From contig JBBSMX010000001.1 of assembly GCA_038232935.1 (NCBI GenBank), positions 9,585-73,584 of the forward strand: DNA of 64,000 nucleotides. Reading direction: 5' to 3'. Under the pieces are notes generated by a model. The model did no database searches and was not told the origin of the DNA. It was given only the letters and a program-made list of their open reading frames with translations. Positions within the stretch are counted from its first letter, which is position 1; every line of letters starts with the position of its first letter. The DNA is from Rhodothermales bacterium. Its GTDB lineage: Bacteria > Bacteroidota > Rhodothermia > Rhodothermales > JANQRZ01. Of this stretch, positions 1-64,000 are shown piece after piece. A program made the translations under genes and the position numbers.

Positions 1-30
1 CTCGACGCCCTCGAAGAGCACGGACTCCCC

Positions 31-606
31 GTGATGGAGGGCTACCGCCCGATGCCGCACACCTCGCGGAAGGGGTGGCTCGCTCGGAAAGATCGCTACC
101 CACACGACCCTTTCGCGCTCCACCCCGACGAACTCGTCTGGACGGTCGAGCGCCCCTACTTCGAGCGCCGGGGCGAAGCGCCGACGCCGCTCTCGCTCCG
201 CGAGATCGCTTACGCGATAGGCCATCACTTCTCAGCCCCGATCGAGGCCGTCTCGAACCCGTTCACGTTCCGGCTCATCCGGCGCGTGCTGCACGGCGAG
301 GCCCCATCTCTGTTGGAGCTGAAGGATCGGCCGCCCGAGTACGAGGACGTGGGCCGCCTCTGCCTGTGGGACGATCTCTTCCCCGAGCGCACCCTCCGGC
401 GCTCCCGCTACGAGCAGGTGCTGATCCGCGCCATCGCCGGCATCCCGCTCCGCATCAACGGCCGCACGTACACTCCCGTCGGGCTCCACGGCTGGGCAGA
501 AGTCGTCTTCCGCCGTGCCGACGGCTCGCGCCACGCGTTCCCCCTCGACTTTCTGCTCGACCACCTGGACGCGTGGAAGCCCCGGCCGAAGCGGCGGAGC
601 GCGTAA
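31..606 (+). CDS. hypothetical protein, possibly 5'-partial
   Basis: 191-codon ORF with protein-like composition. The frame stays open back to nt 1, so the gene may start upstream of the window. No motif I recognise. Confidence 0.4.
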   Translation: MMEGYRPMPHTSRKGWLARKDRYPHDPFALHPDELVWTVERPYFERRGEAPTPLSLREIAYAIGHHFSAPIEAVSNPFTFRLIRRVLHGEAPSLLELKDRPPEYEDVGRLCLWDDLFPERTLRRSRYEQVLIRAIAGIPLRINGRTYTPVGLHGWAEVVFRRADGSRHAFPLDFLLDHLDAWKPRPKRRSA

Positions 607-665
607 CGGCTACCCCGCGCGGCTACAGGTCACGGGCGCAGCGGAAGCCGAACGAGTCGGAGACG

Positions 666-860
666 CTACCCCGCAGGGACGACCTCGATGCGCACGTGGA
701 GCCCGACGGCGGCGTGCATGTTCACGAGGGCGTCGATGGTGAATTGCCCGATCCGCCCGCGCATAACGTCGGAGACGCGCGGCTGGTGGATGCCGAACCG
801 CTCGGCGGCCTCGGCCTGCGTCAGCCCCTCGGCCTCGATGTAATCGGTGAGGCTCATCAT
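666..860 (-). CDS. XRE-family HTH protein, HigA-like antitoxin-type
   Basis: From ATG 860: MMSLTDYIEAEGLTQAEAAERFGIHQPRVSDVMRGRIGQFTIDALVNM.. This is the typical short XRE/HigA HTH pattern. The track ORF's N-terminal extension to 968 is low-complexity and was rejected. Confidence 0.7.
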   Translation of the reverse strand: MMSLTDYIEAEGLTQAEAAERFGIHQPRVSDVMRGRIGQFTIDALVNMHAAVGLHVRIEVVPAG

Positions 861-1007
861 GAGGCGGGCCGGAGCGGAGGAGGGCACAGCTGGGGAAGAG
901 CAGGGTGAGCAGGAAGAGACGGCGCATACGTCAGCCGGGACGGACAGCGATTCGTACTCGGAGACCACGGAGCGATGCGAACGTTGCTCGGAGGCGACGT
1001 GGGGGAC

Positions 1008-2708
1008 TCAGCCCGCGTGGGCTTGTGCTTCGTGGAGCAGAGCGAGCGCGGCAGTGCGGTGGCTGAGTACGAACAGGAGCAGGAGGTCGCCGGGCTGCAT
1101 CCAGTCGAGGGCGAGGCGGACGCCTTCGACCGGATTGGGGACGTGGGTAACGTGCTCGGCGCGCGCGCCGAGCCGGTGTAGCTCGTCGTCGAGAAGCGAA
1201 GGGATAGCCCCGAAAGAGCGGCCCCGGAGGTGGTCGGGAAGCTCTGCGATGAGGACGTGGTCGGGGGCGGTGCCCCACGCCTCGCGGGCGAAGTTCTGGA
1301 TCTCCCGGTCGGTGCGGTCGCCGGGCTGCGAGAGGAGGAGAAGACGGCGCTTGGCCGGGAGCGCGCGAGCCGTCTCAGCGATGGCTGCCGCGCCGTGCGC
1401 GTTGTGGGCGAAGTCCACGAGCACGCGCGCGCCGCCGATTGAGAAATAGTTGCCCCGGCCGGGGTTATCAGTCGGGTCGCTGCGAAAGGAGCGCAGCCCC
1501 ACGCGGATGGCATCGAAGGGCACCCCCAGCGTTGTGGCGAGGGCGACGGCCGCGAGCACGTTCTCCACGTTGTGCCGCGCCGCGCCGTCGAGCGTGATCG
1601 GCACGTCGGCGACCGGTAGCACGATCTCTCGGCCGTCACCGAACGTGTAGACGATCTCGCCGTCGTCGACGAAGCAGGACTGTCCGCCTGCGCTCCGGTG
1701 CGCGGCGAGCGTGGGGTGCTCGGCGTCGCGGCTGAACCAGCAGAGGTCGCCCGTGTAACCGGCAGCGTGGCGGACGAGGCCGGCGTCGTCGGCGTTGAGG
1801 ATGAGCACGCCGCCGGACTCGACGGCGCGGCGGACCATCAGCTTGGCCTCGATCAGGCCGTCGAGCGAGTGGATGCCGTACTCGCCGAGGTGGTCCTCCG
1901 CTACGTTCGTCACGAGGGCGGCGTCGGCGCGGGTGAGGGCGAGGCCGCGCCGCAGCATCCCCCCGCGCGCCGTTTCGAGCACAGCGACGTCGACGTGCCC
2001 GTTGCGCAGGACGGTCCGTGCCCCGCTCGGCCCCGAAAAGTCGCCGCGCTCCACGACCTCGTCACCGACGCGGACGAAGTCTGTCGAGCACTGACCGGCG
2101 GTGCGGTCGGCTTCCCGCGCCATCGCCGCCACGAGTCGCACCGTCGTCGATTTCCCGTTCGTGCCGGTGACGAGCCCCACGGGTACGTCGTGAACGGCGG
2201 ACCAATCCACGGCCTCCGGCACGGGCAGGGCGTCCACCGGCCACATGTGGCTCCCCGCGCCGAGGCCGACGGAGGCGTGGTCGTCGTCGTGCAGGAAGGC
2301 TACGCCGTGCGCCGTCGCTGCGTCGCGGAGGGCGAGGAGTGCCGGGCTCTGCTCGGCCGCGATCTCCGTGCGCAGGCGTTCGACCGTCGCTGCTTCGTCC
2401 GGCGGGTCGGCGCCTCTCAGCTCGGCGACGGCCGCTGCCCACGCGGCCTCATTCACCTCCGTCGCGGCGTAGAGCGCATCCTCCGGGGCCGTAAACCCGA
2501 GGTGTGCGCCGCCTTCGAACGGACGGCTGAACACCGTCTCGGCGCTCCACCCGACGGCGTCGAGCAGGGCGCGCGCGTGCCGTTTCCACGCCGCCACGAA
2601 GCGGGCGACGGGCACGCCTTCGGCCGTGGCCTGCAACACGGCACCGGGGCAGTCGGCGAAGAGGTTCGGCCCGGTGAGGCGGCGGCTGTCCTCGAAGGAG
2701 AGCGTCAT
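1008..2708 (-). CDS. Mur-ligase-type cyanophycin synthetase paralog (N-like domain + M domain, no ATP-grasp domain)
   Basis: 566 codons from ATG 2708. Mur-ligase motifs VTGTNGKSTT (P-loop), NVAEDHLG, ILNADD and DFAHNAHG. N-terminal SRRLTGPNLF resembles the start of CphA N-domains. There is no ATP-grasp segment. The upstream gene's TAA lies 1 nt before the ATG. Confidence 0.8.
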   Translation of the reverse strand: MTLSFEDSRRLTGPNLFADCPGAVLQATAEGVPVARFVAAWKRHARALLDAVGWSAETVFSRPFEGGAHLGFTAPEDALYAATEVNEAAWAAAVAELRGADPPDEAATVERLRTEIAAEQSPALLALRDAATAHGVAFLHDDDHASVGLGAGSHMWPVDALPVPEAVDWSAVHDVPVGLVTGTNGKSTTVRLVAAMAREADRTAGQCSTDFVRVGDEVVERGDFSGPSGARTVLRNGHVDVAVLETARGGMLRRGLALTRADAALVTNVAEDHLGEYGIHSLDGLIEAKLMVRRAVESGGVLILNADDAGLVRHAAGYTGDLCWFSRDAEHPTLAAHRSAGGQSCFVDDGEIVYTFGDGREIVLPVADVPITLDGAARHNVENVLAAVALATTLGVPFDAIRVGLRSFRSDPTDNPGRGNYFSIGGARVLVDFAHNAHGAAAIAETARALPAKRRLLLLSQPGDRTDREIQNFAREAWGTAPDHVLIAELPDHLRGRSFGAIPSLLDDELHRLGARAEHVTHVPNPVEGVRLALDWMQPGDLLLLFVLSHRTAALALLHEAQAHAG

Positions 2709-2709
2709 G

Positions 2710-3335
2710 TTATGGGGGGAGAGTGGCACCCTCGGCGAGGCGCGACTGCAGGCTGTCTCCGTACGCTACGACGTCCTCGACGATGCCGGCGAGTTGGGCG
2801 AGGTGCTCGGGGTACCACTGGTACTGCGCCCGAAGCTCCCCGGTGGCAGGGTTGTAGAACGCCGCCGGGCCGTCGTCGAGGTGGGGAATGATGTAGCGTC
2901 GCTGAGGGCTCGGGCGCGCTCGGCGGTGTTGTTGAGGTACTGGAGCCGGGCGAAGTAGAGCTGTACGTCGCGGAGGGTGCGGATGTCGAGCACGTCGAGG
3001 CCGCCGGCCTGGACTGCCGCCTCCCAGAGTCCTACGCCGATGTCGCCGCTGGTGAACTGGAGCGGGACGGGAATGGGCTGCTCGCCGCGAGCCTGGGCCT
3101 CAACGAACGGCCGGTAGAGGAGAGAATCGACCTGGGGCTGAACGAGGGCGAGCTCCTGTGATACGCCTGCGATGTGCTGGGCGATCATCGCTGTAATCTG
3201 CCGTTGCTGCTCCTCGTCGCGCCGGTCCTCGCGCCACGTGTTGAGCGCGAACGCGGCGTAGACGCCGACGAATACGACGAGCAGTTCGAGGACGAGCCGT
3301 CCCGCCTCTCGCCACGCTTTGTTGCGCTCTGCCAT
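2710..3335 (-). pseudogene. single-pass membrane protein of unknown function with an apparent frameshift near nt 2895-2906
   Basis: The ATG 3335 frame (MAERNKAWREAGRLVLELLVVFVGVYAAF..) is protein-like to ..NNTAERARAL, then turns into S/T/R/P junk. The +1 frame from ~2901 reads RRYIIPHLDDGPAAFYNPATGELRAQYQWYPEHLAQLAGIVEDVVAYGDSLQSRLAEGATLPP and stops at TAA 2710-2712, 1 nt before the next ATG. The intact paralog at 40799-41386 is colinear with the repaired product. Confidence 0.55.
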
Positions 3336-3339
3336 CGGC

Positions 3340-6159
3340 TCAGTCCGCCTCTTCGTCGCGCACGAGGCGGACGCCGCGCTCGTCGCGGACGAACTGCTGG
3401 CCCTCACCGACGCTGAACGGCCCGGGCTCGCCCTCTCCATCCGTGGGTACGGTGGCCGCGATCGGGGGCACCGTCGCCGCGCCGTCGCCGTCGCCGTGAC
3501 CGTTGGGGCGGAAGTGGGTGATCTGCTTCCAGCAGCGCGTGATGTTGTCGCCGAAGATGACGAGGAGGTCGCCGAGCTGCGCGAGCCGGAGCGCGTGGTC
3601 GACGGCCTCCTGCTCGTCGATCACGATCTCGACGTGGTCGGCCGCGACGCCGCTGGCGACGAGCGTGTCGCGCAGGAGCGTGGGGACCTCGTCGGGGCCG
3701 CGCCCGCGCGGGGTGTCGTCGCGCTTGCAGACGAAGTGCTCGAAGTGCCCCGAAGCCACGCGGGCGATCTCCTGGATGTCCTCGTCGCGGCGGTCGCCGG
3801 GGGCGGCGAGGACGCAGAGGCGGCGGCCGGCCGTCTCCATTCGGTCGGCGGTCTGGCACATTGCGCGGACGGCAGCGGGATTGTGGCCGTAGTCGAGGAC
3901 GACCTTGAACGGGTGCTCGTCGAACACGTTGAGGCGGCCGGGCGCTTCGTAGTAGCTCGTCGAGAACGTGCGGAGGCCGTGGCGGATCTGGTCGAGCGAC
4001 TGCCCCATCGCGTACGCCATCGCGGCGCCGAACATTGCGTTCTGCACGTTGTGGACGGCCTTGCCTTCGAGCGTCGCCGGGATGAGGTGTGTCCAGAGGA
4101 GCGGGAGGTGGGCGCCCTTGTCGAAGAGCGTGATCATCTCGCCGTTGATCCCCTTTTCGAGGACGACCGCATGCCCGCCGGAGCGGATGTGCTCACGGAC
4201 GAGCTCGTGGCTGGGGTCGAGCGTGACGTAGCAGAGGTGGTCGGCCTCGGTGTGGTTCGCCATGTCGAGGCAGAGCGGGTCGTCGGCGTTGAGCACGGCG
4301 CAGTCCGTGGCGACCTCGACCACGACGCGCTTGACCTCGGCGAGGTCTTCGAGCGTGTCGATCCCCTTCAGCCCGAGGTGATCCGCCTGGACGTTGAGCA
4401 CGGCGGCGACGTTGCAGCGCGAGAAGCCGAGCCCGCTGCGGAGGAGGCCGCCGCGGGCCGTCTCCAGCACGGCCGTGTCGATGGTGGGGTCGCGGAGGAC
4501 CATGCGGGCGCTCGTCGGCCCCGTCATGTCGCCCTTCACCGTGAGGTTGCCGTCGATGTAGACGCCGTCGGAGGTCGTCGTCCCGACCGTCGCGCCACCG
4601 GACTTGAGGATGTGGGCGAGCATCCGCGTCGTCGTCGTCTTCCCGTTCGTGCCGGTGATGGCGGCGATGGGAACGCGCGACGGCGTGCCCGGGGGGAAGA
4701 GCATGTCCATCACCGGCCCGGCCACGTCGCGCGGCGTTCCCTCGCTCGGGGCGACGTGCATGCGGAAGCCCGGCGCGGCGTTGACCTCGACAATCGCGCC
4801 GCCGACCTCGCGCCACGAGCGTGTGACGTCGTCGGTGAGGAAGTCCACGCCGCCCACGTCGAGCCCGACGGCCTGCACGGCGCGCACGGCCATGTCGCGG
4901 TTGTCGGGGTGGACGGCGTCGGTGAGGTCGATGGACGTGCCGCCCGTCGAGAGGTTGGCCGTCGAGCGGAGGGGGAAGACCTCGGCGGCGGGCAGCACCG
5001 TGTCTTTCGTATAGCCCGCCTTCTCCAAGAGTCGCTCGGCCTGCTCGTCGAATTGAAGCTTGGTGAGCACCTTTTCGTGGCCGAGGCCGCGCTGCGGGTC
5101 GGCGTTGACGATCTCGACGAGCTGTTCAATCGTGTGCTCGCCGTCACCGACGACGTGGCCGGGCACGCGCTTCGCCACGGCGACGAGCTTCCCGTTGACG
5201 ACGAGCATCCGGTGATCGAACCCGGTGACGAAGCTCTCGACGAGCACACCGCTGCTGCGCGCCGCCTCGCCCGCAACGGCATAGGCCGTGCGGATCTGGT
5301 CCTCGGTCGTGAGGTTGATCGAGACGCCGCGCCCGTGGTTGGCGTTGAGCGGCTTGAGGACGACGGGCGTGCCGATCCGCTGCGCCGCGCGCACGGCCTC
5401 GCACTCGCTATAGACGAGCTCTTGCTGCGGCACGGGCAGGCCGAGGTCGGAGAGGATGTTCCGCGTGTCCTCTTTGTCCGAGGCCACCTCGACGGCGATG
5501 TGCCGTGTCTCGCTCGTGATCGTCGCCTGGATACGTTTCTGGTATTTGCCGTAGCCGAGCTGGACGAGGCTGTACTTGTTTAGCCGGATCCACGGGATGT
5601 CGCGCGCCGTCGCCGCGTCCACGAGTGACTGCGTACTCGGCCCGAATTCGCGCCGCTGCGCGTAGCGGATGAAGTCGTCGCGCTCGGTCTCCCAGTCGAA
5701 GTCCTCCTCGATTTCGCCGTTGAAGTGCGCCCGCAGGTCGTCGGGCAGGAGGTGGAGGAGGAGCTGCCGCCCGAGTCGCGCCGCCTCCAGTCCTACGTCA
5801 CGCTGCTTGTACTCGAACACCATCCAGTACTCGCCCGGCGTCCCCGTGGAGCGCGTTTTCCCGAACGTGACGTCGCTGCCGGCGACGTGCTGCAACTCGA
5901 TCACGACGTGTTCGAGGACATGCCCGATCCACGTTCCTTGGTCCTCGGTCATCCGCCGCACGAAGCCGCCGGCGCAACCGTACGAGCAGCCGTGCTCGTG
6001 GAGGCCGGGCAGCCGCTCCAACAGGGCGTCCACGAAGTCCTGCCCGAGCCGCATCGTCGGCCACTCCTCCAGCGGGCCGAGGTCGATCACCTGCCGGATG
6101 ACGGGGAAGTTGGCGTAGACGTTCGGGCCGACGTAGACGTTGGTCGAGAGGACGTTCAT
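3340..6159 (-). CDS. cphA: cyanophycin synthetase
   Basis: 939 codons from ATG 6159 (MNVLSTNVYVGPNVYANFPVIRQ..). Contains the CphA N-domain, an ATP-grasp region (PVVLKPLNANHGRGV) and a Mur-ligase M-domain (ITGTNGKTTTTRM, VLDYGHNPAA). Confidence 0.95.
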   Translation of the reverse strand: MNVLSTNVYVGPNVYANFPVIRQVIDLGPLEEWPTMRLGQDFVDALLERLPGLHEHGCSYGCAGGFVRRMTEDQGTWIGHVLEHVVIELQHVAGSDVTFGKTRSTGTPGEYWMVFEYKQRDVGLEAARLGRQLLLHLLPDDLRAHFNGEIEEDFDWETERDDFIRYAQRREFGPSTQSLVDAATARDIPWIRLNKYSLVQLGYGKYQKRIQATITSETRHIAVEVASDKEDTRNILSDLGLPVPQQELVYSECEAVRAAQRIGTPVVLKPLNANHGRGVSINLTTEDQIRTAYAVAGEAARSSGVLVESFVTGFDHRMLVVNGKLVAVAKRVPGHVVGDGEHTIEQLVEIVNADPQRGLGHEKVLTKLQFDEQAERLLEKAGYTKDTVLPAAEVFPLRSTANLSTGGTSIDLTDAVHPDNRDMAVRAVQAVGLDVGGVDFLTDDVTRSWREVGGAIVEVNAAPGFRMHVAPSEGTPRDVAGPVMDMLFPPGTPSRVPIAAITGTNGKTTTTRMLAHILKSGGATVGTTTSDGVYIDGNLTVKGDMTGPTSARMVLRDPTIDTAVLETARGGLLRSGLGFSRCNVAAVLNVQADHLGLKGIDTLEDLAEVKRVVVEVATDCAVLNADDPLCLDMANHTEADHLCYVTLDPSHELVREHIRSGGHAVVLEKGINGEMITLFDKGAHLPLLWTHLIPATLEGKAVHNVQNAMFGAAMAYAMGQSLDQIRHGLRTFSTSYYEAPGRLNVFDEHPFKVVLDYGHNPAAVRAMCQTADRMETAGRRLCVLAAPGDRRDEDIQEIARVASGHFEHFVCKRDDTPRGRGPDEVPTLLRDTLVASGVAADHVEIVIDEQEAVDHALRLAQLGDLLVIFGDNITRCWKQITHFRPNGHGDGDGAATVPPIAATVPTDGEGEPGPFSVGEGQQFVRDERGVRLVRDEEAD

Positions 6160-6260
6160 GGGGGGAGGGGATGGGGGAGAGGAGGGTGGGGGTATGGGGG
6201 TGGGATTGATCGGGGCGAGGCGTCGATCCTCCCACGCGCCCGACCCCCACCCACCCACAC
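6160..6260 (-). promoter_or_regulatory. cphB-cphA intergenic leader with G-tract then C-tract halves
   Basis: In the mRNA sense the sequence runs GGGTGGGTGGGGGTCGGG.. followed by CCCACCCCCATACCCCCACCCTCCTCTCCCCCATCCCCTCCCCCC directly before the ATG. There is no purine-rich SD. Function unknown. Confidence 0.3.
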
Positions 6261-7079
6261 TCAGGAACCCCCCGTCGCCGTGCGCGAGGCGGCGTCGTAG
6301 CGGTCGCCGTCGGTCAAAATATGCAAGTTCAACCCGATGAGCGTGACGGCCTCGCCGCGCGCGGCCGTCCCCATGGACGAGTACCGGAGCCCGCTCGGGT
6401 CCACGACGGTGATGGCCCCGCTACCGACGACCTCGAACGCGCCGTCGGGGCCGATGAACGCGGCCGTGTCCTCGTCGAGCCCGATCCCCGTCATGAACGG
6501 GTTGTAGGCGAGGGCGGCGAGGAGGCGGCCGAGCCGGTCCCGCTGCCGGAAGTGCTGGTCGATGACGAACGAGTTCGTGAGGCCAAGGCCGGGGGCGAGC
6601 GTCACCTTGTCGGGCGTCGGCGTGGCGCCGGCCGAGCCGCCCGCGATCATGTGCTCGGCCATAATCGCCGCGCCGGCCGAGGTCCCGGCGACGTGGACGC
6701 CGGCGGCGTTGCGGCGGCGGATGGTCTGGGCGATGGCGGTGCCACCGAGGATCGTCGAGAGGCGGAGCTGGTTGCCGCCGGTGAGGAAAATGCCCGTGGC
6801 CTCCTCGACCTCATCGAGGTAATCCTGCCGCTCGGCGTCCGCCCGCTGCTCGATCCGCACCGAGACGGCTGAGCCCGCCCCGACTCCCTCGAACAGCTCG
6901 ACGTAGCGCTGCCCCGTGTCGTCCAACTCCGAGGCGGTCGGGAGGACCACGATGCGGGCTTCGTCCCCGCCCGCGAGCTGGACGAAGCGTTCGAGGATGG
7001 CGGGCTTGCGCTTCTTCTCGGCACCGCCGATGGGGATGACGAAACCGCGCGGAATATCCTGAGGACCGTGGGTGGGCAT
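6261..7079 (-). CDS. cphB: cyanophycinase (peptidase S51), intracellular type
   Basis: FVIPIGGAE, FLTGGNQ and GTSAGA nucleophile motifs. No signal peptide. Adjacent to cphA. Confidence 0.9.
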   Translation of the reverse strand: MPTHGPQDIPRGFVIPIGGAEKKRKPAILERFVQLAGGDEARIVVLPTASELDDTGQRYVELFEGVGAGSAVSVRIEQRADAERQDYLDEVEEATGIFLTGGNQLRLSTILGGTAIAQTIRRRNAAGVHVAGTSAGAAIMAEHMIAGGSAGATPTPDKVTLAPGLGLTNSFVIDQHFRQRDRLGRLLAALAYNPFMTGIGLDEDTAAFIGPDGAFEVVGSGAITVVDPSGLRYSSMGTAARGEAVTLIGLNLHILTDGDRYDAASRTATGGS

Positions 7080-7190
7080 GAGGGGAGTGGAAGGCGAAAA
7101 ACGTAGGGCGTGGAACGTAAGGGTGGCTCGCCATCCGGTTGCGCTGCCGGGACCCTTACGTTTTACGTTTCACGCATTACTCGTCACGCC

Positions 7191-8351
7191 TCACTCGAAC
7201 GTGCCGCGGATGACCTGCTCGCCGTCGCGGACGTGCCACCGCCCCCGCGCCATGACCCCGTGAACATTCGCATCGGGGTCGAGCACGACGAGGTCGGCGT
7301 CCATGCCCTCGGCGATGCGACCCTTCGCGGCCAGCCGGAGGAGCGCGGCGACGTTCGACGTGAAGGCGGGGAGGATGGCTTCCAGCGGCCGGCCGGCGCG
7401 TAGCAGCTCGCGGAGCGTGTTCATCAGCTCGCTCGCGTGCCCGACCCCCATCGCGACGACCTCGCCCTGTTTGTTGAAGGTGGGGAGACAGCCGCCGCCG
7501 TCGGAGGACACGGTGATCTTGTCGGAGGGGAGGCCGAGGTCGAGGTAGCGGCGGATCGCCTCGCCGGCGCTCCACTCGTCGTCGCTCTGCTTCGGGAAGG
7601 CCGTCACGTCGATCGTGCAGCCGCGCTTCGTCAGTTCGCAGGCTTCGGTGAAGAGCTCCTTCCGGCGGTTGACGTGCGTTGGGTTGAAGACGCGCGCCGG
7701 GATCTCGGTCTCGTCGAGGCAGCGGCGGATGAGGTCGAGCCCGCGCAGCCCGTCGCCGAGGTGGAAGTGGACGATGCCGGCCTTGCCGGTCATCAGCCCG
7801 GCTACGTGGGCCTCGCTCGCGAGCCGGGCGATCTCCTCGAACGTGGGCTGGCTGGAGCGGTGATCCGAGATCGCGATCTCGCCGACGCCGAGGACGCAGT
7901 CGAGGTGGACGATGTCGCTTCGGACAGAGCCGGTGAGGGTCGTCGGTGGGAGGTGATAGCCGCCGGTGTGGCAGTAGGCCGAGAGACCTTCGGCGCGGAG
8001 CGCGCGCACGCGCGTAACCAGCTCCGAAGTCGTCCGCGTGAGGTCGTCGGTCCCGAGGACGCCGACGGCGGTCGTGACGCCGGACCCGGTGTAGGCCGAG
8101 AGCGGGACCGGGGGCACCTTCGTCTGCGGCCCGGCCTCGCCGCCGCCGCCGGTGAGGTGGGCGTGCCCGTCGATGAAGCCGGGCAGGAGCCGCCACCCGC
8201 CGAGGTCGGTCACGCGCACCTCCGCCCCGCTGATCTCCGGCTGTGCTTCGCCGACATAGAGGATGGTGCCGCCGCCGACGAGCAGGTGGCGGCGCCCGAT
8301 GTGGGCTGGAGCGTAGACGTCAGCGTTGAGGAGCAGGTCGAGCATAGCCAT
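7191..8351 (-). CDS. iadA: isoaspartyl dipeptidase (beta-Asp dipeptide hydrolase)
   Basis: From ATG 8351: MAMLDLLLNADVYAP..GFIDGHAHLTGGGGEAG.., an amidohydrolase fold. The ATG shares its A with the TGA of the upstream gene. The track ORF's Arg-rich N-terminal extension was rejected. Confidence 0.85.
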   Translation of the reverse strand: MAMLDLLLNADVYAPAHIGRRHLLVGGGTILYVGEAQPEISGAEVRVTDLGGWRLLPGFIDGHAHLTGGGGEAGPQTKVPPVPLSAYTGSGVTTAVGVLGTDDLTRTTSELVTRVRALRAEGLSAYCHTGGYHLPPTTLTGSVRSDIVHLDCVLGVGEIAISDHRSSQPTFEEIARLASEAHVAGLMTGKAGIVHFHLGDGLRGLDLIRRCLDETEIPARVFNPTHVNRRKELFTEACELTKRGCTIDVTAFPKQSDDEWSAGEAIRRYLDLGLPSDKITVSSDGGGCLPTFNKQGEVVAMGVGHASELMNTLRELLRAGRPLEAILPAFTSNVAALLRLAAKGRIAEGMDADLVVLDPDANVHGVMARGRWHVRDGEQVIRGTFE

Positions 8352-9631
8352 CAGTTCACGACGGCGGGGTCGCCGAGGGGCTCGCGGGTGATTACGCGGC
8401 GGATGGCCCGCTCGTACTCGTCGATGACCCGCTCGCGTTGGTAGAAGGCCGAGCGGTCGAGCGCGCGGCGCTGCCAGTTCGGAATCGCGTCGGCGTCGGC
8501 GATGAGGGTGCGGAGCAGCATCGGCACGTCGCCTACGCGATCCCACGCGACGTGAGGGCCGAGCGCCGCCCGCCGCATCTCCTGACCGAGCGGGCCTTCC
8601 TCGTCGCACACGGCGAGGATCGGGGTGCCCGTCGAGATTGCTGGGATCAGCTTGCTCGGGATGAACGAGCCGCCGCTGCCGGCCGTCTCGGTGATGACGA
8701 AGAGGTCGGAGGCGTGGATCGCCCCGATGAAGCCGGCCTCGTCGAGGAAGGGGCCGAACGTGAAGCGCGTGTCGCCGCTGGCCTCGATCCACCGGCGGAT
8801 GTCGTCGGCGCGACCGCCGCTGCCGTGGATGCGGAACTCGAACGGCGCGTCGGACCGGGCGAGCGTCTGGCAGAAGCTGAGCAGGTCCTGCTTCGTCCCG
8901 ATGTTGCCGGCGTAGAGTAGCTTGATCGGGTCGGCGGCCCGCCGACCCACCTTGCTCGACAGGGCGTCGATCTCGTCGGCGAGGGAGCGGTTGAGCCAGT
9001 TCGGGAGGTAGAGGATCGGCTGGTCGCCCGAGCGGATGGCGTCGAGCCGGTCGAGCATCTCAGGCGAGATCGAGCTCCACACGTCGGCCTCGTTGAAGAG
9101 GGTGTTCTGCACCTTCGCGAAGAGGCCGGTCACGGCCGCGCCCTTCGTGATCCCGATCGCGGCGGCGGCGTCGGCCGAGAGGTCCTGCACATTCAGCCAG
9201 AGCGGGCCGCCGACGAGCCGCTTCCGCAGGGCCGCATACGCGACGGCTCCGACGAGCGGGCAGAACACCATCGTCAGGTCGAAGTCCCGGCGGTCGTGCC
9301 GGAGCGCCCGGGCGAGCGAGGCGAAGAACGACGCCTCGTAGAGGAGGCGCTGCGGGAGGCTATTTGGATCGCGAGGGATGAAAATCCCATAGCGCTCGAC
9401 GTGGACGCCGCGCTCGTCGTAGCGCTGGACGCGCAGCCCGTTCTTCCCGCTCTTATCGCTCCACTCCGGGTAGTACGGATAGGCACAGCGAACGGTCACG
9501 TCGAAGCCGCGCTCGACGAGGGCGTAGGCGAGGTCCGAGAACACCGCCGCGCCGCCGCCCCGATCCGGGGCAAAGACGTTGACGACGAGGAGCAGGCGGG
9601 GTCGGCGGGTGCCGTTGGAGTGGATCGCCAT
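8351..9631 (-). CDS. GT4-family glycosyltransferase (WcaI-like)
   Basis: From ATG 9631: MAIHSNGTRRPRLLLVVNVFAPDRGGGAAVFSDLA.. The C-terminal half carries a GT-B motif region (LLYAGNIG.., ETAGSGGSFIPSKL). Confidence 0.8.
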   Translation of the reverse strand: MAIHSNGTRRPRLLLVVNVFAPDRGGGAAVFSDLAYALVERGFDVTVRCAYPYYPEWSDKSGKNGLRVQRYDERGVHVERYGIFIPRDPNSLPQRLLYEASFFASLARALRHDRRDFDLTMVFCPLVGAVAYAALRKRLVGGPLWLNVQDLSADAAAAIGITKGAAVTGLFAKVQNTLFNEADVWSSISPEMLDRLDAIRSGDQPILYLPNWLNRSLADEIDALSSKVGRRAADPIKLLYAGNIGTKQDLLSFCQTLARSDAPFEFRIHGSGGRADDIRRWIEASGDTRFTFGPFLDEAGFIGAIHASDLFVITETAGSGGSFIPSKLIPAISTGTPILAVCDEEGPLGQEMRRAALGPHVAWDRVGDVPMLLRTLIADADAIPNWQRRALDRSAFYQRERVIDEYERAIRRVITREPLGDPAVVN

Positions 9632-9636
9632 CGCGT

Positions 9637-10695
9637 CTAGGCTGCGGGCGCATGCCGCGCCTCCCAGCTCGCGGCGATCTCCTCGAAGATCGTCCGCAGG
9701 TCTTTGGTGAGGTCCCACTCGGGGTAGTCGGTGCGCATCCGCGAAAGGTCGGAGTAGTAGCAGATGTGGTCGCCGCTGCGGTGCTGCTCTGAGTAGCTCC
9801 AGTTCATCGGCCGCCCCGAGATATCCTCGGCGAGCGCGAAGGCTTCGAGCATCGAGATCGCGTTCTGCTTGCCGCCGCCGAGGTTGTAGACGGCCCCGGC
9901 GCGCGGGCGCGCGAAGAATGCCTCGACGAATTTCACCACGTCGTGCGAGTGGATGTTGTCGCGGACCTGCTTGCCCTTGTAGCCGAAGACGGTGTAGTGC
10001 GTGCCGTCGAGGTTGCACTTGATGAGGTAGGAGAGGAAGCCGTGCAACTCGACGCCGGAGTGGTTGGGGCCGGTGAGGCAGCCGCCGCGGAGGCAGACCG
10101 TCGGCATGCCGAAGTAGCGGCCGTACTCCTGCACCATCACGTCGGCGGCCACCTTCGACGCGCCGAAGAGCGAGTGCTTGCTCTGGTCGATCCGGAACGT
10201 CTCGGGGATGCCGTCGGCGTAGGCGGGGTCGGCGTAGTCCCACCGCGTCTCCAATTCCACGAGGTCGATCTCGTTGGGCGCGTCGCCGTAGACCTTATTC
10301 GTCGAGAGGTGGGCGAACGGGGCTTCGGCTGAGTGCTGGCGGTTGGCCTCCAGCAGGTTCATCGTCCCGAGCGCGTTGACCTCGAAGTCGAGGATCGGGA
10401 TAGCAGCGGCTCGGTCGTGGCTGGGCTGGGCGGCGGCGTGGAGCACGGCGTCGAACCGCTCCCGCTCGAACAGCTCCATCACGCCATTGCGGTCACGGAT
10501 GTCGAGATCGACGTGGCGGAAGCGCTCCGTCGCGTCGAGGAGGCGCTGCGTGTTCCAGCTCGTGTCACCCTTCGGGCCGAAGAACACCTGCCGCATGTTG
10601 TTGTCGACGCCGACGACCTCGTGGCCGAGTCGGTCGAAGTGGAGGACGGCTTCGGAGCCGATGAGGCCGCTGGAACCGGTGACGAGGATCTTCAT
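9637..10695 (-). CDS. NAD-dependent epimerase/dehydratase (SDR family)
   Basis: [15 protein letters not shown]ossmann motif and a YGASK catalytic-type motif ([11 protein letters not shown]). ATG at 10695 is preceded by a relatively AT-rich, promoter-like stretch. Confidence 0.85.
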
Positions 10696-11289
10696 GGGCT
10701 GGCAGTGAATCGGGCAAAAATGAGCGGTGCGAAGATACACGGTCATCCGGCTGAACACAATCGAAGAGCCGATGGGGGTGGGCGGGAATAGGCCATTCAG
10801 GAAGTGCCGAACCTCACCCCTCGACCGGAGCACGACGACCCGCTTCTCACGCTCCACGGCTCGCAGCTTGGCAAGAACGCGAGGCCGCCGCGTCTGGGGG
10901 TAGTTCCAAATCCAACGAAGGAACGCCACATTCAACCGTTCCGGGCACCCCGCCGCCATATCCGGCCGTGACCGACCGTCGTATGGCACACGACGCTTGA
11001 TGACGCGTGCAAGGCAAAGAAGCCGAGGGAGATCAAGGAACACCACGGTGTCGGCCGTCGCAAGTCGGAGGTCGAGGGTGCCTACGTAGTTCCCGTCTAT
11101 CACCCACGTCTCACGATCGAGGATCTGGCGGACCTCCTGCTCCCACTCGTCCTTCGCAGGCTCGACCCACCCTGGCCGCCAGTAGAGCGCGTCGAGATGG
11201 ACGACGGGAAGGCCGAGCCGCTCGCCGATCTTGGTTGCAACCGTGGACTTACCAGCACCGCCGGAACCGATGACGAGAACTCGACGCAT
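10696..11289 (-). CDS. P-loop NTPase / adenylate-kinase-like (topology-modulation-protein-like); no stop codon of its own
   Basis: [37 protein letters not shown].. (Walker A). The frame continues without a stop through a 30-codon linker into the epimerase ATG, giving a 550-codon track ORF. Confidence 0.7.
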
Positions 11290-11347
11290 TGCTGTTCGGT
11301 GGAGTGCCGCATAACAGTGGGCCGTTAGCGCGCTTCCTGAGCAGGAG

Positions 11348-11609
11348 CTATCGGTGCACGTCCCGCCGGTTTCCCACTTTCACCACCTCGACCACGAGTA
11401 GGTCATCGGCGACGGTAAACGATCCGGTACTCCCCCTGTCGAACGCGATATGCCTCCTGCCCCGAGAGCTTCGTGCAGCCGGGTGGACGAGGGGCGTTTG
11501 CTAACGCCTCGATCCGCGCCACCACCCGTTGCCGGTCCTTCTTGCGGCTGATCGCTCGGATATCTTTCTCCGCACTTCGCTTGATCTCGATCCGGTACCG
11601 TTCCGGCAT
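11348..11609 (-). pseudogene. RelE/ParE-family toxin, frameshifted near nt 11415-11421
   Basis: MPERYRIEIKRSAEKDIRAI..GEYRIVY then RRR-stop. The shifted frame continues [27 protein letters not shown] (stop at 11348-11350), which is the canonical RelE/ParE C-terminus. Confidence 0.7.
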
Positions 11610-11845
11610 CAGATCGTGCCTTCGGCCTTTAGCTCCCGGACGAACGCCTCGAAGGAGCGGGATGGCTCGTCTGTACGCTCTTCAACAGCGGCGAGATCAT
11701 CGGCATACTCGGCGAGTAGCACACGGACAGCTTCGTTAACGACGTCCGAGACGGACCGCTCGGTCTCGGCGGCCTTGAGGCGGAGTGCCTTGTGGAGCGC
11801 GGAGTCGAAGTAGACCGTGGCGCGCTTAGGGCTGGTGGTAGGCAT
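11609..11845 (-). CDS. ribbon-helix-helix antitoxin (ParD/RelB/CopG-like)
   Basis: KRATVYFDSALHKALRLKAAETERSVSDVVNEAVR is an RHH pattern. Its stop overlaps the toxin start at 11609. Confidence 0.75.
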   Translation of the reverse strand: MPTTSPKRATVYFDSALHKALRLKAAETERSVSDVVNEAVRVLLAEYADDLAAVEERTDEPSRSFEAFVRELKAEGTI

Positions 11846-11846
11846 A

Positions 11847-11878
11847 ATCGATGTCGGGACGTTATCGATGTCGGGACG
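11847..11878. promoter_or_regulatory. two 15-bp direct repeats (ATCGATGTCGGGACG, 17-bp period) abutting the antitoxin start; putative operator
   Basis: Repeats at 11847-11861 and 11864-11878, immediately 5' of the antitoxin ATG (11845) on the gene's upstream side. Confidence 0.4.
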
Positions 11879-12065
11879 CTACGAGCCGGCAAATGGTTTC
11901 GGGGAAGCGCGATAGAACGGCTTGCCACTCACCCGCGAAGGGTGGTGTGGCGTGTGAACGGGGCAGTGTAGGCGCTAAAGCTCATGCGAGGCAAGGCGGT
12001 AAAGCCCTTCGTGGGGTGCAGTGGTGGGTAGGCGGCGCCTTGATACGACCCCGAAGGTTTCCTCG

Positions 12066-12743
12066 TCACTCGTCGTCCGGCTCGACGCCTGCTTGCTCGA
12101 GCCGCGCAAGCCCCTCCTTCATTGCACGGATCGCTTCGGGGGGATGGCCTGTCCACTCCTCGAGTTCGCCAGTGACGCGCAGTGGCGCGCGTGAGCGAAA
12201 AGACTTGGTCGGATTGCCCCTGAACCTCATGTTCGTGAGGTTTGGGTCGTCCTCGACCTCGCCCGTCGGTTCCACGAGGTAGATTCGTCCTAGCCTCTCG
12301 CCGACAGCCAGCTCCGCGCCCCAAGTGGCGGCGTCCAAGGTTCGGGCGAAGTAGACGAAGTTCGCAGACCGCGGTGTAGCGCCGAAGTTGGCCTCGTGAC
12401 CGGGCTCTATCAGGTCTCCGGGTCGGAGGTCAGCGCGCGTACCGTGATAGTGGGTCCGCTTGGTGACCTCATTGAGGACCGTCAGTGGTTCTCGGGAGCG
12501 CCACGACATCGCTGGATGCGGTGGCGGGGTGTAGTCGGGCTGTTCTTCAGCGTTCTCCGTCGGGCCCGTGGCTGCCACCCTGTAGACACGGGGCTCTTCG
12601 TCTCCCTCCGAGAGCTCCGCGGCCCAGATCGCCGCGTCCAGGTTCGGGGTGAAGTAGACGAAGCCCTCGCGCGGCGGAATCTCGTCCCCGCGATCGAGGT
12701 CTATACGGGTTCCATAGTAGAGCTGTGGGGTCTGCTCGCTCAT
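12066..12743 (-). CDS. arr: rifampin ADP-ribosyltransferase (Arr) homolog with an extra degenerate N-terminal Arr-like domain
   Basis: C-terminal half HYHGTRADLRPGDLI..FVYFARTLDAATWGAELA..IYLVEPTGEVEDDPNLTNMRFRGNPTKSFRSRAPLRV..WTGHP closely matches Arr from memory. N-terminal half LYYGTRIDLDRGDEI..FVYFTPNLDAAIWAAELS..VYRVAATGP is an internal repeat. ATG at 12743. Confidence 0.85.
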   Translation of the reverse strand: MSEQTPQLYYGTRIDLDRGDEIPPREGFVYFTPNLDAAIWAAELSEGDEEPRVYRVAATGPTENAEEQPDYTPPPHPAMSWRSREPLTVLNEVTKRTHYHGTRADLRPGDLIEPGHEANFGATPRSANFVYFARTLDAATWGAELAVGERLGRIYLVEPTGEVEDDPNLTNMRFRGNPTKSFRSRAPLRVTGELEEWTGHPPEAIRAMKEGLARLEQAGVEPDDE

Positions 12744-12914
12744 TCTTGTCGGGTTTGTGAGGTGTTCGGGTCTTGCTTCTACTACGTTCACGAGGCGTGA
12801 TTCTCGACAGCTCGCGCGTGAGGTTGCCGTGCCGAGAGTTCCTGATGGGTGTGCTTGCAATTGCACGATTTCGAGGAGGCGCGGAGTCCGCCTAACGTTC
12901 GCTCGATGGAGGGG

Positions 12915-13592
12915 TTAGGCCCCGCGCTGGGCACTGCCGAGCGTGCCTGATGCGAGAAACATCCAGCCATGGAAATACTCCTCGACCTGCATGTCGTAGA
13001 CGCGCGGCGCAACGTGCCTCCAAGGTTCCAGCTCAAGCCCGGGCGTCGTAGGCAGAGAGAGCTTTGTAAGGCTCAAGTTCAGTAAGCCATTGAGGAGCCA
13101 GCCGAAACGGCGCATAGACCGCTTGGCGCCGAAGAACACGACACGTGAGCCTTCTTGGAGATGCGGAACGAGCCTATCGAGCGAATCCTTGGAAGCATAA
13201 ACATCTGGTGCGGCGAACATCAGCAGGCCATCGTAGCTGCCGGTGAGATCAACGTTTTCGGCCGCCGAGACCAGAACCTCAACGTTGTGCCAGCCATTCT
13301 TAGCCGCCCGACGCCGAGCGTGGGAGGCCGAGCTCGGGCTGAGTTCGATGCCGACAACTCTCCCGCCAGGGCCGACTGCGTGGACGAGATACGGAAAGCT
13401 TCCGCCCGACCCGCAGCCCACATCAAGTACACGCGCTCCGGGACTGAGCCGTAGGAGCGCAGTGGCCTTAGCGCGAAGCGGCTTGATGAAACCGAAATCG
13501 CAGTCTGGGAATGGCCTCACCAAGCCCGACAGCAGGCGAACGTATAGAGGCGAAGCGGTGTCTGGCATGAACGCATTGTCGTCGGACGGCAT
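12915..13592 (-). CDS. class I SAM-dependent methyltransferase
   Basis: ARVLDVGCGSGGS motif I, followed by VVGIELS. Confidence 0.8.
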   Translation of the reverse strand: MPSDDNAFMPDTASPLYVRLLSGLVRPFPDCDFGFIKPLRAKATALLRLSPGARVLDVGCGSGGSFPYLVHAVGPGGRVVGIELSPSSASHARRRAAKNGWHNVEVLVSAAENVDLTGSYDGLLMFAAPDVYASKDSLDRLVPHLQEGSRVVFFGAKRSMRRFGWLLNGLLNLSLTKLSLPTTPGLELEPWRHVAPRVYDMQVEEYFHGWMFLASGTLGSAQRGA

Positions 13593-13625
13593 GGGGGCTC
13601 CGTTGACGGTGCCTAACGATCAAGT

Positions 13626-15413
13626 TCAGCGGACCAGCCCGCCGAGAACCAGCGTTGCCGTGGCGTCTCCCTGCTCGGCCGCTTGTGTATACCACGCTAC
13701 CGCTGCCTTCTCGTCCTTAGGTACGCCTCGGCCGCTAGCGTACATGAAGCCGAGGTTGCTCATGGCCGTGGCGTTTCCCTGCTCGGCCGCTTGTCGATAC
13801 AGTGTGAGCCCTGTAGCAAAATCTTCTGTCTCATAGGCGGCCGTACCGCGCTCGAACAAGTCTGTTGAATCCTGAGAGCCAGGAAGCGTTTTCTTCTTCG
13901 GCTGTTTCGGTGGCCCTACCAGGGGGGGTGCCTCTTTCTCCTCCTTCTGCGCAGGAGCATCGATGCGTTGCGGGGGGGTGGGAGGCAGAGCCGACTCTGC
14001 TTGTTGGGGGGCAGGTTTCAGCGCTGGAGGTGTCACCTCCTCATCCGGTTCCTCCTGGAGCAGTAGGAGCGTCGTGAGGTAGTGTTTGACGGTAATCTTT
14101 CCCTCAATGAGATATTCCAACTGGCGCCGAATTTCTCGCTCTTCTTCCGTTAGACCAGCCGCCCACTTCTCCAGCAAATCGATGCCACGGGTGTATTCCT
14201 CCGGGGAAAGCTCATCCCGCTGATAATGGCGCAACAGCAGGCGCTGCTTGCGTTTTACCTCTTGCTGAACCACCTTCTGCCGTGCTTCAATCTCCACCCG
14301 TTGTCCCCTTGCCGACGGGTAGTCCGGCACGCGCCGGAGAACGTCGTTCAGGAGGAGGAGGGCCTCCTCCAGGTGGCCTTCATCTCGGCGGGCCAGGGCA
14401 TCGTCGTACTGCTGCCGGGCCTGCTTCCTGTCCGCCGTCTCGTACTGCGCCAGATAGACCTGCCCCTGCAGGATGCCCTTCTTCACCGGGTTCATAACGC
14501 CCCCGTGCCGACGGGCTTCCCGCGTTACATGGTCGTAGACGTACTGATACAACTCATCAATCGTCACCAGCCCGTCGCGATCCCGGTCGGCTTTTCCGCG
14601 CAGCCCCTCCAAGAGAAAGTGCGTGAAGAGCCCGTGGCCCATGCCTTCTGTCTCAAGGGCCACCTCGTTGACGCCGCAGGCCGTCACGATCAGGCGCCCC
14701 TCGCCTTCGGAGAGACGGTTGAGAAAGTCGTCGGTGAGCGCGGCGCGCGTGGTGAAGTCCGGGTGCTCGAAGGTCCGGCCGCCGGCCATGCCGCTGTAGC
14801 AGCTGTCGATAAAGAAGAGCACCTGCTTCGAGGCGATCCAGTGGAAGAACTGCTGGATGGCATCCATCGAGATGCCGGTAGAGCGCAGGTCGTCTTGCTC
14901 CGCATCGAAGGGGACGAGAACCTTCTCCATCCCGTCCCCGGAGCGGTTGCCCGGGTTGATCACGGGGGCGCCGTGCCCCGCATAGAAGATGAAAACCGTG
15001 TCCTGGGGGCCCGTGCGTCGTGGCAGGGTGGTGCCGATGGCCTTGCGGATGTTGCGCTCAGTGGCCTGCTCGTCGAGAAGGAGCGTGACGTTTTCAGGCG
15101 AGAAGCGGCCGACTTCCGGATCCGTCAGGGCCTCGTAGACGGCCTCGGCGTCGGCACGGGCGAAGCGGAGGTCGCGGATGGTGGGATCCCGGTACTCGTT
15201 GATCCCGATGACGACGGCGTGGGCGTCGCTCCGGTAGGGGCCGAGGCGTTCGGGTGCAGCGTGCGTGGGACCGGGCTCATCGGTGGAGAGGCAGAGGTCG
15301 CGGTTGGCGGGTTTCTCGTCCTCGTTGATCCCGATGACGACGGCGTTGGCCTCGCTCCGGTGGGAGCTGGGGCGCTCAGGTGCAGCGTGCGTGGAGCCAG
15401 GTTCGTCAGCCAT
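13626..15413 (-). CDS. caspase-family (C14) peptidase with EF-hand loop, coiled-coil/Pro-rich linker and C-terminal Sel1 repeats
   Basis: Catalytic-dyad contexts FIFYAGHG and FFIDSCYSG. EF-hand loop DRDRDGLVTIDEL. Sel1-type AEQGNATAMSNLGFMYASGRGVPKDEKAAVAWYTQAAEQGD. ATG at 15413 (MADEPGS..). Confidence 0.85.
   Translation of the reverse strand: MADEPGSTHAAPERPSSHRSEANAVVIGINEDEKPANRDLCLSTDEPGPTHAAPERLGPYRSDAHAVVIGINEYRDPTIRDLRFARADAEAVYEALTDPEVGRFSPENVTLLLDEQATERNIRKAIGTTLPRRTGPQDTVFIFYAGHGAPVINPGNRSGDGMEKVLVPFDAEQDDLRSTGISMDAIQQFFHWIASKQVLFFIDSCYSGMAGGRTFEHPDFTTRAALTDDFLNRLSEGEGRLIVTACGVNEVALETEGMGHGLFTHFLLEGLRGKADRDRDGLVTIDELYQYVYDHVTREARRHGGVMNPVKKGILQGQVYLAQYETADRKQARQQYDDALARRDEGHLEEALLLLNDVLRRVPDYPSARGQRVEIEARQKVVQQEVKRKQRLLLRHYQRDELSPEEYTRGIDLLEKWAAGLTEEEREIRRQLEYLIEGKITVKHYLTTLLLLQEEPDEEVTPPALKPAPQQAESALPPTPPQRIDAPAQKEEKEAPPLVGPPKQPKKKTLPGSQDSTDLFERGTAAYETEDFATGLTLYRQAAEQGNATAMSNLGFMYASGRGVPKDEKAAVAWYTQAAEQGDATATLVLGGLVR
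15156..15407. repeat. tandem duplication, 2 x 126 bp (42 codons), about four-fifths identical by eye
   Basis: Encodes DEPGSTHAAPERPSSHRSEANAVVIGINEDEKPANRDLCLST followed by DEPGPTHAAPERLGPYRSDAHAVVIGINEYRDPTIRDLRFAR at the 5' end of the caspase gene. Confidence 0.85.
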
Positions 15414-15770
15414 ACTGGTTCGCGTCGCCTGTGGAGAAGGACAGCCGTTGGTGCAGGCGTTCGGATGACGCAATGTTAGGATTTTTCGGAGGATGGCGCC
15501 AGAGGCCTGTTCGGTCAAACGGCCAGAGCGGAGGTTCGGGGGGAACCGCCCAACGGTCAAGGGAATCCGCGTTCAGCGATGGGTTATCCAGAGGGGACAG
15601 CCAGCGCCACGTTCCCCCCTGATTCCCGAGACGCCGCGCTCTTCGGCTCCGGGAAGCTATGTGAGAGCCGCCCGAACGTCAAGGCAAGACAGGAGCAAAC
15701 AACCGGTGGTAACTATATCGCAGTTGGTACCAACGCGAGAAGGGCAGACCGTCAAGCCTGCCCTTCGGTT

Positions 15771-15983
15771 TTATTCCTCGTCTTCGGCGTCTTCCTTAAC
15801 CGCCGCTCTGAGCACGTCGTCTAAGTCCCCCAAGATGCGGAGCGGAGGTTCGTAGGTGCGCCCGTTCTTGGCCTTGCCGTTGGCCGGTGCTGCCCCGTTC
15901 GACGCTTTACCGTTGCACCGCCCGTTCATCGGAGGCTCTGTCTCATCCTGCCCAAGAATGGGCATGTCGGATTCTTCCTTCAT
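15771..15983 (-). CDS. small hypothetical protein (70 aa), acidic ends and Asn/Gly/Lys-rich centre
   Basis: ATG-initiated ORF in a lower-GC intergenic zone. No recognisable motif. Coding status uncertain. Confidence 0.3.
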   Translation of the reverse strand: MKEESDMPILGQDETEPPMNGRCNGKASNGAAPANGKAKNGRTYEPPLRILGDLDDVLRAAVKEDAEDEE

Positions 15984-15996
15984 TGCATTCTCTCGG

Positions 15997-16025
15997 TTGC
16001 GTGCTGAGACGCCTTTTCATATAAT
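15997..16025 (+). promoter_or_regulatory. sigma70-like promoter candidate TTGCGT-N17-TATAAT
   Basis: TTGCGT at 15997-16002, a 17-nt spacer, and a perfect TATAAT at 16020-16025. Whether this lineage uses such promoters is unknown. Confidence 0.35.
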
Positions 16026-16031
16026 TGCAGA

Positions 16032-16432
16032 ACACACGAACGGCGGAGCCGGTTTCCTTTCGGAACACCGACCCCGCCGTGAGCGACCGCCTACGATACG
16101 ATTTACACAAGCTGGTTGTACCGACTTGCCCCTCACGGATGACCGCTCTGAGGAAGCATTGCCCGGTATGATTCGGGACACGGGGCCTAGCCCCATGCAT
16201 CGCATTGTAGGTGATCTAAGGGATGTGTCAGCATCCCTTTCCAGCGGGACACCTGCCTGTTCCTCGTTAGACACTACCGAGAGCAGCGTCGTTTGATCGG
16301 CTTGGGCGTTGACCGTCGGTGGCTGCTAACCTTGACGGTCCTCGGCCCAGGCTTCCGTCCCGTCCTTTGTGGACGGCACTTGACCTTAGCCATTCAGGTA
16401 TCCTCCCGGCGGCGTCAGCCGCCGTTTTGGTT
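16032..16432 (+). ncRNA. candidate ~400-nt structured RNA (unknown family) between the promoter-like and terminator-like signals
   Basis: Multiple stem-loops, including AAGGGATG-N6-CATCCCTT at 16218-16239, GACCGTC..GACGGTC and CCGTCC..GGACGG. Ends at a canonical intrinsic terminator. ORFs here are unconvincing. Confidence 0.3.
16407..16432 (+). terminator. intrinsic terminator (plus strand)
   Basis: CGGCGGC-GTCA-GCCGCCG followed by TTTTGGTT. This is a 7-bp GC stem, a tetraloop and a T-run. Confidence 0.55.
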
Positions 16433-16530
16433 GACACGGGCAGGATTGCCCGCTAGCTCGGCAAAACGCCCAGCATCAACCTAGAGGTAGGGCAGGTGCC
16501 CCGAACTCGGAATGTCAAAGAGCATAGAGG

Positions 16531-17289
16531 CTAGGCCTCAGCGTCGAACAGAGGAAGTGTGACCTGCTCTGCCGGTTTTTCCTCCCGGACTGGCACACAC
16601 ACGTCTAAAACAGGGCCGAAGGCTGCGAGGAAGCGTGCACGTTCTGCCCTGGTCCACCCTCCCTTGGGGATCGACTGCAACAGCCCAACAAGAGCAGGGG
16701 GGAAATCGGAACTCCAACCGTCCGACGCACCGTCCGTATCCCCGCGCCGCCTATCAGAGCCCTTGGCAGCAGGTTTCGCTTCGGTCGTATTCTTCGCCGG
16801 GGCTCTCGAACTCGGGGCGCTTGCCTTAGCTGACTTCTTTCTAGACTTCTTCGGCTTCGCGGCTTCGATGATGCCAGCCGCCTCGCAAAGTCCAAGGAAC
16901 AGCGACACCATCCGACTCTGCATCCCGCGCGGTTCGTAGGCGCGGAAGGCATCACGCACACGGTCCAGGTCATCCTGTGCGGGGTCAACGAACGAGAACA
17001 CTTCAGCGTAGGCCTCGCGGATGACTTCCGCGAGACGGGTTTGGAAATCCGCCTCTGGTGCACGCGCAAGCCCCTCTAACTCCGGCGTGGGCATTCCTGC
17101 CTCGTCAGTGAGGTCAAGGGTCTCCAGCGCGATCAACGTGCGGCGGACAAGGCTATCCGACACTCCCGCTCTCTGTAGCACGTCGGTAGTGATGGGCGTA
17201 GCAAGGCCACGATTGCGGTAACGGTCAATGAGACCGAGGATCGCGTGCGCCGGAGCATAAGGCACGGGGTCTTCAGTACGGACAGGCAT
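16531..17289 (-). CDS. hypothetical protein; N-terminal domain reminiscent of DUF5343-type proteins, Lys/Ala/Ser-rich linker, C-terminal small domain
   Basis: From ATG 17289: MPVRTEDPVPYAPAHAILGLIDRYRNRGLATPITTDVLQRAGVSD.. The family call is from memory only. Confidence 0.5.
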   Translation of the reverse strand: MPVRTEDPVPYAPAHAILGLIDRYRNRGLATPITTDVLQRAGVSDSLVRRTLIALETLDLTDEAGMPTPELEGLARAPEADFQTRLAEVIREAYAEVFSFVDPAQDDLDRVRDAFRAYEPRGMQSRMVSLFLGLCEAAGIIEAAKPKKSRKKSAKASAPSSRAPAKNTTEAKPAAKGSDRRRGDTDGASDGWSSDFPPALVGLLQSIPKGGWTRAERARFLAAFGPVLDVCVPVREEKPAEQVTLPLFDAEA

Positions 17290-17735
17290 CAGGACGGAAT
17301 CGTTTGGTGTCCCGGCCAAAGTAAGATGCCTGAGGACGGCATCCTACAGTCGCCAGGACAAGAAAATGCGTTTTGATGTCCTGACGCCAAACGTTCTCGC
17401 CAAATAGCTTGGAAAAGCCGATTTCGACACCTAGTTTTTTCCACACGATACCCACATCAAACCAATAGAGTCATGGGGACGCCCTCGAATGAGCCCACCT
17501 TCAGTCCACCTATCGTCGTAGCTCGCGTTTGTGGAGGATACCTTGCCCTCAGTTCTCCCGGCTCTCCAGCTCGCTTTGCCGTAGAGGGGAGTAGCGAAAT
17601 AGACGTTATCCGTCGCTTTCATGCATCTGCCGCTCAATGGAGCGCCTTACTCGCAGAACCTCACGCCGGGACGGATGCAACCCCGGACGCACTTACGTCA
17701 TGAGGGGGTTGAGTGCGTCAGATTTTCGTAGGTGA

Positions 17736-18314
17736 GTCGTCCACTACACGCGGAGATGGAAGGCGGTGCCGACGCCGTTGGCGCTCCGGATCGCGGGCAA
17801 CGCCGTGGACTACCTCGCCGAGCGTATCAAGGAGATCGACCGGGAGGTCCGGCGGCTCGTGAGCACGCACCCGACGATCGGTCCGGCCGTGGCGCTCCTC
17901 GTCTCGATCCCCGGTGTGGGCCACCTCCTCGCCGCCCATGTCGTCGTGGCGACATCCGGCTTCACCGCACCCCTGGTAGCCAAGCGGTTCGCCGCGTACG
18001 TCGGGATATGCCCGCTCGACTCCCGCCCCGCCGAGGCGGGCGGGGAGAGCGGGACGAGCGTGCGGGGGCGCCCATCGAGCCGTGGCTACGGCCCGAGCGC
18101 GATCCGGAAGCTGTTGTACCTCGCGTCGATGCGGCTCGTCTCGATCGAGGGCTCGGCGTACCAGGCGTACTTCCGTCGGAAGAAGGCGGGGGGGAAGAGC
18201 GGGCGGCTCGTGCTGAACAACGTCGGCAACAAGCTGGTGCGCGTGATGGCGGCGGTGCTACGCGACGGGGTGCCCTACACGGCGGACCACGTCAGCACGC
18301 GTCCGTCGATGTGA
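17736..18314 (+). mobile_element. IS110-family transposase remnant (C-terminal half only, 5'-truncated)
   Basis: ..LVSIPGVGHLLAAHVVVATSGF..FAAYVGICPLDSRP..RKLLYLASMRLV.. matches the IS110 C-terminal (Transposase_20-like) domain. An in-frame TGA lies at 17733-17735 and no DEDD N-domain is present upstream. Confidence 0.75.
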
Positions 18315-18413
18315 CCACGAAATAGTTGCGCGAGCCCTTGACATCGTCATAGCGATCGACCTGCGACGGCGGGTTGGGCGGCATGCTCTGAGAGAGGCCG
18401 CCCGCTGCTTCAG

Positions 18414-18635
18414 TTACGCCTCCTCCAGCAAGTCGAACGACTTCTGCTTCCTCCGCTGGTACGCGAGGTAGTTCTTCCACGCGCCGCTGAGGCTGAGCAG
18501 CACGAGCCCGAGCGAGAGGTACTTCTGCTCGGGCTCCAACACGCTAACCCCGACGAAGAAGAGGGCGACCATCGAGAAAAGCGCGATGAGGAAAGGGCTG
18601 CCGGTCTGGAACTGTCGGTCGAAGACGTTCATCAT
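18414..18635 (-). CDS. small two-TM membrane protein
   Basis: MMNVFDRQFQTGSPFLIALFSMVALFFVGVSVLEPEQKYLSLGLVLLSLSGAW.. Two hydrophobic helices. Confidence 0.5.
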   Translation of the reverse strand: MMNVFDRQFQTGSPFLIALFSMVALFFVGVSVLEPEQKYLSLGLVLLSLSGAWKNYLAYQRRKQKSFDLLEEA

Positions 18636-18789
18636 CGGATAGTTGTTGGTTCTGCTTCCATGCCGCCCAACATGTTGGCGTTCAGCCGCGAAACGCGATG
18701 CGACCGTGAACGAAGGCAAAGTAGGCACAGCGTTGAAGCGGACAAAGCCGTAGAGCGTTTCGTCGGCCTGCAAAGCCGGGTTAGCCCGC

Positions 18790-19389
18790 TCAGCGCGGCT
18801 TCCCCTCCCGCCGAGCAGGGTTCAGCAGAAAACTCACCGATAGCCCGCTGTAGCTCTCGTCCGCGTTCACGTTTACGAACGCGCGTATACCCATGCCGAA
18901 CGCACCCACGACTGGGCCGTGGACGCCGATTTCCAAAGGGAGGCCCGCAAGCACGGGTGACACCTGCGTGCCGGCATCCGTGGGGATACATAAGATGAAG
19001 GCGTCGAGGCACGGACCTGCCTGGTGCCGACGCATTCGCAGCGCGGAGACGCCGACCGAGCCGGTCGCCTGCCACCGACCCCCTACCGGAAGAGCGTACC
19101 CGATGAGGAACGCGAGTTCAACGGCCAAGTCGCGGGAGACTTCGAGGAAGCCCGTGACCACTTCCCGTCCCAACTCGTGCCCCGACAGGCGCGCTGTGCC
19201 GATGAGGCGACCGTGCTGGACGCTCGCGGACGCGCTGACGTGTCCGCCCCCGCCACCGAAGTTCGGCCCGAGCGCGAGCCTGAGGGTGAGGGGGTCACGT
19301 TCAGGCGATTGTGCTTGCACCGCCATCGCGACGAGGAGAGAAGCGCAGACGAGGCAGAGCGCTCTGTTCATCAGTCTCGGCAATGGCAT
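18790..19389 (-). CDS. secreted, beta-strand-rich hypothetical protein (possible outer-membrane protein)
   Basis: Signal peptide MPLPRLMNRALCLVCASLLVAMAVQAQ and a Gly-rich body with alternating hydrophobic pattern. Confidence 0.5.
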   Translation of the reverse strand: MPLPRLMNRALCLVCASLLVAMAVQAQSPERDPLTLRLALGPNFGGGGGHVSASASVQHGRLIGTARLSGHELGREVVTGFLEVSRDLAVELAFLIGYALPVGGRWQATGSVGVSALRMRRHQAGPCLDAFILCIPTDAGTQVSPVLAGLPLEIGVHGPVVGAFGMGIRAFVNVNADESYSGLSVSFLLNPARREGKPR

Positions 19390-19630
19390 GGCGGTAGTTG
19401 AGCGGGCTAACACTGTTTATGCGGAACGATTCCGGATAACCACACCGGGCCAAACCGGAACTGTTCCTGATAGCACGAACGGCGGCCCACCTTCGGCTAA
19501 CCGTCGCCATCCAAGATAAACGGCCCGTAGGACTCGCGCAACACGATTTCAGCACGCACCGGACCGGGAACGTTCGTCTCTCGGCTTCGGACAAAGCGGA
19601 ACCATTCCGCATAACCGCGCCGCCCCGCAA

Positions 19631-21151
19631 TCACCACTCGTTCTCTTCCTTCTCCACGCCACGCTCGACAGGCACGGGATAGTTCGAGGTGAAGCAGGCG
19701 TTGCAGAAGCCGTCGCTCTCGCTCGCTTCGCGCACGGCCGCCATCATCCCGTCCACCGACACGTAGGCGAGGGAGTCCACGCCGAGCCACGCGCCCATCT
19801 TCTCCACATCGCGGTCGTACTGGTTGGCGAGCAGCTCGGTCTCGGTGGGGAAGTCCATCCCGTAGAAACACGGCGAGATCACCGGCGGGGCGGCGCTGCG
19901 GAAGTGGACCTCTTTCGCGCCGGCGTCGCGGACCATCTGCACGAGCTGCTTCGCCGTCGTGCCGCGCACGATGGAGTCGTCCACCATGATGACGACGCGG
20001 TCTTTGAGCAGGCCCTCGACGGGGTTGAACTTCGTCCGCACCTTCATCTCGCGGGCGTCCTGCCCCGGCGAGATGAACGTCCGCCCGACGTAGTGATTGC
20101 GGATGAGCCCGATCTCGTAGCGCACGTCGTAGCCGAGCTTCTGACACTCAGTGACGTAGCCGAGCGTGGCCGTGTTGGACGAGTCCGGCACCGAGATCAC
20201 GATGGGGCGCCGGTCGCCCTCTTTGCGGTGCGGTGGCGGCGCGTCGTGCGCGAGCGCCTTCCCGATCTTGCGGCGGACCTTGTCCACCATCGCCCCGAAG
20301 ATCTTCGAGTCCGGGCGCGAGAAGTAGACGTACTCGAAGACGCACTGGCTGACGCCGTGGTGGCGCGGAAGACACACGCCGTTGAAGCCGGCCCCGGCCT
20401 CGGGGTGGCCGCCGGCCTCGACGCGCTCGACGCCCTCGCGGTCGATCACGAGGATCTCGCCGGGCGAGATGTCGCGGACGTACGTGGCCCCGATGATGTC
20501 GAAGGCGCAGGTCTCGCTCGCGACGCAGTACGACACCGCGCCGTCGGGCTGTTCGAGCCGGCCGAGGGCGAGGGGGCGGAAGCCGTTGGGGTCGCGGACG
20601 GCGATGAGGGCGTCGTCCGTCATCATCACGAGGGAGAACGCCCCTTCGCACTGGTGGAGCGCGTCGATGATGCGGGGAACGGCCCCGTCCTCCCGGCTCT
20701 GCGCCACGAGGTGGAGGATCAGCTCGGAGTCCGAGGACGAGTTGAAGAGGGTTCCCTTCGCCACGAGTTCGTCGCGGATGGAACGGGCGTTCGAGAGGTT
20801 GCCGTTGTGCGCGAGCGCGAGGTTGCCCTCCTGATAGTGGACGACGAAGGGCTGGATGTTGGCCGGGTTGTCCGAGGAGCCGCTCGTCGAGTAGCGGGTG
20901 TGCCCGATGGCCGTGTCGCCGAGCAGCTTTTGCTCGAAGAGGGCAGGATCGCTGAACACGTCGAGCACGAGGCCGAAAGCGCGGTGGGTCGGCATCGTGG
21001 GGCGGTCGCGGGCCTCGTCGTAGGTGGCGGTGACGATGCCGGCGGACTCCTGCCCCCGGTGCTGGAGGGCGTGCAGCCCGAAGTAGGTCAACCGGGCGGC
21101 TTCGGGGTGGTTGAAGATGCCGAAGATGCCGCAGTGGTCACGGACGCTCAT
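19631..21151 (-). CDS. purF: amidophosphoribosyltransferase
   Basis: MSVRDHCGIFGIF.. (Ntn Cys), HRGQESAGIV, and PRTase loop VIMVDDSIVRGTT. Confidence 0.95.
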   Translation of the reverse strand: MSVRDHCGIFGIFNHPEAARLTYFGLHALQHRGQESAGIVTATYDEARDRPTMPTHRAFGLVLDVFSDPALFEQKLLGDTAIGHTRYSTSGSSDNPANIQPFVVHYQEGNLALAHNGNLSNARSIRDELVAKGTLFNSSSDSELILHLVAQSREDGAVPRIIDALHQCEGAFSLVMMTDDALIAVRDPNGFRPLALGRLEQPDGAVSYCVASETCAFDIIGATYVRDISPGEILVIDREGVERVEAGGHPEAGAGFNGVCLPRHHGVSQCVFEYVYFSRPDSKIFGAMVDKVRRKIGKALAHDAPPPHRKEGDRRPIVISVPDSSNTATLGYVTECQKLGYDVRYEIGLIRNHYVGRTFISPGQDAREMKVRTKFNPVEGLLKDRVVIMVDDSIVRGTTAKQLVQMVRDAGAKEVHFRSAAPPVISPCFYGMDFPTETELLANQYDRDVEKMGAWLGVDSLAYVSVDGMMAAVREASESDGFCNACFTSNYPVPVERGVEKEENEW

Positions 21152-21362
21152 GACAGCAGGGGGTGGGCGGGAGGACGTGCGACGTGAACCCGAACGCCGT
21201 GCGCAGGTTCAGCCGGCGACGGTGAATTCCCGGCGGGACGGTTCCACTAGCCGTAGGGGCAAGGCGTGCCTTGCCCGCGGCTTGCTCACGGTGGGAGCTA
21301 CCACGGTCAGACACGGCGCGCCGTGTCCTTACGACGGCACGGGGGGGCGAGCAAAGCGGGGG

Positions 21363-21830
21363 TCACAGCAGAATGAGCCCGACCGCGAGTGCGACTCCGA
21401 CGGCATCGGCCACGAGGTCGCGCGTGCTGAAGAGGGGGTGGACGGGACGCTGGCTGTCGGCGACCTCTTTGGCGAGGCCCAGGGAGAGGGCCGCACCGGC
21501 CGCGATGGGCAGCGCTTCATGCTCACTCGCGGCGAGCTTGCTCGTGAGCACGTACTGCGCGCTGAGCGTCAGCAGGAAGCTGCCCGTGACGTGGAGGACT
21601 TTGTCGCGGCCGAGCCACGGATCGGAGAGCGTGGTGTCGGGGAGAAGAACGCGGGGCGCTGGAGCCGCGACGTCCGGGCCGTGACCGTACAACATCGCCG
21701 CCCGCAACGACGCGGGCGCTTGCGCGCTCGCCGTCCCCGCCCCAAGCATCAGCCCAGCCAGCATCACCACGAGGCCGACTACCGCACGCACCCCCGACTC
21801 TCGACTCCCGACTCCCGGCCCTCGCTTCAT
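21363..21830 (-). CDS. membrane/periplasmic protein, YfiM/DUF2279-like (tentative)
   Basis: Signal-like N-terminus. DKVLHVTGSFLL..GLAKEVADS..FSTRDLVADAVG pattern, recalled from DUF2279. Confidence 0.45.
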   Translation of the reverse strand: MKRGPGVGSRESGVRAVVGLVVMLAGLMLGAGTASAQAPASLRAAMLYGHGPDVAAPAPRVLLPDTTLSDPWLGRDKVLHVTGSFLLTLSAQYVLTSKLAASEHEALPIAAGAALSLGLAKEVADSQRPVHPLFSTRDLVADAVGVALAVGLILL

Positions 21831-21831
21831 C

Positions 21832-22287
21832 TCACGTGTCCGGTATGTCTTCCGGCCTGATCAGGGGAGCCCCGTCGCTGAAGAGCGCTCGCATCGCGAA
21901 GATCGCCCCGCCGAACAGGATCAGCCCGGCGAGGATCAGCACGAAGATCCCACTCACCGGCGGCTCCGTGAAGCGCACCGAGACGTTCTGGCTCGCCCCG
22001 CCAGGCAACCCGATCTGCACCACGCCCGCCTGCTTCGGCATCCACTTCATCGAGTCGAACCCGCCGATGCGGATCGTGTCGCGCGCGGCGATGCTGCTGT
22101 TCGGGCGGTACGTCACGAAGACCGTGTCCACGGGCATGCCGAAGCGCAGCGTGGACTCCTGGCCGAGGACCGGGATCTCCGGCATGATCGTGATGGGCTG
22201 CGCCGTGCCGGGCGTTGCCGCGAACACGAGGAGCGCGAGGAGAGTCGAGACTCGTAGAGCCGAGGCTCGTAGAGCGAAAGCACGCAT
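21832..22287 (-). CDS. hypothetical secreted protein with C-terminal TM anchor, coupled to the NSS transporter gene
   Basis: 151 codons: MRAFALRASALRVSTLLALLVFAATPGTAQ.. ..VSGIFVLILAGLILFGGAIFAM.. The ATG at 22287 shares its A with the transporter's TGA. Confidence 0.55.
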   Translation of the reverse strand: MRAFALRASALRVSTLLALLVFAATPGTAQPITIMPEIPVLGQESTLRFGMPVDTVFVTYRPNSSIAARDTIRIGGFDSMKWMPKQAGVVQIGLPGGASQNVSVRFTEPPVSGIFVLILAGLILFGGAIFAMRALFSDGAPLIRPEDIPDT

Positions 22288-23960
22288 CAGGCGACCGTCG
22301 GTTGCTCGGCCGATTCCCGGCCGAAGGTGAGGTAGACCGCGAGCGCGAGCGACGCCACGAGCCAGACGAGCGGGATCACGGTCGGCAGCCATGCGAAGCC
22401 CTGGAGCTCGTAGAGCGATCCGTAGAGCCCGCCGTCCTGCGTCAGGTCCTCCCACAGCGTCCCGACGAGGACGTAGCCGAGGATCAGCGGGATGACGAGC
22501 TTGATGAGCCAGTTGAACCACGGCCCGAGGTAGAACTTGGAATACTTGTTTGCCGCCTGCCGGAGCGTGTCCGCCCCGAGTACCCAGCCGATCAGGATGC
22601 ACTGCATGAAGCCGGAGAAGATCAGCGCGTAGCGGAACGCCCAGTGGTCGAGGATGTCGAGCAGCGTCAAGCCGAGGGTGCCGTTGCCCGTCACGTTCGG
22701 ATCGATGATGTAGGGCAGGGCGAAGGCGAGCGAGCCGAGGACGCCGGGGACGAGGACCATCGCGAGCGCCTTCGCCCGCGAGACGTGCAGCTTGTCGATC
22801 AGCGGGGCCGCGAAGCCCTCGACGAGCGAGACGGCGCTCGTCAGCCCCGCGATGACGAGGAGGAAGAAGAACAGCGCGCCGAACGCCTTTACCCAGAAGG
22901 GGAAGGCCGCGATGCCCTGCGGGATTACGAAGAACGAGAGCGAGAGCGTCGAACCCGCCGGGTTGAGCGCGAACACGAACAGCATGGCGAAGATCGCGAC
23001 GCCCGCGATGTACTCGAACCCGCAGTTGAGGAAGCTGACCAGCATCGAGTTGTTGATCTGGTCGGCGTCCTTCGGGAGGTAGCTCGCGTAGGCCGTCATC
23101 GTCCCGAGCCCGAGCGAGAGCGAGAAGAACATCTGCGCGAACGCCCCCTGCCAGACGTTGATGTCGCGGATCCCGTCGAGGTTGGGCGTGAAGAGGTAGA
23201 GCACGCCGTCGGTCCCGCCGGGCAGCGTCACGCCGCGGATGATGAGGACGAGCATAAACACCCACATCATCGGGACGAAGATGCGCACCGCCGCCTCGAT
23301 CGTCGCGGTCCCGCGCCACAGGATGAGCACCGTCAGCGCCCAGATCACCGCGACGGAGATCATCGGCTGCCACGTCGAGATCATGCCGAAGAAGTAGACC
23401 GTCGCGTTCGGCCCGGCGGTCGGCTCGGTCATTCCCGTGAACGGGGCGACGGCGGGGTCCGTGAGGAGGCCGCCGAACGCGCCGATCATCATCGAGAGTG
23501 CCCAACCGAGGATGGTGATGTAGTACATCGTGATGAAGAGCGCGCTCGCGGCGGTGAACCACCCGAGGAACTCGCCCTTCTTCCCGACGAGCTGCAGGAG
23601 CGCGAGCGGGAAGGAGCGCCCCGTCATCGTCCCGAGCGAGAACTCCATGATCATCACCGGGATGCCGATGACGAAGAGCGCCACGAAGTAGGGGAGGTAG
23701 AACGCGCCGCCGCCGTACTGATAAGCGTTCGAGGCGAAGAAGACGATGTTGCCGAGCCCGATGGCCGACCCGCTCGCGGCGAGGATGAAGCCGAGCTTGG
23801 ACTTCCACGCCTCGCGCGGGGGGGCGGTGGTGGCAGGCGGAGAACCGTTCGACACAGGAGGATCGCTTCGTGAATGGGCCGTGAACGACGCGCCGGAAGC
23901 TACGGAGGAAAAGGATGAGGATGGAAGGTGGAGCAGGGGAGAAGGGCGTGGTACGTCCAC
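22287..23960 (-). CDS. sodium-dependent transporter, NSS/SNF family (start uncertain)
   Basis: GFILAASGSAIGLGNIVFFASNAYQYGGGAFYLPYFVALFVIGIPVMIMEFSLG signature and a multi-TM body. Confidence 0.85.
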   Translation of the reverse strand: MDVPRPSPLLHLPSSSFSSVASGASFTAHSRSDPPVSNGSPPATTAPPREAWKSKLGFILAASGSAIGLGNIVFFASNAYQYGGGAFYLPYFVALFVIGIPVMIMEFSLGTMTGRSFPLALLQLVGKKGEFLGWFTAASALFITMYYITILGWALSMMIGAFGGLLTDPAVAPFTGMTEPTAGPNATVYFFGMISTWQPMISVAVIWALTVLILWRGTATIEAAVRIFVPMMWVFMLVLIIRGVTLPGGTDGVLYLFTPNLDGIRDINVWQGAFAQMFFSLSLGLGTMTAYASYLPKDADQINNSMLVSFLNCGFEYIAGVAIFAMLFVFALNPAGSTLSLSFFVIPQGIAAFPFWVKAFGALFFFLLVIAGLTSAVSLVEGFAAPLIDKLHVSRAKALAMVLVPGVLGSLAFALPYIIDPNVTGNGTLGLTLLDILDHWAFRYALIFSGFMQCILIGWVLGADTLRQAANKYSKFYLGPWFNWLIKLVIPLILGYVLVGTLWEDLTQDGGLYGSLYELQGFAWLPTVIPLVWLVASLALAVYLTFGRESAEQPTVA

Positions 23961-23975
23961 GGCTCTCCGCCTCCC

Positions 23976-25382
23976 TCATCCGCCCTTCTCTACCTGCTCG
24001 TCCTCCGCTTCGACGGGGCGCGGCGTCACGTCGAGCAGCACCTGCTTGATCCGGTTGTTGTCTACGGCCTCGACGCGCATCTTCAGCGACCCGACCTCGG
24101 CCACGTCGCCCACGGACGGAATCTCGCCGGTGAGGTGGAAGATGAGCCCGCCCAGCGTCTCGAAGTCGAACTCCTCGATGGCGAGGTCGAGGGCGAGACC
24201 CTCCACGAGGTCGCCGAGGTCGATGCCGGCGTCCACGCGGTAGCTGTGGGGGCCGACGCGCTCGTAGGGGAGGGACTCCGGCTGGTCGTGCTCGTCGCGG
24301 ATCTCGCCGACGATCTCTTCGAGGATGTCTTCGAGCGTGACGATGCCGGCCGTCCCGCCGTACTCGTCCACGACGACGGCGATGTGGGTGTTCGAGCTCT
24401 GGAAGTCGGCGAGCATGTCGTCGAGCGGGCGGCCGAGCGGGACGAACTTGGCCGGGCGGGCGATCCGCTCCCAATCGGTGGGCTGGCTGCCGAAGGCGTG
24501 GGCCTCGTCCTCGTTGAGGAGGGGGATGAGGTCCTTGGCGTAGAGGATGCCGAGGATGTTGTCGAGGTGCTCGCGGTAGAGGGGGAAGCGGGAGTGGCCC
24601 GTCTCGCGGATGAGCGTGAGGGCCTCTTCCAGCGAGGCCGTGTCGGCGAGGGCGTGGACGTCCACGCGGCTCAGCATCACCTCGCGCACCGCCGTCTCGC
24701 CGAACTCGACGATGGAGTGGATGAGGGCACGTTCCTCCTCTTCCAGCGTCCCCTCCGCCTCGCCGAGGTTCGCGAGGGTCTTGAGGTCCTCATTCGAGAT
24801 GTTCGGGGAGGGCGGGCGGAAGCGGTGCTGGATCAGGTCCATCCCGCGCGCCAGCAGGTCGGAGACCGGGTAGAGGAGGCGGAACAGGAAGTAGAGCGGC
24901 CCCGAGAAGAACGTGCTCCACCACACGTTCTGCTGCGTAGCGACGAGCTTCGGCGTGATCTCGCTGAGCACGAGCAGGGCGAAGGTGAGCACCACCACCT
25001 GGAAGACGAAGAGGACCTCGGTCCCCCACGGCGTCTGGTCCAGATTGTACGCGACGGCTGCCTGCCCCGTGAGCACCGTCGCGAGGATGGCGGCGGCGAC
25101 GTTGACGAGGTTGTTGAAGATGAGGATGAAGATGAGGAGGCGGCGTGGCCGCTCCAGCATCGCGAGCACGCGCCGCGTGCTCGCGGTGTCGTCCTCGCGC
25201 AGGCCTTCCCGATCACTGTCGCTGAGCGAGAAGAGCGCGACCTCCGAGCCCGAGAAGAAAGCGGAGAGGACGAGCAGGAGGACGAAGACGGCTCCTTCGG
25301 TGGCGACCGTCGCCATCCCGGAGGCTACGGGCCAGAGGGTGAGGAGGAGCCCCACGAGGGGGCTACTAGCGTCAGGGTCCAA
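23976..25382 (-). CDS. CNNM/DUF21-CBS-CorC_HlyC hemolysin-family protein (GldE-like)
   Basis: N-terminal 4-TM DUF21 region (FFSGSEVALFSL), a CBS pair and a CorC/HlyC-type C-terminus. Confidence 0.85.
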   Translation of the reverse strand: MDPDASSPLVGLLLTLWPVASGMATVATEGAVFVLLLVLSAFFSGSEVALFSLSDSDREGLREDDTASTRRVLAMLERPRRLLIFILIFNNLVNVAAAILATVLTGQAAVAYNLDQTPWGTEVLFVFQVVVLTFALLVLSEITPKLVATQQNVWWSTFFSGPLYFLFRLLYPVSDLLARGMDLIQHRFRPPSPNISNEDLKTLANLGEAEGTLEEEERALIHSIVEFGETAVREVMLSRVDVHALADTASLEEALTLIRETGHSRFPLYREHLDNILGILYAKDLIPLLNEDEAHAFGSQPTDWERIARPAKFVPLGRPLDDMLADFQSSNTHIAVVVDEYGGTAGIVTLEDILEEIVGEIRDEHDQPESLPYERVGPHSYRVDAGIDLGDLVEGLALDLAIEEFDFETLGGLIFHLTGEIPSVGDVAEVGSLKMRVEAVDNNRIKQVLLDVTPRPVEAEDEQVEKGG

Positions 25383-25580
25383 GGCGGGTGAGGGAGCGCG
25401 AGAGAAAGAGCCCTCGGCTAATGGTACATGCGGGCGGCGTTACCGTCCGGGCCGCGCCCGAAAGGTCAGCAATGGAAATATACGGGTTTCGGCGCATCAC
25501 GGTCCGGAGCCCGGTCGTTTCCGTTGACGGGGCCGAGAAGAAGGCTCCTGCGCCTGTCCGACACGGAGCCGGGTATACGA

Positions 25581-25615
25581 GAACGAGGCGGCAGCCAGGG
25601 GCCACCGCCTCGTTC
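25581..25615 (-). terminator. hairpin downstream of ssb
   Basis: GAACGAGGCGG-N13-CCGCCTCGTTC, an 11-bp stem about 30 nt after the ssb stop. No clear U-tract. Confidence 0.35.
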
Positions 25616-25647
25616 CACGAACGCTAGCGCGCCTTCCGAGCGAAGCG

Positions 25648-26148
25648 CTAGAAGGGCAGGTCGTCGTCCGGCCCGAACGGGTCGTTCCCGCTCGTTTGCG
25701 GCTGGGGCTGACGCTGCTGCGGGCGCTGTTGCTGCGAGCGCTGCTGGCCGCCGGAAGAGCGCGACTGGTCGAACGAACCCGACTCGTCATAGCTGCCCCC
25801 GCCGCCGCTACCGCCTTTGCTGTCGAGCATCATCATCTCGCGGGCCTTGATCTCGGTGGTGTACCGGGTCTGCCCGTCCTTGTCCTCCCACTGGCGTGTC
25901 TGGAGGGAGCCCTCGAAGTAGACCTGGGAGCCCTTCTTGAGGTACTCGCCGCAGATCTCCGCGAGGCGGGCCCACGCCACGATGCTGTGCCACTCGGTCT
26001 TCTCGACGAGTTCGCCGTTGGAGTCCTTGTAGCTCTCGTTGGTGGCGAGCCGCATGTTGCAGACGGCGGTGCCGCTGCCGGTGTAGCGGAGCTCGGGGTC
26101 CTGGCCGAGGTTGCCGATGATGATGACCTTGTTTACTGAGCGTGCCAT
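25648..26148 (-). CDS. ssb: single-stranded DNA-binding protein
   Basis: [23 protein letters not shown].. OB fold, a Gly/Gln-rich linker and a C-terminal DDDLPF tip. Confidence 0.95.
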
Positions 26149-26367
26149 AGGATGGCCTCCTAACTGATTGGGTACATGATTCCGCCGACGTGTCTCGGAG
26201 AGATCTGGTCGGCCTGGTCGGTCCGGCCTCGCAGCCGGTTGTTGGAGTATAGACAGGACACTCGGTCCCCTGTAACCTCCGCGCTCAGTTTAATTATCCA
26301 CAGTGACAGCCCCGCGTCATAAGAAACGAGGGCGCATCACGTAGATCTCGGATACGGGCCGAAGCGC

Positions 26368-26553
26368 TCATGCGGACGCCGGCTCGTCGTGCATCACGGC
26401 GCGCACCTGCTCCGCGACCTCCGGCGTGACCTCGACGCCGTGAGCGGTCCGGGCGTGCTCGGCGGCCTGCTGCATCGCCCCCTCTTCCGTCTCGACGCGG
26501 ATCACGCCCTCGCAGTCGAACCCGACGTCGCGGCATCGAATGACTTTAGACAT
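26368..26553 (-). CDS. DUF1059 family small protein
   Basis: MSKVIRCRDVGFDCEGVIRVETEEGAMQQAAEHARTAHG matches the DUF1059 pattern from memory. Confidence 0.7.
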   Translation of the reverse strand: MSKVIRCRDVGFDCEGVIRVETEEGAMQQAAEHARTAHGVEVTPEVAEQVRAVMHDEPASA

Positions 26554-26698
26554 GGGGGTTACCTCCCTGGTGTGATGAATGATTTAAGTGTTTGGTCATA
26601 ATACATATCGCTGTCTAAGAGCCGGGCGTATCACCACACGAATCCGGCGGCCGTTCTCCGGTATCTTTTGTCTCTCTCGCCATTCGCTGCCCGCCACC

Positions 26699-27532
26699 GT
26701 GGATACTACTCCCCTCAACCTCACCGCTGAAGACCGCGCCGCCGCCGTCCCCGAGCTCTACGCTGACTTCGTCGCTGTCGTCCGCCGCCTCCGCCGGGAG
26801 TGCCCTTGGGACCGCGAGCAGACCCACGAGTCCGTCAAGCACCTCCTCATCGAAGAAGCCTACGAAGCGCTCGACGCCATCGACGAGGGCGATTGGGATG
26901 AGCTAAAAGGCGAGCTCGGCGATCTGCTGTTGCACGTCGTCTTCCACAGCGAGATCGCCGAGACGACGACGGGTACCTTCACGCTCGAAGACGTGATCCG
27001 CTTCGAGATGGAGAAGCTCGTGCGGCGGCACCCGCACGTGTTCGGTGATGCGGAGGTGAGCGGGACCGGCGAGGTGCTGAAGAACTGGGAGCAGATCAAG
27101 CAGCAGGAGCGCGCCGACGCAGGCCGCGAGCGCCGGTCTGCGCTCGACGGCGTGCCGCGCCACCTCCCGGCCCTGCTCCGTGCCCAGCGCGTGCAGGAGA
27201 AAGCAGCGGGCGTTGGCTTCGATTTCCCCGAGGCGGCCGGGGCGTGGGAGAAGGTGGAGGAAGAGGTGCGCGAGTTGCGCACGCTCGTCGAGCAGGGGGC
27301 GGCGGCGGACGAGCGCGAAGACGAGTTTGGCGATGTGCTCTTCGCCCTCGTCAACTACGCCCGCTTCACCGGGGTTAACCCGGAGAACGCCCTCCGCCGG
27401 ACGCTCGACAAGTTCCAGCGCCGGTTCGGCCACGTCGAGCAACGCCTCGCCGAGCAGGGCCGGTCGTTCGAGGAGGCAGACCTCGCAGAAATGGACGGCT
27501 ATTGGGACGAGGCGAAAGCTCAGGAGCGCTAG
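26699..27532 (+). CDS. mazG: nucleoside triphosphate pyrophosphohydrolase MazG
   Basis: Tandem MazG domains (LIEEAYEALDAI, ELGDLLLHVVF; second domain EFGDVLFALVNYARF). The start is placed at GTG 26699. The track ORF start at 26588 adds an implausible leader. Confidence 0.85.
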   Translation: MDTTPLNLTAEDRAAAVPELYADFVAVVRRLRRECPWDREQTHESVKHLLIEEAYEALDAIDEGDWDELKGELGDLLLHVVFHSEIAETTTGTFTLEDVIRFEMEKLVRRHPHVFGDAEVSGTGEVLKNWEQIKQQERADAGRERRSALDGVPRHLPALLRAQRVQEKAAGVGFDFPEAAGAWEKVEEEVRELRTLVEQGAAADEREDEFGDVLFALVNYARFTGVNPENALRRTLDKFQRRFGHVEQRLAEQGRSFEEADLAEMDGYWDEAKAQER

Positions 27533-27574
27533 CCTTCACCGCCGAGGTCGCTCAGCTCGCGGAGTTCTTGCTGG

Positions 27575-28123
27575 ATCTGTCCGCAGACGACGCCGCACAA
27601 CCAGCCCTGGCCGTGGTACGTCGCCGGCCCGCGCATCGGCCTGATCGTTCCCCTCCTGCTCCTCGTCGGGGGCCGCGCGTTCGGCGTCTCGGCGAACCTC
27701 CGCCACGCCTGCGCCGCCGTCGTCCCCGGCCGCTCCGAGTTCTTCCGCTACGACTGGCGAGCGCAGGGGCTGTGGAATCTGACCTTCGCTCTCGGCGTCC
27801 TCCTCGGCGGTGCGCTCGCCGTGACGGTGCTGGCAGGCGACGGCGTCATCGCGATCTCCGACGCCACACGCGCCGACCTCGCCGCGCTCGGCGTCACGGA
27901 CTTCACCGGATTTGTGCCCTCCGACCTCTTCTCGTGGTCGGCACTCGGCACGGTGCCGGGCCTCGTCGCGGTCGTGCTCGGCGGGTTCTTCGTCGGGTTC
28001 GGGGCACGGTACGCGGGCGGCTGCACGTCGGGGCACGCCATCACCGGCCTCGCCAGCTTTCAGCTTCCATCGCTCGTCGCGGTGGTCGGATTCTTCGTCG
28101 GCGGCCTGCTGGTTACACATCTT
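27575..28123 (+). pseudogene. YeeE/YedE-family sulfur-transport membrane protein, 3' end interrupted by IS insertion; no canonical start codon
   Basis: ..QPWPWYVAGPRIGLIVPLLLLVGGRAFGVSANLRH..GARYAGGCTSGHAITG.. The frame has no ATG/GTG/TTG between the mazG stop and GTG 27821 (an ATC lies at 27575). Removing the IS restores ..VTHLVLPFLL-stop at 30222-30224. Confidence 0.7.
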
Positions 28124-28129
28124 CAGGAC

Positions 28130-29251
28130 TTACGCAAGAGACATTCGGATCGACGGATTGCGGAGCTGCTCGACCATGTAGTCCGAGAGCAGGTCCCGCT
28201 TGAGCGCGTACACCGTCGTGCCCGCCTGCTCGGCCAGCGACTTCAGCCGCACCCACACCAGCATCGCGCACCCGACGTGGTTCCGCTGCGCCCGCTCCTT
28301 GCGGCACTGGCACTTCTCAATCCCCGTCGTCTGCTTCACCTCCCGATGCAACTGCTCGATCTTCCAGCGCACGGCGCACTCTTCTCGTGCGGCGTCCGAC
28401 GACGATTGAGTCACGTCGTTGGTCACGACGTATTCCGTGCGCTCGGTCGAGAGCGCGAGCCGGAACAGCTTCGCCTGATGCCCCTTCGGCATCCCCTTGA
28501 GGTGGACGAGTCGGCCCTCGTCGAGCGCGGCGAGCCCGTCGAGCGCGGCGAGCCCGTCGACGCGCTGGTAGTCTTGGCCCGGGCCGAGACTGACCTGGCG
28601 GTTGCCGCGCACAGGGCAGTAGTAGACCTTCCCCAGCCGCTCGATCTGCTTCCCCAGCCGCTCGATCTGCTTCCCCAGCCGCTCGATCTGCTTCCCCAGC
28701 GGCTCGATCTGCTTCCCCAGCGGCATCGTCGCGTACCAGGCGTCCATGAGCACGGTCGAAAACGGCAGCGGCACCTCCACACCGTCGGCACCCAAGACGC
28801 GCTTGTGACGAGCAGTGTGCTTGAGCATCTCCTCGACGTGGGTCAGCTTCGTCTTCCCATCGGTCTCGGGGGCGAAGACCCGGTAGTCGATGACCCCAAA
28901 GCGGCCGAGCGCTGGATTGACGTAGACGCACGTCACGACGCCGATCCCCTCGATGACGCCTTGGGCGTTGCCGCTCCACTGCCGCCGAGCGGGCTCGGTC
29001 TCGCGGCTGTGGCGCTTGTCGAGCACGGTGTCGTCGAAGAGGAGATAGCCGCGCGCGTTCGGCACGAGGTCCACCTTGACGTTGTCCCACACGAGCCGAG
29101 GCGTGACGCGGTCGCCGCGGAGGTAGCGGTTGATCGTGTCGTGGCTCCAGCGCGAGTGGTCGGCCAACGTCCGGGCGTGGTCGGCGAAGTAGGTGAGGGT
29201 GTAGTTGGTCTGGCTCGAGAGCAAGAACTGGCCGTAGTCGAGGCGGGTCAT
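28130..29251 (-). CDS. IS701-family DDE transposase containing in-frame tandem-repeat expansions
   Basis: MTRLDYGQFLLSSQTNYTLTYFADH.. ..LFDDTVLDKRHS.. ..VLMDAWYAT..LGKVYYCPVRGNR.. ..RWKIEQLHREVKQ.. is IS701/IS4-like from memory. Confidence 0.85.
   Translation of the reverse strand: MTRLDYGQFLLSSQTNYTLTYFADHARTLADHSRWSHDTINRYLRGDRVTPRLVWDNVKVDLVPNARGYLLFDDTVLDKRHSRETEPARRQWSGNAQGVIEGIGVVTCVYVNPALGRFGVIDYRVFAPETDGKTKLTHVEEMLKHTARHKRVLGADGVEVPLPFSTVLMDAWYATMPLGKQIEPLGKQIERLGKQIERLGKQIERLGKVYYCPVRGNRQVSLGPGQDYQRVDGLAALDGLAALDEGRLVHLKGMPKGHQAKLFRLALSTERTEYVVTNDVTQSSSDAAREECAVRWKIEQLHREVKQTTGIEKCQCRKERAQRNHVGCAMLVWVRLKSLAEQAGTTVYALKRDLLSDYMVEQLRNPSIRMSLA
28520..28558. repeat. 18-bp tandem repeat, about 2.2 copies, in frame (DGLAAL x2)
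   Basis: GTCGAGCGCGGCGAGCCC repeated within the transposase CDS. Confidence 0.85.
28628..28723. repeat. 21-bp tandem repeat, about 4.5 copies, in frame (LGKQIE[P/R] x4 + LGK)
   Basis: CCCCAGCCGCTCGATCTGCTT x3, then CCCCAGCGGCTCGATCTGCTT, then a partial unit. All within the transposase CDS. Confidence 0.9.
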
Positions 29252-29305
29252 GGCCGAAGGGGGCAGATTCAGGCGCTCAGTTTAGGCTGGGCTGCGTAAG
29301 ACGCC

Positions 29306-30145
29306 CTAACAAAACCTCTGGACAGCACCCCACGTGATGAGCGCGCACCCGAGCCGGACCAGCGCCTCGTGCAGGTCGAGCCGACGCTCGTAGCGCACCC
29401 GCAGGCGACGGAAGCCGCTCAGCCACGACAGCGTCCGCTCGACCACCCAGCGGTGCCGCCCCAGGCGCTCGCTCGACTCGACGCCCCGCCGTGCGATGCG
29501 CACCTTGATCCGGCGAAGGTGCAGGGCTCGGCGGCACTTCGGGAAGTCGTAGCCCTTGTCGGCGTGGAGCTTCGCCGGCCGCTTCCGAGGACGACCGCGC
29601 TGCTGGCGGATCGACGGCACGGCGTCGAGTAGGGCCTCGAAAACCATCGAGTCGTTCGTGTTGGCCCCGGTCAGGATCACGGCGAGGGGCGTGCCCCGTC
29701 GGTCGACCACAAGGTGGCGCTTCGTGCCCGGTTTCCCGCGATCCGTCGGATTCGGCCCGATGGCGCGGTCGGAGGCTCGCTCCCCCTTTTTGCGGTGCCC
29801 GGAGCCGGGACCGCTTGCGCGTCGAGCGACGCCCGCGACCAGTCGATCTCGCCGGCGACACCGAGCCGGTCGAGCAGCGCGTGGTGGAGCGCCGTCCAGA
29901 CGCCGGCCTCGTGCCAGTCGCGGAGGCGCCGCCAGCAGGTCATGCCGGAGCCGCAGCCCATCTCGGCAGCCCATCTCGGGTGGGAGCATCTCCCAAGGGA
30001 TGCCGGAGCGGAGGACGAAGAGGAGGCCGGTGAGGGCGGCGCGGTCGGGGACGCGGGGGCGTCCACCGCGCGGCTTGGGGGGCTCCGGTGGGAGGAGCGG
30101 CTCGACGACGGCCCAGAGGTCGTCGGAGAGAATCGGTTTGGTCAT
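29306..30145 (-). pseudogene. IS5-family transposase disrupted by a 13-bp tandem duplication
   Basis: MTKPILSDDLWAVVEPLLPPEPPKPRGGRPRVPDRAALTGLLFVLRSGIPWEMLPPEMGC, then out of frame. The correct continuation GSGMTCWRRLRDWHEAGVW.. lies in the +1 frame. The catalytic part GPNPTDRGKPGTKRHLVVDRRGTPLAV.. lies back in the first frame. Confidence 0.8.
29953..29978. repeat. 13-bp perfect tandem duplication GCAGCCCATCTCG x2
   Basis: Seen directly. Deleting one copy restores ..LPPEMGCGSGMTCWRRL.. Confidence 0.9.
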
Positions 30146-30228
30146 CCCGTTCAACCTCCCCAAGAGACGGGAGGTTTTGTTAGGGCGTCTTAGTCCTGAT
30201 CTTGTCCTCCCGTTCCTACTTTAACGCT

Positions 30229-30693
30229 ATGACGACCGCGACCCTCGATGCTCCCCGAACCCGCGTGCCTCGTTCCGTCGAGTTTGCCGCGTACGGACTC
30301 CCCGGCCTGTTCTTCGGCGTGACGCTGATGAAGGCGGAGGTGGTGTCGTGGTTCAGGATTCAGGAGATGTTCCGCTTCCAGAGCTTCCACCTGTACGGCA
30401 TCATCGGCTCGGCGATTGTTGTAGCGGCCGTGCCGATCCGGCTGATCGACCGTCTCGGACTGCGCTCGGCGACGGGTGCGCCGATCCTGCTCGTGCCGAA
30501 GACGATGGGGCAGGGTGTCCGCTACGCCGTTGGTGGCATCCTCTTCGGCTTCGGCTGGGCGCTGACGGGGACCTGTCCGGGGCCGATGTTCGCGCTCGTC
30601 GGCGGCGGTGTCGGCGTGATGGCCGTCGCGCTCCTCAGCGCCGTCGCCGGGACGTGGGTCTACGGCCACGTCCGCCCTCTGCTGCCGCACTAG
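30229..30693 (+). CDS. YeeE/YedE-family sulfur-transport membrane protein (second subunit)
   Basis: From ATG 30229: MTTATLDAPR.. ..FGVTLMKAEVVSWFRIQEMF.. ..GFGWALTGTCPGPMFALVG.. Confidence 0.8.
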   Translation: MTTATLDAPRTRVPRSVEFAAYGLPGLFFGVTLMKAEVVSWFRIQEMFRFQSFHLYGIIGSAIVVAAVPIRLIDRLGLRSATGAPILLVPKTMGQGVRYAVGGILFGFGWALTGTCPGPMFALVGGGVGVMAVALLSAVAGTWVYGHVRPLLPH

Positions 30694-30717
30694 CCGCTCG
30701 CACTAACCCCTACGACC

Positions 30718-32157
30718 ATGCTGTTCCGACAGATCTTCGACCCGCACCTCGCGCAGTACGCGTACCTCATCGGCTGCCAGAAGACGAAGGAAGCGCTCGT
30801 GATCGACCCCGAGCGCGACATCGACCGCTACGTCGAGGCGGCGGCTGCCGAAGGGCTCCGCATCACGGCCGTCGCCGAGACGCACATCCACGCCGACTTC
30901 CTCTCGGGCGCGCGCGAGTTCGCCGAGCAGCACGGCACGAAGGTCTATCTCTCGGACGAGGGCGACGCCGACTGGAAATATGGGTGGGGCGAGGGCTACG
31001 ACGTGCAGCTTCTCCACGACGGCGACACGTTTACCGTCGGCAACATCAAGGTCGAGGCGGTCCACACGCCAGGGCACACGCCCGAGCACCTCAGTTTCCT
31101 CATCACCGACGAGGGGGGCGGGGCGAGTGAGCCGCTCGGCCTCGCTTCGGGTGACTTCGTGTTTGTCGGCGACCTCGGGCGGCCGGACTTGCTGGAGACG
31201 GCGGCGGGGCAGACCGGCGCGCGGGAACCCGCCGCGCAGGCGCTCTACGACTCCGTGCAGCGGCTGACCGACCTGCCGGACTTCCTCCAGATCTGGCCGG
31301 GCCATGGCGCGGGGAGCGCGTGCGGCAAAGCCCTCGGCTCCGTTCCCCAGTCGACGCTCGGCTATGAAATGAGGCAAAACCGCTCGATTCAGGCGGCGAA
31401 AGAAGGAGAGGAGACGTTCGTTAAAGAGATACTCGAAGGCCAGCCCGAGCCGCCGCTCTACTTCGCGCGGATGAAGCGGCAGAACCGTGACGGCGTCCCC
31501 CTCCTCGGCGGTCTCCCGCAGCCGAAGACGCTCGGAGCCGACGACCTCGCCGAGCTCGCAGACAACGCAGAGGTGACGGTGATCGACACGCGGGCGCGTG
31601 ACGCGTACATGCGCGGCCACCTCGCAGGCTCGATCCTCGCGCCTTTCAACAAGTCCTTCACGACGGTCGCGGGCTCTTACGTCGAGCCCGACGCGCCGGT
31701 CTACCTCGTCATCGAACCGGCCGATGCGGAGGAAGCCGTGCGCGACCTCGTGCGCATCGGGCTCGACGACGTGCGCGGCATCATCCCGCCCGACCCGCTC
31801 CGCGAGTACGGGCGCGACGGTGACACGCTGCGGATGCTCAAGACCATCGACTTCGACGAGCTCGACGGGCGGCGGCACTACACGAACGTCGAAATCCTCG
31901 ACGTGCGGCGGCAGGACGAGTGGGACCGGCGGCACATCCCGGGTGCGCGGCACATCCCCCACGTCCGCCTCGCCGACCACCTCGACGAGCTCCCGCGCGA
32001 CAAGACGATCCTCGTCCACTGCCAGAGTGGCGTCCGCTCGGCCGTCGCCGCCGCGCTCCTCGACGCGCACGAGTTCTCGGTGGCGTACGTCGGCGACCAC
32101 TTCACGAACTGGAAGGAGCGCGAGAAGGAACAAGGCGTGACGATGGGGGCGCATTAG
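30718..32157 (+). CDS. MBL-fold persulfide-dioxygenase-like protein fused to rhodanese domains
   Basis: AETHIHADFLSG, HTPGHTPEH, and a C-terminal rhodanese active-site loop ILVHCQSGVRS. Confidence 0.85.
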   Translation: MLFRQIFDPHLAQYAYLIGCQKTKEALVIDPERDIDRYVEAAAAEGLRITAVAETHIHADFLSGAREFAEQHGTKVYLSDEGDADWKYGWGEGYDVQLLHDGDTFTVGNIKVEAVHTPGHTPEHLSFLITDEGGGASEPLGLASGDFVFVGDLGRPDLLETAAGQTGAREPAAQALYDSVQRLTDLPDFLQIWPGHGAGSACGKALGSVPQSTLGYEMRQNRSIQAAKEGEETFVKEILEGQPEPPLYFARMKRQNRDGVPLLGGLPQPKTLGADDLAELADNAEVTVIDTRARDAYMRGHLAGSILAPFNKSFTTVAGSYVEPDAPVYLVIEPADAEEAVRDLVRIGLDDVRGIIPPDPLREYGRDGDTLRMLKTIDFDELDGRRHYTNVEILDVRRQDEWDRRHIPGARHIPHVRLADHLDELPRDKTILVHCQSGVRSAVAAALLDAHEFSVAYVGDHFTNWKEREKEQGVTMGAH

Positions 32158-32922
32158 ATGCTGCTCGCACTCGTCGGGGCCTTATTCGTGGGGCTGAGCC
32201 TGGGCCTGCTCGGCTCGGGCGGCTCGATTCTCACCGTGCCCGTGCTCGTCTACCTCGTCGGGCAGCCGGAGAAGGAAGCCATTGCCGAATCGCTCGGGAT
32301 TGTCGGGCTGATTGCGCTTTCGGGCGCGGTGATGAACGCGGTGCAGCGGAAGGTGGACTGGCGGAGCGTCCTCCTCTTCGCGATTCCCGGCATGATCGGA
32401 ACCGCGTCGGGCGCGTCGCTCTCCGGGCTCGTCAGCGGGCTCGTGCAGCTCACGGTGTTCTCGGTCACGATGCTCGCCGCGGCCGTGCTGATGTTTCGCG
32501 GCAGGCCCTCGGAAGGAGCCGCCGCGCCGCGTCAGCCGTGGTGGCTGACGGCGGTCGAGGGATTCCTGATCGGCGTGCTGACGGGGTTCGTCGGCGTCGG
32601 CGGTGGGTTTGTGCTCGTGCCGGCGCTCGTGCTCCTCGTCGGCCTCCCGATCCACGTCGCGATTGGGACGAGCCTGACGATCATCGTGCTCAACAGCGCG
32701 AGCGGGTTCGTGCGCTACCTCGACGTGCTGGCCGAGGCGGGGTTGGGGATCGACTGGCAGCTCGTCGGGGTGTTCGGGGCGGTCGGGATCGTCGGCAGCA
32801 TCGTCGGCAACCGGATCGGGGCCTACGTCCCGCGCGCGCGTCTCCGGCAGGGGTTCGCCGTCTTCCTCGTCGTAATGGCGGTCTACATCCTGTGGCGCAG
32901 CCTGCCGGGGCTGATGGCGTAG
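32158..32922 (+). CDS. TauE/SafE-family sulfite/anion exporter
   Basis: Multi-TM protein with [16 protein letters not shown] and [13 protein letters not shown] motifs. The ATG follows the stop of the upstream gene directly. Confidence 0.8.
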
Positions 32923-33054
32923 GGGTGGACCTGCGTGTCCGCCCTCGTCGGCGATGACAGCACGGCCGGGCAGGGACGGAGGCCTGCCCCTACAGCACAG
33001 AGGGGCGCGTTCCGTAATTTCGGCTCCCGACTCCTCTGACCTATCGACTCCCCG

Positions 33055-34716
33055 ATGGAAACCGCCGTCACCGTCAAGGCCCCGACCGGCACCGCGCTCT
33101 CGTGCAAAGGCTGGCATCAGGAAGCCGCCCTCCGCATGCTGATGAACAACCTCGACCCGGCCGTCGCCGAGCGGCCGGAGGAACTGATCGTCTACGGCGG
33201 TGGGGGCAAGGCGGCGCGCGACTGGCCGAGCTATCACAAAATCGTCGAGACGCTGCGGCGGCTGGAGAACGACGAAACACTGCTCGTGCAGAGCGGCAAG
33301 CCCGTCGGCGTGTTCCGCACGCACGAGGAAGCGCCGCGCGTGCTGATCGCCAACGCGCACCTCGTCCCGAAGTGGGCCACCATCGACGAGTTCCGTCGCC
33401 TCGACGCGCTCGGCCTCACGATGTACGGGCAGATGACGGCGGGCTCGTGGATCTACATCGGCACGCAGGGGATTGTGCAGGGGACCTACGAGACCTTCGC
33501 CGAGTGCGCCCGCCAGCATTTCGGAGGCTCGCTCGAAGGGCGGCTCGTCGTGACGGCCGGGCTCGGGGGGATGGGCGGCGCGCAGCCGCTCGCGGCGACG
33601 ATGAACGGCGCGGCCTTCCTCGGCATCGACGTGGACCCCATCCGCATCCAGCGCCGCGTAGAAACGGGGTATTGCGACCGGATGGAGAGGGACTTAGACG
33701 CTGCACTTGAAGTGATACTCGGAGCTAAGGCCAACGGAGAGGCGCTCTCGGTCGGCCTCGTCGGCAACATCGCCGAGGTGCTGCCCGAGTTGGTGCGGCG
33801 TGGCATCGTCGCCGACATCGTCACCGATCAGACGAGCGCGCACGACCTCCGCGTCGGCTACATCCCGGCGGGCTATTCGCTGGCCGAAGCCGATGCCTTT
33901 CGAGAGCGCGACCCGGAGGGCTACGACGACGCTGTGCTCGATTCGATGCAGCGCCACGTCGAGGCGATGCTGGCACTGCAACGCGAGGGCGCGGTCGTGT
34001 TCGACTACGGCAACAACCTCCGCGGGCAGGTCGCCGACCGGCGCGGGATGGCCGAGGCGTTCGACATCCCTGGCTTCGTCCCCGAGTTCATCCGGCCGCT
34101 CTTCTGCAAAGGCTCCGGCCCGTTCCGCTGGGCGGCCCTCTCTGGTAATCCCGCCGACATCGCCGCGACCGACACCGCCGTGCTGGAGACGTTTCCCGAG
34201 AAGGAAGCACTCGCGCGGTGGATTCGGAAGGCGCAGGAGAAGGTCCACTTCCAGGGCCTCCCGGCGCGGATCTGCTGGCTCGAATACGGCGAGCGCGCCG
34301 AGATGGGTGAGCGCTTCAACTGGCTCGTGAAAAACGGCAAGGTCGATGCTCCGCTCGTGATCGGGCGCGACCACCTCGACACGGGGTCCGTCGCCAGCCC
34401 GAACCGTGAGACCGAAGCGATGAAAGACGGCTCCGACGCGATTGCCGACTGGCCCCTCCTCAACGCGCTGCTCAACACGGCGTGCGGCGCGTCGTGGGTC
34501 TCGCTCCACCACGGCGGCGGCGTCGGCATCGGTTACTCCATCCACAGCGGCATGGTCTGCGTCGCCGACGGCACCGAGATGGCCGACCGCCGTCTCGCCC
34601 GCGTCCTCACCGCCGACCCTGGCACTGGCGTCATGCGCCACGCCGACGCCGGCTACGACCTCGCTATCGACACTGCCAACGAGCGCGGCGTCGACCTCCC
34701 GATGATCAACGGCTGA
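33055..34716 (+). CDS. hutU: urocanate hydratase
   Basis: ..[27 protein letters not shown].. ..[14 protein letters not shown].. is the full-length urocanase pattern. Confidence 0.95.
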
Positions 34717-35060
34717 TGACTGAACAAGAACACATCCAAGCAATTCGAGCGACTTGGCCGGAAAATGGTTTCGCATCACCGGGGTTGTTGGCAGCAGTAG
34801 ACGCCGCACTGGAGGCGCACCCCCTATCGCCGAGTCTGTGGTGTCTGAGAGGCGACATTATCCAGTTGTCAGAGGACGCGGAGGATGGGTTAGAGCTGTC
34901 TGATGCACTACAAAGCTATGAGCGTGCATTGGAACTGGACTCTTCTTGGGTAGAGGGGTATGAGAGCATTGGGCATTTCTTTGATGCCGTCCTCGACGAG
35001 CCAAATCGCGCGCGGCCTTATTTCGAACGCGCCGCCAAGTTGCGCAGTGAAAATGGCTGA
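34716..35060 (+). CDS. TPR-like repeat protein (small)
   Basis: From ATG 34716 (TGATG overlap with hutU): ..SPSLWCLRGDIIQLSED.. ..ALQSYERALELDSSWVEGYESIGHFF.. Somewhat lower GC than the flanks. Confidence 0.55.
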   Translation: MTEQEHIQAIRATWPENGFASPGLLAAVDAALEAHPLSPSLWCLRGDIIQLSEDAEDGLELSDALQSYERALELDSSWVEGYESIGHFFDAVLDEPNRARPYFERAAKLRSENG

Positions 35061-35074
35061 TATCCCAAACTCAA

Positions 35075-35432
35075 GTCATCCCCGCGCAGGCGGGGACCCA
35101 CAGGACCGGCACGCCGATGTCGAAACGCGGCACCGTCTACATCCTCGCCAGCAGTCGCAATGGCACCCTTTACGTCGGCGTCACGAGTGACTTGCTGAAA
35201 CGGATTCGGATGCACAAGCACGAGATAATCGACGGGTTCACGAAGAAATATGGCGTGCATCGGCTCGTCTATTTTGAGGAGCATGACGACATTCGTGATG
35301 CGATTACTCGGGAGAAGCAATTGAAGAAGTGGAACCGGGCGTGGAAGCTGCGGCTGATCGAAGAGATGAACCCTGGGTGGCGGGACCTGTACGAAGTGCT
35401 CGACGGTGGGTCCCCGCCTGCGCGGGGATGAC
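35075..35432 (+). mobile_element. GIY-YIG gene cassette bounded by 27-bp perfect inverted repeats
   Basis: GTCATCCCCGCGCAGGCGGGGACCCAC at 35075-35101, and its exact reverse complement at 35406-35432. Each repeat contains a CCCCGC/GCGGGG hairpin. Confidence 0.45.
35117..35431 (+). CDS. GIY-YIG nuclease-family protein (COG2827-like)
   Basis: GTVYILASSRNGTLYVGVTSDLLKRIRMHK.. ..REKQLKKWNRAWK.. The last 8 codons lie inside the right inverted repeat. Confidence 0.85.
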   Translation: MSKRGTVYILASSRNGTLYVGVTSDLLKRIRMHKHEIIDGFTKKYGVHRLVYFEEHDDIRDAITREKQLKKWNRAWKLRLIEEMNPGWRDLYEVLDGGSPPARG

Positions 35433-35458
35433 TTTTTTAAGGGAGAAGCTAAATCGCC

Positions 35459-36928
35459 ATGCAGCCTTACGACCGCGTTCGCTACCTGAGCGTTGCCCTA
35501 CCGCAGACGCATCCGGACCGGATGGCCACACATGCCCGGCTGTTCGGACTGGAGCCTGCGCCGGTCGAGTCGTGCCGCGTGCTGGAGGTCGGGTGCAGCG
35601 ATGGGGCGAACCTGCTGCCGATGGCGGCGGCGTTTCCCGAGAGCACGTTTGTCGGCATCGACATCGCCGAGCAGCCCATTGCGCAGGGGCGTGCGTGGGT
35701 GGAGGCGTGGGGGCTGACAAACCTCGACCTCTACGTGCTCGATCTGATGGACGTGTCTGCTTCCCTCGGATCGTTCGACTACGTCATCGCGCACGGCGTG
35801 TATTCGTGGGTGCCGGACGCCGTGCGCGACCGGTTGCTCGGGCTCCTCGGCGAGCACCTCGCGCCGCAGGGGGTGGCGTTCGTGAGCTACAACGCGCTCC
35901 CCGGCGGCCACCTCCGCCGGATGACGCGGGAGATGATGCAGTACCACATCGCCGGGGTGGCAGAGCCCGGCAAGCAAGTCGAGCAGGCGCGGGCACTCCT
36001 CGTTTTCTTGCTCGACGCACAGCCGGAGGATTCGACCTACCGCACTGTGCTGGATGACGAGCAAGACCGGTGCACTCGCTACACCGCCGAGCACTTCTTC
36101 CACGACCACCTCGCCGACGTCAACCGGCCGTTCTATTTCCACGAGTTCGTCGCGCACGCCGAGCAGCACGGGCTGCAATACCTCGCCGAAGCCGACTTCG
36201 CTGCGATGCAGGACCGCACGTTTCCGCCCGAAACCCGCGCCGTGCTGGACCGGCTCGATGGCGACCCGATTCGGAAGGAGCAGTACATGGATTTCCTCCG
36301 TAACCGCATGCTCCGGCAGACGCTCGTGTGCCGCGCCGACGCGCCGGTGCAGCGCTCGCCGCAGCCGGATCGCGTCCGGTCCCTCACCGTCGCGGCACCC
36401 ATCCGGCCCACCGCGCGCTACGAGGCGGGCACCGTCACGTTCGAAGGGGCGGAGGGGAAGTCCGTCCGCACCGGGCATCCCTTCGCCAAAGCCGTGTGCG
36501 AGTACATCGGATCGGCGTGGCCCTGCGCGGTGGCGTTCGAGGAACTCTGGTCGGCAGTCGGTGACACCGAAGATGAGGCGATAACGCCGGACGTGCTCGC
36601 CGGGATGCTGGTTGACTTTTACGCCGACGGGTTCGTACATCTGCACACCCACGCGCCGACACTCGTCCGCGACGTGTCAGAGCGGCCCGAAGCATCGCCG
36701 CTCGCTCGGCGGCAGGTGGAGGATAGGGTGATCGTGACGGATGGCTGGCACCACTCCGTCGCTCTCGAGCCAACCGAACGCCGCGTCCTCCATCTGCTCG
36801 ACGGCCAGCACGATCGCGCTGCACTCCTCGCTACCCTGAACGCGTCTGACGGCGAGCCGCCGGTGACGGCCGAGGCGTTAGCGGTGACGCTGCGCCGCTT
36901 CGCGCATCAAGCCCTCCTCGTGGCGTAA
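35459..36928 (+). CDS. class I SAM-dependent methyltransferase with C-terminal 'methyltransferase regulatory' domain
   Basis: RVLEVGCSDGANL motif I, DYVIAHGVYSWVP, and a long C-terminal domain as in the PF10119-type family (from memory). Confidence 0.75.
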   Translation: MQPYDRVRYLSVALPQTHPDRMATHARLFGLEPAPVESCRVLEVGCSDGANLLPMAAAFPESTFVGIDIAEQPIAQGRAWVEAWGLTNLDLYVLDLMDVSASLGSFDYVIAHGVYSWVPDAVRDRLLGLLGEHLAPQGVAFVSYNALPGGHLRRMTREMMQYHIAGVAEPGKQVEQARALLVFLLDAQPEDSTYRTVLDDEQDRCTRYTAEHFFHDHLADVNRPFYFHEFVAHAEQHGLQYLAEADFAAMQDRTFPPETRAVLDRLDGDPIRKEQYMDFLRNRMLRQTLVCRADAPVQRSPQPDRVRSLTVAAPIRPTARYEAGTVTFEGAEGKSVRTGHPFAKAVCEYIGSAWPCAVAFEELWSAVGDTEDEAITPDVLAGMLVDFYADGFVHLHTHAPTLVRDVSERPEASPLARRQVEDRVIVTDGWHHSVALEPTERRVLHLLDGQHDRAALLATLNASDGEPPVTAEALAVTLRRFAHQALLVA

Positions 36929-36959
36929 CCCTCGCCGCGCTTCGACTCTCCGCTCCCCG

Positions 36960-38480
36960 ATGCAGACGACCGACACTTACCTCTCCATCGCCAGCCTGTA
37001 CGACGATCTCGACCGGAGCCTCGCGGCGCTGCGCGCTGACGCCGGACGCGTGCGCGCGTCGCGGCAGATCGTCGAGCGGGCGCTGACGAGCGGGGGGACG
37101 TACTACGGCATCAACACCGGGTTCGGCGCGCTCGCCCGGGTGCGGATTCCGAGCGACGATCTCGAAACGCTCCAGCAGAATCTGATCGTCTCGCACGCCG
37201 TCGGCGTCGGGCCACTCATCCCGAAAGCGGTGACGCGGCTGATGCTCCGGCTCAAAGTCCACGCCCTCGGCCTCGGCTTCTCCGGTGTCTCCGAGACGAC
37301 GTTCGACCGGCTGCTGCTGATGGCCGAGCGCGACCTGATCCCGGCGGTCCCGAGCCGGGGCAGTCTCGGCGCATCGGGCGACCTCGCGCCGCTCGCCCAC
37401 CTCAGCCTCCCGCTACTAGGGCGCGGGCAGGTCTGGGACGCCGACGGCGAGCGCACCCGGCCCGCCGCCGACGTCCTCGCCGAGCACGGGCTCGCCCCGA
37501 TCACGCTTCACGCCAAAGACGGCCTCGCCCTCATCAATGGGACGCAGATGATGAGCGCGTACGGGGCATTCATTCTCGAACGCGCGCGCCGCCTCATCTG
37601 TGCCGTGGACGTGCTCGCGGCGATGTCGCTCGAAGCGCTGCAAGGCTCCATCAAGCCGTTCGACGCGCGGATTCAGGCGATCCGTCCGCACCGGGGGCAG
37701 CGGCTCGTCGCCGAGAACGTCTGCGCCCTGCTCGCAGGCAGCGAGATTCTCGAGAGCCACCGCAACTGCGGCAAGGTGCAGGACCCGTACTCGCTCCGCT
37801 GCGTGCCGCAGGTCCACGGCGCGAGCCGCGATGCGCTCGCCCACGCTGCGTCCGTCGTCGAGACCGAGATCAACAGCGTGACGGACAACCCGCTCGTGTT
37901 CGAGGACGGCGAGCCCGCCATCGTCTCCGGCGGCAACTTCCACGGGCAGCCGCTCGCGCTAGCGATGGATTACGCGGCGATCGCCCTCGCCGAGCTGGCG
38001 AGCATCGCCGAGCGGCGGACGTACCTCCTCGTCGAAGGGAACGACGGCCTGCCGATGTTCCTCATGCGCGAGACCGGGCTGAACTCCGGGTTCATGATGC
38101 CGCAGTACACCGCGGCATCGCTGGTCTCCGAGAACAAAGTGCTCTGCCACCCCGCCTCCGTCGACTCGATCCCGAGCAGCCGGGGGCAGGAGGACCACGT
38201 CTCGATGGGGAGCGTCTCGGCGATCAAGCTGTTCGATGTGCTCCGCAACGTCGAATACGTCCTCGCCATCGAGTTGCTCACGGCGGCGCAAGCGCTCGAC
38301 TTCCGGCTCCCGCTCCGGCCGGGGCGCGGCGTCGAGGTCGCCCACCTGTTCCTCCGCGCCCGCGTCCCGCACCGCGACCACGACGAGGACTTTCAGGCCG
38401 ACGTAGCCCGCTGCCTCGACCTCGTGCAGTCCGGCGCGCTCGTCGAGGCCGTCGAGGCCGAAGTCGGTCGGTTGAACTAG
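36960..38480 (+). CDS. hutH: histidine ammonia-lyase
   Basis: GSLGASGDLAPLAHL (MIO-forming Ala-Ser-Gly) and NGTQ, in a full-length HAL pattern. Confidence 0.95.
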   Translation: MQTTDTYLSIASLYDDLDRSLAALRADAGRVRASRQIVERALTSGGTYYGINTGFGALARVRIPSDDLETLQQNLIVSHAVGVGPLIPKAVTRLMLRLKVHALGLGFSGVSETTFDRLLLMAERDLIPAVPSRGSLGASGDLAPLAHLSLPLLGRGQVWDADGERTRPAADVLAEHGLAPITLHAKDGLALINGTQMMSAYGAFILERARRLICAVDVLAAMSLEALQGSIKPFDARIQAIRPHRGQRLVAENVCALLAGSEILESHRNCGKVQDPYSLRCVPQVHGASRDALAHAASVVETEINSVTDNPLVFEDGEPAIVSGGNFHGQPLALAMDYAAIALAELASIAERRTYLLVEGNDGLPMFLMRETGLNSGFMMPQYTAASLVSENKVLCHPASVDSIPSSRGQEDHVSMGSVSAIKLFDVLRNVEYVLAIELLTAAQALDFRLPLRPGRGVEVAHLFLRARVPHRDHDEDFQADVARCLDLVQSGALVEAVEAEVGRLN

Positions 38481-39211
38481 CGGGCGAGCACGCGCTGGAA
38501 GTGGCGGAGGAGCAGGACGACGGCGAGGACGTTGAGGACGAGGCCGACACAGGCATAACCCAGCCATGGCGCACCGGCGGATGCTTGCCACACGACTTTC
38601 ATCGGCCAGAACGAGGGGAGGAGGCCGGCCGCAAGCTGCCACGGCATCGGCAGAAACCACGCGACGATGGGGAGGTCAGTGACGGCACCGTAGAGCTTCA
38701 TCAGCGCGAAACCGGAGACTTTGTTCTCGGCGAACGCGACGAGGAAGAGCGCCTGGATCGGCGCGGCGAATGCGGCGAGCAGCGTGGCCGCGAGGAGCGC
38801 GGAGGCCGGGAGTGTCACGAGCCCGACGAGCCCGTACCCCGCGAGCGTCACCACGAGCCCGGCGACGAGCGGTACGCCGATGCGGTAGGTGAGGAGGCTG
38901 CGGAGCGAGACCGGCGTCACCCGCATCGCGTCGAGCACGCGGTCGTCGCGTTCGTCGAGGAGGAGGAAGCCGACGACGAAGCCGATGAACGTGGGCGCGA
39001 CGAGGAAGTAGCCGCTCACGAGGAGCGGGTAGTAAGGGATCAGGTCGAAGCTGTAGCTGCGGGCGAGCCAGTCGGCGAGAGCGGGAAGGCCCCAGCGGAG
39101 GGCGAGGGCGACGCTGAAGGGCATCCCGAGCGCCCATGCCAGGAGGGGATCGCGGCGGACGTTGCGGAGATCGACGGGGCCGAGGGTACGGAGTAGGCCG
39201 AGGGCGTTCAT
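38477..39211 (-). CDS. ABC-2-type transporter permease
   Basis: Six-TM hydrophobic profile. Lies in an operon with the ATPase at 39919-40773. Confidence 0.7.
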   Translation of the reverse strand: MNALGLLRTLGPVDLRNVRRDPLLAWALGMPFSVALALRWGLPALADWLARSYSFDLIPYYPLLVSGYFLVAPTFIGFVVGFLLLDERDDRVLDAMRVTPVSLRSLLTYRIGVPLVAGLVVTLAGYGLVGLVTLPASALLAATLLAAFAAPIQALFLVAFAENKVSGFALMKLYGAVTDLPIVAWFLPMPWQLAAGLLPSFWPMKVVWQASAGAPWLGYACVGLVLNVLAVVLLLRHFQRVLAR

Positions 39212-39214
39212 AGC

Positions 39215-39922
39215 TCAGGCGGCAGTAGGGACGACATCACGCACGAACCGCCGCCGCGCCCACACAAACGTGAGCCCGATCCACACGGCGCTGCCGACGA
39301 CACCGTAAACGAGGGTGCCCGCGCCGACGTCCGTGCAGCCGGCTTCGAGAAGAACGAGCGGCGGCAGGACCGGATGCACGGCGAACACCCACCGGGGGAC
39401 AAGGCCGTAATACCCGAGCAGCGGCAGGCCGAGGAAGGCGATGTAGAGCATCGACGGCATCAGGAAGCGGTTGATCGTGTCGAAGCGGGCGACAGCGACG
39501 AGGCCGACGAAGGCGTAGACCAGCCCGAGCGCGAACGTGCCGAGTAGGAGCCAGCCCCATCGCAGCTCGAAGCCGTACACGACGGCGACGATGACCGCGT
39601 TCTCGGCCATCGCCAGCACGGCGAGCGAGAGCCCCTTCGCGCCGACGTACTCGCCCGGCCGGAGCGGGGAGACGACGAGGGCGCTGATCGTGCCTTGGCT
39701 CTTCTCCAGCAGCACGAGCGCGGCGATGAAGAAAAACGCCGTGATCTGAAGGTTCGACGCAATGAACGCCGGGACGAGGGCGGCAGGACTCGAACGCAGC
39801 GCCTCGGGCAGCAGGAGGAGCAGGCCGATCCACACCCCCGCGACGATCGCCGTGACCACGTAGAACTGGGCGCGAGCCTGGAGCACCATCTCCCACCGCA
39901 GGGTCGTCAGCAGGCGCGTCAT
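39215..39922 (-). CDS. ABC-2-type transporter permease
   Basis: Multi-TM protein. Its start overlaps the ATPase stop by 4 nt (39919-39922). Confidence 0.7.
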   Translation of the reverse strand: MTRLLTTLRWEMVLQARAQFYVVTAIVAGVWIGLLLLLPEALRSSPAALVPAFIASNLQITAFFFIAALVLLEKSQGTISALVVSPLRPGEYVGAKGLSLAVLAMAENAVIVAVVYGFELRWGWLLLGTFALGLVYAFVGLVAVARFDTINRFLMPSMLYIAFLGLPLLGYYGLVPRWVFAVHPVLPPLVLLEAGCTDVGAGTLVYGVVGSAVWIGLTFVWARRRFVRDVVPTAA

Positions 39923-40773
39923 CCGAGCGCCCTCCCCGTGACCTGCACGAACACGTCTTCGAGCGTCGTCTCCTGCGTGTGGATCGTCTGCACGGCCTCG
40001 TCGCGGAGCGTCGCGAGGAAGTCGGCGTTGTCGGCGATGCCGTCGAGGGGAAAGTCCTGTTGGGCCGGTGCATCCTCGGGGCCGAACTCGACGCGGACGG
40101 CGCGGCAGCCGTAGCGGCGTTTGAGTGTGCGCGGCGCATCGATGAGCCGGATCTCGCCGTCCACGATGAACGCGACGCGGTCGCAGAGCGCATCGGCGAC
40201 GGCCATGTCGTGGGTGGTCAGAAAGACCGTCGTGCCGGCTTCTTGTTTTTCGCGGATCAGTGCGCGGATCTGTCGGGCGGTGACGGGGTCGAGCCCGGCG
40301 GTGGGTTCGTCGAGAAAGAGGAGGGCAGGGCGGTGGAGGAGCGCCCGTGCGAGGTTGAGGCGCAGCTTCATCCCCTTCGAGAACGCGCCCACGCGCTGAT
40401 CGGCGGCCTCCTCCAGCCCGACCGACGCGAGGAGCGGCTCGATGGCCTCCGTCTCCCCGGCGTAAAGCGAACCGAAGTAGGTCAGATTCTCACGCGCGGT
40501 GAGCTTGAGGTAGTGGTTGGGAAGCTCGAAGGAGACACCTACGCGCTCGTAGTAGTCCGCCCCCCACGCGGCGAGGTCGCGGTCGAAGACCGTTACGGCG
40601 CCCGCGTAGCCGCGCAGCAGCCCGATCAGCACCTTCTGCGTCGTGCTCTTGCCCGAGCCGCTCGGGCCGAGGAAGCCAAACACCTCGCCCGCGTCGATGT
40701 GGAACGCGAGGTCGCGAATGGCCGGGGCCTCGGCACCGGGATAGGTATACGTGAGATCGCGGACGTCGAGCAT
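39919..40773 (-). CDS. ABC transporter ATP-binding protein
   Basis: Walker A GPSGSGKST, signature FSKGMKLRL, Walker B LLFLDEPTAGLD. Confidence 0.9.
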   Translation of the reverse strand: MLDVRDLTYTYPGAEAPAIRDLAFHIDAGEVFGFLGPSGSGKSTTQKVLIGLLRGYAGAVTVFDRDLAAWGADYYERVGVSFELPNHYLKLTARENLTYFGSLYAGETEAIEPLLASVGLEEAADQRVGAFSKGMKLRLNLARALLHRPALLFLDEPTAGLDPVTARQIRALIREKQEAGTTVFLTTHDMAVADALCDRVAFIVDGEIRLIDAPRTLKRRYGCRAVRVEFGPEDAPAQQDFPLDGIADNADFLATLRDEAVQTIHTQETTLEDVFVQVTGRALG

Positions 40774-40798
40774 GGCGGGCTGTGGTCGGAAGACGGCG

Positions 40799-41386
40799 TT
40801 ACGCGCCGGTGCTATCGATGCGGGCGAGGACGCTGTCGTACTCCGCGATCAGTCCCCGTTCGAGGTAGAGCATCGAGCCGATCAGGTAGATCAGGTTGCG
40901 GTAGTTCGCTGCGACGCCGGGAACGCCACGCTCCATGATCTCGCTGAAGATCACGGAGCCGGCCTTGTCGCCCGCTTGCTCGTAGCGGTCGAGGAGGGCG
41001 TAGAGCTTCGAGAACGTCAGCACGTCGCCGTAGTCCATGTAGCTGACGGCGTCGGTGGCGCTCGCGGCGTCCCACGCGGTGCGGAGGGTCGTTGGTGTGT
41101 GGATGAAGCCTTCGGAGAACAGATCGGGAGGTGGCGCGGGGCTGCCCGGCGGCATCCGCACGCGGAGCGAGTCGAAGATCCGCTCGTGGTAGTCGCGCGA
41201 TGCGGCGATGGCTTCGCGGTTGCTCCGGACTTCCTCGACGATCGTAGCGCGGGCCGAGGCGGCGTGAGCGCGGGCGTTCGCGTTCGCCCGCCACTCGTTC
41301 GCCACGAGCGCGAGGAATACGCCGAGCACGACGAAGCCCGCTTCGAGCAGGATCGGGGCGATGCGGATGCGGCGGGACTCGGCCAT
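40799..41386 (-). CDS. single-pass membrane protein, intact paralog of the frameshifted gene at 2710-3335
   Basis: From ATG 41386: MAESRRIRIAPILLEAGFVVLGVFLALVANEWR.. Same N-terminal TM-then-Trp/Arg architecture and similar length. The track ORF's N-terminal extension was rejected. Confidence 0.6.
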   Translation of the reverse strand: MAESRRIRIAPILLEAGFVVLGVFLALVANEWRANANARAHAASARATIVEEVRSNREAIAASRDYHERIFDSLRVRMPPGSPAPPPDLFSEGFIHTPTTLRTAWDAASATDAVSYMDYGDVLTFSKLYALLDRYEQAGDKAGSVIFSEIMERGVPGVAANYRNLIYLIGSMLYLERGLIAEYDSVLARIDSTGA

Positions 41387-41447
41387 CGGCTGGGATAGTA
41401 GGGACGTGATGGAGTGCGATATTGGGAAAACATAATCCAGCCGACCT

Positions 41448-42665
41448 ATGCCCGTTCTGATCGATATCGCCAGCCTTGCCGTGTGCCGGATGGACGGCGG
41501 GCAAGCGGCCCTCCACGCCATCCCGGATGCTGCTTTAGCGTGGTCGGGTGGCACGATCCGCTGGGCCGGTCCGGCGGCGGATCTCCCTGCGGAATACGCA
41601 GGTGAGGAGCGGCAGAGCGCGGGCGGGCGACTCGTCGTCCCGGGTCTCGTCGATTGCCACACGCACCTCGCCTTCGGCGGCTGGCGCGCCGACGAGTTCG
41701 AGCAGCGGATTCAGGGCGCGAGCTACCTCGACATCGCCCGGAAGGGCGGCGGCATCGCGAGCACGATGCGCCACACCCGCGCCGCGAGCGAAGAGGCGTT
41801 GGCCGAGCGCGCCACCGGGTTTCTCGACGCGATGCGAGCACTCGGCGTCACGACCGTCGAAGCGAAGTCGGGGTACGGACTGACCGTTGAAGACGAACTC
41901 AAAACGCTCCGCGTCTACCGCCGCCTCGCCGAGACGCAGCCGACGCGCATCGTCCCGACCCTCCTCGGCGCACACATCGTCCCGCCGGAGTTTCGAGAGG
42001 ACCGCGCCGGATACCTCCGCCTGCTCACCGACACGATCATCCCTCAGGCCGCCGATGGGCTCGCCCGGTTCTGCGATGTGTTCGTCGAGGACACGGCCTA
42101 TTCCGCCGACGAAGCGCGGACGATCTTCGCCGCCGCCGCACGGCACGGGCTCCGGGCCAAGCTCCACGCCGATCAGCTCACCGACACCGGTGGCGGCGCG
42201 CTCGCAGCCGAGGTCGGCGCGGCCTCGGCCGATCACCTCGAATGCATCTCCGACGCGGGGATCGCAGCGATGGCCGAGGCGGGCGTCGTCGCCGTGTCGC
42301 TCCCGCTGGCGACGCTATATCTGAACGTCGATCCGCTTCCAGCGCGGAAGCTCATCGAGGCCGGCGTGCCCGTCGCCGTCGCCACGGATTTCAACCCCGG
42401 TAGCGCGCCGAGCTTTCACCTGCCGCTGGCGATGATGCTGGCCTGCACGCTCCAGCGCATGACGCCCGCCGAAGCCCTGAAAGGGGCGACGATTGTCGCG
42501 GCCCGCGCCATCGGAATGGAAGACGAGGTCGGCTCCCTCGAACCCGGCAAGCGCGCCGACTTCGCGGTGATTGATGCGCCGGACGTGAACCACTGGCTCT
42601 ATCACTTCCGCCCGAATGCCTGCGTCCGCACCGTCATCTTCGGCGAAACCGTGTGGTCCGCATAA
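41448..42665 (+). CDS. hutI: imidazolonepropionase
   Basis: VVPGLVDCHTHLAFGG, KLHADQL and ATDFNPGS motifs. Confidence 0.9.
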   Translation: MPVLIDIASLAVCRMDGGQAALHAIPDAALAWSGGTIRWAGPAADLPAEYAGEERQSAGGRLVVPGLVDCHTHLAFGGWRADEFEQRIQGASYLDIARKGGGIASTMRHTRAASEEALAERATGFLDAMRALGVTTVEAKSGYGLTVEDELKTLRVYRRLAETQPTRIVPTLLGAHIVPPEFREDRAGYLRLLTDTIIPQAADGLARFCDVFVEDTAYSADEARTIFAAAARHGLRAKLHADQLTDTGGGALAAEVGAASADHLECISDAGIAAMAEAGVVAVSLPLATLYLNVDPLPARKLIEAGVPVAVATDFNPGSAPSFHLPLAMMLACTLQRMTPAEALKGATIVAARAIGMEDEVGSLEPGKRADFAVIDAPDVNHWLYHFRPNACVRTVIFGETVWSA

Positions 42666-42668
42666 AAA

Positions 42669-42699
42669 GAGGCCGGGCAACGAAGAGTCGCCCGGCCTC
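42669..42699. terminator. bidirectional hairpin between convergent hutI and the bor-like gene
   Basis: GAGGCCGGGC-N11-GCCCGGCCTC, a 10-bp GC stem, preceded by AAAAA on the plus strand. Confidence 0.5.
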
Positions 42700-42720
42700 C
42701 GGTAACAGCGGCGTGCCGCC

Positions 42721-43152
42721 TTACTCGAACTGCACCAGGACGGCCTGCTCGGAAGCCACGGCGAGGTCGGCCGCGTGCATGAATGCCCGCGAGATTTCTT
42801 GGGTGCTGGCCCCATGCGCTACGTCTACCGACTTGGCGGGTGCAGGCAGGGAGGAGGTACCGCCCGTTGCGCACGTGACTTTGATGTGCATCGGCGTGTA
42901 GATCCCGAGCGTGATCGCACTGACGAGCTGGTTGACGAAGCTGAGTTCGGTTTCGACGACCGCGACCCCGTTGGGGCATTCCTGGCCGGCCTCGACCGTT
43001 TTCGGCGGGATGAGGCCGTAGACCCAGCCCGATGCGAAGGCCTGCTCGAACACCTGAGCCGACGGCGTGAGGCCGGTTTCGATACGAGCGTGGTAGCAGC
43101 CGGATGCGACGAGCACGACAGCGAGGAGCGAGAGACCTCGAAAGAATGACAT
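42721..43152 (-). CDS. Bor/Iss-family lipoprotein homolog with C-terminal extension
   Basis: Lipobox LVASGC. ..CPNGVAVVETELSFVNQLVSAITLGIYTPMHIKVTCA matches the Bor core (..VNGLLGFITLGIYTP..) from memory. Confidence 0.75.
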   Translation of the reverse strand: MSFFRGLSLLAVVLVASGCYHARIETGLTPSAQVFEQAFASGWVYGLIPPKTVEAGQECPNGVAVVETELSFVNQLVSAITLGIYTPMHIKVTCATGGTSSLPAPAKSVDVAHGASTQEISRAFMHAADLAVASEQAVLVQFE

Positions 43153-43261
43153 GAGAATGGGGTGTTTAATGGTTTGTTCGGACGTTAGTTTAAAGTAGGA
43201 GAGGCAGAACTAACTCTCAACAGTCTGCCCAAAATCATATTCTTTCCGTATCGTCGAGCCC

Positions 43262-44197
43262 ATGAATGAATCGCTCGTTCCCACATCCATCCCCGTGCCC
43301 GACACGGCCGACGACGATCCCCGTCTCGGCCGGTGGCTCGCTGCGAATCGCTCCGCCGAGGGCGCACGCGTCGTGCTCGTCGGCTTCCCGTCGGACGAGG
43401 GCGTGCGGCGCAACGGTGGGCGGCCCGGAGCCGCCGACGGTCCCGATGCGATCCGCCGCGCGCTGTACAAACTCACCCCCGACGCGGAGCACCCCGACCT
43501 CTTCGCCGATCTGCTCGACCGCACCGCCGACCTCGGCGACGTGCCGGTTACGGGCGACGTGGAGGTCGATCAGCAGCGGCTCGGCGATGTGCTCGCGCCG
43601 CTGCTGGCGGACGGCGTCGTGCCGGTCGTGCTCGGCGGGGGACACGAGACGAGCTTCGGGCACTTCCTCGGCTACGTCGGCGCGGTGCAGGACGTGGAGA
43701 TGCTGAACTGGGACGCCCACGCCGACGTGCGACCGCTGAAGGACGGGCAGGCGCACTCCGGCTCGCCGTTCCGGCAGGCCCTCGAACACACCTCCGGCCG
43801 GTGCCTGCGCTACGTCGTCGCCGGGCTCCAGCCGCACAGCGTCGCCCGCGCCCACCTCGACCTCATTGACGACCACGGCGGCGAAGTGATCTGGCGGCGG
43901 AATCTGAGCGAGGTCCGCATCCGCTCCATCGCCATCGGCCTCGCCGAACCCACCCTCGCCACGTTCGATCTCGACGCCGTGAACGCGGCCGAGGCACCCG
44001 GCGTCAGCGCTCCGAATGTCGGTGGGCTTCCGGCGGACCTCTGGCTCTACGCGGCCTACGAAATGGGCCGCTCGCCGCTCGTGTCTTCGATGGACGTGGT
44101 GGAACTGAACCCGGCGTTCGACCTCGACGGGCGGACGGCGCGGCTGGCGGCGCTCACCGTCTGGCATTTCCTCAAAGGAATGGCGGAACGGGTGTGA
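43262..44197 (+). CDS. hutG: formimidoylglutamase (arginase family)
   Basis: VVLGGGHETSFG, NWDAHADVRP and FDLDAV metal-site motifs, in the hut context. Confidence 0.85.
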   Translation: MNESLVPTSIPVPDTADDDPRLGRWLAANRSAEGARVVLVGFPSDEGVRRNGGRPGAADGPDAIRRALYKLTPDAEHPDLFADLLDRTADLGDVPVTGDVEVDQQRLGDVLAPLLADGVVPVVLGGGHETSFGHFLGYVGAVQDVEMLNWDAHADVRPLKDGQAHSGSPFRQALEHTSGRCLRYVVAGLQPHSVARAHLDLIDDHGGEVIWRRNLSEVRIRSIAIGLAEPTLATFDLDAVNAAEAPGVSAPNVGGLPADLWLYAAYEMGRSPLVSSMDVVELNPAFDLDGRTARLAALTVWHFLKGMAERV

Positions 44198-44263
44198 TCT
44201 CGACCCCCGAACTGTTCGGCTCCGGCGGGGTACGAGGGGAGCCCCCCTTACCTATGCGCTCCG

Positions 44264-44470
44264 ATGAAATACCGTGTACTGATCGAACCCGACGAGGACG
44301 GCGTGTTCGTCGCCACCGTCCCCTCCCTGCCTGGCTGCGTCGCCGACGGCTCGACGCGCGACGAGGCCTTGCGTAACGTGAAAGATGCGATTGCGCTCTA
44401 TATCGAGAGTTTGGAGGAGCATGGCGATCCGATCCCGCCTCCGATCACCGAGGAAATGGTCGAGGTGTAG
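44264..44470 (+). CDS. hicB: HicB-family antitoxin
   Basis: MKYRVLIEPDEDGVFVATVPSLPGCVADGSTRDEALRNVKDAI.. is the classic HicB N-domain. Confidence 0.85.
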   Translation: MKYRVLIEPDEDGVFVATVPSLPGCVADGSTRDEALRNVKDAIALYIESLEEHGDPIPPPITEEMVEV

Positions 44471-44472
44471 GC

Positions 44473-44691
44473 GTGGGTGACCTCCCCGTCGTATCCGGTC
44501 GCAGCGTGGTGAAAGCGCTCAGGAAGCTCGGGTACGCGTTCGACCGCCAGCGCGGGAGTCACATGATCCTGCGCCAGAAGGACCCGCCGCATCGCCGCGC
44601 CGTGGTCCCGGATCACAAGGAGGTAGCGAAGGGGACGCTCCGCTCAATTTCTGGGATTAGATTGGGCGAGTGTATCTTTGGCACTAATTAG
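44473..44691 (+). CDS. hicA: HicA-family mRNA interferase toxin; last ~13 codons encoded by the adjoining AT-rich DNA
   Basis: ..VKALRKLGYAFDRQRGSHMILRQ.. ..HKEVAKGTLRSI is canonical HicA. The tail SGIRLGECIFGTN comes from sequence whose composition switches at ~44647. Confidence 0.8.
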   Translation: MGDLPVVSGRSVVKALRKLGYAFDRQRGSHMILRQKDPPHRRAVVPDHKEVAKGTLRSISGIRLGECIFGTN

Positions 44692-44705
44692 ATTTTAGAT
44701 TCTAC

Positions 44706-45326
44706 ATGAGTACAGATATATTTCTTAGTGAATATCAGAGTGGATTATCTTGGTTCATCGCTAGCAAGAAAATGTATTTGAGTGCCAAAACACTCAGCGA
44801 TACCGCATCTGCTCAACCTTATAGCAGAAGTGATGAACGTACAAAGTATATCGTATTAGGTCACTACGATTCGTCAATGATGTGCTACGGATTCGCAGTG
44901 GAACTAGCTTTGAAAGGTTGTATTATCGAATATCACCCCGAAAGGGTAAGAATCAAGGTTGTTTCGGATGGGAAGGGTAAGGTTTGTGATGCGCGAGTGG
45001 AGCAGCTTGGCGTTGATGTAGGTAAGAAAGGCCATAGTCTCGTAGATCTAGCGAATGCGGTAAAGCTTTTCAGACAAGGTGATAACTCCTTTTTTCCTCA
45101 TAAGAATGTCCATGAAGAAGTGAAAGCAATTCTTGAAGTACTTACAGAATACTCAGTTTGGGCGGGACGGTATCCAATCCCTAAATCGTTAGAAGAAATG
45201 AATCTCGATAGCGCAGGGCATAAACTTCCACTACGTGAGATGGAGAGTTGGATTCATTTTATAATCGAAAGCCTTTTGTCTGATTACGGGCTGAGCCTTC
45301 ATCATGGCTCGGTCATTAGGAGCTAG
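44706..45326 (+). CDS. hypothetical protein in an AT-rich island; weak HEPN-like helices (speculative)
   Basis: 206 codons with strikingly AT-rich codon usage compared with the neighbours. ..YGFAVELALKGCII.. and ..KKGHSLVDLANAV.. resemble HEPN helix motifs, but no Rx4-6H motif is evident. Confidence 0.6.
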   Translation: MSTDIFLSEYQSGLSWFIASKKMYLSAKTLSDTASAQPYSRSDERTKYIVLGHYDSSMMCYGFAVELALKGCIIEYHPERVRIKVVSDGKGKVCDARVEQLGVDVGKKGHSLVDLANAVKLFRQGDNSFFPHKNVHEEVKAILEVLTEYSVWAGRYPIPKSLEEMNLDSAGHKLPLREMESWIHFIIESLLSDYGLSLHHGSVIRS

Positions 45327-45330
45327 CAGG

Positions 45331-45423
45331 TTTAAGCAATCCATCCCTTGAAGGCGCTATGCTTGTGCCGCTTGCCGTTCGATGAGGCGATGGGTTCGGC
45401 GGCGAGCTAGAGGAGACAGGCGG
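45331..45423. repeat. diverged copy (A) of the fabH 3' end plus downstream sequence
   Basis: Aligns by eye with 45966-46058 (both start TTTAAGC.. and share ..CGATGGG[T/C]TCGGCGGCGAGCT..CAGGCGG). Roughly three-quarters identical, with small indels. Confidence 0.6.
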
Positions 45424-45478
45424 AGCGGGAGCTTTGAGGATGGAGACGCAGGGGGATTGGAGGCGTATACCCTCGTTC

Positions 45479-45940
45479 TCAAGGGGCTAACGTCTTGCTG
45501 AAACGTCGGCCGGTTGCTTCCAGCCCCATCCGGGGATAAAACGCGCGCGCGTCGGCCCGATCCTCATGGGTCGTCACAGAGAGCCTTTCACAGCCGGACT
45601 CCTTCGCGAAATCTTCTGCCGCCTCGATGAGGGTGCGCCCCACGCCCGTTCCCCTCACGGCTTCATCGACGACCAAAGCCGTCAACCAAGCGACATCGCT
45701 GCGCCGGTTCAGCACGCTGAGGAGGTGGACGGTCGCGAGGCCGACCACCTCGTTGCCTTGTTGCGCCAGCAGCACCGCTGCCCGGTCATTGCCGGTCAAA
45801 CGGTCGAGTCGCACCGGTACATCCGCGCTGTCGGTCGGGTAGCCAAGCTGAGAGAGCAGGCGGGCGATCACATCGGCATCGGCAGCGGTGGCCCGCCGAA
45901 CCCGGAGCGCGGTCGGCATTTCTATTCGAGATTGAGACAT
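45479..45940 (-). CDS. GNAT-family N-acetyltransferase
   Basis: ..LVVDEAVRGTGVGRTLIEAAEDFAKESGC.. is the acetyl-CoA-binding motif A (R/Q-x-x-G-x-G/A). Confidence 0.85.
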   Translation of the reverse strand: MSQSRIEMPTALRVRRATAADADVIARLLSQLGYPTDSADVPVRLDRLTGNDRAAVLLAQQGNEVVGLATVHLLSVLNRRSDVAWLTALVVDEAVRGTGVGRTLIEAAEDFAKESGCERLSVTTHEDRADARAFYPRMGLEATGRRFSKTLAP

Positions 45941-45965
45941 CTTGAAGTACGGCCTACCCTTAGCA

Positions 45966-46058
45966 TTTAAGCGATGAATCCTTCAACGGCCGGATGTTGG
46001 TGCTTCCTCCGCCTCGACGGCGCGATGGGCTCGGCGGCGAGCTGGAAGAGGCAGGCGG
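45966..46058. repeat. copy (B) of the repeat, forming the actual 3' end of fabH
   Basis: See 45331-45423. In copy B the position equivalent to the TAG of copy A is CAG, so fabH reads on for 23 extra codons. Confidence 0.6.
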
Positions 46059-47025
46059 CCCACGTCAGCCCCGCGCCGAAGCCGACGAGTGCGAGCGTGT
46101 CACCCGGCTTGATGCGGCCCGCTTCGAACGCCTCGGCGAGCGCGATCGGGATCGTCGCGGCCGACGTGTTGCCGTAGCGCTCGACGTTCATCACTACCTT
46201 CTCCATCGGGATGCCGGCCTTCTGCGCGGCGTACTCGATGATGCGGGCGTTCGCCTGATGGGGGATGAACAGGTCGATGTCGTCGGCGGTGATCCCGGCC
46301 TGAGCGAGCACCTGATCGAGCGACTCGCCCATCTTCGTTGTGGCGAATTTGAACACCTCGCGGCCGTTCATCTGCAGGTAGTTGTCGCCCGCCGCAATCG
46401 ACTCCGCCGTCGGCGGGTTGCGCGTGCCGCCGGAGTTCTGGATGAGGTGTTCCGCGCCCGAGCCGTCCGAGCCGAGGACGTGCGCCATCACGCCGGCCTC
46501 CTGCTCTGTCGGCTGCATCACGACCGCGCCCGCGCCGTCGCCGAAGAGCACGCATGTCGAGCGGTCCTCCCAGTTGAGGTTGCGCGAGATCGTCTCCGCG
46601 CCGATGACGAGGACGGTGCTGGCCGCGCCCGTCGCGATGAACTGGTGCGCCGTGACGACGGCGTAGACGAAGCCGGTGCAGCCGACGACGAGCGACATCG
46701 CTCCGGCCCGGTCCGCGCCGAGCATGTCCTGAATCTGGCTGGAGACGGGCGGCGTGAGGTAGTCAGGGCTGGAGGTGGCGACGAGGATGAGGTCGAGGTC
46801 GTGCGCGGTGATGCCGGCCCGCTCCATCGCCCGCTCGGCGGCGCGCACGCTCATCGTGGACGTGAACTCGTCGGGGCCGGCGATGTGGCGCTCGCCGATG
46901 CCGGAGCGCGTCCGGATCCACTCGTCCGAGGTGTCGAGTCGCTCGGCGAGCTCGTCATTCGTGACGACGCGTTCGGGGGCGTAGAATCCCCAGCCGGTGA
47001 TGGTGCTGTTGCGCAGCGTGTTCAT
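45967..47025 (-). CDS. fabH: 3-oxoacyl-ACP synthase III
   Basis: From ATG 47025: MNTLRNSTITGWGFYAPERVVTNDEL.., the active-site region VVGCTGFVYA, HQANARI, and GNTSAATIP. Confidence 0.9.
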   Translation of the reverse strand: MNTLRNSTITGWGFYAPERVVTNDELAERLDTSDEWIRTRSGIGERHIAGPDEFTSTMSVRAAERAMERAGITAHDLDLILVATSSPDYLTPPVSSQIQDMLGADRAGAMSLVVGCTGFVYAVVTAHQFIATGAASTVLVIGAETISRNLNWEDRSTCVLFGDGAGAVVMQPTEQEAGVMAHVLGSDGSGAEHLIQNSGGTRNPPTAESIAAGDNYLQMNGREVFKFATTKMGESLDQVLAQAGITADDIDLFIPHQANARIIEYAAQKAGIPMEKVVMNVERYGNTSAATIPIALAEAFEAGRIKPGDTLALVGFGAGLTWAACLFQLAAEPIAPSRRRKHQHPAVEGFIA

Positions 47026-47114
47026 AGCGTGGCCTCTGGTGGGGAAAACGGCGACCGTACGAGCGGCGGGCTGTGTAAAAGATATCGCGCCGCTGCATTC
47101 GGGGGTAAACGTCG

Positions 47115-47798
47115 TCACCCCGCCGTGCCGTTCCGGAAGCGGCCGTGCCGGAGGAAGTGGATCGTCTCGTCCGCCACAGTCCGGCTCCGCATAATGAAGG
47201 CATGCCCGGCGTGGACGACCACGAAGTCCGCCATCTCGGGGAGCCGTGCGGCCTCGACCGAGACGAGCCCGTCGTTTGGCCCGCCGAGGAGTGGAGCGAA
47301 CCACGGATACACGCAGCGGTCGCCCGCGATTACGCCCACATCAGCGTCGAGCGGGGTGAGTCGGGGAGGGACGCAGTCGGTGCCCGTCCCGAGCTCCCGC
47401 AGCGCCGGGCCGCAGAGTCGGTTGAACGGCCAGCGGTCGTGGAGGGCATCAGCGATGGCGCTGCCCGCGTTCGGCGGGGCGAGCATCACCACCCGCGATC
47501 CCTCCGGTAGCCCGAACTGCACGGCGTAGGCACGGACGAGGATGCCGCCGAGCGAGTGCGTGACGAAGTGGACCGGCCCGCTCTCGGCAGCGCTCTCGGC
47601 GGCGCGCTCGACGGCGGGGTGGACGTGCTCGGCCACGAGCGTGTCGAGGGGGTGGCACGTCGAGGGGTAGTCTACGTTCGCCGTTCGGAACCCCGCCCGC
47701 TCGATCCGCCGCGCGAGCGGGGCCATCGAGCGCGCCGTTCGGCCGAGCCCGTGGAGCAGGACGACCGTCGGGGGAAGAGCTGAAGACGCGAGGGCCAC
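47115..47798 (-). CDS. alpha/beta hydrolase
   Basis: VVLLHGLG, and the nucleophile elbow THSLGG. Confidence 0.8.
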   Translation of the reverse strand: MALASSALPPTVVLLHGLGRTARSMAPLARRIERAGFRTANVDYPSTCHPLDTLVAEHVHPAVERAAESAAESGPVHFVTHSLGGILVRAYAVQFGLPEGSRVVMLAPPNAGSAIADALHDRWPFNRLCGPALRELGTGTDCVPPRLTPLDADVGVIAGDRCVYPWFAPLLGGPNDGLVSVEAARLPEMADFVVVHAGHAFIMRSRTVADETIHFLRHGRFRNGTAG

Positions 47799-48000
47799 AG
47801 GCAGGCTTTATTGCGTGAAAGGAGATCGGCACCGCCCTCGGCCGTAAAGCGGAGGAGGTCCAACGCTGATTCATAGCGAACGTTCGTCGCATAATGAGAC
47901 GACGAACCGCCGTATCTTTATTGAAACACCGTATCGGCTTGCCGCGAGGCTTGCGGCGGCCCGATGTGCCGGTCCTCCTCCCACCAGCTTCGCACGGCCC

Positions 48001-48924
48001 GTGCTGCGCCTTCTCGCAGGACTCCTGCTGATCCCGCTCGCGACCGGCGGTTGCGGCAACGGAGATACGCCCGGCGCTTCCACTCCGCCTGCTCGCGTTG
48101 CGTCCGCCCAGCCGGCATCGCCGTACCGCTTCGACGCGTCCGATGCCCGGTTCGAGTTGCCGGGCCGGCTCGACGAAATCTCCGGCCTGACCGTGCTCGA
48201 CGACGGGCTGCTCGGCGCGGTGCAGGACGAGAAGGGGCACCTCTACGTTCTTGACGCCGCGACAGGTGAGGTGGTCGCCGAACACGACTTCGGCAAGAAT
48301 GGGGACTACGAAGGTGTCGAGCGCGTCGGCGACCGCGTGGTCGTGCTCCGCAGCGATGGGCACCTCTTCGTGATTGACGACTGGCATCAGGAAAAGTCGG
48401 ACGCGACGGAGATCAAAACGGGGCTGCATGGTTCGTGCGACGCCGAAGGGCTCGGCTACGACGCTGAGAATGACCGCCTGCTGATCGCCTGCAAAGAGGG
48501 GCCGGGCCGGGGCTACCGGGGCAGCCGCGCGGTCTACGCTTTTAGTCTCGCAACCAACGCGCTCGACCCGACCCCCGCGTTCACGATCCACGCCGACTCC
48601 GTCGCACACAGCGGCGACCGCACGATCAACGCGACGGTGCGCGCGCTCGTGCGGCCGATCACCGACATCAACACCTTCAAGCCCTCCGCACTCGCGGTCC
48701 ACCCGCGGACCGGCGAGGTGTGGGTGCTCTCGTCCGTTCGTAAGCTATTGCTCACGCTGGACCGAGCCGGGAGGGTCACCGCCGTGTGGCCGCTGCCGGA
48801 CCGGCTGCTTCGCCAGCCCGAGGCCCTCGCGTTTCTGCCCGACGGCACCCTCCTCATCGCCAGCGAGGCGGCTGGCGGCAAGGCCATCCTCCTCCGCTTC
48901 GACTACCGACCGAATGGTTTGTGA
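48001..48924 (+). CDS. SdiA-regulated/YjiK-like beta-propeller lipoprotein
   Basis: Lipobox LATGGC, LDEISGLTV, and repeated beta-propeller-like blades. Family recalled from memory. Confidence 0.65.
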   Translation: MLRLLAGLLLIPLATGGCGNGDTPGASTPPARVASAQPASPYRFDASDARFELPGRLDEISGLTVLDDGLLGAVQDEKGHLYVLDAATGEVVAEHDFGKNGDYEGVERVGDRVVVLRSDGHLFVIDDWHQEKSDATEIKTGLHGSCDAEGLGYDAENDRLLIACKEGPGRGYRGSRAVYAFSLATNALDPTPAFTIHADSVAHSGDRTINATVRALVRPITDINTFKPSALAVHPRTGEVWVLSSVRKLLLTLDRAGRVTAVWPLPDRLLRQPEALAFLPDGTLLIASEAAGGKAILLRFDYRPNGL

Positions 48925-49047
48925 TTCGTTAAACGTATGGTGTGAAGGTGCCGATAGCAGAGGGAAGAAGCGGGAATTTTCACCTCACAGAGCGAGCCAA
49001 GGCCTTTCGCACATCCCTACGCTTCATACATCGCGAAGCTAGAACCT

Positions 49048-52000
49048 ATGATCCACCGCTCCACCCTCCCGGTCGTCGGGTTGCTCTCGCTCGTCCTCAC
49101 GCTGGGTGCCTGTGCCTCCTCCCGCACGTTCGTAGACGAGCCGTTCCGGGACTGGAAGGCCGAGGCGCCGCCCGAGCGGGCCGACCTCGCCTTCCGCGTC
49201 TTCCTGATCGGAGACGTAGCGCCGCACGGTGACGAGAGGAGCGCGGCCCTCGACGCGCTGAAGGCGCAGCTCGCCGACGCAAGCGAGAACAGCGCCGTCA
49301 TCTTCCTAGGCGATCAGCTCGACCGCCCCATGCCGGATTCGCTCGCGGCCGGCCGCGCCGAGGCCGAAGCGGCGTTGCTGCGGCTCGTCGAAGTGGTCGA
49401 GGGCTATCCGGGGCGCGTGATCGTGATCCCCGGCGACCGGGACAGGGACGACGCCGAGGCCCTCGAACGGCAGGCGGACTTCCTCACGGCCCGCCTCGGC
49501 GACGACGTGTTTCTCCTCCCGGACGGGCTGCCCGGCCCCGTCGATCTCAAGCTGGACGACCACCTCGTCCTGATCGCCCTCGACACCGAGTGGTGGCTCC
49601 GCGATGCGGACGACCGGCCAACGGGCGAGGTGAACGGGGACGACGTCGAGTCCGAACTCGACGTGATAGTCGAACTGGCGGAACTGCTTGCGGAGTACGA
49701 CGACGAGCGCGTCCTCATGGTCGGGCACCACCCGGTCTTCGCAAACGGCGAGCGCGGCGGGCACTACAGCCTCCGCCAGCACCTCTTTCCGCTGACCGAT
49801 CTGTGGCGGCCCCTCTACGTCCCGCTGCCCGTCGTGGGCTCGGTCTATCCGCTCCTCCGCAGCTATTTCGGCGGTCGGGAGGATTTCTCGAATGGGGACT
49901 ACCGCGAACTCCGCGAGGCGCTCCCCCGCGTGATCGAGAAGCACGACGGCGTCATCTACGCGGCCGCGCACGAGCACGGGCTCCAGTACGTCCCGCTCCG
50001 CTCCGATGCGCTCGCGCTTCAGCATTTCATCGTGAGCGGGGGCGGCGCGCAGGCGGGGCCGATGGCCGGCGGCTTCGGCGCGGGCTTCGCGCACGGGGCG
50101 ACGGGCTTCGCCTCGCTTCAGTTCTACGAGGACGGGGAGATGTGGCTGGAGTTCTGGGAGCCTGAGGCCGCACAGCCGCAGGGCCGCCTCGCCTTCCGCA
50201 CCCAGCTCGAAGAGCCGCGCCGCGAGGACGTGGACCCCGACGTGCCCGAGATCGACCCCACTACGCTGCCCGATTACACGGACAGCACCCGCGTCGTCCG
50301 TGCCGATCCGCGCCTCGCGGCCGGACCCATCAAGCGCTTCTTCTTCGGCGATAACTACCGCGACGTATGGGCTGCCCCCGTCGGCCTGCCCGTCCTCGAC
50401 CTCGGCCGTGCACGGGGCGGGCTGACGCCGCTCAAGCGCGGCGGCGGGTACCAGACGACCTCGCTCCGGTTGGGGAATCCCGAGGAGCGCGAGTTCGTCC
50501 TCCGGCAGGTCCGCAAGAGCCCTGACCTTCTCTTGCCGCCCGCGCTCCAGAACACCTTCGCTGCCGACGTATTCGCCGATCAGCTCTCGTCCTCAAACCC
50601 GTACGCTGCGCTCGTCGTCCCGCGCCTCGCCGAGGCCGCCGGCATCTACCACACGAACCCCGAGCTCGTCGTGGTGCCCGACGATCCCCGCCTCGGAGTC
50701 TACCGCGAGACCTTCGCGGGCACGGTCGTCCTCTTCGAGGAGCGGCCGGCCAGCGATGCGTCCGGCCAGACCAACTTCGGCGGGGCCGAGGACGTGGACT
50801 CGTCGGTCAAGATGTTCGAGGAGATGCGGGAGGACAACGACACCCGCGTGGACCAGCCGTTCTACCTCCGCAACCGGCTCTTCGACCTGCTCATCGGTGA
50901 CTGGGACCGGCACGAAGACCAATGGCGCTGGGCGCAGTTCGAGCCCTTCGAGCTCGACTCGACGCTCACGGGCGAGGCCCGGAAGCAGGGCAAGGTCTAC
51001 CGGCCGATCCCCCGCGACCGCGATCAGGCGTTCTTCCGCATCACGGGACTGCTGCCGCGCATCGCTCAGCTTTTCGTGCCCGGCCTCCAGGACTTCGACC
51101 CGGACTACGGCAACCTCATCGGGCTCACCGACAACGGGCTCTTCCAGGACCGCCGCCTGCTCAACGAGCTGACGCGAGACGAGTGGCAGGCCATCGCCCG
51201 CGACCTGCAAGCCCGGATGACCGACGACGTCTTCCGCGAAGCGCTCCGCGACTGGCCGCCCGAGGTCAATGCGCTCCACGGCGAGCGGGTCTTCCGCACG
51301 CTCCAGAGCCGCCGCGACAAACTGCTGGAGGTCGCCGACGAGTTCTACGAGCTGCTGGCCAGCGTCGTGGATATCGTTGGGTCGGACAAGCACGAGCGGT
51401 TCGTGGTGAACCGGCGGAGCGATGACGAGACCGAGGTGACGGTCTACAAAACGAACAAAGAGGGCGAGAACCGGCAGGTGCTCTACCACCGCGTCTTCCT
51501 CGCCGACGAGACGAAGGAGCTCCGGCTGTTCGGGCTCGGCGGGCGCGACCGCTTCGTGTTCGAGGGCGAGTCCGGCCGGGGGCCGTACGTCCGCGCCATC
51601 GGCGGTCCGGGGGAAGACGAGTTCGAAGGCGACGGGCGAGCGAGCCGCCGCGTGCATTTTTATGACACCGAACGCGGCAACGAAGTCGAGCGCGGCCGGG
51701 CGCGCGTCACGCTCTCGGACGACCCCGCCAACAACAGCTACGACCGCGAAGACTTCGCCTACCCGTCGTACCTCATCTTCCCGTTCGTCGGCTACAACGC
51801 GACCGACGGCGCATTCCTCGGCGCGAGCGTCGAGTTCATCACGCCGAAGTTTCGGCGGGAGCCGTACGGGCGCTCGCACCTCCTCGCGGCGAATGTCTCC
51901 ACGTCCACGTTCGCGGTCAACGTGCTCTACCGCGGCCGGTGGGTCGAGGCGCTGGGGCCGTTCGACACCTTCGTCGAGGCGACGGGCGCTACGCCGCAGG

Positions 52001-52791
52001 ACGTCCGCAACTTCTACGGACTGGGCAACGAGACGACGGTGGACCGCGATACCGATTTCTACCGCGTCCGGCAGGCAAAGGCGGCGGCGGCGGTCGGGCT
52101 GGCGCTGAGCTACGCGTCAGGCGTCGAGATCGGCCTCGCGCCTGCGGCGCAGGTGACGAAGGTGGAACGGGGAGAGGACCGCGTACTCGGCGGGCTTCCC
52201 GCCGAGGCCGAGCTGTTCGACTACCAGTGGTTTGCCGGCGGCGACGGGCTCCTGCTGCTCCACCACGAGGACCGGCCGGGGAACCCGCTACAGGGGTTCC
52301 GCTGGGAGAACCGCGCGGGCATCCTGACGGGCGTCGGCGGCACGGGCGACACGTTCGCTCCCCTCACCTCGGCCCTCTCGGTCTACCTCTCGCCCAGCCT
52401 CGACCCGCAGATCACGCTCGCGCTCCGCGTCGGGGCGAGCCACATCGCCGGGGACTTCCCGTTCTACGAGGCCGCCACGCTCGGTGGCGTCGAGAACCTG
52501 CGGGGCTACCGGAGCACGCGGTTCTCCGGCCGCTCGGCCCTCTATCAGAATGCCGAACTACGCCTCGGGCTGCTCGACTTCCGGACGTACGTGGCGGGGG
52601 GAACACTCGGCGTGCTCGGCTTTGTGGACAACGGGCGCGTCTGGGCCGACGGCCAGGCCTCGAAGGAGTGGCACCAGGGCTACGGCGGCGGGCTCTGGGT
52701 AAACCTGTTCGACCTCATCCTCCTGCGCGGGACCGTCGGGGCGTCCAAAGAAGGTACCTTGGTGAACGTCGGTCTCGGCTTCCTCTACTGA
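49048..52791 (+). CDS. large outer-membrane protein: N-terminal calcineurin-like metallophosphoesterase + C-terminal Omp85/BamA-type barrel
   Basis: Signal peptide. VIFLGDQLD, VIPGDRD, VGHHPVF and AAHEHGLQY (MPE motifs). Central GDWDRHEDQWRWAQF. The C-terminus ..LRGYRSTRFSG.. ..GYGGGLWVNL.. ..VGLGFLY is barrel-like. Confidence 0.8.
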   Translation: MIHRSTLPVVGLLSLVLTLGACASSRTFVDEPFRDWKAEAPPERADLAFRVFLIGDVAPHGDERSAALDALKAQLADASENSAVIFLGDQLDRPMPDSLAAGRAEAEAALLRLVEVVEGYPGRVIVIPGDRDRDDAEALERQADFLTARLGDDVFLLPDGLPGPVDLKLDDHLVLIALDTEWWLRDADDRPTGEVNGDDVESELDVIVELAELLAEYDDERVLMVGHHPVFANGERGGHYSLRQHLFPLTDLWRPLYVPLPVVGSVYPLLRSYFGGREDFSNGDYRELREALPRVIEKHDGVIYAAAHEHGLQYVPLRSDALALQHFIVSGGGAQAGPMAGGFGAGFAHGATGFASLQFYEDGEMWLEFWEPEAAQPQGRLAFRTQLEEPRREDVDPDVPEIDPTTLPDYTDSTRVVRADPRLAAGPIKRFFFGDNYRDVWAAPVGLPVLDLGRARGGLTPLKRGGGYQTTSLRLGNPEEREFVLRQVRKSPDLLLPPALQNTFAADVFADQLSSSNPYAALVVPRLAEAAGIYHTNPELVVVPDDPRLGVYRETFAGTVVLFEERPASDASGQTNFGGAEDVDSSVKMFEEMREDNDTRVDQPFYLRNRLFDLLIGDWDRHEDQWRWAQFEPFELDSTLTGEARKQGKVYRPIPRDRDQAFFRITGLLPRIAQLFVPGLQDFDPDYGNLIGLTDNGLFQDRRLLNELTRDEWQAIARDLQARMTDDVFREALRDWPPEVNALHGERVFRTLQSRRDKLLEVADEFYELLASVVDIVGSDKHERFVVNRRSDDETEVTVYKTNKEGENRQVLYHRVFLADETKELRLFGLGGRDRFVFEGESGRGPYVRAIGGPGEDEFEGDGRASRRVHFYDTERGNEVERGRARVTLSDDPANNSYDREDFAYPSYLIFPFVGYNATDGAFLGASVEFITPKFRREPYGRSHLLAANVSTSTFAVNVLYRGRWVEALGPFDTFVEATGATPQDVRNFYGLGNETTVDRDTDFYRVRQAKAAAAVGLALSYASGVEIGLAPAAQVTKVERGEDRVLGGLPAEAELFDYQWFAGGDGLLLLHHEDRPGNPLQGFRWENRAGILTGVGGTGDTFAPLTSALSVYLSPSLDPQITLALRVGASHIAGDFPFYEAATLGGVENLRGYRSTRFSGRSALYQNAELRLGLLDFRTYVAGGTLGVLGFVDNGRVWADGQASKEWHQGYGGGLWVNLFDLILLRGTVGASKEGTLVNVGLGFLY

Positions 52792-52870
52792 GTTCGGCGT
52801 GTTCCTTGCTTGCTCCCGTGATATGAGGCCTAAGCACGCGCCTCGATTCTCCATCTGACGCTCACTCGCC

Positions 52871-53677
52871 ATGCAGCCTGAAGAATCTCATCTCTCCGGA
52901 TCGGAGCCAGTCGAAACGGCCGAGCCCGACCCTATCGGGGACCTTCCCGAACCCGAAGTGCTGGAGTCAGCAGACGTGGAGGCCGTCGCCGAAGCCGCGG
53001 CCGTAGCGGTCGAAGAGGCCCGTGCCGAGCGGAAGGCTGAGAAAAAGAAGAAAAAGAAGGCCAAGAAGGAGAAAAAGAAAGACTCTCTCGGCACGAGCCG
53101 GGGTGTCGAGACCATGTTCCGGACCTCGTACCGCGTCCACATGGACCTCACCTCGCTCGCCGACACGAAGGCCAACATCATGATCTCCATCAACGGCCTG
53201 ATCCTCCCGATTCTCCTCGGGGCCATCTCGCCGAAGATCGACTCGAATCCGTGGCTGCTCATCCCCACATCGGTGCTCATGATCGGGTGCCTCATCTCGA
53301 TGGTCTTTGCCATCCGGGCGGCTCGGCCTCGCGTCAGCGATGATCCGATCACGCTCGATCAGGTGCGGAAGAACACCGCGAACATCCTCTTCTTCGGCCA
53401 CTACGCCAACATGAGGCGGGAAGACTTCGAGACGGGAATGACCGAGCTGATGGTCGACAACGATCGGCTCTACCGGAACATGATCCGCGACCTCTACGGG
53501 CTCGGCAGCGTGCTGACGGCGAAGTTCAAGCTCCTCCGGACCTCGTACACGGTCTTCATGTTCAGCGTTGTGATAGGGGTGCTCCTGTTCATCGGGACGT
53601 ACTACCTCATCGCCACGGATGTGATCGATTCGGAGCCGACGCCCGTCGTCAACATGGTTCCTAGCCCGCAGCCCTGA
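52871..53677 (+). CDS. DUF5706 / 'Pycsar effector'-like three-TM membrane protein with acidic + poly-Lys N-terminal region
   Basis: ..ETMFRTSYRVHMDLTSLADTKANIMISINGLILPILLGAI.. ..LLIPTSVLMIGCLISMVFAIRA.. ..ILFFGHY.. ..VFMFSVVIGVLLFIG.. The family assignment is from memory. N-terminus contains KAEKKKKKKAKKEKKKD. Confidence 0.65.
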   Translation: MQPEESHLSGSEPVETAEPDPIGDLPEPEVLESADVEAVAEAAAVAVEEARAERKAEKKKKKKAKKEKKKDSLGTSRGVETMFRTSYRVHMDLTSLADTKANIMISINGLILPILLGAISPKIDSNPWLLIPTSVLMIGCLISMVFAIRAARPRVSDDPITLDQVRKNTANILFFGHYANMRREDFETGMTELMVDNDRLYRNMIRDLYGLGSVLTAKFKLLRTSYTVFMFSVVIGVLLFIGTYYLIATDVIDSEPTPVVNMVPSPQP

Positions 53678-54558
53678 TGCGCGTCACCTTCTGGGGAGTC
53701 CGAGGGTCCACGCCCGCGCCGGGCGCAGCGTTCGCGCGCTACGGCGGGCACACGACCTGCGTCTCGGTGGCGGTGGGCGACCGGGTGCTCGTGCTCGACG
53801 CCGGCACCGGCATCCGCCCACTCGGCCGCTCGCTCGTCGGGCTCGACGAAGACCTCTTCGTGCTGCTGACGCACCTCCACGCCGACCACGTCATTGGCTT
53901 CCCGTTCTTCGCCCCGCTCTACGAGCCTGGCCGGACGGTCCACCTGCTCGATTACCGCGAGGCCGGCGTCGCGTGGTCGCCCCTCGCGCTCTTCGACGGC
54001 ATCCACTACCCGCTGCACCCCGGCGACCTCCCGTGCTCGGTGCTCCGCGTCGGCGGCGACCCCATGTCGTACCTGAACGAGCACGGCATCGAGCTGGCGC
54101 GGCAGGCGGTCAACCATCCCGGTGGGGCCTACGGCTACCGCATCACGCACGAAGGACAGACGTTCGTGTTCATACCGGACAACGAGCTGGACCCGCCCGA
54201 GCGGGAGGTCGCCCACAAGGAGATCGTCGCGTTCTGCCGGGGGGCGGACGTGCTCTGCCACGACGCGCAGTACCTCGGGGCCGAGGTCGCCGAGCGGCGT
54301 GGGTGGGGGCACAGCAGCATCGAGCAGGCGATGGACCTGGCCGTGGAGGCGGGGGCGCGGAACGTCGTCCTGTTCCACCACGACCCTGACCGGACCGATC
54401 TCCAGCTCGACGAGATTCACGCAGACACGTGTGCGCGACTCGCGGTGCATGAGATCGGATGTATGGTCGCCTTCGAGGGGCTGACGTTCGACTTCGGCGG
54501 CGGCGACGTGGTGCTGCCGCCGCCCATGCCGATGTCCATGAAAGCAGAGAGCGCATGA
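53677..54558 (+). CDS. MBL-fold metallo-hydrolase (candidate cyclic-nucleotide phosphodiesterase)
   Basis: MRVTFWGVRGSTP.. LLTHLHADHVIGFPFF (HxHxDH), ..HDPD.. TGATG overlap with the upstream gene and ATGA overlap with the downstream gene. Confidence 0.75.
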   Translation: MRVTFWGVRGSTPAPGAAFARYGGHTTCVSVAVGDRVLVLDAGTGIRPLGRSLVGLDEDLFVLLTHLHADHVIGFPFFAPLYEPGRTVHLLDYREAGVAWSPLALFDGIHYPLHPGDLPCSVLRVGGDPMSYLNEHGIELARQAVNHPGGAYGYRITHEGQTFVFIPDNELDPPEREVAHKEIVAFCRGADVLCHDAQYLGAEVAERRGWGHSSIEQAMDLAVEAGARNVVLFHHDPDRTDLQLDEIHADTCARLAVHEIGCMVAFEGLTFDFGGGDVVLPPPMPMSMKAESA

Positions 54559-56024
54559 CCGACGCATCGATCCTGGGAAATGGAGCGAGCGTGCCTGAGG
54601 AGAACGGGCCGTCTGGCAAGAAGCACGCCGAGGCGATCATTCTCGTCGTCGACGACGAGTCGGACCTGGCCTCGCTCATCCGGCAGAAATTCCGCCGCCG
54701 CATCCGGCAAGGTGAACTCGCGTTCCTCTTCGCTGGTGACGGGCAGGAGGCCCTCGATCAGATCCGTTCGCACCCCCATGTGGACCTCGTGCTGACGGAC
54801 ATCAACATGCCTCGGATGGACGGGCTGACCCTGCTGGCCGAACTGACACGGCTCGGCGGGGGAGAGGGCCAGCCCGGTGCCGTCGTCGTGACCGCCTACG
54901 GCGACATGATGAACATCCGCACGGCGATGAACCGGGGCGCGTTCGACTTCCTCACCAAGCCCATCGATCTCGACGACCTCGAAGTCACCGTAGATAAGGC
55001 GCTGGAACGAGTGCGGGAGCAGAAGCAAGCGGCCCACGCCCGCGAGACGGTCGGGCGCTACCTCTCGGACGAGGTGGCCGAGGCCCTCCTCGTCGGGCCG
55101 GAAGCGACCGAGCTCGGCGGCGAGCGGCGGTGCGTGACCATCCTGATGTCCGACCTCCGCGGCTTCTCCGCCCTCAGCGAGCGGCTCGACCCCGAGAACG
55201 TCGTGGACGTGCTCAACATCCATCTCGGCGTGATGGGCGACGTTATCGCCGAATACGGCGGGACGATCGACGAGTACATCGGCGACGGCATCCTCGTGTT
55301 GTTCGGGGCTCCGGTGGCGTGCGATGACCACGCGCGCCGGGCCGTCGCCTGCGCCGTGGCGATGCAGCTTGCGATGGAGCAGGTGAACGAGCGCGTCGCG
55401 GCCATCGGGCTGCCGCGCCTCCAGATGGGCATCGGCATCAACACCGGGGACGTGGTGGTTGGCAACATCGGCTCGGAGAGGCGGATGAAGTACGGGGTCG
55501 TGGGGAGCCCGGTGAACGAGGCGGGGCGGATCGAGTCGGCCACGGTGGGCGGGCAGATCCTGATCTCCGAGTCGACGCTGACCGAGGCCGGGCCGGACGT
55601 GCAGATCCGCCGCGCGATGAAGCTGGGCGCGAAGGGGTTCGCCGAGCCGATCCCGCTCTTCGAGGTGGAAGGCGTCGGCGGGTCGTACGGGCTCGGCCTG
55701 CCTGCGGAGTCGCGCGTGCATCATTCGTTGCCGCGTCCGCTCCCCATCCGGTTCTACGTCCTCGATGGGAAGCACTTCGGTACCGAAGCCGTCGACGCGG
55801 ATTTCGTCGCGCTCTCCGAGACCGGCGGCGTGCTCCGTACGGACCACACGCTCGAACCGTTCACGGACCTCAAGCTGCACGTGCCGCTGCCGAAGGCCGA
55901 GAAACCGGGGTACGCGTACGCGAAGGTGTTGGAGACCTCCGACAAGGGGTACGCGGTGCACTTTACCGCGATGGCGGACGAGGTAGGTGAGGTGCTCCGG
56001 GCCCACGTCGACCAAGCCGCGTAA
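54555..56024 (+). CDS. response-regulator receiver + class III nucleotidyl cyclase + C-terminal PilZ-like beta-barrel (tentative)
   Basis: REC: IILVVDDES, LVLTDINMPRMDG, FLTKP. Cyclase: VTILMSDLRGFSAL, TIDEYIGDGILVLFGAP, GNIGSERRMKYGVVGSPVNEAGRIES. ATG at 54555. Confidence 0.85.
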   Translation: MTDASILGNGASVPEENGPSGKKHAEAIILVVDDESDLASLIRQKFRRRIRQGELAFLFAGDGQEALDQIRSHPHVDLVLTDINMPRMDGLTLLAELTRLGGGEGQPGAVVVTAYGDMMNIRTAMNRGAFDFLTKPIDLDDLEVTVDKALERVREQKQAAHARETVGRYLSDEVAEALLVGPEATELGGERRCVTILMSDLRGFSALSERLDPENVVDVLNIHLGVMGDVIAEYGGTIDEYIGDGILVLFGAPVACDDHARRAVACAVAMQLAMEQVNERVAAIGLPRLQMGIGINTGDVVVGNIGSERRMKYGVVGSPVNEAGRIESATVGGQILISESTLTEAGPDVQIRRAMKLGAKGFAEPIPLFEVEGVGGSYGLGLPAESRVHHSLPRPLPIRFYVLDGKHFGTEAVDADFVALSETGGVLRTDHTLEPFTDLKLHVPLPKAEKPGYAYAKVLETSDKGYAVHFTAMADEVGEVLRAHVDQAA

Positions 56025-56129
56025 ATGCCTGCGGTCGTAGGTTGCGGAGGCCCGTTGCAAGCGTTCGCTGCCGGTCAACGGCGCTCGAACTGATAGTCTA
56101 GCATCCACCCATTCACCGCCACGCTGCCG

Positions 56130-57128
56130 ATGGACCCACTCCTGCTCGTGTTCCGCATCGCCGTCCTCGGGCTCGCCGGCTACCTCTGGTGGTCGAGCCG
56201 GCGGCTGGCGGGGGAGAACGCGCGGTTGCGGGCGGAGGCGGAAGAAGCGGCGGCGGTGCAGCGGGAGCAGGAGGCGGCGCTCGAGGCCGCGCGGGAGGGC
56301 CTCCGGGTCAAAGAGGATCAGATCGTCCGGGCGCGCCACCTCGCTTCCCTCGGCCAGCTCATCGGCGGCATCGCCCACGAGATCAAGAACCCGCTCAACT
56401 TCGTCAACAACTTCGCCCGGCTCTCGGTGGAGCTCGCGGACGAGCTGAAGGAGACGCTGGAAGAGCACCGCGACGCGCCCGTGAGCGAGGTGCTGGATGA
56501 GGTGCAGGACCTGCTCGATGACATCGCCCACAACGCTGCGAAGATCGCCGAGCACGGCGAGCGGGCCGATGGGACGGTCCGCAGCATGCTGATGCACGCG
56601 CGTCCGAACGCCAACCAGCGCCAGCCGACGGACCTCAACAAGCTCCTCGCCGAATACGCGAACCTCGCCTATCACGGCATGCGCGCCTCCGATCCCCAGT
56701 TCAACGTGACGATCGAGCAGGACCTCGATCCGGCCGTGGGCGAGGTGCCGGTCGTGCCGCACAACCTCGGCCGCGTGTTCATCAACCTGTTCAACAACGC
56801 CTTCTACGCCGTCACTGAGAAGGCGGGCACCGACCCCTCGTTCGCACCGACGGTCTCGCTGAAAACGGAGGCACGCGATGGTGAGGTGGAGATCCGCGTG
56901 GCGGACAACGGGACGGGGATCCCAGCGGAAGCCCGCGTTCAAGTCTTCGAGCCGTTCTTCACGACCAAGCCGGCCGGCGCAGGAACCGGCCTCGGCCTCT
57001 CGCTCTCATACGAGATCGTCACGAAGGGACACGGCGGGACGATGGAGGTCGAGTCGCGAGAGGGGGAGGGCACCGTGTTCGTCATCACGATTCCGAGAGC
57101 GCTCCCGGAGGCGGGCGGCCATGAATAG
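56130..57128 (+). CDS. sensor histidine kinase (one N-terminal TM, coiled coil, HisKA, HATPase)
   Basis: H-box GGIAHEIKNPLN, N-box INLFNNAFYA, G-boxes DNGTGI and GTGLGLS. Confidence 0.9.
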   Translation: MDPLLLVFRIAVLGLAGYLWWSSRRLAGENARLRAEAEEAAAVQREQEAALEAAREGLRVKEDQIVRARHLASLGQLIGGIAHEIKNPLNFVNNFARLSVELADELKETLEEHRDAPVSEVLDEVQDLLDDIAHNAAKIAEHGERADGTVRSMLMHARPNANQRQPTDLNKLLAEYANLAYHGMRASDPQFNVTIEQDLDPAVGEVPVVPHNLGRVFINLFNNAFYAVTEKAGTDPSFAPTVSLKTEARDGEVEIRVADNGTGIPAEARVQVFEPFFTTKPAGAGTGLGLSLSYEIVTKGHGGTMEVESREGEGTVFVITIPRALPEAGGHE

Positions 57129-57681
57129 TCTGTGGGCCAACATTTTCCGGCCGAAACCAGTCGCCGGGACGAAAGAGCTGCTGCGTAATGTCCCCATGTT
57201 CGCCGGGCTGGACCGGCGCGAGCTGGCGGAGCTGGAGAAGATCCTCTACCGCCGTCAGTACCGCACCGACGAGGTGATCTTCCGGCAGGCGGATCCGGGC
57301 GTCGGGATGTACGTGATCGAGTACGGCACCGTCGTCATCCTCCACGAGCCCACGGGCCGCCGGATGGCGGAGTTGCAGGGCGGCGAGTCCTTCGGCGAGA
57401 TCGCCCTCTTGAATGAGACCCCGCGCTCGGCGCGCGCGACGGCCACCTCGCCGACGGTCCTCTACGGGCTGTTCCAACCCGAGCTGTTCGACCTCGTACA
57501 GCGCGCGCCTCGGTTGGGCGTGAAGCTGCTACTGCCGCTCGCTCAGAACCTCGGCGCGCGGCTCGTCCACGCGGACGACGAGCTTCAGCGCCTGCACGAG
57601 CGCGTAGAGACGGTTGCCTCAGCGACATCCGACCCAGATACGGCGGGCGAAGACCCGGACTCCGATGCCGCGATGGGCTAA
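57121..57681 (+). CDS. stand-alone cyclic-nucleotide-binding domain protein (no HTH)
   Basis: ..VPMFAGLDRRELAELE.. ..GESFGEIALLNETPRSARATA.. ATG 57121 overlaps the kinase stop by 8 nt. Confidence 0.85.
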   Translation: MNSLWANIFRPKPVAGTKELLRNVPMFAGLDRRELAELEKILYRRQYRTDEVIFRQADPGVGMYVIEYGTVVILHEPTGRRMAELQGGESFGEIALLNETPRSARATATSPTVLYGLFQPELFDLVQRAPRLGVKLLLPLAQNLGARLVHADDELQRLHERVETVASATSDPDTAGEDPDSDAAMG

Positions 57682-58687
57682 ACTCCTGCTGATCGCGCTG
57701 GCGGTGGTGGCCGCAGGCTGGCTGCTCGCGCCCGTCGGCGGCGTCGTGCAATTGATCGTGCTCGGGGCGCTGCTGGCGTATCTGCTGGACCCCCTCGTGG
57801 TCTGGCTGGAGGCACGCGGGATCAGCCGCGGGTGGGCGTCGGCGTCGGTCTTCGTCGGGTTGTTCGTCGTCATCGGGGTGCCGCTCATACTGCTGTTCCC
57901 GTCGCTGGCGGCGCAGATCAGTTCGCTCCAGGAAGGGATCGACCTGGAGGCAGCGTCCGACGTGATGGAGGAGGTGGAGCAGTGGCTCGGCGGCCGGCTG
58001 GCCCCGCTGGGCATCCCGCAGCCGGACCTGCGCGGGCGGATGGGGGAGTTCGCCTCGGAGCACCTCGCCGATGTGGTCGGCTTCGTGCCGGGCGTGCTGG
58101 GGCTCCTGACGCAGGTCATCGTCGTCCCGGTGATCGCGTTCTTCGTGCTCAAAGATGGGCGGCGCTTCCGGCGGCGCTTCATTAGCGCGGTCCCGAATCG
58201 CTACTTCGAGTTCTCCCTCAACGCCTTGCGCAAGGCCGACGCGCAGCTCGGCGGCTACCTGCGCGGCCAGCTCCTCGCCGCCCTCATCGTCGGGCTTCTG
58301 GCGACGTTTGCGCTCTGGCTGATCGGCGTAGACTACTACTTCCTCCTCGGCGCGGTGGCGGGGCTGGCGAACCTGATCCCGTTCCTCGGCCCGCTCATCG
58401 GCGGCGTCGTCGCCGTCGCCGCCTCCGTCACGACGACGGGGGCGTTGGATCAGGTGCTCCCCATCGTCGTCGCGTTCTCCATCATTCAACTCATCGACAA
58501 TCTCGGCTCGCAGCCCCTCCTGCTGTCGCGGAACGTGGAATTGCACCCGCTCGTGATCCTGCTCGTCCTGCTGGCGGCGAGCGAGGCGCTCGGGCTGATC
58601 GGCCTGCTGCTGGCCGTCCCCGCCGCCGCCGTGCTGAAAGTGCTCGTACAGGAGTTCGTGACGACGTTCCGCAGCTACCAGTTTTAG
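57665..58687 (+). CDS. AI-2E/PerM-family transporter
   Basis: 8-TM profile, with ..FFVLKDGRRF.. and ..LIPFLGPLIGG.. motifs. The ATG overlaps the upstream gene by 17 nt. Confidence 0.8.
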   Translation: MPRWAKLLLIALAVVAAGWLLAPVGGVVQLIVLGALLAYLLDPLVVWLEARGISRGWASASVFVGLFVVIGVPLILLFPSLAAQISSLQEGIDLEAASDVMEEVEQWLGGRLAPLGIPQPDLRGRMGEFASEHLADVVGFVPGVLGLLTQVIVVPVIAFFVLKDGRRFRRRFISAVPNRYFEFSLNALRKADAQLGGYLRGQLLAALIVGLLATFALWLIGVDYYFLLGAVAGLANLIPFLGPLIGGVVAVAASVTTTGALDQVLPIVVAFSIIQLIDNLGSQPLLLSRNVELHPLVILLVLLAASEALGLIGLLLAVPAAAVLKVLVQEFVTTFRSYQF

Positions 58688-58737
58688 CGAGTGGCCATTC
58701 GTCGAAGGACGAGTGACAACGGACAACCATCTTCCCC

Positions 58738-59229
58738 ATGAAAACCATCCTCCTCCTCCGTCACGGCAAATCCGACTGGGACGCCGATTTCGGCCACGAC
58801 CACGACCGGCCCCTCGCCAAGCGCGGCCGGAAGGCGGCCAAGACGATGGGGAAATTCCTCGTCGCGAGTGGCACCCTCCCGGACCGCATCGTGACCTCGA
58901 CGGCCAAACGGGCGCGGACGACGCTGGAGCTCGCGTGCAAGGCCGGCGGGCTGACGGCACCGGTGCGCGAAGCACGCGAACTTTACGGGGCCGGCCCTAC
59001 CGATCTTCTCCGCGAAATCCACGCGGCGGACGACGCGGCAGACGTGCTGCTCCTCGTCGGCCACCAGCCGGGGTGGGGCGAGACGGTCAGCCGGCTCATC
59101 GGGGGCGGGGCCGTTCAGTTCCCGACGGCCGCGCTCGCGCGCGTGGATGTGGACGTGCAGCAATGGCGGGACGTGGCGTTCGGGCGGGGCGAGCTGGTCT
59201 GGCTCGTCCCGCCGAAAGCGCTGGGCTGA
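58738..59229 (+). CDS. sixA: SixA-type phosphohistidine phosphatase (histidine phosphatase superfamily)
   Basis: MKTILLLRHGKSDW (RHG motif), ..LVGHQPGWGE.. Confidence 0.8.
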   Translation: MKTILLLRHGKSDWDADFGHDHDRPLAKRGRKAAKTMGKFLVASGTLPDRIVTSTAKRARTTLELACKAGGLTAPVREARELYGAGPTDLLREIHAADDAADVLLLVGHQPGWGETVSRLIGGGAVQFPTAALARVDVDVQQWRDVAFGRGELVWLVPPKALG

Positions 59230-59259
59230 GCCACCGACCACTCAGCCGGGAGTCGATGG

Positions 59260-59292
59260 GGGGGTCGAGCGGAAACGCCCCGCTCGACCCCC
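59260..59292. terminator. 13-bp GC-rich hairpin between convergent sixA and the protease gene
   Basis: GGGGGTCGAGCGG-AAACGCC-CCGCTCGACCCCC. No clear T-tract. Confidence 0.45.
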
Positions 59293-59326
59293 ACATGCTA
59301 ACTCAGGCATGCGCAGGACGTTCGGC

Positions 59327-61486
59327 TCACCGGAGCAGCGTTACACGCTGCGTCTGTGTGAAGGCCCGCTTGTTGCCCGCAGCTTCTACACGCACGACGT
59401 ACACCCCGCTCGGCAACCGCGCGCCGTCAAACGCTACCTCGTGCTCACCCGCTGCATAGGCTCCTTCAGCTAGGCGGACGACCTCACGCCCGAGTACGTC
59501 GTAGACGCCTATACGCACGTCAGCGGTCTCGGGCAGCAACAGCGTCAGCGTCGTCGCGGCGTGGAACGGGTTCGGGCGGGCCGCCTGCAACGCGTAGGCA
59601 GCCGGTACCCCCGGCGTCTCTTCACCCGCTACCGGCTCGCTCGGCCGCCCGTTGCAACTGGCCCCGCACGGCTTCGCCAGGATCGTGTAAGCGAAAGCTG
59701 CATTGGCGGCGGTAGTCGGGTAGTAGCCGTAGTACGTCTGCCCATCGCTGCTCCAGACCTCGTAGACGTAGGTCCTCAGCGTCACGTTCGGAGAGGAGTT
59801 CGAGACCACGTCCGTGAAAGAGAGGCCGTAGGTGTACGGCACGGATTGGTTGGGCGGGTCGTCCTGACCCCAGCCCTGGTTAGCCGGGATGCCGGAGCCA
59901 CCGCCCCGCCCCCAGATGTAGGGCGTCCCGTCGAAGAAACCGACGTTGACCGTCCGCCGGACCTCGCGGCGCTTGACGCGGTAGAGCCCATCGACGAGGT
60001 TGTCGTTGGGGTTGTAGATGTAGAGGTCGTACTGGCCGGAGGTGCTGTAGACGCTCCCGCCGCCAGTGACGGAGGCGCGCGTGAGCTGCCACGGGCTCTC
60101 GAGGAAGGCCAGCGCCTTGTCCGCGTTGATGCGGCCCGTGCCGTACAGGTTGTCAAAGCCGGGATCGCCTTTGTCATCTGCTGAGAGGCGGATGATCTGC
60201 TCTACGTCGTCGGGGTAGTTCTGGAGGCTACCGCCGTAGGACATAAGCAGGGCCGCCAGGCCACTCGTCGCGGGCGTAGAGAACGAGGTGCCGTAGTTAT
60301 AGTCGTAGGTGTTGGTCGGGAACGTCGTGTAGATCCGGCCGTTGCCGCTGGTGGCACCGCCGGGCGCGGCCACGTCGATCCACGAGCCCGTACTCGAATA
60401 GCTCGCCCTCACGTCGAACTGGGTCGTGGCACCGACGGTGATGAACCCCTGGCCGTAGGCCGCCGGGTACTGGACGACGTTGCCTGACTGATTCCCCATC
60501 GAGACGGCGATGGAGCGGCCCAGGCGGTAGGCATCGGCGAACGCCTGACGGAGATCCACGGAATAGGTGCCCACCGGGACCAGCTTCCAGCTATTGTTGA
60601 GGACGTTCGCGCCCCGGTTGTAGGCGCTCTGAACGGCCGCGACGAAATCGGCAGCCGAGCCGTTGCCGTAGTCTTCGTTGATGATGCCCACACCCCAGGC
60701 GACGCCCGCGATGCCAGTGCCGTTGTTGCCTTTCGCCGCAGCGACACCGGCCACCGCCGTCCCGTGTGAGCAGTTGTTGGCGGCGTCCCCGCTCGCGCGC
60801 CCGGTAAAGTCGGTGTGGCTCGTCTGCATGCCGCAATCTATCACCCCGACCTTCACCCAGCTATCCCCGGTCTCGCGGTTCCAGGCCAGGTAGGTCTTCA
60901 TGTCGGCACCGGGCGTACCGCTTCCTTGCAGCACCGTGCCGTCGTTCTTGTGCATCCACTGGCGGCCGAACTCCGTGTCGTTCGGGGTGAGGAGCACCTC
61001 GATCAGCGCCTGTTCCTCTCGGACGGGGGCGTAGCTCACGATGTCGTCGGGCTCGCCGCGCACGTTGGGATGGGCGTAGACGACGTCCGGCCGCGCCCGT
61101 AGCAGGGCAAGGAACGCCGCGCGCGACGTGGTGCTCCCGCTGCGCTGGGTGAGGACGTAGACGTCGGTCCAGTCGGTGAGCCCCACCGTTTCGCCGGTGC
61201 CGAGTGTAGCGAAGCGGTCTTCGGGATCGAAGCCCGGAATGATCTGCCGCATCGTCTCGACCTGCGCGTCGAGGAGTAATTGGAGGAGTGCGGGTGTGCT
61301 GAAGACGTAGGTTTCCGGCGAGGCCGGTGCCCCGTCTGTGGCGCTGCCCAGGACGGTGCCCGGCGTGAAGCGGACGATGACCTCGCGGTCGATGACAGAG
61401 GACTGTGCCTGAGCAGGCAGGGCGGAGGCCAAGCCGAGGAGCGCGCAGAGCAGCAATCTCCGGCGCGGGAGCTGTAGCGAGTTCAT
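59327..61486 (-). CDS. S8 (subtilisin-family) serine peptidase with T9SS-type C-terminal sorting domain
   Basis: Signal peptide MNSLQLPRRRLLLCALLGLASALPAQA. Triad contexts VGVIDCGM, HGTAVAGV and GTSFSTPATSG. C-terminus ..VRIGVYDVLGREVVRLAEG..LPSGVYVVRVEAAG.. Confidence 0.9.
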   Translation of the reverse strand: MNSLQLPRRRLLLCALLGLASALPAQAQSSVIDREVIVRFTPGTVLGSATDGAPASPETYVFSTPALLQLLLDAQVETMRQIIPGFDPEDRFATLGTGETVGLTDWTDVYVLTQRSGSTTSRAAFLALLRARPDVVYAHPNVRGEPDDIVSYAPVREEQALIEVLLTPNDTEFGRQWMHKNDGTVLQGSGTPGADMKTYLAWNRETGDSWVKVGVIDCGMQTSHTDFTGRASGDAANNCSHGTAVAGVAAAKGNNGTGIAGVAWGVGIINEDYGNGSAADFVAAVQSAYNRGANVLNNSWKLVPVGTYSVDLRQAFADAYRLGRSIAVSMGNQSGNVVQYPAAYGQGFITVGATTQFDVRASYSSTGSWIDVAAPGGATSGNGRIYTTFPTNTYDYNYGTSFSTPATSGLAALLMSYGGSLQNYPDDVEQIIRLSADDKGDPGFDNLYGTGRINADKALAFLESPWQLTRASVTGGGSVYSTSGQYDLYIYNPNDNLVDGLYRVKRREVRRTVNVGFFDGTPYIWGRGGGSGIPANQGWGQDDPPNQSVPYTYGLSFTDVVSNSSPNVTLRTYVYEVWSSDGQTYYGYYPTTAANAAFAYTILAKPCGASCNGRPSEPVAGEETPGVPAAYALQAARPNPFHAATTLTLLLPETADVRIGVYDVLGREVVRLAEGAYAAGEHEVAFDGARLPSGVYVVRVEAAGNKRAFTQTQRVTLLR

Positions 61487-61697
61487 GGCGGTCGGGTGGG
61501 TTCGGTTTGCACCGAGGTGAGCGTATCTTGCGCCGAACACACGAGCGCCCGAAACGGGAGCGACTGTGCGGCGCGTGGCTTCGCGATCTGTGGAGGATCG
61601 AGCGGGGTATGGGGTCGGCAGCGCCCGAGCCGGGCGCTCGTCTTTTCAGGGGGCAGGCATAGTAGGATGGGGGGTTAGGTGGAGGAAGCCGCCGGGG

Positions 61698-62810
61698 TCA
61701 GCAGCCGCCGGGGCAACGGCCCCAGGCGGGGAAGTAGTCGCTGAGCTGCGTGAGGTCGGAGCCGTCGCGCGCCATCGTGTAGAGCTGGCCGCTCCACCGC
61801 TCCGGCACGTTCTGCGAGCGCACAAAAGCAATCGTATTGCTATTCGGGTTCCAAGTGAAGTATTCGAGTGCGTCATTGGGTTCAAGACGCTCCACATGGG
61901 ACCCTTCAAGCACATAGATAAAGCGGCCTTCTCCGGTATCTGGCAGTCCCCAGAACACAATGCGTTGGTCGTCCGAACTCAACTGGGGGCTGCGCAAGAA
62001 GGTGTCCCTGACCTGAGGTTCATTCAAGCAAGTGAGCCGGGTGTAGCTACTGGGATCGCTGACGGAGATCCGAGCCAAGTCTCCATAGAGGTTTAGATAG
62101 TCGATGTAGATGAGTGAATCGCCCGTAGCATTCCACTCAGGTTCAAATCCGGGTGCTACATACGCTTCCCCGCTCCCATCCGCCCCTATGACCCATAGAT
62201 CTCCGCTCGTGTTGATACGGTAGGAGGTGAACGCAATGCGCTGCCCGTCGGGGCTCCAGGCGGGAGCGAAGTTGGTATTCTCCGTCGTCAACTGCCGCAG
62301 CGTCGAGAGGTCTACGCGCGCCGAGTCGAGGTCGGCCACCTCCACCGTGTAGATCTGCGGCACGGCCAGGTCGCTCAGGGCCAGGTGCCGTCCGTCCGGG
62401 CTCCAGTCCGGCTCGGCGAAGTCCCCCTCCAGGAGCGGCCTCTTCCCTCCCGTCTCCGTGTCGAGCAGCCAGATTCCGTTGACGTAGCCGTCGTAGCGGC
62501 AGTCGGCGTCGGTATCTATGCTATCGGCGTGGACGGCGGCGAGGTAGCGGCCGTCGGGGTGCCAGGCCGGGTCGGTGAAGAACGGAGCCCAGATCGGGTC
62601 GTTGCAGCCCTCGGCTTCCTCACAGAGCCGGAACTCGACGGGGGGGAACTCGCACGCGGCGGGGGGCGGGTCCGGATCGGGCGGGTCCGGGGGATCGGGC
62701 GGGAAGGCATCGCAGCCGCCGAGCCAGAGGAGCGCCGCCGCGAGGACGGCGAGGGCGAGTGTGCCAAGCCAGAGGGTCGGGCTCGAGGCCCGTAGCGTCC
62801 GAGCAGTCAT
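61698..62810 (-). CDS. TolB-like PD40 beta-propeller lipoprotein (start uncertain)
   Basis: Lipobox LWLGGC, a Pro/Asp-rich linker, and repeats WHPDGRYLA, WSPDGRHLA and WSPDGQRIAF. Confidence 0.75.
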   Translation of the reverse strand: MTARTLRASSPTLWLGTLALAVLAAALLWLGGCDAFPPDPPDPPDPDPPPAACEFPPVEFRLCEEAEGCNDPIWAPFFTDPAWHPDGRYLAAVHADSIDTDADCRYDGYVNGIWLLDTETGGKRPLLEGDFAEPDWSPDGRHLALSDLAVPQIYTVEVADLDSARVDLSTLRQLTTENTNFAPAWSPDGQRIAFTSYRINTSGDLWVIGADGSGEAYVAPGFEPEWNATGDSLIYIDYLNLYGDLARISVSDPSSYTRLTCLNEPQVRDTFLRSPQLSSDDQRIVFWGLPDTGEGRFIYVLEGSHVERLEPNDALEYFTWNPNSNTIAFVRSQNVPERWSGQLYTMARDGSDLTQLSDYFPAWGRCPGGC

Positions 62811-63004
62811 GGTCAGAGCGGTTGAGTTCAAAACCGGCCTGACCACTCCTCACCTTACTGGACAGCCAACGTGTCGTGCCTACGCATGAATCCGTCAGGT
62901 CACCGCCTAGTTTAAAAAAAACATCACCGGAATGCAAGAGAGTGACTGAATCTCTTGGCTAAGAAACTGGCTCCGAAAGCTGACTTTCCAATTTAATAAC
63001 GTGG

Positions 63005-63217
63005 ATGAACGCCGAGGGCGATGCGGCGGAGGTGCTGCTCCTCGTCGGTCACCAGCCGGGGTGGGGCGAGACGGTCAGCCGGCTCATCGGGGGCGGGGCC
63101 GTTCAGTTCCCGACGGCCGCGCTCGCGCGCGTGGATGTGGACGTGCAGCAATGGCGGGACGTGGCGTTCGGGCGGGGCGAGCTGATCTGGCTCGTTTCAC
63201 CGAAGGCGCTGGGGTGA
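63005..63217 (+). pseudogene. duplicated 3' fragment of sixA
   Basis: Encodes ..DAAEVLLLVGHQPGWGETVSRLIGGGAVQFPTAALARVDVDVQQWRDVAFGRGELIWLVSPKALG, colinear with the last 70 codons of sixA (59017-59229). A 135-bp stretch (63050-63184) is identical. Confidence 0.85.
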
Positions 63218-63436
63218 CGGTCGGTTGCCCTAGGCTCCCTTCACCCTGTTCCTCTCCCCGCCGGGGCGAGGGGACGTTCTCTGAACCGTTGGCGGTATTC
63301 GATGGGAGAGAACGTCGAAAGGGCAGAGAGGGGCGGTAGACAACTCGGGAATGAGGGTGCCTTCGGCCCCGGCAGAACGGCTCAGCGCATTCGTCGGATT
63401 CAGTAGAATCACGCCCACACGCCCACACGCCCAGCC

Positions 63437-64000
63437 TCATCCCACCTCTAACGCCGCCTCGCGCGCGCGCTCCGGCGTCACGTCCAGCTCCATCCCCGGT
63501 GGGCACGGCGCGATGGGAATGCGGAGCGCGTGGAGGCCCTGGACCCCCGGCATCGGCTCGACGTCCATGGCCTCGATGCGCCCGTCGACGTAGCCGGCCG
63601 CACGCAGGTAATCGAGGTAGGTGCGGTACTCCTCCACGTCGCGGGTGTGGGAGAGCACGAGGGCGAGCGTGCCCGGCTGCGTGAGCCGCTCCTCCGTCCC
63701 GGCAATCGTCGCCTTGTCGATCCGCTTCTTGACGATCTCGTAGCGCGTGTTGTACGCCCCGTCCACGTCGAACTGCTTCTCGTCGTAGCGGAAGCGGATG
63801 GCGATCGGGCTGCTCTGGATGAGGATGAGGTGGGCTGTCTCCAGCGGCATCGGTAGGTCCGGTGCGATCCGGTCGAGCGCCCACGCGGTGCTGCACGTCG
63901 TCATGAGCTGCCAGAGGCGGAGGTTGCGGAGCGCGAGGGGGTCCACCTCCCCCTCTTCGAGAAGCGCGGCACCGGCGTATATGGTGTACTCGACGCCGTC
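63437..64000 (-). CDS. hypothetical protein, 3' part only (gene continues beyond the window end)
   Basis: The frame is open from 64000 down to the stop at 63437. ..FRYDEKQFDVDGAYNTRYEIVKKRIDKA.. I associate this with C-termini of some GAF-domain proteins, but am not sure. Confidence 0.5.
   Translation of the reverse strand, partial: DGVEYTIYAGAALLEEGEVDPLALRNLRLWQLMTTCSTAWALDRIAPDLPMPLETAHLILIQSSPIAIRFRYDEKQFDVDGAYNTRYEIVKKRIDKATIAGTEERLTQPGTLALVLSHTRDVEEYRTYLDYLRAAGYVDGRIEAMDVEPMPGVQGLHALRIPIAPCPPGMELDVTPERAREAALEVG

What the first reader, a model, noticed from the sequence alone, without database searches (positions are those of the whole stretch)
52871..59229. Phosphorelay-controlled cyclic-mononucleotide module containing a Pycsar-effector-like membrane protein: candidate undescribed system
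Seven same-strand genes make up the cluster.
- 52871-53677: a three-TM protein whose core (ETMFRTSYRVHMDLTSLADTKANIMISINGLIL..) I recognise as the DUF5706 / 'Pycsar effector' TM family. It carries an acidic + poly-Lys N-terminus instead of a nucleotide-binding domain.
- 53677-54558: an MBL-fold hydrolase (HLHADH).
- 54555-56024: a receiver domain fused to a class III nucleotidyl cyclase.
- 56130-57128: a membrane histidine kinase.
- 57121-57681: a stand-alone cNMP-binding protein (FGEIALL..PRSA) with no DNA-binding domain.
- 57665-58687: an AI-2E/PerM permease.
- 58738-59229: a SixA-type phosphohistidine phosphatase.
Overlaps argue for two translationally coupled blocks: TGATG at 53675-53679, ATGA at 54555-54558, 8 nt at 57121-57128 and 17 nt at 57665-57681. 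Together the genes supply synthesis, turnover (MBL-fold enzymes include cNMP phosphodiesterases such as the phage anti-Pycsar Apyc1 family), a receptor and a membrane-effector-like protein. These are the parts of a Pycsar-type cyclase/effector pair, but split into separate polypeptides and placed under two-component control. I am not aware of this arrangement having been described. It could be a signal-gated abortive-infection-like device or a novel housekeeping cNMP pathway.
Basis: partly seen in the sequence, partly recalled or inferred. Interest (0 to 1): 0.85.

Follow-up and report, generated by a model that had tools for sequence, protein, structure and literature searches.

The report
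Housekeeping Pycsar-like channel beside cGMP module
The seven genes are real, but they look like a widely conserved, non-immune relative of a phage-defence membrane pore that one bacterial lineage has placed next to a two-component-controlled cyclic-GMP signalling cassette, rather than a new suicide-type defence device.

Summary
All seven + strand ORFs, their domains and the four start/stop overlaps are confirmed. Gene 1 is a clear PF18967/PycTM member (103 bits) with three TM helices. The cyclase also has a degenerate PilZ-like C-terminus.

The seven-gene set occurs only in the window and four close Rhodothermales relatives. The 3TM gene is conserved in at least 504 species genomes at 45-65% core identity. 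Its usual neighbours are a Metallophos-Omp85 outer-membrane lipoprotein, a phytase-like propeller lipoprotein, a SixA-like phosphatase and often PPK1.

The cyclase domain is 58% identical to Synechocystis guanylate cyclase Cya2 and keeps its base-specifying Glu/Gly. It is therefore a predicted cGMP synthase, not a PycC. Its orthologues elsewhere sit with other kinases and no 3TM gene.

Even so, five different cyclase architectures, including cyclase-3TM fusions, lie beside orthologous 3TM genes. HD-, PPK1- and propeller-3TM fusions also exist.

The MBL is not Apyc1. It best resembles YhfI, a cAMP/cGMP class II phosphodiesterase, and RNase Z.

Best reading: a physiological cGMP pathway grafted onto a conserved envelope cluster. 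Abortive infection is unlikely.

The parts
48001..48924 (+). Lipoprotein beta-propeller (SdiA-regulated / phytase-like).
   Evidence: Pfam SdiA-regulated 1.8e-10 and Phytase-like 6e-06. Lipobox signal peptide. Present in 33 of 81 related loci. Fusions of 3TM with DUF3616/Phytase-like propellers exist.
49048..52791 (+). 1247-aa lipoprotein with an N-terminal Metallophos phosphoesterase domain and a C-terminal Omp85 barrel. The most frequent neighbour of the 3TM gene.
   Evidence: Pfam Omp85 5.6e-07 and Metallophos 1.7e-04. Lipobox. Full-length homologues (37-71% identity) in 49 of 81 loci across several phyla.
52871..53677 (+). PycTM-family (PF18967, 'pJV1-spdB3 3TM') inner-membrane protein. 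Acidic then poly-Lys N-terminus, TM1-TM2 hairpin, ~80-aa helical cytoplasmic segment, then TM3.
   Evidence: Pfam 103.2 bits. PADLOC PycTM 5.7e-21. TMs at 101-119, 130-148 and 229-247. AF2 all-helical model, pLDDT 71.8. More than 2186 homologues. At least 504 species genomes.
53677..54558 (+). MBL-fold hydrolase of the RNase Z / class II phosphodiesterase (YhfI-like) type. Candidate cGMP phosphodiesterase.
   Evidence: Lactamase_B_2 1.4e-15. HxHxDH and the other metal ligands are invariant in A5. AF2 pLDDT 90.4. Foldseek matches ELAC1 and YhfI at E ~4e-12, with YhfI TMt 0.72-0.77. Apyc1 Pfam only 11.7 bits against 50. Adjacent to the 3TM gene in 10 loci.
54555..56024 (+). Response-regulator receiver + class III cyclase (Cya2-type, predicted guanylate cyclase) + degenerate PilZ-like C-terminal domain.
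   Evidence: Pfam. 238 bits and 58% identity to PDB 2W01 Cya2. Glu in 'TIDEY' and Gly in 'KYGVVG' match the Cya2 specificity positions. E488K converts Cya2 to an adenylate cyclase (PMC5995499). REC residues DD/D/T/K are visible in the sequence.
56130..57128 (+). Membrane-anchored histidine kinase: a single N-terminal TM, coiled coil, DHp and CA domains, and no periplasmic or cytoplasmic sensor domain.
   Evidence: HisKA + HATPase_c. H-box HEIKNPL. One TM at 1-19. With the 3TM gene only in the window, L003, L004, L006 and L089.
57121..57681 (+). Stand-alone cyclic-nucleotide-binding protein (FGEIALL...PRSA) with a low-complexity acidic tail.
   Evidence: cNMP_binding 7e-18. Best PDB relatives are PKA-R and PKG CNB domains. 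8-nt overlap with the HK gene and 17-nt overlap with the AI-2E gene.
57665..58687 (+). AI-2E/PerM-family permease with 8 hydrophobic segments.
   Evidence: AI-2E_transport 2.1e-60. Hydropathy.
58738..59229 (+). SixA-like histidine-phosphatase-superfamily protein. An ancestral downstream neighbour of the 3TM gene.
   Evidence: His_Phos_1 1.7e-12. TIGR00249 59.7 bits, below the 74.5 cut-off. Directly follows the 3TM gene (median +697 nt, same strand) in 25 loci.
59260..59292 (.). 13-bp GC-rich hairpin between the convergent SixA-like and S8 peptidase genes. Likely a bidirectional terminator.
   Evidence: RNA fold -47.5 kcal/mol for 59228-59325, z = -3.46, with 0 of 200 shuffles as stable.

Best explanation
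The locus is a composite with three layers.

Layer 1 is an old, vertically inherited envelope gene set. It has four members:
- a phytase-like propeller lipoprotein;
- a Metallophos-Omp85 outer-membrane lipoprotein;
- a 3TM inner-membrane protein of the PycTM/PF18967 family (N-terminus in, C-terminus out);
- a SixA-like phosphatase.

Layer 2 is an MBL-fold, class-II-phosphodiesterase-like hydrolase placed directly after the 3TM gene in Rhodothermales.

Layer 3 is a cGMP two-component cassette inserted between the MBL and SixA genes in the window's clade only.

Proposed mechanism, all inferred:
- The sensor-less membrane kinase phosphorylates the receiver domain of the REC-cyclase.
- That activates a Cya2-type guanylate cyclase, which makes cGMP.
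- The stand-alone CNB protein reads the cGMP. It is co-translated with the kinase and the AI-2E permease, so it probably modulates one or both.
- By analogy with cGMP-activated PucTM, the 3TM protein, a likely oligomeric channel, also responds to cGMP.
- The MBL enzyme hydrolyses cGMP and resets the signal.

The output is a regulated change in membrane transport or envelope physiology. It is not cell suicide.

Shown here: the gene set, the domains, the overlaps, the conservation patterns, the fusions, and the similarities to Cya2 and YhfI.

Inferred: the cGMP product, phosphotransfer, ligand binding, channel function and PDE substrate.
For: Domains and overlaps.

The composite nature comes from tblastn and ORF clustering of 81 related loci, plus one further look-up:
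- Metallophos-Omp85 in 49 loci.
- Propeller in 33.
- SixA-like in 25.
- PPK1 in 12.
- MBL in 10.
- HK, CNB and AI-2E in 4 (the window, L003, L004, L006), and also in the separately fetched L089.
- L037 shows the intermediate order 3TM-MBL-SixA.

Orthologous REC-cyclases (53-60% identity, full length) sit elsewhere with a TPR-HK, REC and REC-SpoIIE, and with no 3TM gene.

Predicted guanylate cyclase: 58% identity to Cya2 with conserved Glu/Gly specificity residues across the family. The E488K switch is documented in PMC5995499.

The 3TM-cyclase link is recurrent:
- A same-strand cyclase lies within 3 kb in 19 of 82 loci, and within 10 kb in 7 more.
- Five architectures occur: REC-GC-PilZ-like, REC-cyclase, cyclase-FlgO-TPR, ZnR-cyclase-AAA_16-TPR and direct cyclase-3TM fusions.

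Phosphohydrolase partners recur too. 59 of the 142 nearest representatives are HD-3TM fusions. The MBL resembles the cAMP/cGMP-preferring PDE YhfI.

Physiological rather than immune:
- At least 504 species genomes carry the 3TM gene.
- The core is 45-65% identical across phyla.
- Flanks are housekeeping genes.
- Only 27-37% relatives occur on viral contigs.

A 3TM hexameric pore activated in a cGMP system is described in bioRxiv 10.64898/2026.08.12.744502.
Against: - No experiment was done, and nothing shows that the 3TM protein binds cGMP.
- About two thirds of the related loci have no cyclase nearby, so the 3TM protein may not need one.
- The MBL family also occurs far from any 3TM or cyclase gene. 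It is structurally as close to RNase Z as to YhfI.
- A 105-nt gap separates the 3TM-MBL-cyclase block from the HK-CNB-permease block. No promoter or terminator could be called, so operon structure is unknown.
- Cyclase base specificity predicted from two residues can be wrong.
- The sample of loci is phylogenetically clustered. For example, 12 of the Balneolaceae loci probably represent one event.
Confidence: 0.5

Rival explanations
1. Signal-gated abortive-infection device. This would be a Pucsar/Pycsar-type cyclase plus 3TM pore effector under two-component control, with the MBL as a built-in signal-clearing enzyme.
For: - g1 is a bona fide PF18967 member and matches PADLOC PycTM and CBASS 2TM effector models.
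- The cyclase matches PADLOC PycC models, E 8e-28.
- cGMP cyclase + 3TM effector pairs do defend against phage (bioRxiv 10.64898/2026.08.12.744502).
- In one relative (L076) the 3TM gene is followed by a cyclase-AAA_16-TPR protein, an architecture that paper associates with immunity.
Against: - The 3TM gene is conserved and syntenic in at least 504 species across phyla, at 45-65% core identity. It sits among housekeeping genes.
- The cyclase is 58% identical to the physiological Cya2. It has conserved orthologues throughout Rhodothermales in ordinary two-component loci.
- The PADLOC PycC score (95.6 bits) is no better than the generic Pfam cyclase score (89.8 bits).
- The cited preprint reports that immune cyclase clades evolve fast, which is the opposite of what is seen here.
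- No other defence genes flank the cluster. The only mobile-looking element is a HicAB pair about 8 kb upstream.
Confidence: 0.1
2. Chance juxtaposition. The 3TM-MBL genes, which have an envelope or phosphate-related function independent of cyclic nucleotides, and the cGMP cassette are functionally unrelated neighbours that became tightly packed in one clade.
For: - The full arrangement is seen in only five genomes.
- Orthologous REC-cyclases work elsewhere without any 3TM gene.
- Most 3TM loci lack a nearby cyclase.
- The commonest partners are phosphoesterases, phosphatases and PPK1. That points to phosphate or polyphosphate metabolism rather than cNMP signalling.
Against: - The stop/start overlaps TGATG and ATGA link the 3TM, MBL and REC-cyclase genes.
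- Gene order and tight packing are kept in L003, L004, L006 and L089.
- Cyclases of five unrelated architectures, including in-frame cyclase-3TM fusions in three MAGs and a further representative (P0373), have independently come to lie next to this 3TM family. This is hard to explain by chance.
Confidence: 0.3
3. The 3TM protein is the inner-membrane conduit of a trans-envelope phosphate, polyphosphate or nucleotide handling system. Cytoplasmic PPK1, cyclase or HD enzymes sit on its N-terminal side. The periplasmic phytase-like propeller and the outer-membrane Metallophos-Omp85 sit on the other side. cGMP only tunes the system in this clade.
For: - The fusions match the predicted N-in/C-out topology: PPK1-3TM (P0377), HD-3TM (59 of 142), cyclase-3TM, and 3TM-propeller at the C-terminus.
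- PPK1 overlaps the 3TM gene in L023 and is a neighbour in 12 loci.
- PhoX and GDPD genes lie nearby in L002.
- The propeller and the Omp85 protein both carry lipoprotein signal peptides.
- The PucTM relative forms a hexamer with a ~15 A pore.
Against: - This rests purely on guilt by association.
- No transport substrate is indicated by any tool.
- No PPK1 gene lies in this window.
- The 3TM model has no significant match to any solved channel.
Confidence: 0.1

Closest known systems
Pycsar / Pucsar TM systems (PycC or PucC cyclase + 3TM 'pJV1-spdB3 family' effector; Tal et al. 2021 from memory; bioRxiv 10.64898/2026.08.12.744502)
   Same: - A class III cyclase is encoded near a PF18967 3TM membrane protein.
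- The predicted product, cGMP, is the Pucsar messenger.
- The 3TM core aligns to almost the full length of the PADLOC PycTM models.
   Different: - The cyclase is REC-fused, Cya2-like and slowly evolving.
- One gene, the MBL, separates the cyclase from the 3TM gene.
- The 3TM gene is a conserved, syntenic chromosomal gene with an acidic/poly-Lys N-terminal extension.
- There is no defence-island context.
- The extra partners (Metallophos-Omp85, propeller, SixA-like, PPK1) are unknown in Pycsar.
Synechocystis Cya2 guanylate cyclase (PDB 2W01; PMC5995499)
   Same: 58% identity over the ~200-aa catalytic domain, with the same Glu (E488 position) and Gly at the base-specifying positions.
   Different: Cya2 is regulated by an extracellular CHASE2 domain. 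Here the input is a receiver domain, and there is a PilZ-like C-terminal domain.
B. subtilis YhfI and other class II (MBL-fold) cNMP phosphodiesterases, including phage Apyc1 (PMC9117128)
   Same: MBL fold with an HxHxDH dinuclear site. YhfI is among the two best structural matches and gives the best TM-scores.
   Different: - Only 19-20% sequence identity to YhfI.
- Fails the Apyc1 Pfam model (11.7 bits against 50) and NCBIfam NF041851 (48.9 bits against 400).
- Equally close to RNase Z.
- Substrate untested.
Bacterial cGMP signalling pathways: Rhodospirillum centenum Gcy/CgrA and Xanthomonas XC_0250/XC_0249 (from memory, not checked here)
   Same: A dedicated guanylate cyclase plus a CNB-domain receptor encoded together.
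   Different: Those receptors carry DNA-binding or GGDEF outputs. Here the CNB protein has no output domain. It is co-translated with a kinase and a permease, and a 3TM PycTM-family protein is present.
Passenger-Omp85 fusion proteins such as patatin-Omp85 PlpD (type Vd secretion; from memory)
   Same: An N-terminal hydrolase domain joined to a C-terminal Omp85 barrel, as in the conserved Metallophos-Omp85 neighbour.
   Different: The passenger is a calcineurin-like phosphoesterase, and the protein is a 1247-aa lipoprotein. No link to a 3TM protein or to cyclases is known for PlpD.

Membership tests
PF18967 PycTM / pJV1-spdB3 3TM family | Profile match above the curated threshold. | tested here: met
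   103.2 bits against a cut-off of 27.2. PADLOC PycTM PDLC02364 5.7e-21 over positions 17-154 of 160.
PF18967 PycTM / pJV1-spdB3 3TM family | Three TM helices with a helical cytosolic region between TM2 and TM3. | tested here: met
   Hydropathy segments at 101-119, 130-148 and 229-247. The AF2 helices are consistent. The architecture is described for EcPucTM.
Pycsar/Pucsar defence system | Cyclase belongs to the fast-evolving immune cyclase clades (PycC/PucC). | tested here: not met
   58% identity to the physiological Cya2. Conserved orthologues at 53-60% identity lie in ordinary two-component loci. No phylogeny that includes PycC or PucC sequences was built.
Pycsar/Pucsar defence system | Compact cyclase-effector operon with a patchy, island-like distribution. 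| tested here: not met
   The MBL gene intervenes. The 3TM gene is syntenic with Metallophos-Omp85 in 49 of 81 loci across phyla. Flanks are housekeeping genes.
Pycsar/Pucsar defence system | Confers phage resistance by cNMP-triggered growth arrest. | not testable with these tools
   Needs heterologous expression and phage challenge.
Cya2-type class III guanylate cyclase | Catalytic metal-binding Asp residues, transition-state Asn/Arg, and Glu + Gly at the base-specifying positions. | tested here: met
   The alignment shows SDLRGF, GDG, VN..R, 'TIDEY' and 'KYGVVG'. The E488K switch is documented in PMC5995499.
Cya2-type class III guanylate cyclase | Makes cGMP from GTP. | not testable with these tools
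   Needs an enzyme assay.
Apyc1 anti-Pycsar phosphodiesterase (PF23023) | Profile match above the gathering threshold. | tested here: not met
   11.7 bits against a cut-off of 50, and only the HxHxDH region aligns.
Class II (MBL-fold) cNMP phosphodiesterase | MBL fold with an HxHxDH dinuclear site and structural similarity to YhfI or PDE1. | tested here: inconclusive
   YhfI at E 4e-12 with TMt 0.72-0.77, but ELAC1 and RNase Z score equally well. NF041851 gives 48.9 bits against 400.
SixA phosphohistidine phosphatase (TIGR00249) | Equivalog model score above the cut-off. | tested here: not met
   59.7 bits against 74.5. Pfam His_Phos_1 is met, and the RHG motif is present.
PilZ c-di-GMP receptor domain | Pfam match plus the RxxxR and (D/N)xSxxG motifs. 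| tested here: inconclusive
   22.9 bits against 22.5. The motifs read RPLPIR and ALSETG and are not conserved in orthologues.
Two-component system (HK + REC) | H-box His, N/G boxes and REC DD/D/T/K residues. | tested here: met
   HEIKNPL, NLFNNA, DNGTGI and GTGLGL in the kinase. VVDDESD, LVLTDINMP, VVVTAYG and FLTKP in the receiver.

The most novel reading that the evidence does not exclude
The PF18967 3TM pore used as a suicide effector in Pycsar and Pucsar may have a conserved, physiological sister branch in Rhodothermota, Balneolota, Bacteroidota, Ignavibacteriota and Gemmatimonadota. In this reading the branch serves as the inner-membrane channel of a trans-envelope system. On its cytoplasmic face it is fed or gated by cyclases, HD or MBL phosphodiesterases and polyphosphate kinase. 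On the outside it is coupled to a periplasmic phytase-like propeller and an outer-membrane Metallophos-Omp85 protein. In the window's clade the system is placed under cGMP two-component control. This branch would be the evolutionary source, or a domesticated descendant, of the immune effector.
Probability: 0.2. Interest if true: 0.85.

Novelty: new variant of a known kind. Interest (0 to 1): 0.55.

Why it matters
If correct, this matters in four ways.

- **Annotation.** PF18967 'Pycsar effector' hits, already propagated by NCBI annotation as 'Pycsar system effector family protein', are not reliable markers of phage defence in these phyla.
- **Origin of the effector.** It offers a physiological counterpart of the cyclase-3TM pair. 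That could show how an immune pore effector was recruited from, or domesticated into, normal membrane physiology.
- **Bacterial cGMP.** It adds a widespread family of receiver-controlled, Cya2-like predicted guanylate cyclases to the few known bacterial cGMP pathways.
- **An unstudied cluster.** It points to a conserved envelope gene cluster (Metallophos-Omp85, phytase-like propeller, 3TM, SixA-like, PPK1) on which I found no literature.

Tried and rejected
- **Fold search of the 3TM model.** Foldseek against the PDB gave no match at E <= 0.001. The top hits were generic helical bundles, V-ATPase c subunits and BAR domains. A profile search of PDB sequences gave only spurious hits.
- **RNA and signal scans.** Rfam and tRNA scans of the window found nothing. 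The promoter/terminator consensus scan was uninformative in this 68% GC DNA.
- **PHROGs.** No family matched the 3TM protein or its phage homologues.
- **Literature.** 'DUF5706' returned 0 papers. 'PycTM' returned only defence papers. A search for REC-guanylate cyclase returned only c-di-GMP literature.
- **Source of the window.** The exact-sequence look-up of g1 found no contig. Cluster members carried no names or accessions.
- **Apparent MBL-REC-cyclase fusion P0266.** I rejected it as a Rosetta-stone fusion. In its contig (L089) the propeller gene is also split and the PilZ part is a separate ORF, which indicates frameshift errors.
- **My first ORF for the L076 cyclase.** It was in the wrong frame and was corrected.
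- **PADLOC PycC hits as evidence.** I considered them evidence for a pyrimidine cyclase and rejected that. Any class III cyclase scores similarly, 95.6 bits against 89.8 bits for the generic Pfam model.

Full report
**Observation**

The seven + strand ORFs are present exactly as described.

- Pfam gives the following:
  - g1: PycTM/PF18967 at 103.2 bits, against a cut-off of 27.2.
  - g2: Lactamase_B_2.
  - g4: HisKA + HATPase_c.
  - g5: a lone cNMP_binding domain.
  - g6: AI-2E_transport.
  - g7: His_Phos_1.
- PADLOC independently matches g1 to PycTM and CBASS 2TM effector models. It matches the cyclase domain of g3 to PycC models.
- NCBIfam places g7 below the SixA equivalog cut-off (59.7 against 74.5 bits). 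It places g2 far below every RNase Z, PhnP and cNMP-phosphodiesterase cut-off.
- The four overlaps (TGATG, ATGA, 8 nt, 17 nt) are exact.
- g1 has three hydrophobic segments and an acidic-then-poly-Lys N-terminus.
- The kinase has only an N-terminal anchor and no sensor domain.
- A strong hairpin at 59260-59292 follows g7.

**Conservation of the gene set**

g1 has more than 2186 homologues. These span Rhodothermales, Balneolales, Longimicrobiales/Gemmatimonadota, Ignavibacteria, Cytophagales, Chitinophagales and some Lysobacterales. The core is 45-65% identical, and the poly-Lys tract followed by LGTSRGIETMFRTSYR is conserved.

I searched the window's proteins against 82 fetched loci and clustered all their ORFs. 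The results were:

- The full seven-gene order occurs only in three close Rhodothermales MAGs (L003, L004, L006) and one further relative (L089).
  - the 1247-aa Metallophos-Omp85 lipoprotein just upstream (49 of 81 loci);
  - the SdiA-regulated/phytase-like propeller lipoprotein (33 loci);
  - the SixA-like gene immediately downstream of g1 (25 loci);
  - PPK1 (12 loci);
  - the MBL (10 loci).
- L037 shows 3TM-MBL-SixA. The simplest history is therefore that the REC-cyclase, HK, CNB and AI-2E genes were inserted between the MBL and SixA genes in the window's clade.

**A recurrent link to cyclases**

Despite that, cyclases keep turning up beside this 3TM family.

- In Balneolaceae a 651-aa cyclase-FlgO-TPR protein sits directly upstream. 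The same protein is in the cluster in Longimicrobiales, Gemmatimonadota and Ignavibacteria loci.
- In L023 the order is PPK1, 3TM, then a different REC-cyclase.
- In L076 a Zn-ribbon-cyclase-AAA_16-TPR protein follows the 3TM gene.
- In L075, L079 and L082 a cyclase domain is fused in frame to the 3TM domain.
- Overall, 19 of 82 loci have a same-strand cyclase within 3 kb, and 7 more have one within 10 kb.

An exhaustive phmmer search found 1696 50%-identity clusters. Among the 142 nearest representatives:

- 59 are HD-3TM fusions;
- 5 are 3TM-propeller fusions (DUF3616/Phytase-like);
- one is PPK1-3TM;
- one is cyclase-3TM.

Cytoplasmic enzymes are always N-terminal and the propeller is always C-terminal. 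This fits an N-in, three-TM, C-out topology and mirrors the gene neighbourhood.

**The cyclase**

Its catalytic domain scores 238 bits against PDB 2W01, the Synechocystis guanylate cyclase Cya2, and is 58% identical to it.

- It has Glu at the position whose E488K change turns Cya2 into an adenylate cyclase (PMC5995499).
- It has Gly at the second specificity position.
- Both residues are kept, with Gly or Ala at the second, in 13 orthologues.

Full-length orthologues (53-60% identity) are common in Rhodothermales. In three more distant genomes they lie with a TPR histidine kinase, a REC protein and REC-SpoIIE, and with no 3TM, CNB or AI-2E gene. Two of those genomes carry the 3TM-MBL pair elsewhere.

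The enzyme is therefore a physiological, receiver-controlled, predicted guanylate cyclase that was relocated. It is not a PycC-type immune cyclase. The PilZ-like tail lacks conserved RxxxR and DxSxxG motifs.

**The MBL**

The family is large (more than 7800 hits) and is often annotated as PhnP-like. It occurs both next to the 3TM gene (L084) and far from it (L083, L085).

- It fails the Apyc1 Pfam model.
- A confident AF2 model (pLDDT 90.4) matches ELAC1/RNase Z and B. subtilis YhfI equally well by E-value. YhfI gives the best TM-scores.
- YhfI is a class II phosphodiesterase that prefers cAMP and cGMP (PMC9117128).

A cGMP-hydrolysing role is plausible but unproven. The frequent HD-3TM fusions suggest that a phosphohydrolase partner is a general feature of this family.

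**Defence or physiology**

Several lines argue against an abortive-infection device:

- broad, syntenic conservation;
- sequence conservation equal to or above that of neighbouring genes;
- housekeeping flanks in the window (arginase, amidohydrolase, FabH, GNAT) and in relatives;
- the absence of close relatives on viral contigs, where only 27-37% identity is seen.

A 2026 preprint describes 'Pucsar', in which cGMP-making cyclases are paired with CNBD-TIR or 3TM effectors. It shows EcPucTM as a hexameric pore with three TM helices. It also reports that immune cyclase clades evolve faster than physiological ones. The window's genes behave like the physiological kind.

**Model**

The following is shown: gene content, domains, overlaps, conservation, fusions and similarities.

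The following is inferred:

1. The kinase phosphorylates the REC-cyclase.
2. The cyclase makes cGMP.
3. The CNB protein, which overlaps both the kinase and the permease genes, reads the cGMP.
4. The 3TM protein probably reads it too.
5. The MBL clears it.
6. The output is altered membrane transport or envelope physiology.

I give this about 0.5. Unrelated neighbours gets 0.3, a defence device 0.1, and a polyphosphate/phosphate trans-envelope conduit about 0.1 as the primary function.

**Novelty**

Cyclase + 3TM pairs are known (Pycsar, Pucsar). Three things appear undescribed in the literature I could search:

- a conserved, slowly evolving branch of the 3TM family tied to Metallophos-Omp85, a phytase-like propeller, SixA-like, PPK1, HD or MBL hydrolases and assorted cyclases;
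- the two-component, Cya2-like guanylate cyclase version seen here;
- any description of the conserved envelope cluster itself.

I rate it a new variant of a known kind, with moderate interest.

**Limits**

- All functional statements are inferences from sequence and context.
- The loci are mostly MAG contigs, and lineages are unevenly sampled.
- No PF18967 phylogeny including validated effectors was built.
- Operon boundaries are unknown.

Noticed in passing
window 44264-45326: A HicB-like antitoxin (44264-44470, Pfam 7e-13) and a HicA toxin (44473-44691, 1.2e-15) are followed by a 206-aa orphan ORF (44706-45326). The orphan lies in a patch of only 44-46% GC within a ~68% GC genome. It looks like a small acquired islet about 8 kb upstream of the cluster.
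   Followed up: partly
L137:5013-5735, L100:4953-5621 (IMG/VR contigs): 152 viral contigs encode PF18967 proteins 27-37% identical to g1. In L137 and L100 the gene lies between an SBP_bac_3 protein and a class-3 lipase. In L137 it is ~1.4 kb from a T4-type large terminase. No cyclase is nearby. It may have a phage membrane or lysis role. There is no PHROG match.
   Followed up: partly
P0377 (901 aa); L023:646-3563: Polyphosphate kinase PPK1 is fused to the 3TM domain in one representative. In L023 the PPK1 gene overlaps the 3TM gene by 4 nt. PPK1 is in the neighbourhood in 12 loci, often with the SixA-like gene. This hints at a polyphosphate connection, and the acidic/poly-Lys N-terminus of g1 may be relevant.
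   Followed up: partly
P0378, P0380, P0388, P0405 and 55 other representatives: About 400-aa proteins with an N-terminal HD phosphohydrolase domain fused to the 3TM domain make up 59 of the 142 nearest representatives. A few also give weak PDEase_I or Ppx-GppA_III matches. One of them (P0380) lies among housekeeping genes.
   Followed up: partly
L076:790-4050: In one Rhodothermales MAG the orthologous 3TM gene is followed by a 1086-aa Zn-ribbon-cyclase-AAA_16-TPR (STAND-like) protein. The Pucsar preprint associates this architecture with immunity.
   Followed up: no
L086, L087, L088 (8001-9416 and neighbours): In more distant Rhodothermales the orthologous REC-guanylate-cyclase sits with a ~650-aa TPR histidine kinase, a single-domain REC and a REC-SpoIIE (PP2C) protein. 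This is a conserved multi-output phosphorelay with a predicted cGMP branch.
   Followed up: no
window 59327-62846 (- strand); L089:14596-16980: An S8 subtilase with FlgD_ig and a T9SS sorting tail (59327-61540) and a PD40/TolB-like protein (61698-62846) lie between the SixA-like gene and a GAF-containing ~800-aa gene at the window's end (matched at 63512-64000). In relative L089 that GAF gene directly follows the SixA-like gene. The peptidase pair therefore looks like a local insertion.
   Followed up: partly
L089:18107-19345 (- strand): The close relative encodes a second cyclic-nucleotide-binding protein, fused to an Rce1-like (CPBP) membrane protease, about 3.6 kb downstream of the SixA-like gene of the cluster.
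   Followed up: no
L089:9001-10926 (P0266): An apparent MBL-REC-cyclase fusion protein in a public assembly is probably a frameshift artefact. Neighbouring genes in the same contig are also split.
   Followed up: yes

What the first reader, a model, noticed from the sequence alone, without database searches (positions are those of the whole stretch)
59017..63217. 3.8-kb two-gene insert bracketed by a duplicated sixA 3' end
The last ~70 codons of sixA (59017-59229) recur at 63005-63217 in the same orientation. The copy has a 135-bp perfectly identical core (63050-63184), diverged edges, and no similarity beyond the stop codons. Between the copies lie a strong hairpin, a T9SS-targeted S8 protease gene and a TolB-like beta-propeller lipoprotein gene, both antisense and partly lower in GC. 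An AT-rich junction (about 62920-63000) follows. This is the footprint expected when a segment integrates into the 3' end of a gene while supplying a replacement end, as genomic islands do at tRNA or protein-gene att sites. However, no integrase is present. The identical core with diverged flanks hints at recombination or gene conversion between the copies.
Basis: seen in the sequence. Interest (0 to 1): 0.6.

Follow-up and report, generated by a model that had tools for sequence, protein, structure and literature searches.

The report
Small gene islet flanked by duplicated sixA end
A roughly 4-kb, two-gene segment (a lipoprotein and a secreted protease) has been inserted between two normally overlapping genes of a Rhodothermales-like bacterium, and a duplicated tail of the sixA gene marks it as a single-crossover insertion without its own integrase – a clear but fairly ordinary example of how small genomic islets arise.

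Summary
Positions 59017-59229 (the last 70 codons of a SixA-like histidine phosphatase gene) recur at 63005-63217. The 135-bp core is identical, the edges are 80-82% identical, and similarity drops sharply to background outside.

Relatives show the empty site. In L168, L169 and L088, sixA and a convergent GAF-domain gene overlap or abut at their stop codons. About 4.2 kb in the window is therefore an insertion.

The insert is not a recognisable mobile element. It has no integrase or transposase. None of 162 related sixA loci has an orphan or second sixA 3' end. There are no plasmid or phage matches.

One relative (L085) carries sixA 3' end, hairpin and PD40 gene as one contiguous stretch. Its PD40 is about 90% nt identical, and it lacks the protease. 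The window's insert therefore looks like a circular permutation of such a chromosomal segment.

The A/B edges differ as functional orthologs do (pS 0.39, pN/pS 0.33).

Best reading: a Campbell-type single crossover of a roughly 4-kb circle at the sixA 3' homology, probably RecA-mediated, with a 135-bp conversion tract. A decayed site-specific element is the main rival.

This is a new member of a known kind, of modest interest.

The parts
58738..59229 (+). Intact SixA-like histidine phosphatase gene (163 aa)
   Evidence: Pfam His_Phos_1 E=1.7e-12. The best NCBIfam hit is TIGR00249 sixA, but at 59.7 bits it is below the 74.5 cutoff. There are 1501 homologs, up to 84% identical.
59017..59229 (+). 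Repeat copy A (codons 94-163 plus stop of sixA)
   Evidence: Both edges are consensus-like. The left edge is closest to the syntenic relative L083 (39/45).
59062..59196 (+). 135-bp core identical to 63050-63184; inferred crossover/conversion tract
   Evidence: 135/135 identical, against 107-116/135 to relatives. P<5e-6 by permutation.
59256..59296 (.). Strong hairpin between convergent sixA and the protease gene (probable bidirectional terminator, no U-tract)
   Evidence: 17-nt arms at 94%. The fold has z -5.1. A hairpin with a different stem sits at the homologous place in L085.
59279..59314 (+). Spacer homologous to the sixA-downstream spacer of relative L085 (contains CATGCTAACTCAGG)
   Evidence: 86% identity to L085 4185-4220. 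In L085 it is followed directly by the PD40 stop codon.
59327..61486 (-). S8 subtilase with T9SS C-terminal sorting domain (719 aa as called; ORF extends to 61540)
   Evidence: Peptidase_S8 1.8e-38 and Por_Secre_tail/TIGR04183 above cutoff. The best non-self homolog is only 50% identical. The gene is absent from L085 at junction 59314|61697.
61698..62810 (-). PD40/TolB-like beta-propeller lipoprotein (370 aa as called; lipobox LWLGGC)
   Evidence: PD40 4.1e-19. Called as P0213. The L085 homolog is 64% aa identical overall, and 90-91% nt identical at both ends.
61823..62219 (-). Low-GC, highly diverged middle segment of the PD40 gene (mosaic)
   Evidence: GC is 0.55-0.60. There is no blastn match to L085 here, while the flanks are 90-91% identical and aa identity is 30-57%.
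62811..63004 (.). AT-rich upstream region of the PD40 gene; its right end (63004|63005) is the novel joint to the sixA fragment
   Evidence: GC 0.57. No homolog in the window or in 169 loci. Similarity to sixA starts abruptly at 63005.
63005..63217 (+). Repeat copy B: orphan sixA 3' fragment (70-codon ORF with ATG created by I94M; called as a gene, P0212)
   Evidence: It has unique changes at otherwise invariant I94 and D98. It shares codons 96, 97, 101, S158 and K160(AAG) with L085.
63218..63436 (.). 219-bp spacer of unknown origin between copy B and the GAF gene stop
   Evidence: Absent in the empty sites of L168, L169 and L088, where the stops overlap or abut. No homolog found.
63437..64000 (-). 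3' end of a conserved GAF-domain gene, the ancestral convergent neighbour of sixA (runs off the window)
   Evidence: 88% aa / 87% nt identical to the L083 GAF gene. The C-terminus is full length compared with L083 and L168.

Best explanation
The ancestral locus was AI-2E transporter, then sixA, convergent with and tightly abutting a GAF-domain gene.

A DNA circle of about 4 kb recombined once (Campbell-type single reciprocal crossover) with the 3' part of the resident sixA. The circle carried, in order:
- a 3' fragment of a sixA allele from a related lineage (codons 94-163);
- a terminator hairpin;
- an S8/T9SS protease gene;
- a PD40 lipoprotein gene with its AT-rich upstream region.

This added the two cargo genes and left sixA intact. 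It also left a second, orphan sixA 3' fragment (copy B) on the far side next to the GAF gene.

The circle was a circular permutation of ordinary chromosomal DNA from a relative in which sixA is directly followed by the hairpin and the PD40 gene (as in L085). It was not a self-mobile element.

The crossover was most likely made by the host's homologous recombination. A 32-nt perfectly conserved block encoding LLVGHQPGWGET provides a plausible initiation site. Heteroduplex repair, or a later gene conversion between the repeats, produced the 135-bp identical core bounded by allele-level divergence.

What is shown and what is inferred:
- Shown: insertion relative to empty sites; repeat structure; allele-like divergence of the edges; linkage of sixA 3' end, hairpin and PD40 in another genome; absence of a recombinase.
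- Inferred: the circular intermediate, RecA dependence, the position of the crossover, and the timing of the conversion.

The cargo probably acts as one accessory cell-surface or extracellular proteolysis module, because PD40 gene(s) followed by an S8/T9SS protease recur as a unit elsewhere.
For: Repeat structure.
- Repeat geometry and sharp boundaries.
- The run of identity is non-random.
- The core is not unusually conserved among relatives.

Empty sites and flanks.
- Empty sites with conserved synteny on both sides: L168 and L169 (4-nt overlap of stops), L088, L104, L139.
- The right flank of the window is the same GAF gene.

Donor-like context.
- L085 has sixA, hairpin, spacer and PD40 contiguous.
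- Identity to the window is 83% for sixA, 86% for the spacer and 90-91% for PD40.

Allele-like edges.
- A/B edges have pS 0.39 and pN/pS 0.33 with no indels, the same as ortholog comparisons.
- B's edges share states with L085, and A's left edge with L083.
- The longest exact block between A and L085 is 32 nt, at 59053-59084.

No mobility machinery or recurrence.
- No integrase in any scanned gene of the window.
- No tRNA or Rfam feature.
- No recurrent use of sixA as a target in 162 loci.
- No viral, plasmid or phage hits.

Cargo.
- Both cargo genes are rare. The best homologs are 50% and 45% identical, against 84% for SixA.
- The PD40(s)-then-protease order recurs at unrelated loci in L086 and L087.

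Assembly.
- An independent assembly supports the A-side junction.
Against: - Recombination between about 80-85% identical 213-bp segments is inefficient. A perfectly identical 135-bp tract needs an extra conversion step.
- Marker polarity does not cleanly fit a crossover inside the core. Both edges of B look L085-like and both edges of A look native-like. This would place the crossover at the extreme 3' end, or require conversion. The numbers are small.
- The 219-bp spacer between copy B and the GAF gene is absent from the empty sites of L168, L169 and L088 and is unexplained.
- L085's contig ends inside PD40. It is therefore unknown whether L085 is a donor-like native context or carries the same kind of insertion. 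L085's upstream context differs: ECF sigma and Ser/Thr kinase instead of AI-2E.
- Only 64 kb of the genome could be searched for recombinases.
- No circular form or empty-site allele was seen, although the test was weak.
Confidence: 0.5

Rival explanations
1. The segment is the decayed remnant of a site-specific integrative element (CIME-like). An integrase-bearing island or prophage used the sixA 3' end as attB and carried a replacement 3' end, as e14 and phage 21 do with icd. It later lost its integrase and most genes, leaving attL, attR and two cargo genes. The 135-bp core is the att identity block.
For: - The layout is the same as icd/icdC around e14 (PMC13626634) and fits the CIME definition (PMC5704250).
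- The direct repeats end exactly at the stop codon and the intact gene is preserved.
- Relatives show empty sites.
- The allele-like edges fit an element-borne replacement end.
Against: - No recombinase is present in the insert or the window.
- 0 of 162 other sixA loci show an orphan or second 3' end within +/-10 kb.
- No sixA 3' fragments occur on viral contigs, and there are no plasmid or phage matches.
- The A-side junction is ordinary contiguous chromosome in L085.
- No phage, conjugation or mobilisation remnants are present.
Confidence: 0.2
2. This is an old in-place duplication. The cargo was inserted with a long (213-bp) target duplication, or by unequal sister-chromatid or one-sided illegitimate recombination (HFIR-like). 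Both copies were initially identical. Copy B has since decayed at its edges, while recurrent gene conversion from A keeps the centre identical.
For: - B carries unique changes at invariant residues (I94M, D98G) and A does not.
- Conversion between short repeats is expected to be confined to the interior.
- L085 shares the sixA-hairpin-PD40 arrangement, so the insertion could predate the split of the two lineages.
Against: - Edge differences are 8 synonymous to 7 non-synonymous (pN/pS 0.33). This matches functional orthologs rather than neutral decay. There are no indels.
- The boundaries are abrupt rather than graded: 80% drops to background within a few bases.
- Several B states match other lineages' functional alleles.
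- The closest syntenic relatives lack any trace of the duplication.
Confidence: 0.15
3. This is an assembly artefact, or a mis-resolved repeat path. The true molecules would be an empty site (sixA next to GAF) plus a separate 3,988-bp circle or another strain's contig, joined wrongly through the 135-bp shared core.
For: - The source appears to be a short-read metagenome-type assembly. A 135-bp exact repeat is close to read and k-mer length.
- The Logan contig breaks inside the core.
- Integrated and excised configurations have identical k-mer content for k<=135.
Against: - The B-left junction (AT-rich DNA joined to a diverged sixA fragment) is unique sequence that no mis-join can create.
- The alternative path would be a 4-kb circle with no replication gene.
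- Both integrated-state ORFs, but neither predicted excised-state ORF, are in the 15-billion-protein collection.
- The deposited 93.5-kb contig carries the integrated form.
Confidence: 0.07

Closest known systems
e14 / phage 21 integration into icd of E. coli (icd plus icdC pseudogene)
   Same: The insert sits in the 3' part of a protein-coding gene. The gene stays intact. A C-terminal fragment lies at the far end of the insert. The two copies differ by mostly conservative or synonymous changes (PMC13626634, citing Hill et al. 1989).
   Different: e14 encodes its own integrase and excisionase and excises on SOS induction. Here there is no recombinase and there are no phage genes. The insert is only 4 kb with two cargo genes. 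There is no recurrence of the site in relatives.
CIME (cis-mobilizable element: decayed ICE/IME retaining attL and attR)
   Same: [quoted passage not shown]
   Different: No cognate ICE or IME with the same target was found anywhere. The repeat is 213 bp with a 135-bp identical core rather than a defined att core. The left junction matches plain chromosomal context in L085.
Campbell-type (single-crossover) homologous integration of non-replicating circular DNA, and additive 'flexible genomic islets' between conserved core genes
   Same: The homologous segment is duplicated on both sides of the inserted DNA. The cargo is added without loss of host genes. The same inter-gene slot holds different cargo in a relative: a 165-aa lipoprotein in L083.
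   Different: This is best known from laboratory suicide plasmids (my own knowledge). Natural examples with diverged (about 80%) homology and a clean conversion tract are rarely documented. The circular intermediate here is inferred.
Homology-facilitated illegitimate recombination (HFIR) during natural transformation
   Same: Foreign DNA is anchored by a single homologous segment next to non-homologous cargo, with a novel illegitimate joint (63004|63005).
   Different: HFIR with linear DNA normally deletes or replaces recipient DNA rather than duplicating the anchor (my own knowledge). The diverged-identical-diverged pattern does not fit one homologous plus one illegitimate crossover on a linear fragment.

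Membership tests
Integrase-borne island/prophage inserted in the 3' end of a protein gene (e14-icd type) | Direct repeat of the target gene's 3' end flanking the insert, with the gene kept intact | tested here: met
   59017-59229 vs 63005-63217. sixA is a full-length 163 aa.
Integrase-borne island/prophage inserted in the 3' end of a protein gene (e14-icd type) | Tyrosine or serine recombinase gene within the element | tested here: not met
   The insert holds only an S8 protease and a PD40 protein. No recombinase domain was found in about 40 further genes of the window.
Integrase-borne island/prophage inserted in the 3' end of a protein gene (e14-icd type) | Unoccupied attB in relatives | tested here: met
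   In L168, L169 and L088 sixA and GAF overlap or abut. In L104 and L139 they are 80-120 bp apart.
Integrase-borne island/prophage inserted in the 3' end of a protein gene (e14-icd type) | Same target used repeatedly by related elements in other genomes | tested here: not met
   0 orphan or duplicate sixA 3' ends in 162 loci (+/-10 kb). None on viral contigs.
Integrase-borne island/prophage inserted in the 3' end of a protein gene (e14-icd type) | Excision to a circle and restoration of the empty site | not testable with these tools
   There is only a weak negative: the predicted excised-state ORFs are absent from the protein collection. Reads are needed.
CIME (decayed ICE/IME) | attL and attR retained, integration and transfer genes lost | tested here: met
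   Direct repeats are present and no mobility genes are found.
CIME (decayed ICE/IME) | Descent from, or shared att specificity with, an ICE/IME | tested here: not met
   No relative carries an element at sixA. There are no remnants of conjugation or mobilisation genes. The insert has no plasmid or phage similarity.
Campbell-type homologous integration of a circular DNA | Duplicated segment equals the region of homology, bordering the insert in direct orientation | tested here: met
   213-bp repeat with sharp ends.
Campbell-type homologous integration of a circular DNA | One junction is colinear with a donor-like context elsewhere, and the other with the native context | tested here: met
   The A side (sixA 3' end, hairpin, PD40) matches L085. 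On the B side, the GAF gene is the native neighbour in L083, L168 and L088, although a 219-bp spacer is unexplained.
Campbell-type homologous integration of a circular DNA | RecA dependence and a circular intermediate | not testable with these tools
   This is inferred only. A 32-nt exact block shared with L085 could serve as an initiation segment.
Transposon / IS-mediated insertion | Transposase, terminal inverted repeats, short target-site duplication | tested here: not met
   There is no transposase in the insert and no terminal inverted repeats. The repeat is 213 bp. The only IS genes lie 29 kb away, at 28130-30220.
SixA phosphohistidine phosphatase (TIGR00249) | Score above the curated equivalog cutoff | tested here: not met
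   59.7 bits against a cutoff of 74.5. sixA is the best hit, and His_Phos_1 is above its Pfam cutoff. Hence 'SixA-like'.
T9SS cargo protein | C-terminal type A sorting domain | tested here: met
   TIGR04183 scores 33.4 bits (cutoff 23) and PF18962 scores 27.3 (cutoff 27), at residues 656-724.

The most novel reading that the evidence does not exclude
The sixA 3' end could be the attachment site of an integrase-less cargo cassette that is moved in trans. The mover would be a recombinase encoded elsewhere in the genome, or a satellite-like relationship with an undiscovered Rhodothermales element. More generally, about 4-kb circularised chromosomal fragments (the size delivered by gene-transfer-agent-like particles or vesicles) may routinely seed additive islets between tightly packed core genes by single-crossover recombination. 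That would be a recombinase-free route to islet formation, leaving 'duplicated gene end' scars.
Probability: 0.12. Interest if true: 0.55.

Novelty: new member of a known kind. Interest (0 to 1): 0.3.

Why it matters
The locus is a clean, well-bounded natural example of how two accessory genes can be added between core genes whose ends overlap without damaging either gene. The duplicated gene end acts as the scar.

It shows that such a scar need not imply an integrase-bearing island. Island-finding pipelines that equate flanking direct repeats with site-specific integration should take note.

It also documents mosaic exchange of a PD40/S8-T9SS surface-protease module among uncultured Rhodothermales-like bacteria.

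It does not reveal a new mechanism or system.

Tried and rejected
Look-ups and scans that gave little.
- Exact look-ups of the window's SixA and PD40 proteins, and of P0001, found no indexed contig. Sequence beyond position 64000 could therefore not be fetched. Only a 3.2-kb Logan contig was found, via the protease.
Close relatives had to come from protein look-ups.
- A codon-degenerate pattern for the core peptide (FPTAALARVDVDVQQWRDVAFG) found nothing in JGI metagenomes.
- sixA C-terminal patterns on viral contigs gave no relatives. The same was true for PD40 on viral contigs.
- blastn of the insert against plasmids and phages gave no match.

Ideas rejected.
- tRNA, tmRNA or ncRNA as the true att site: none found.
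- The hairpin as a dispersed REP-like element: only the two arms match exactly.
- Gradual erosion of a longer duplication: there is no in-register similarity outside the 213 bp.
- The spacer or the AT-rich junction as repeats or as homologs in relatives: none found.
- The literature holds no report of sixA as an attB.
- The excised-state ORFs are not in the protein collection.
Full report
1. OBSERVATION

- The repeat finder reports 59021-59229 vs 63009-63217 at 94% identity, spaced 3988 bp.
- Alignment and in-register counting set the homology at 59017-59229 / 63005-63217.
- The left edge is 36/45 identical, the core (59062-59196 = 63050-63184) is 135/135, and the right edge ending at the TGA is 27/33.
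- Identity drops abruptly to background on both sides.
- With 15 differences in 213 sites, a 135-nt clean run never occurred in 200,000 permutations.
- The same 135 nt are only 79-86% identical between this genome and four relatives. The identity therefore reflects recent common origin or conversion, not constraint.
- No third copy exists in the window.

- a SixA-like His_Phos_1 gene (best NCBIfam hit sixA, but below cutoff);
- an S8 subtilase with a T9SS sorting domain;
- a PD40/TolB-like lipoprotein.

The hairpin at 59256-59296 is strong. GC dips to 0.55-0.60 inside the PD40 gene and to 0.57 at the AT-rich junction.

An independent Logan assembly of run SRR24807093 reproduces 59167-62394 with one mismatch. 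It terminates 30 nt inside the core, as expected at a genuine repeat branch in a k=31 graph.

2. THE LOCUS IN RELATIVES

SixA homologs up to 84% identical exist. The upstream synteny is Omp85, PycTM, lactamase_B, response-regulator cyclase, histidine kinase, cNMP-binding protein, AI-2E transporter, then sixA. It is shared by L001, L082, L083, L168 and L169.

The window's right flank (63437-64000) is the 3' end of a GAF-domain gene. It is 87% nt / 88% aa identical to the GAF gene of L083.

The slot between sixA and the GAF gene varies among relatives:
- In L168 and L169 the stops of sixA and the convergent GAF gene overlap by 4 nt (CTAG).
- In L088 the two genes also overlap or abut.
- In L104 and L139 they are 80-120 bp apart.
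- L083 has a different small cargo, a 165-aa lipoprotein gene, in the same slot.
- L001 and L082 have unrelated genes after sixA.
- The block that follows sixA in L001 (CNNM, SSB, MazG, lactamase-rhodanese, TauE, urocanase) lies at 23976-34716 in the window.

The sixA 3' end is therefore both an empty site in several relatives and a synteny breakpoint. About 4.2 kb of the window (59230-63436) is derived. The GAF gene itself is full length.

3. NATURE OF THE INSERT

- No integrase, transposase or other mobility gene is in the insert. None is in about 40 other genes of the window, apart from two IS transposases 29 kb away.
- There are no tRNA or Rfam features.
- Both cargo genes are rare. The best non-self homologs are 50% (protease) and 45% (PD40) identical among 5.8 billion proteins, against 84% for SixA.
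- The order 'PD40 gene(s) then S8/T9SS protease' recurs at unrelated loci in L086 and L087. The pair is therefore probably one functional module.
- Nothing similar is found in plasmid, phage or viral collections.
- Among 162 loci carrying a sixA 3' end, none has an orphan or second copy within +/-10 kb other than contig-edge truncations. No viral contig carries such a fragment.

4. THE KEY COMPARISON: L085

L085 is a 5.2-kb contig of GCA_038232975.1 whose SixA is the closest (84% aa). It reads ECF sigma, Ser/Thr kinase, sixA, a hairpin, a spacer containing CATGCTAACTCAGG, and then directly the stop codon of a PD40 gene.

| Region | L085 | Window | nt identity |
|---|---|---|---|
| sixA | 3640-4127 | 58738-59225 | 83% |
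| spacer | 4185-4220 | 59279-59314 | 86% |
| PD40 3' end | 4221-4346 | 61697-61822 | 89.7% |
| PD40 5' half | 4744-5158 | 62220-62634 | 91.4% |

- The about 400-bp middle of PD40, which is the window's low-GC stretch, is strongly diverged.
- The protease gene (window 59315-61696) is absent from L085.

The A-side junction of the window's insert is therefore ordinary contiguous chromosome in another lineage. The insert is itself mosaic.

5. THE TWO COPIES

- The edge codons differ by 8 synonymous and 7 non-synonymous changes with no indels. This gives pS 0.39 and pN/pS 0.33, the same as A versus orthologs in seven relatives. B's edges therefore derive from a different functional sixA allele rather than from in-place decay.
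- B also carries unique changes at invariant residues (I94M, which creates its ATG, and D98G), as expected for a non-functional fragment.
- B shares several states with L085 (codons 96, 97, 101, S158, K160).
- A's left edge is most like the syntenic relative L083.
- The core peptide ALARVDVDV resembles L085 rather than L083, L168 and L169.
- The longest exact block between A and L085 is 32 nt, in the LLVGHQPGWGET-coding region.

6. MECHANISM

The simplest model that fits the topology is a Campbell-type single crossover. One partner is the resident sixA. The other is a circle of about 4 kb: sixA' codons 94-163, hairpin, protease, PD40 and the AT-rich upstream region, closed by the novel joint 63004|63005. 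That circle is a circular permutation of an L085-like chromosomal segment.

Homologous recombination with a conversion tract explains the diverged-identical-diverged pattern. The exact crossover point is uncertain. Marker polarity slightly favours 'A all native, B all foreign', which would mean a crossover near the stop codon plus a later conversion of the core.

I give this model 0.5. The rivals are:
- a decayed site-specific element, CIME- or e14-like (PMC5704250, PMC13626634): 0.2;
- an old in-place duplication maintained by conversion: 0.15;
- assembly mis-resolution: about 0.07.

The mis-assembly reading is unlikely because the B-left junction is unique sequence. The alternative path would also be a replicon-less 4-kb circle, and only integrated-state ORFs are on record.

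Unexplained items:
- the 219-bp spacer between B and the GAF gene;
- whether the protease was gained here or lost in L085;
- what lies upstream of L085's PD40.

7. VERDICT

There is an insertion with a duplicated gene end and empty sites in relatives. There is no evidence for an att/integrase system, and there is positive evidence that the incoming DNA was plain chromosomal DNA of a relative.

This is a new member of a known kind: a small additive genomic islet formed by single-crossover insertion. Interest is 0.3.

Noticed in passing
window 61823-62219 (inside the PD40 gene): The middle ~400 bp of the PD40 gene is low-GC (0.55-0.60) and strongly diverged from the L085 homolog, whereas both flanking parts of the gene are 90-91% nt identical. 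This looks like an internally replaced or hypervariable segment of a surface lipoprotein.
   Followed up: partly
L083 10496-11256: The closest syntenic relative carries a different small cargo in the same sixA/GAF slot: a 165-aa cysteine-rich lipoprotein gene with an AT-rich upstream region. It has no sixA duplication. The slot is therefore a recurrent site of small insertions.
   Followed up: partly
L168 8492-8495, L169 5071-5074, L088 ~1943-1946: In the empty sites, the stop codons of convergent sixA and the GAF gene overlap on a CTAG/TTAG palindrome. Any insertion there must duplicate or replace a gene end to keep both genes intact.
   Followed up: yes
window 23976-34716 and 28130-30220: The block CNNM, SSB, MazG, lactamase-rhodanese, TauE, urocanase directly follows sixA in relative L001 but lies 24-35 kb upstream of sixA here. 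It is interrupted between MazG and the lactamase-rhodanese gene by two adjacent DDE (IS4/IS5-type) transposase genes.
   Followed up: partly
window 11400-18000: A lower-GC patch (~0.61 vs 0.68) holds accessory genes: a rifampin ADP-ribosyltransferase (Arr-ms, 12066-12866, E=1e-64), a methyltransferase, a caspase-domain/Sel1 protein (13626-15560) and a DUF5343 protein. This is possibly another acquired region. No integrase was seen among the ORFs scanned.
   Followed up: partly
window 44000-46000: The lowest-GC stretch of the window (0.56) holds ORFs (44706-45326, 45566-45970) without Pfam matches. It lies between an arginase-family gene and a KAS III gene.
   Followed up: no
window 59259: The single mismatch between the deposited contig (G) and the independent Logan assembly (T) lies in the left arm of the hairpin. 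With T the 17-nt inverted repeat is perfect. This is either a strain variant or a consensus error.
   Followed up: partly
window 63408-63431; L083 10496-10535; L085 4135-4165: G/T-rich (or C/A-rich) short tandem motifs occur immediately after stop codons of sixA or the GAF gene in three genomes, for example CACGCCCA x3 next to the GAF stop. This is possibly a lineage-specific 3' UTR or terminator-associated motif.
   Followed up: no
window 63005-63217: The orphan sixA fragment is an intact 70-codon ORF whose ATG was created by the I94M change. It sits just downstream of the AT-rich region and was called as a gene (P0212) in the deposited annotation. Whether it is expressed is unknown.
   Followed up: partly
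window 3340-6420 and 1008-2765: A cyanophycin synthetase gene and an adjacent Mur-ligase-type paralog lie at the left end of the window. They are unrelated to the finding.
   Followed up: no
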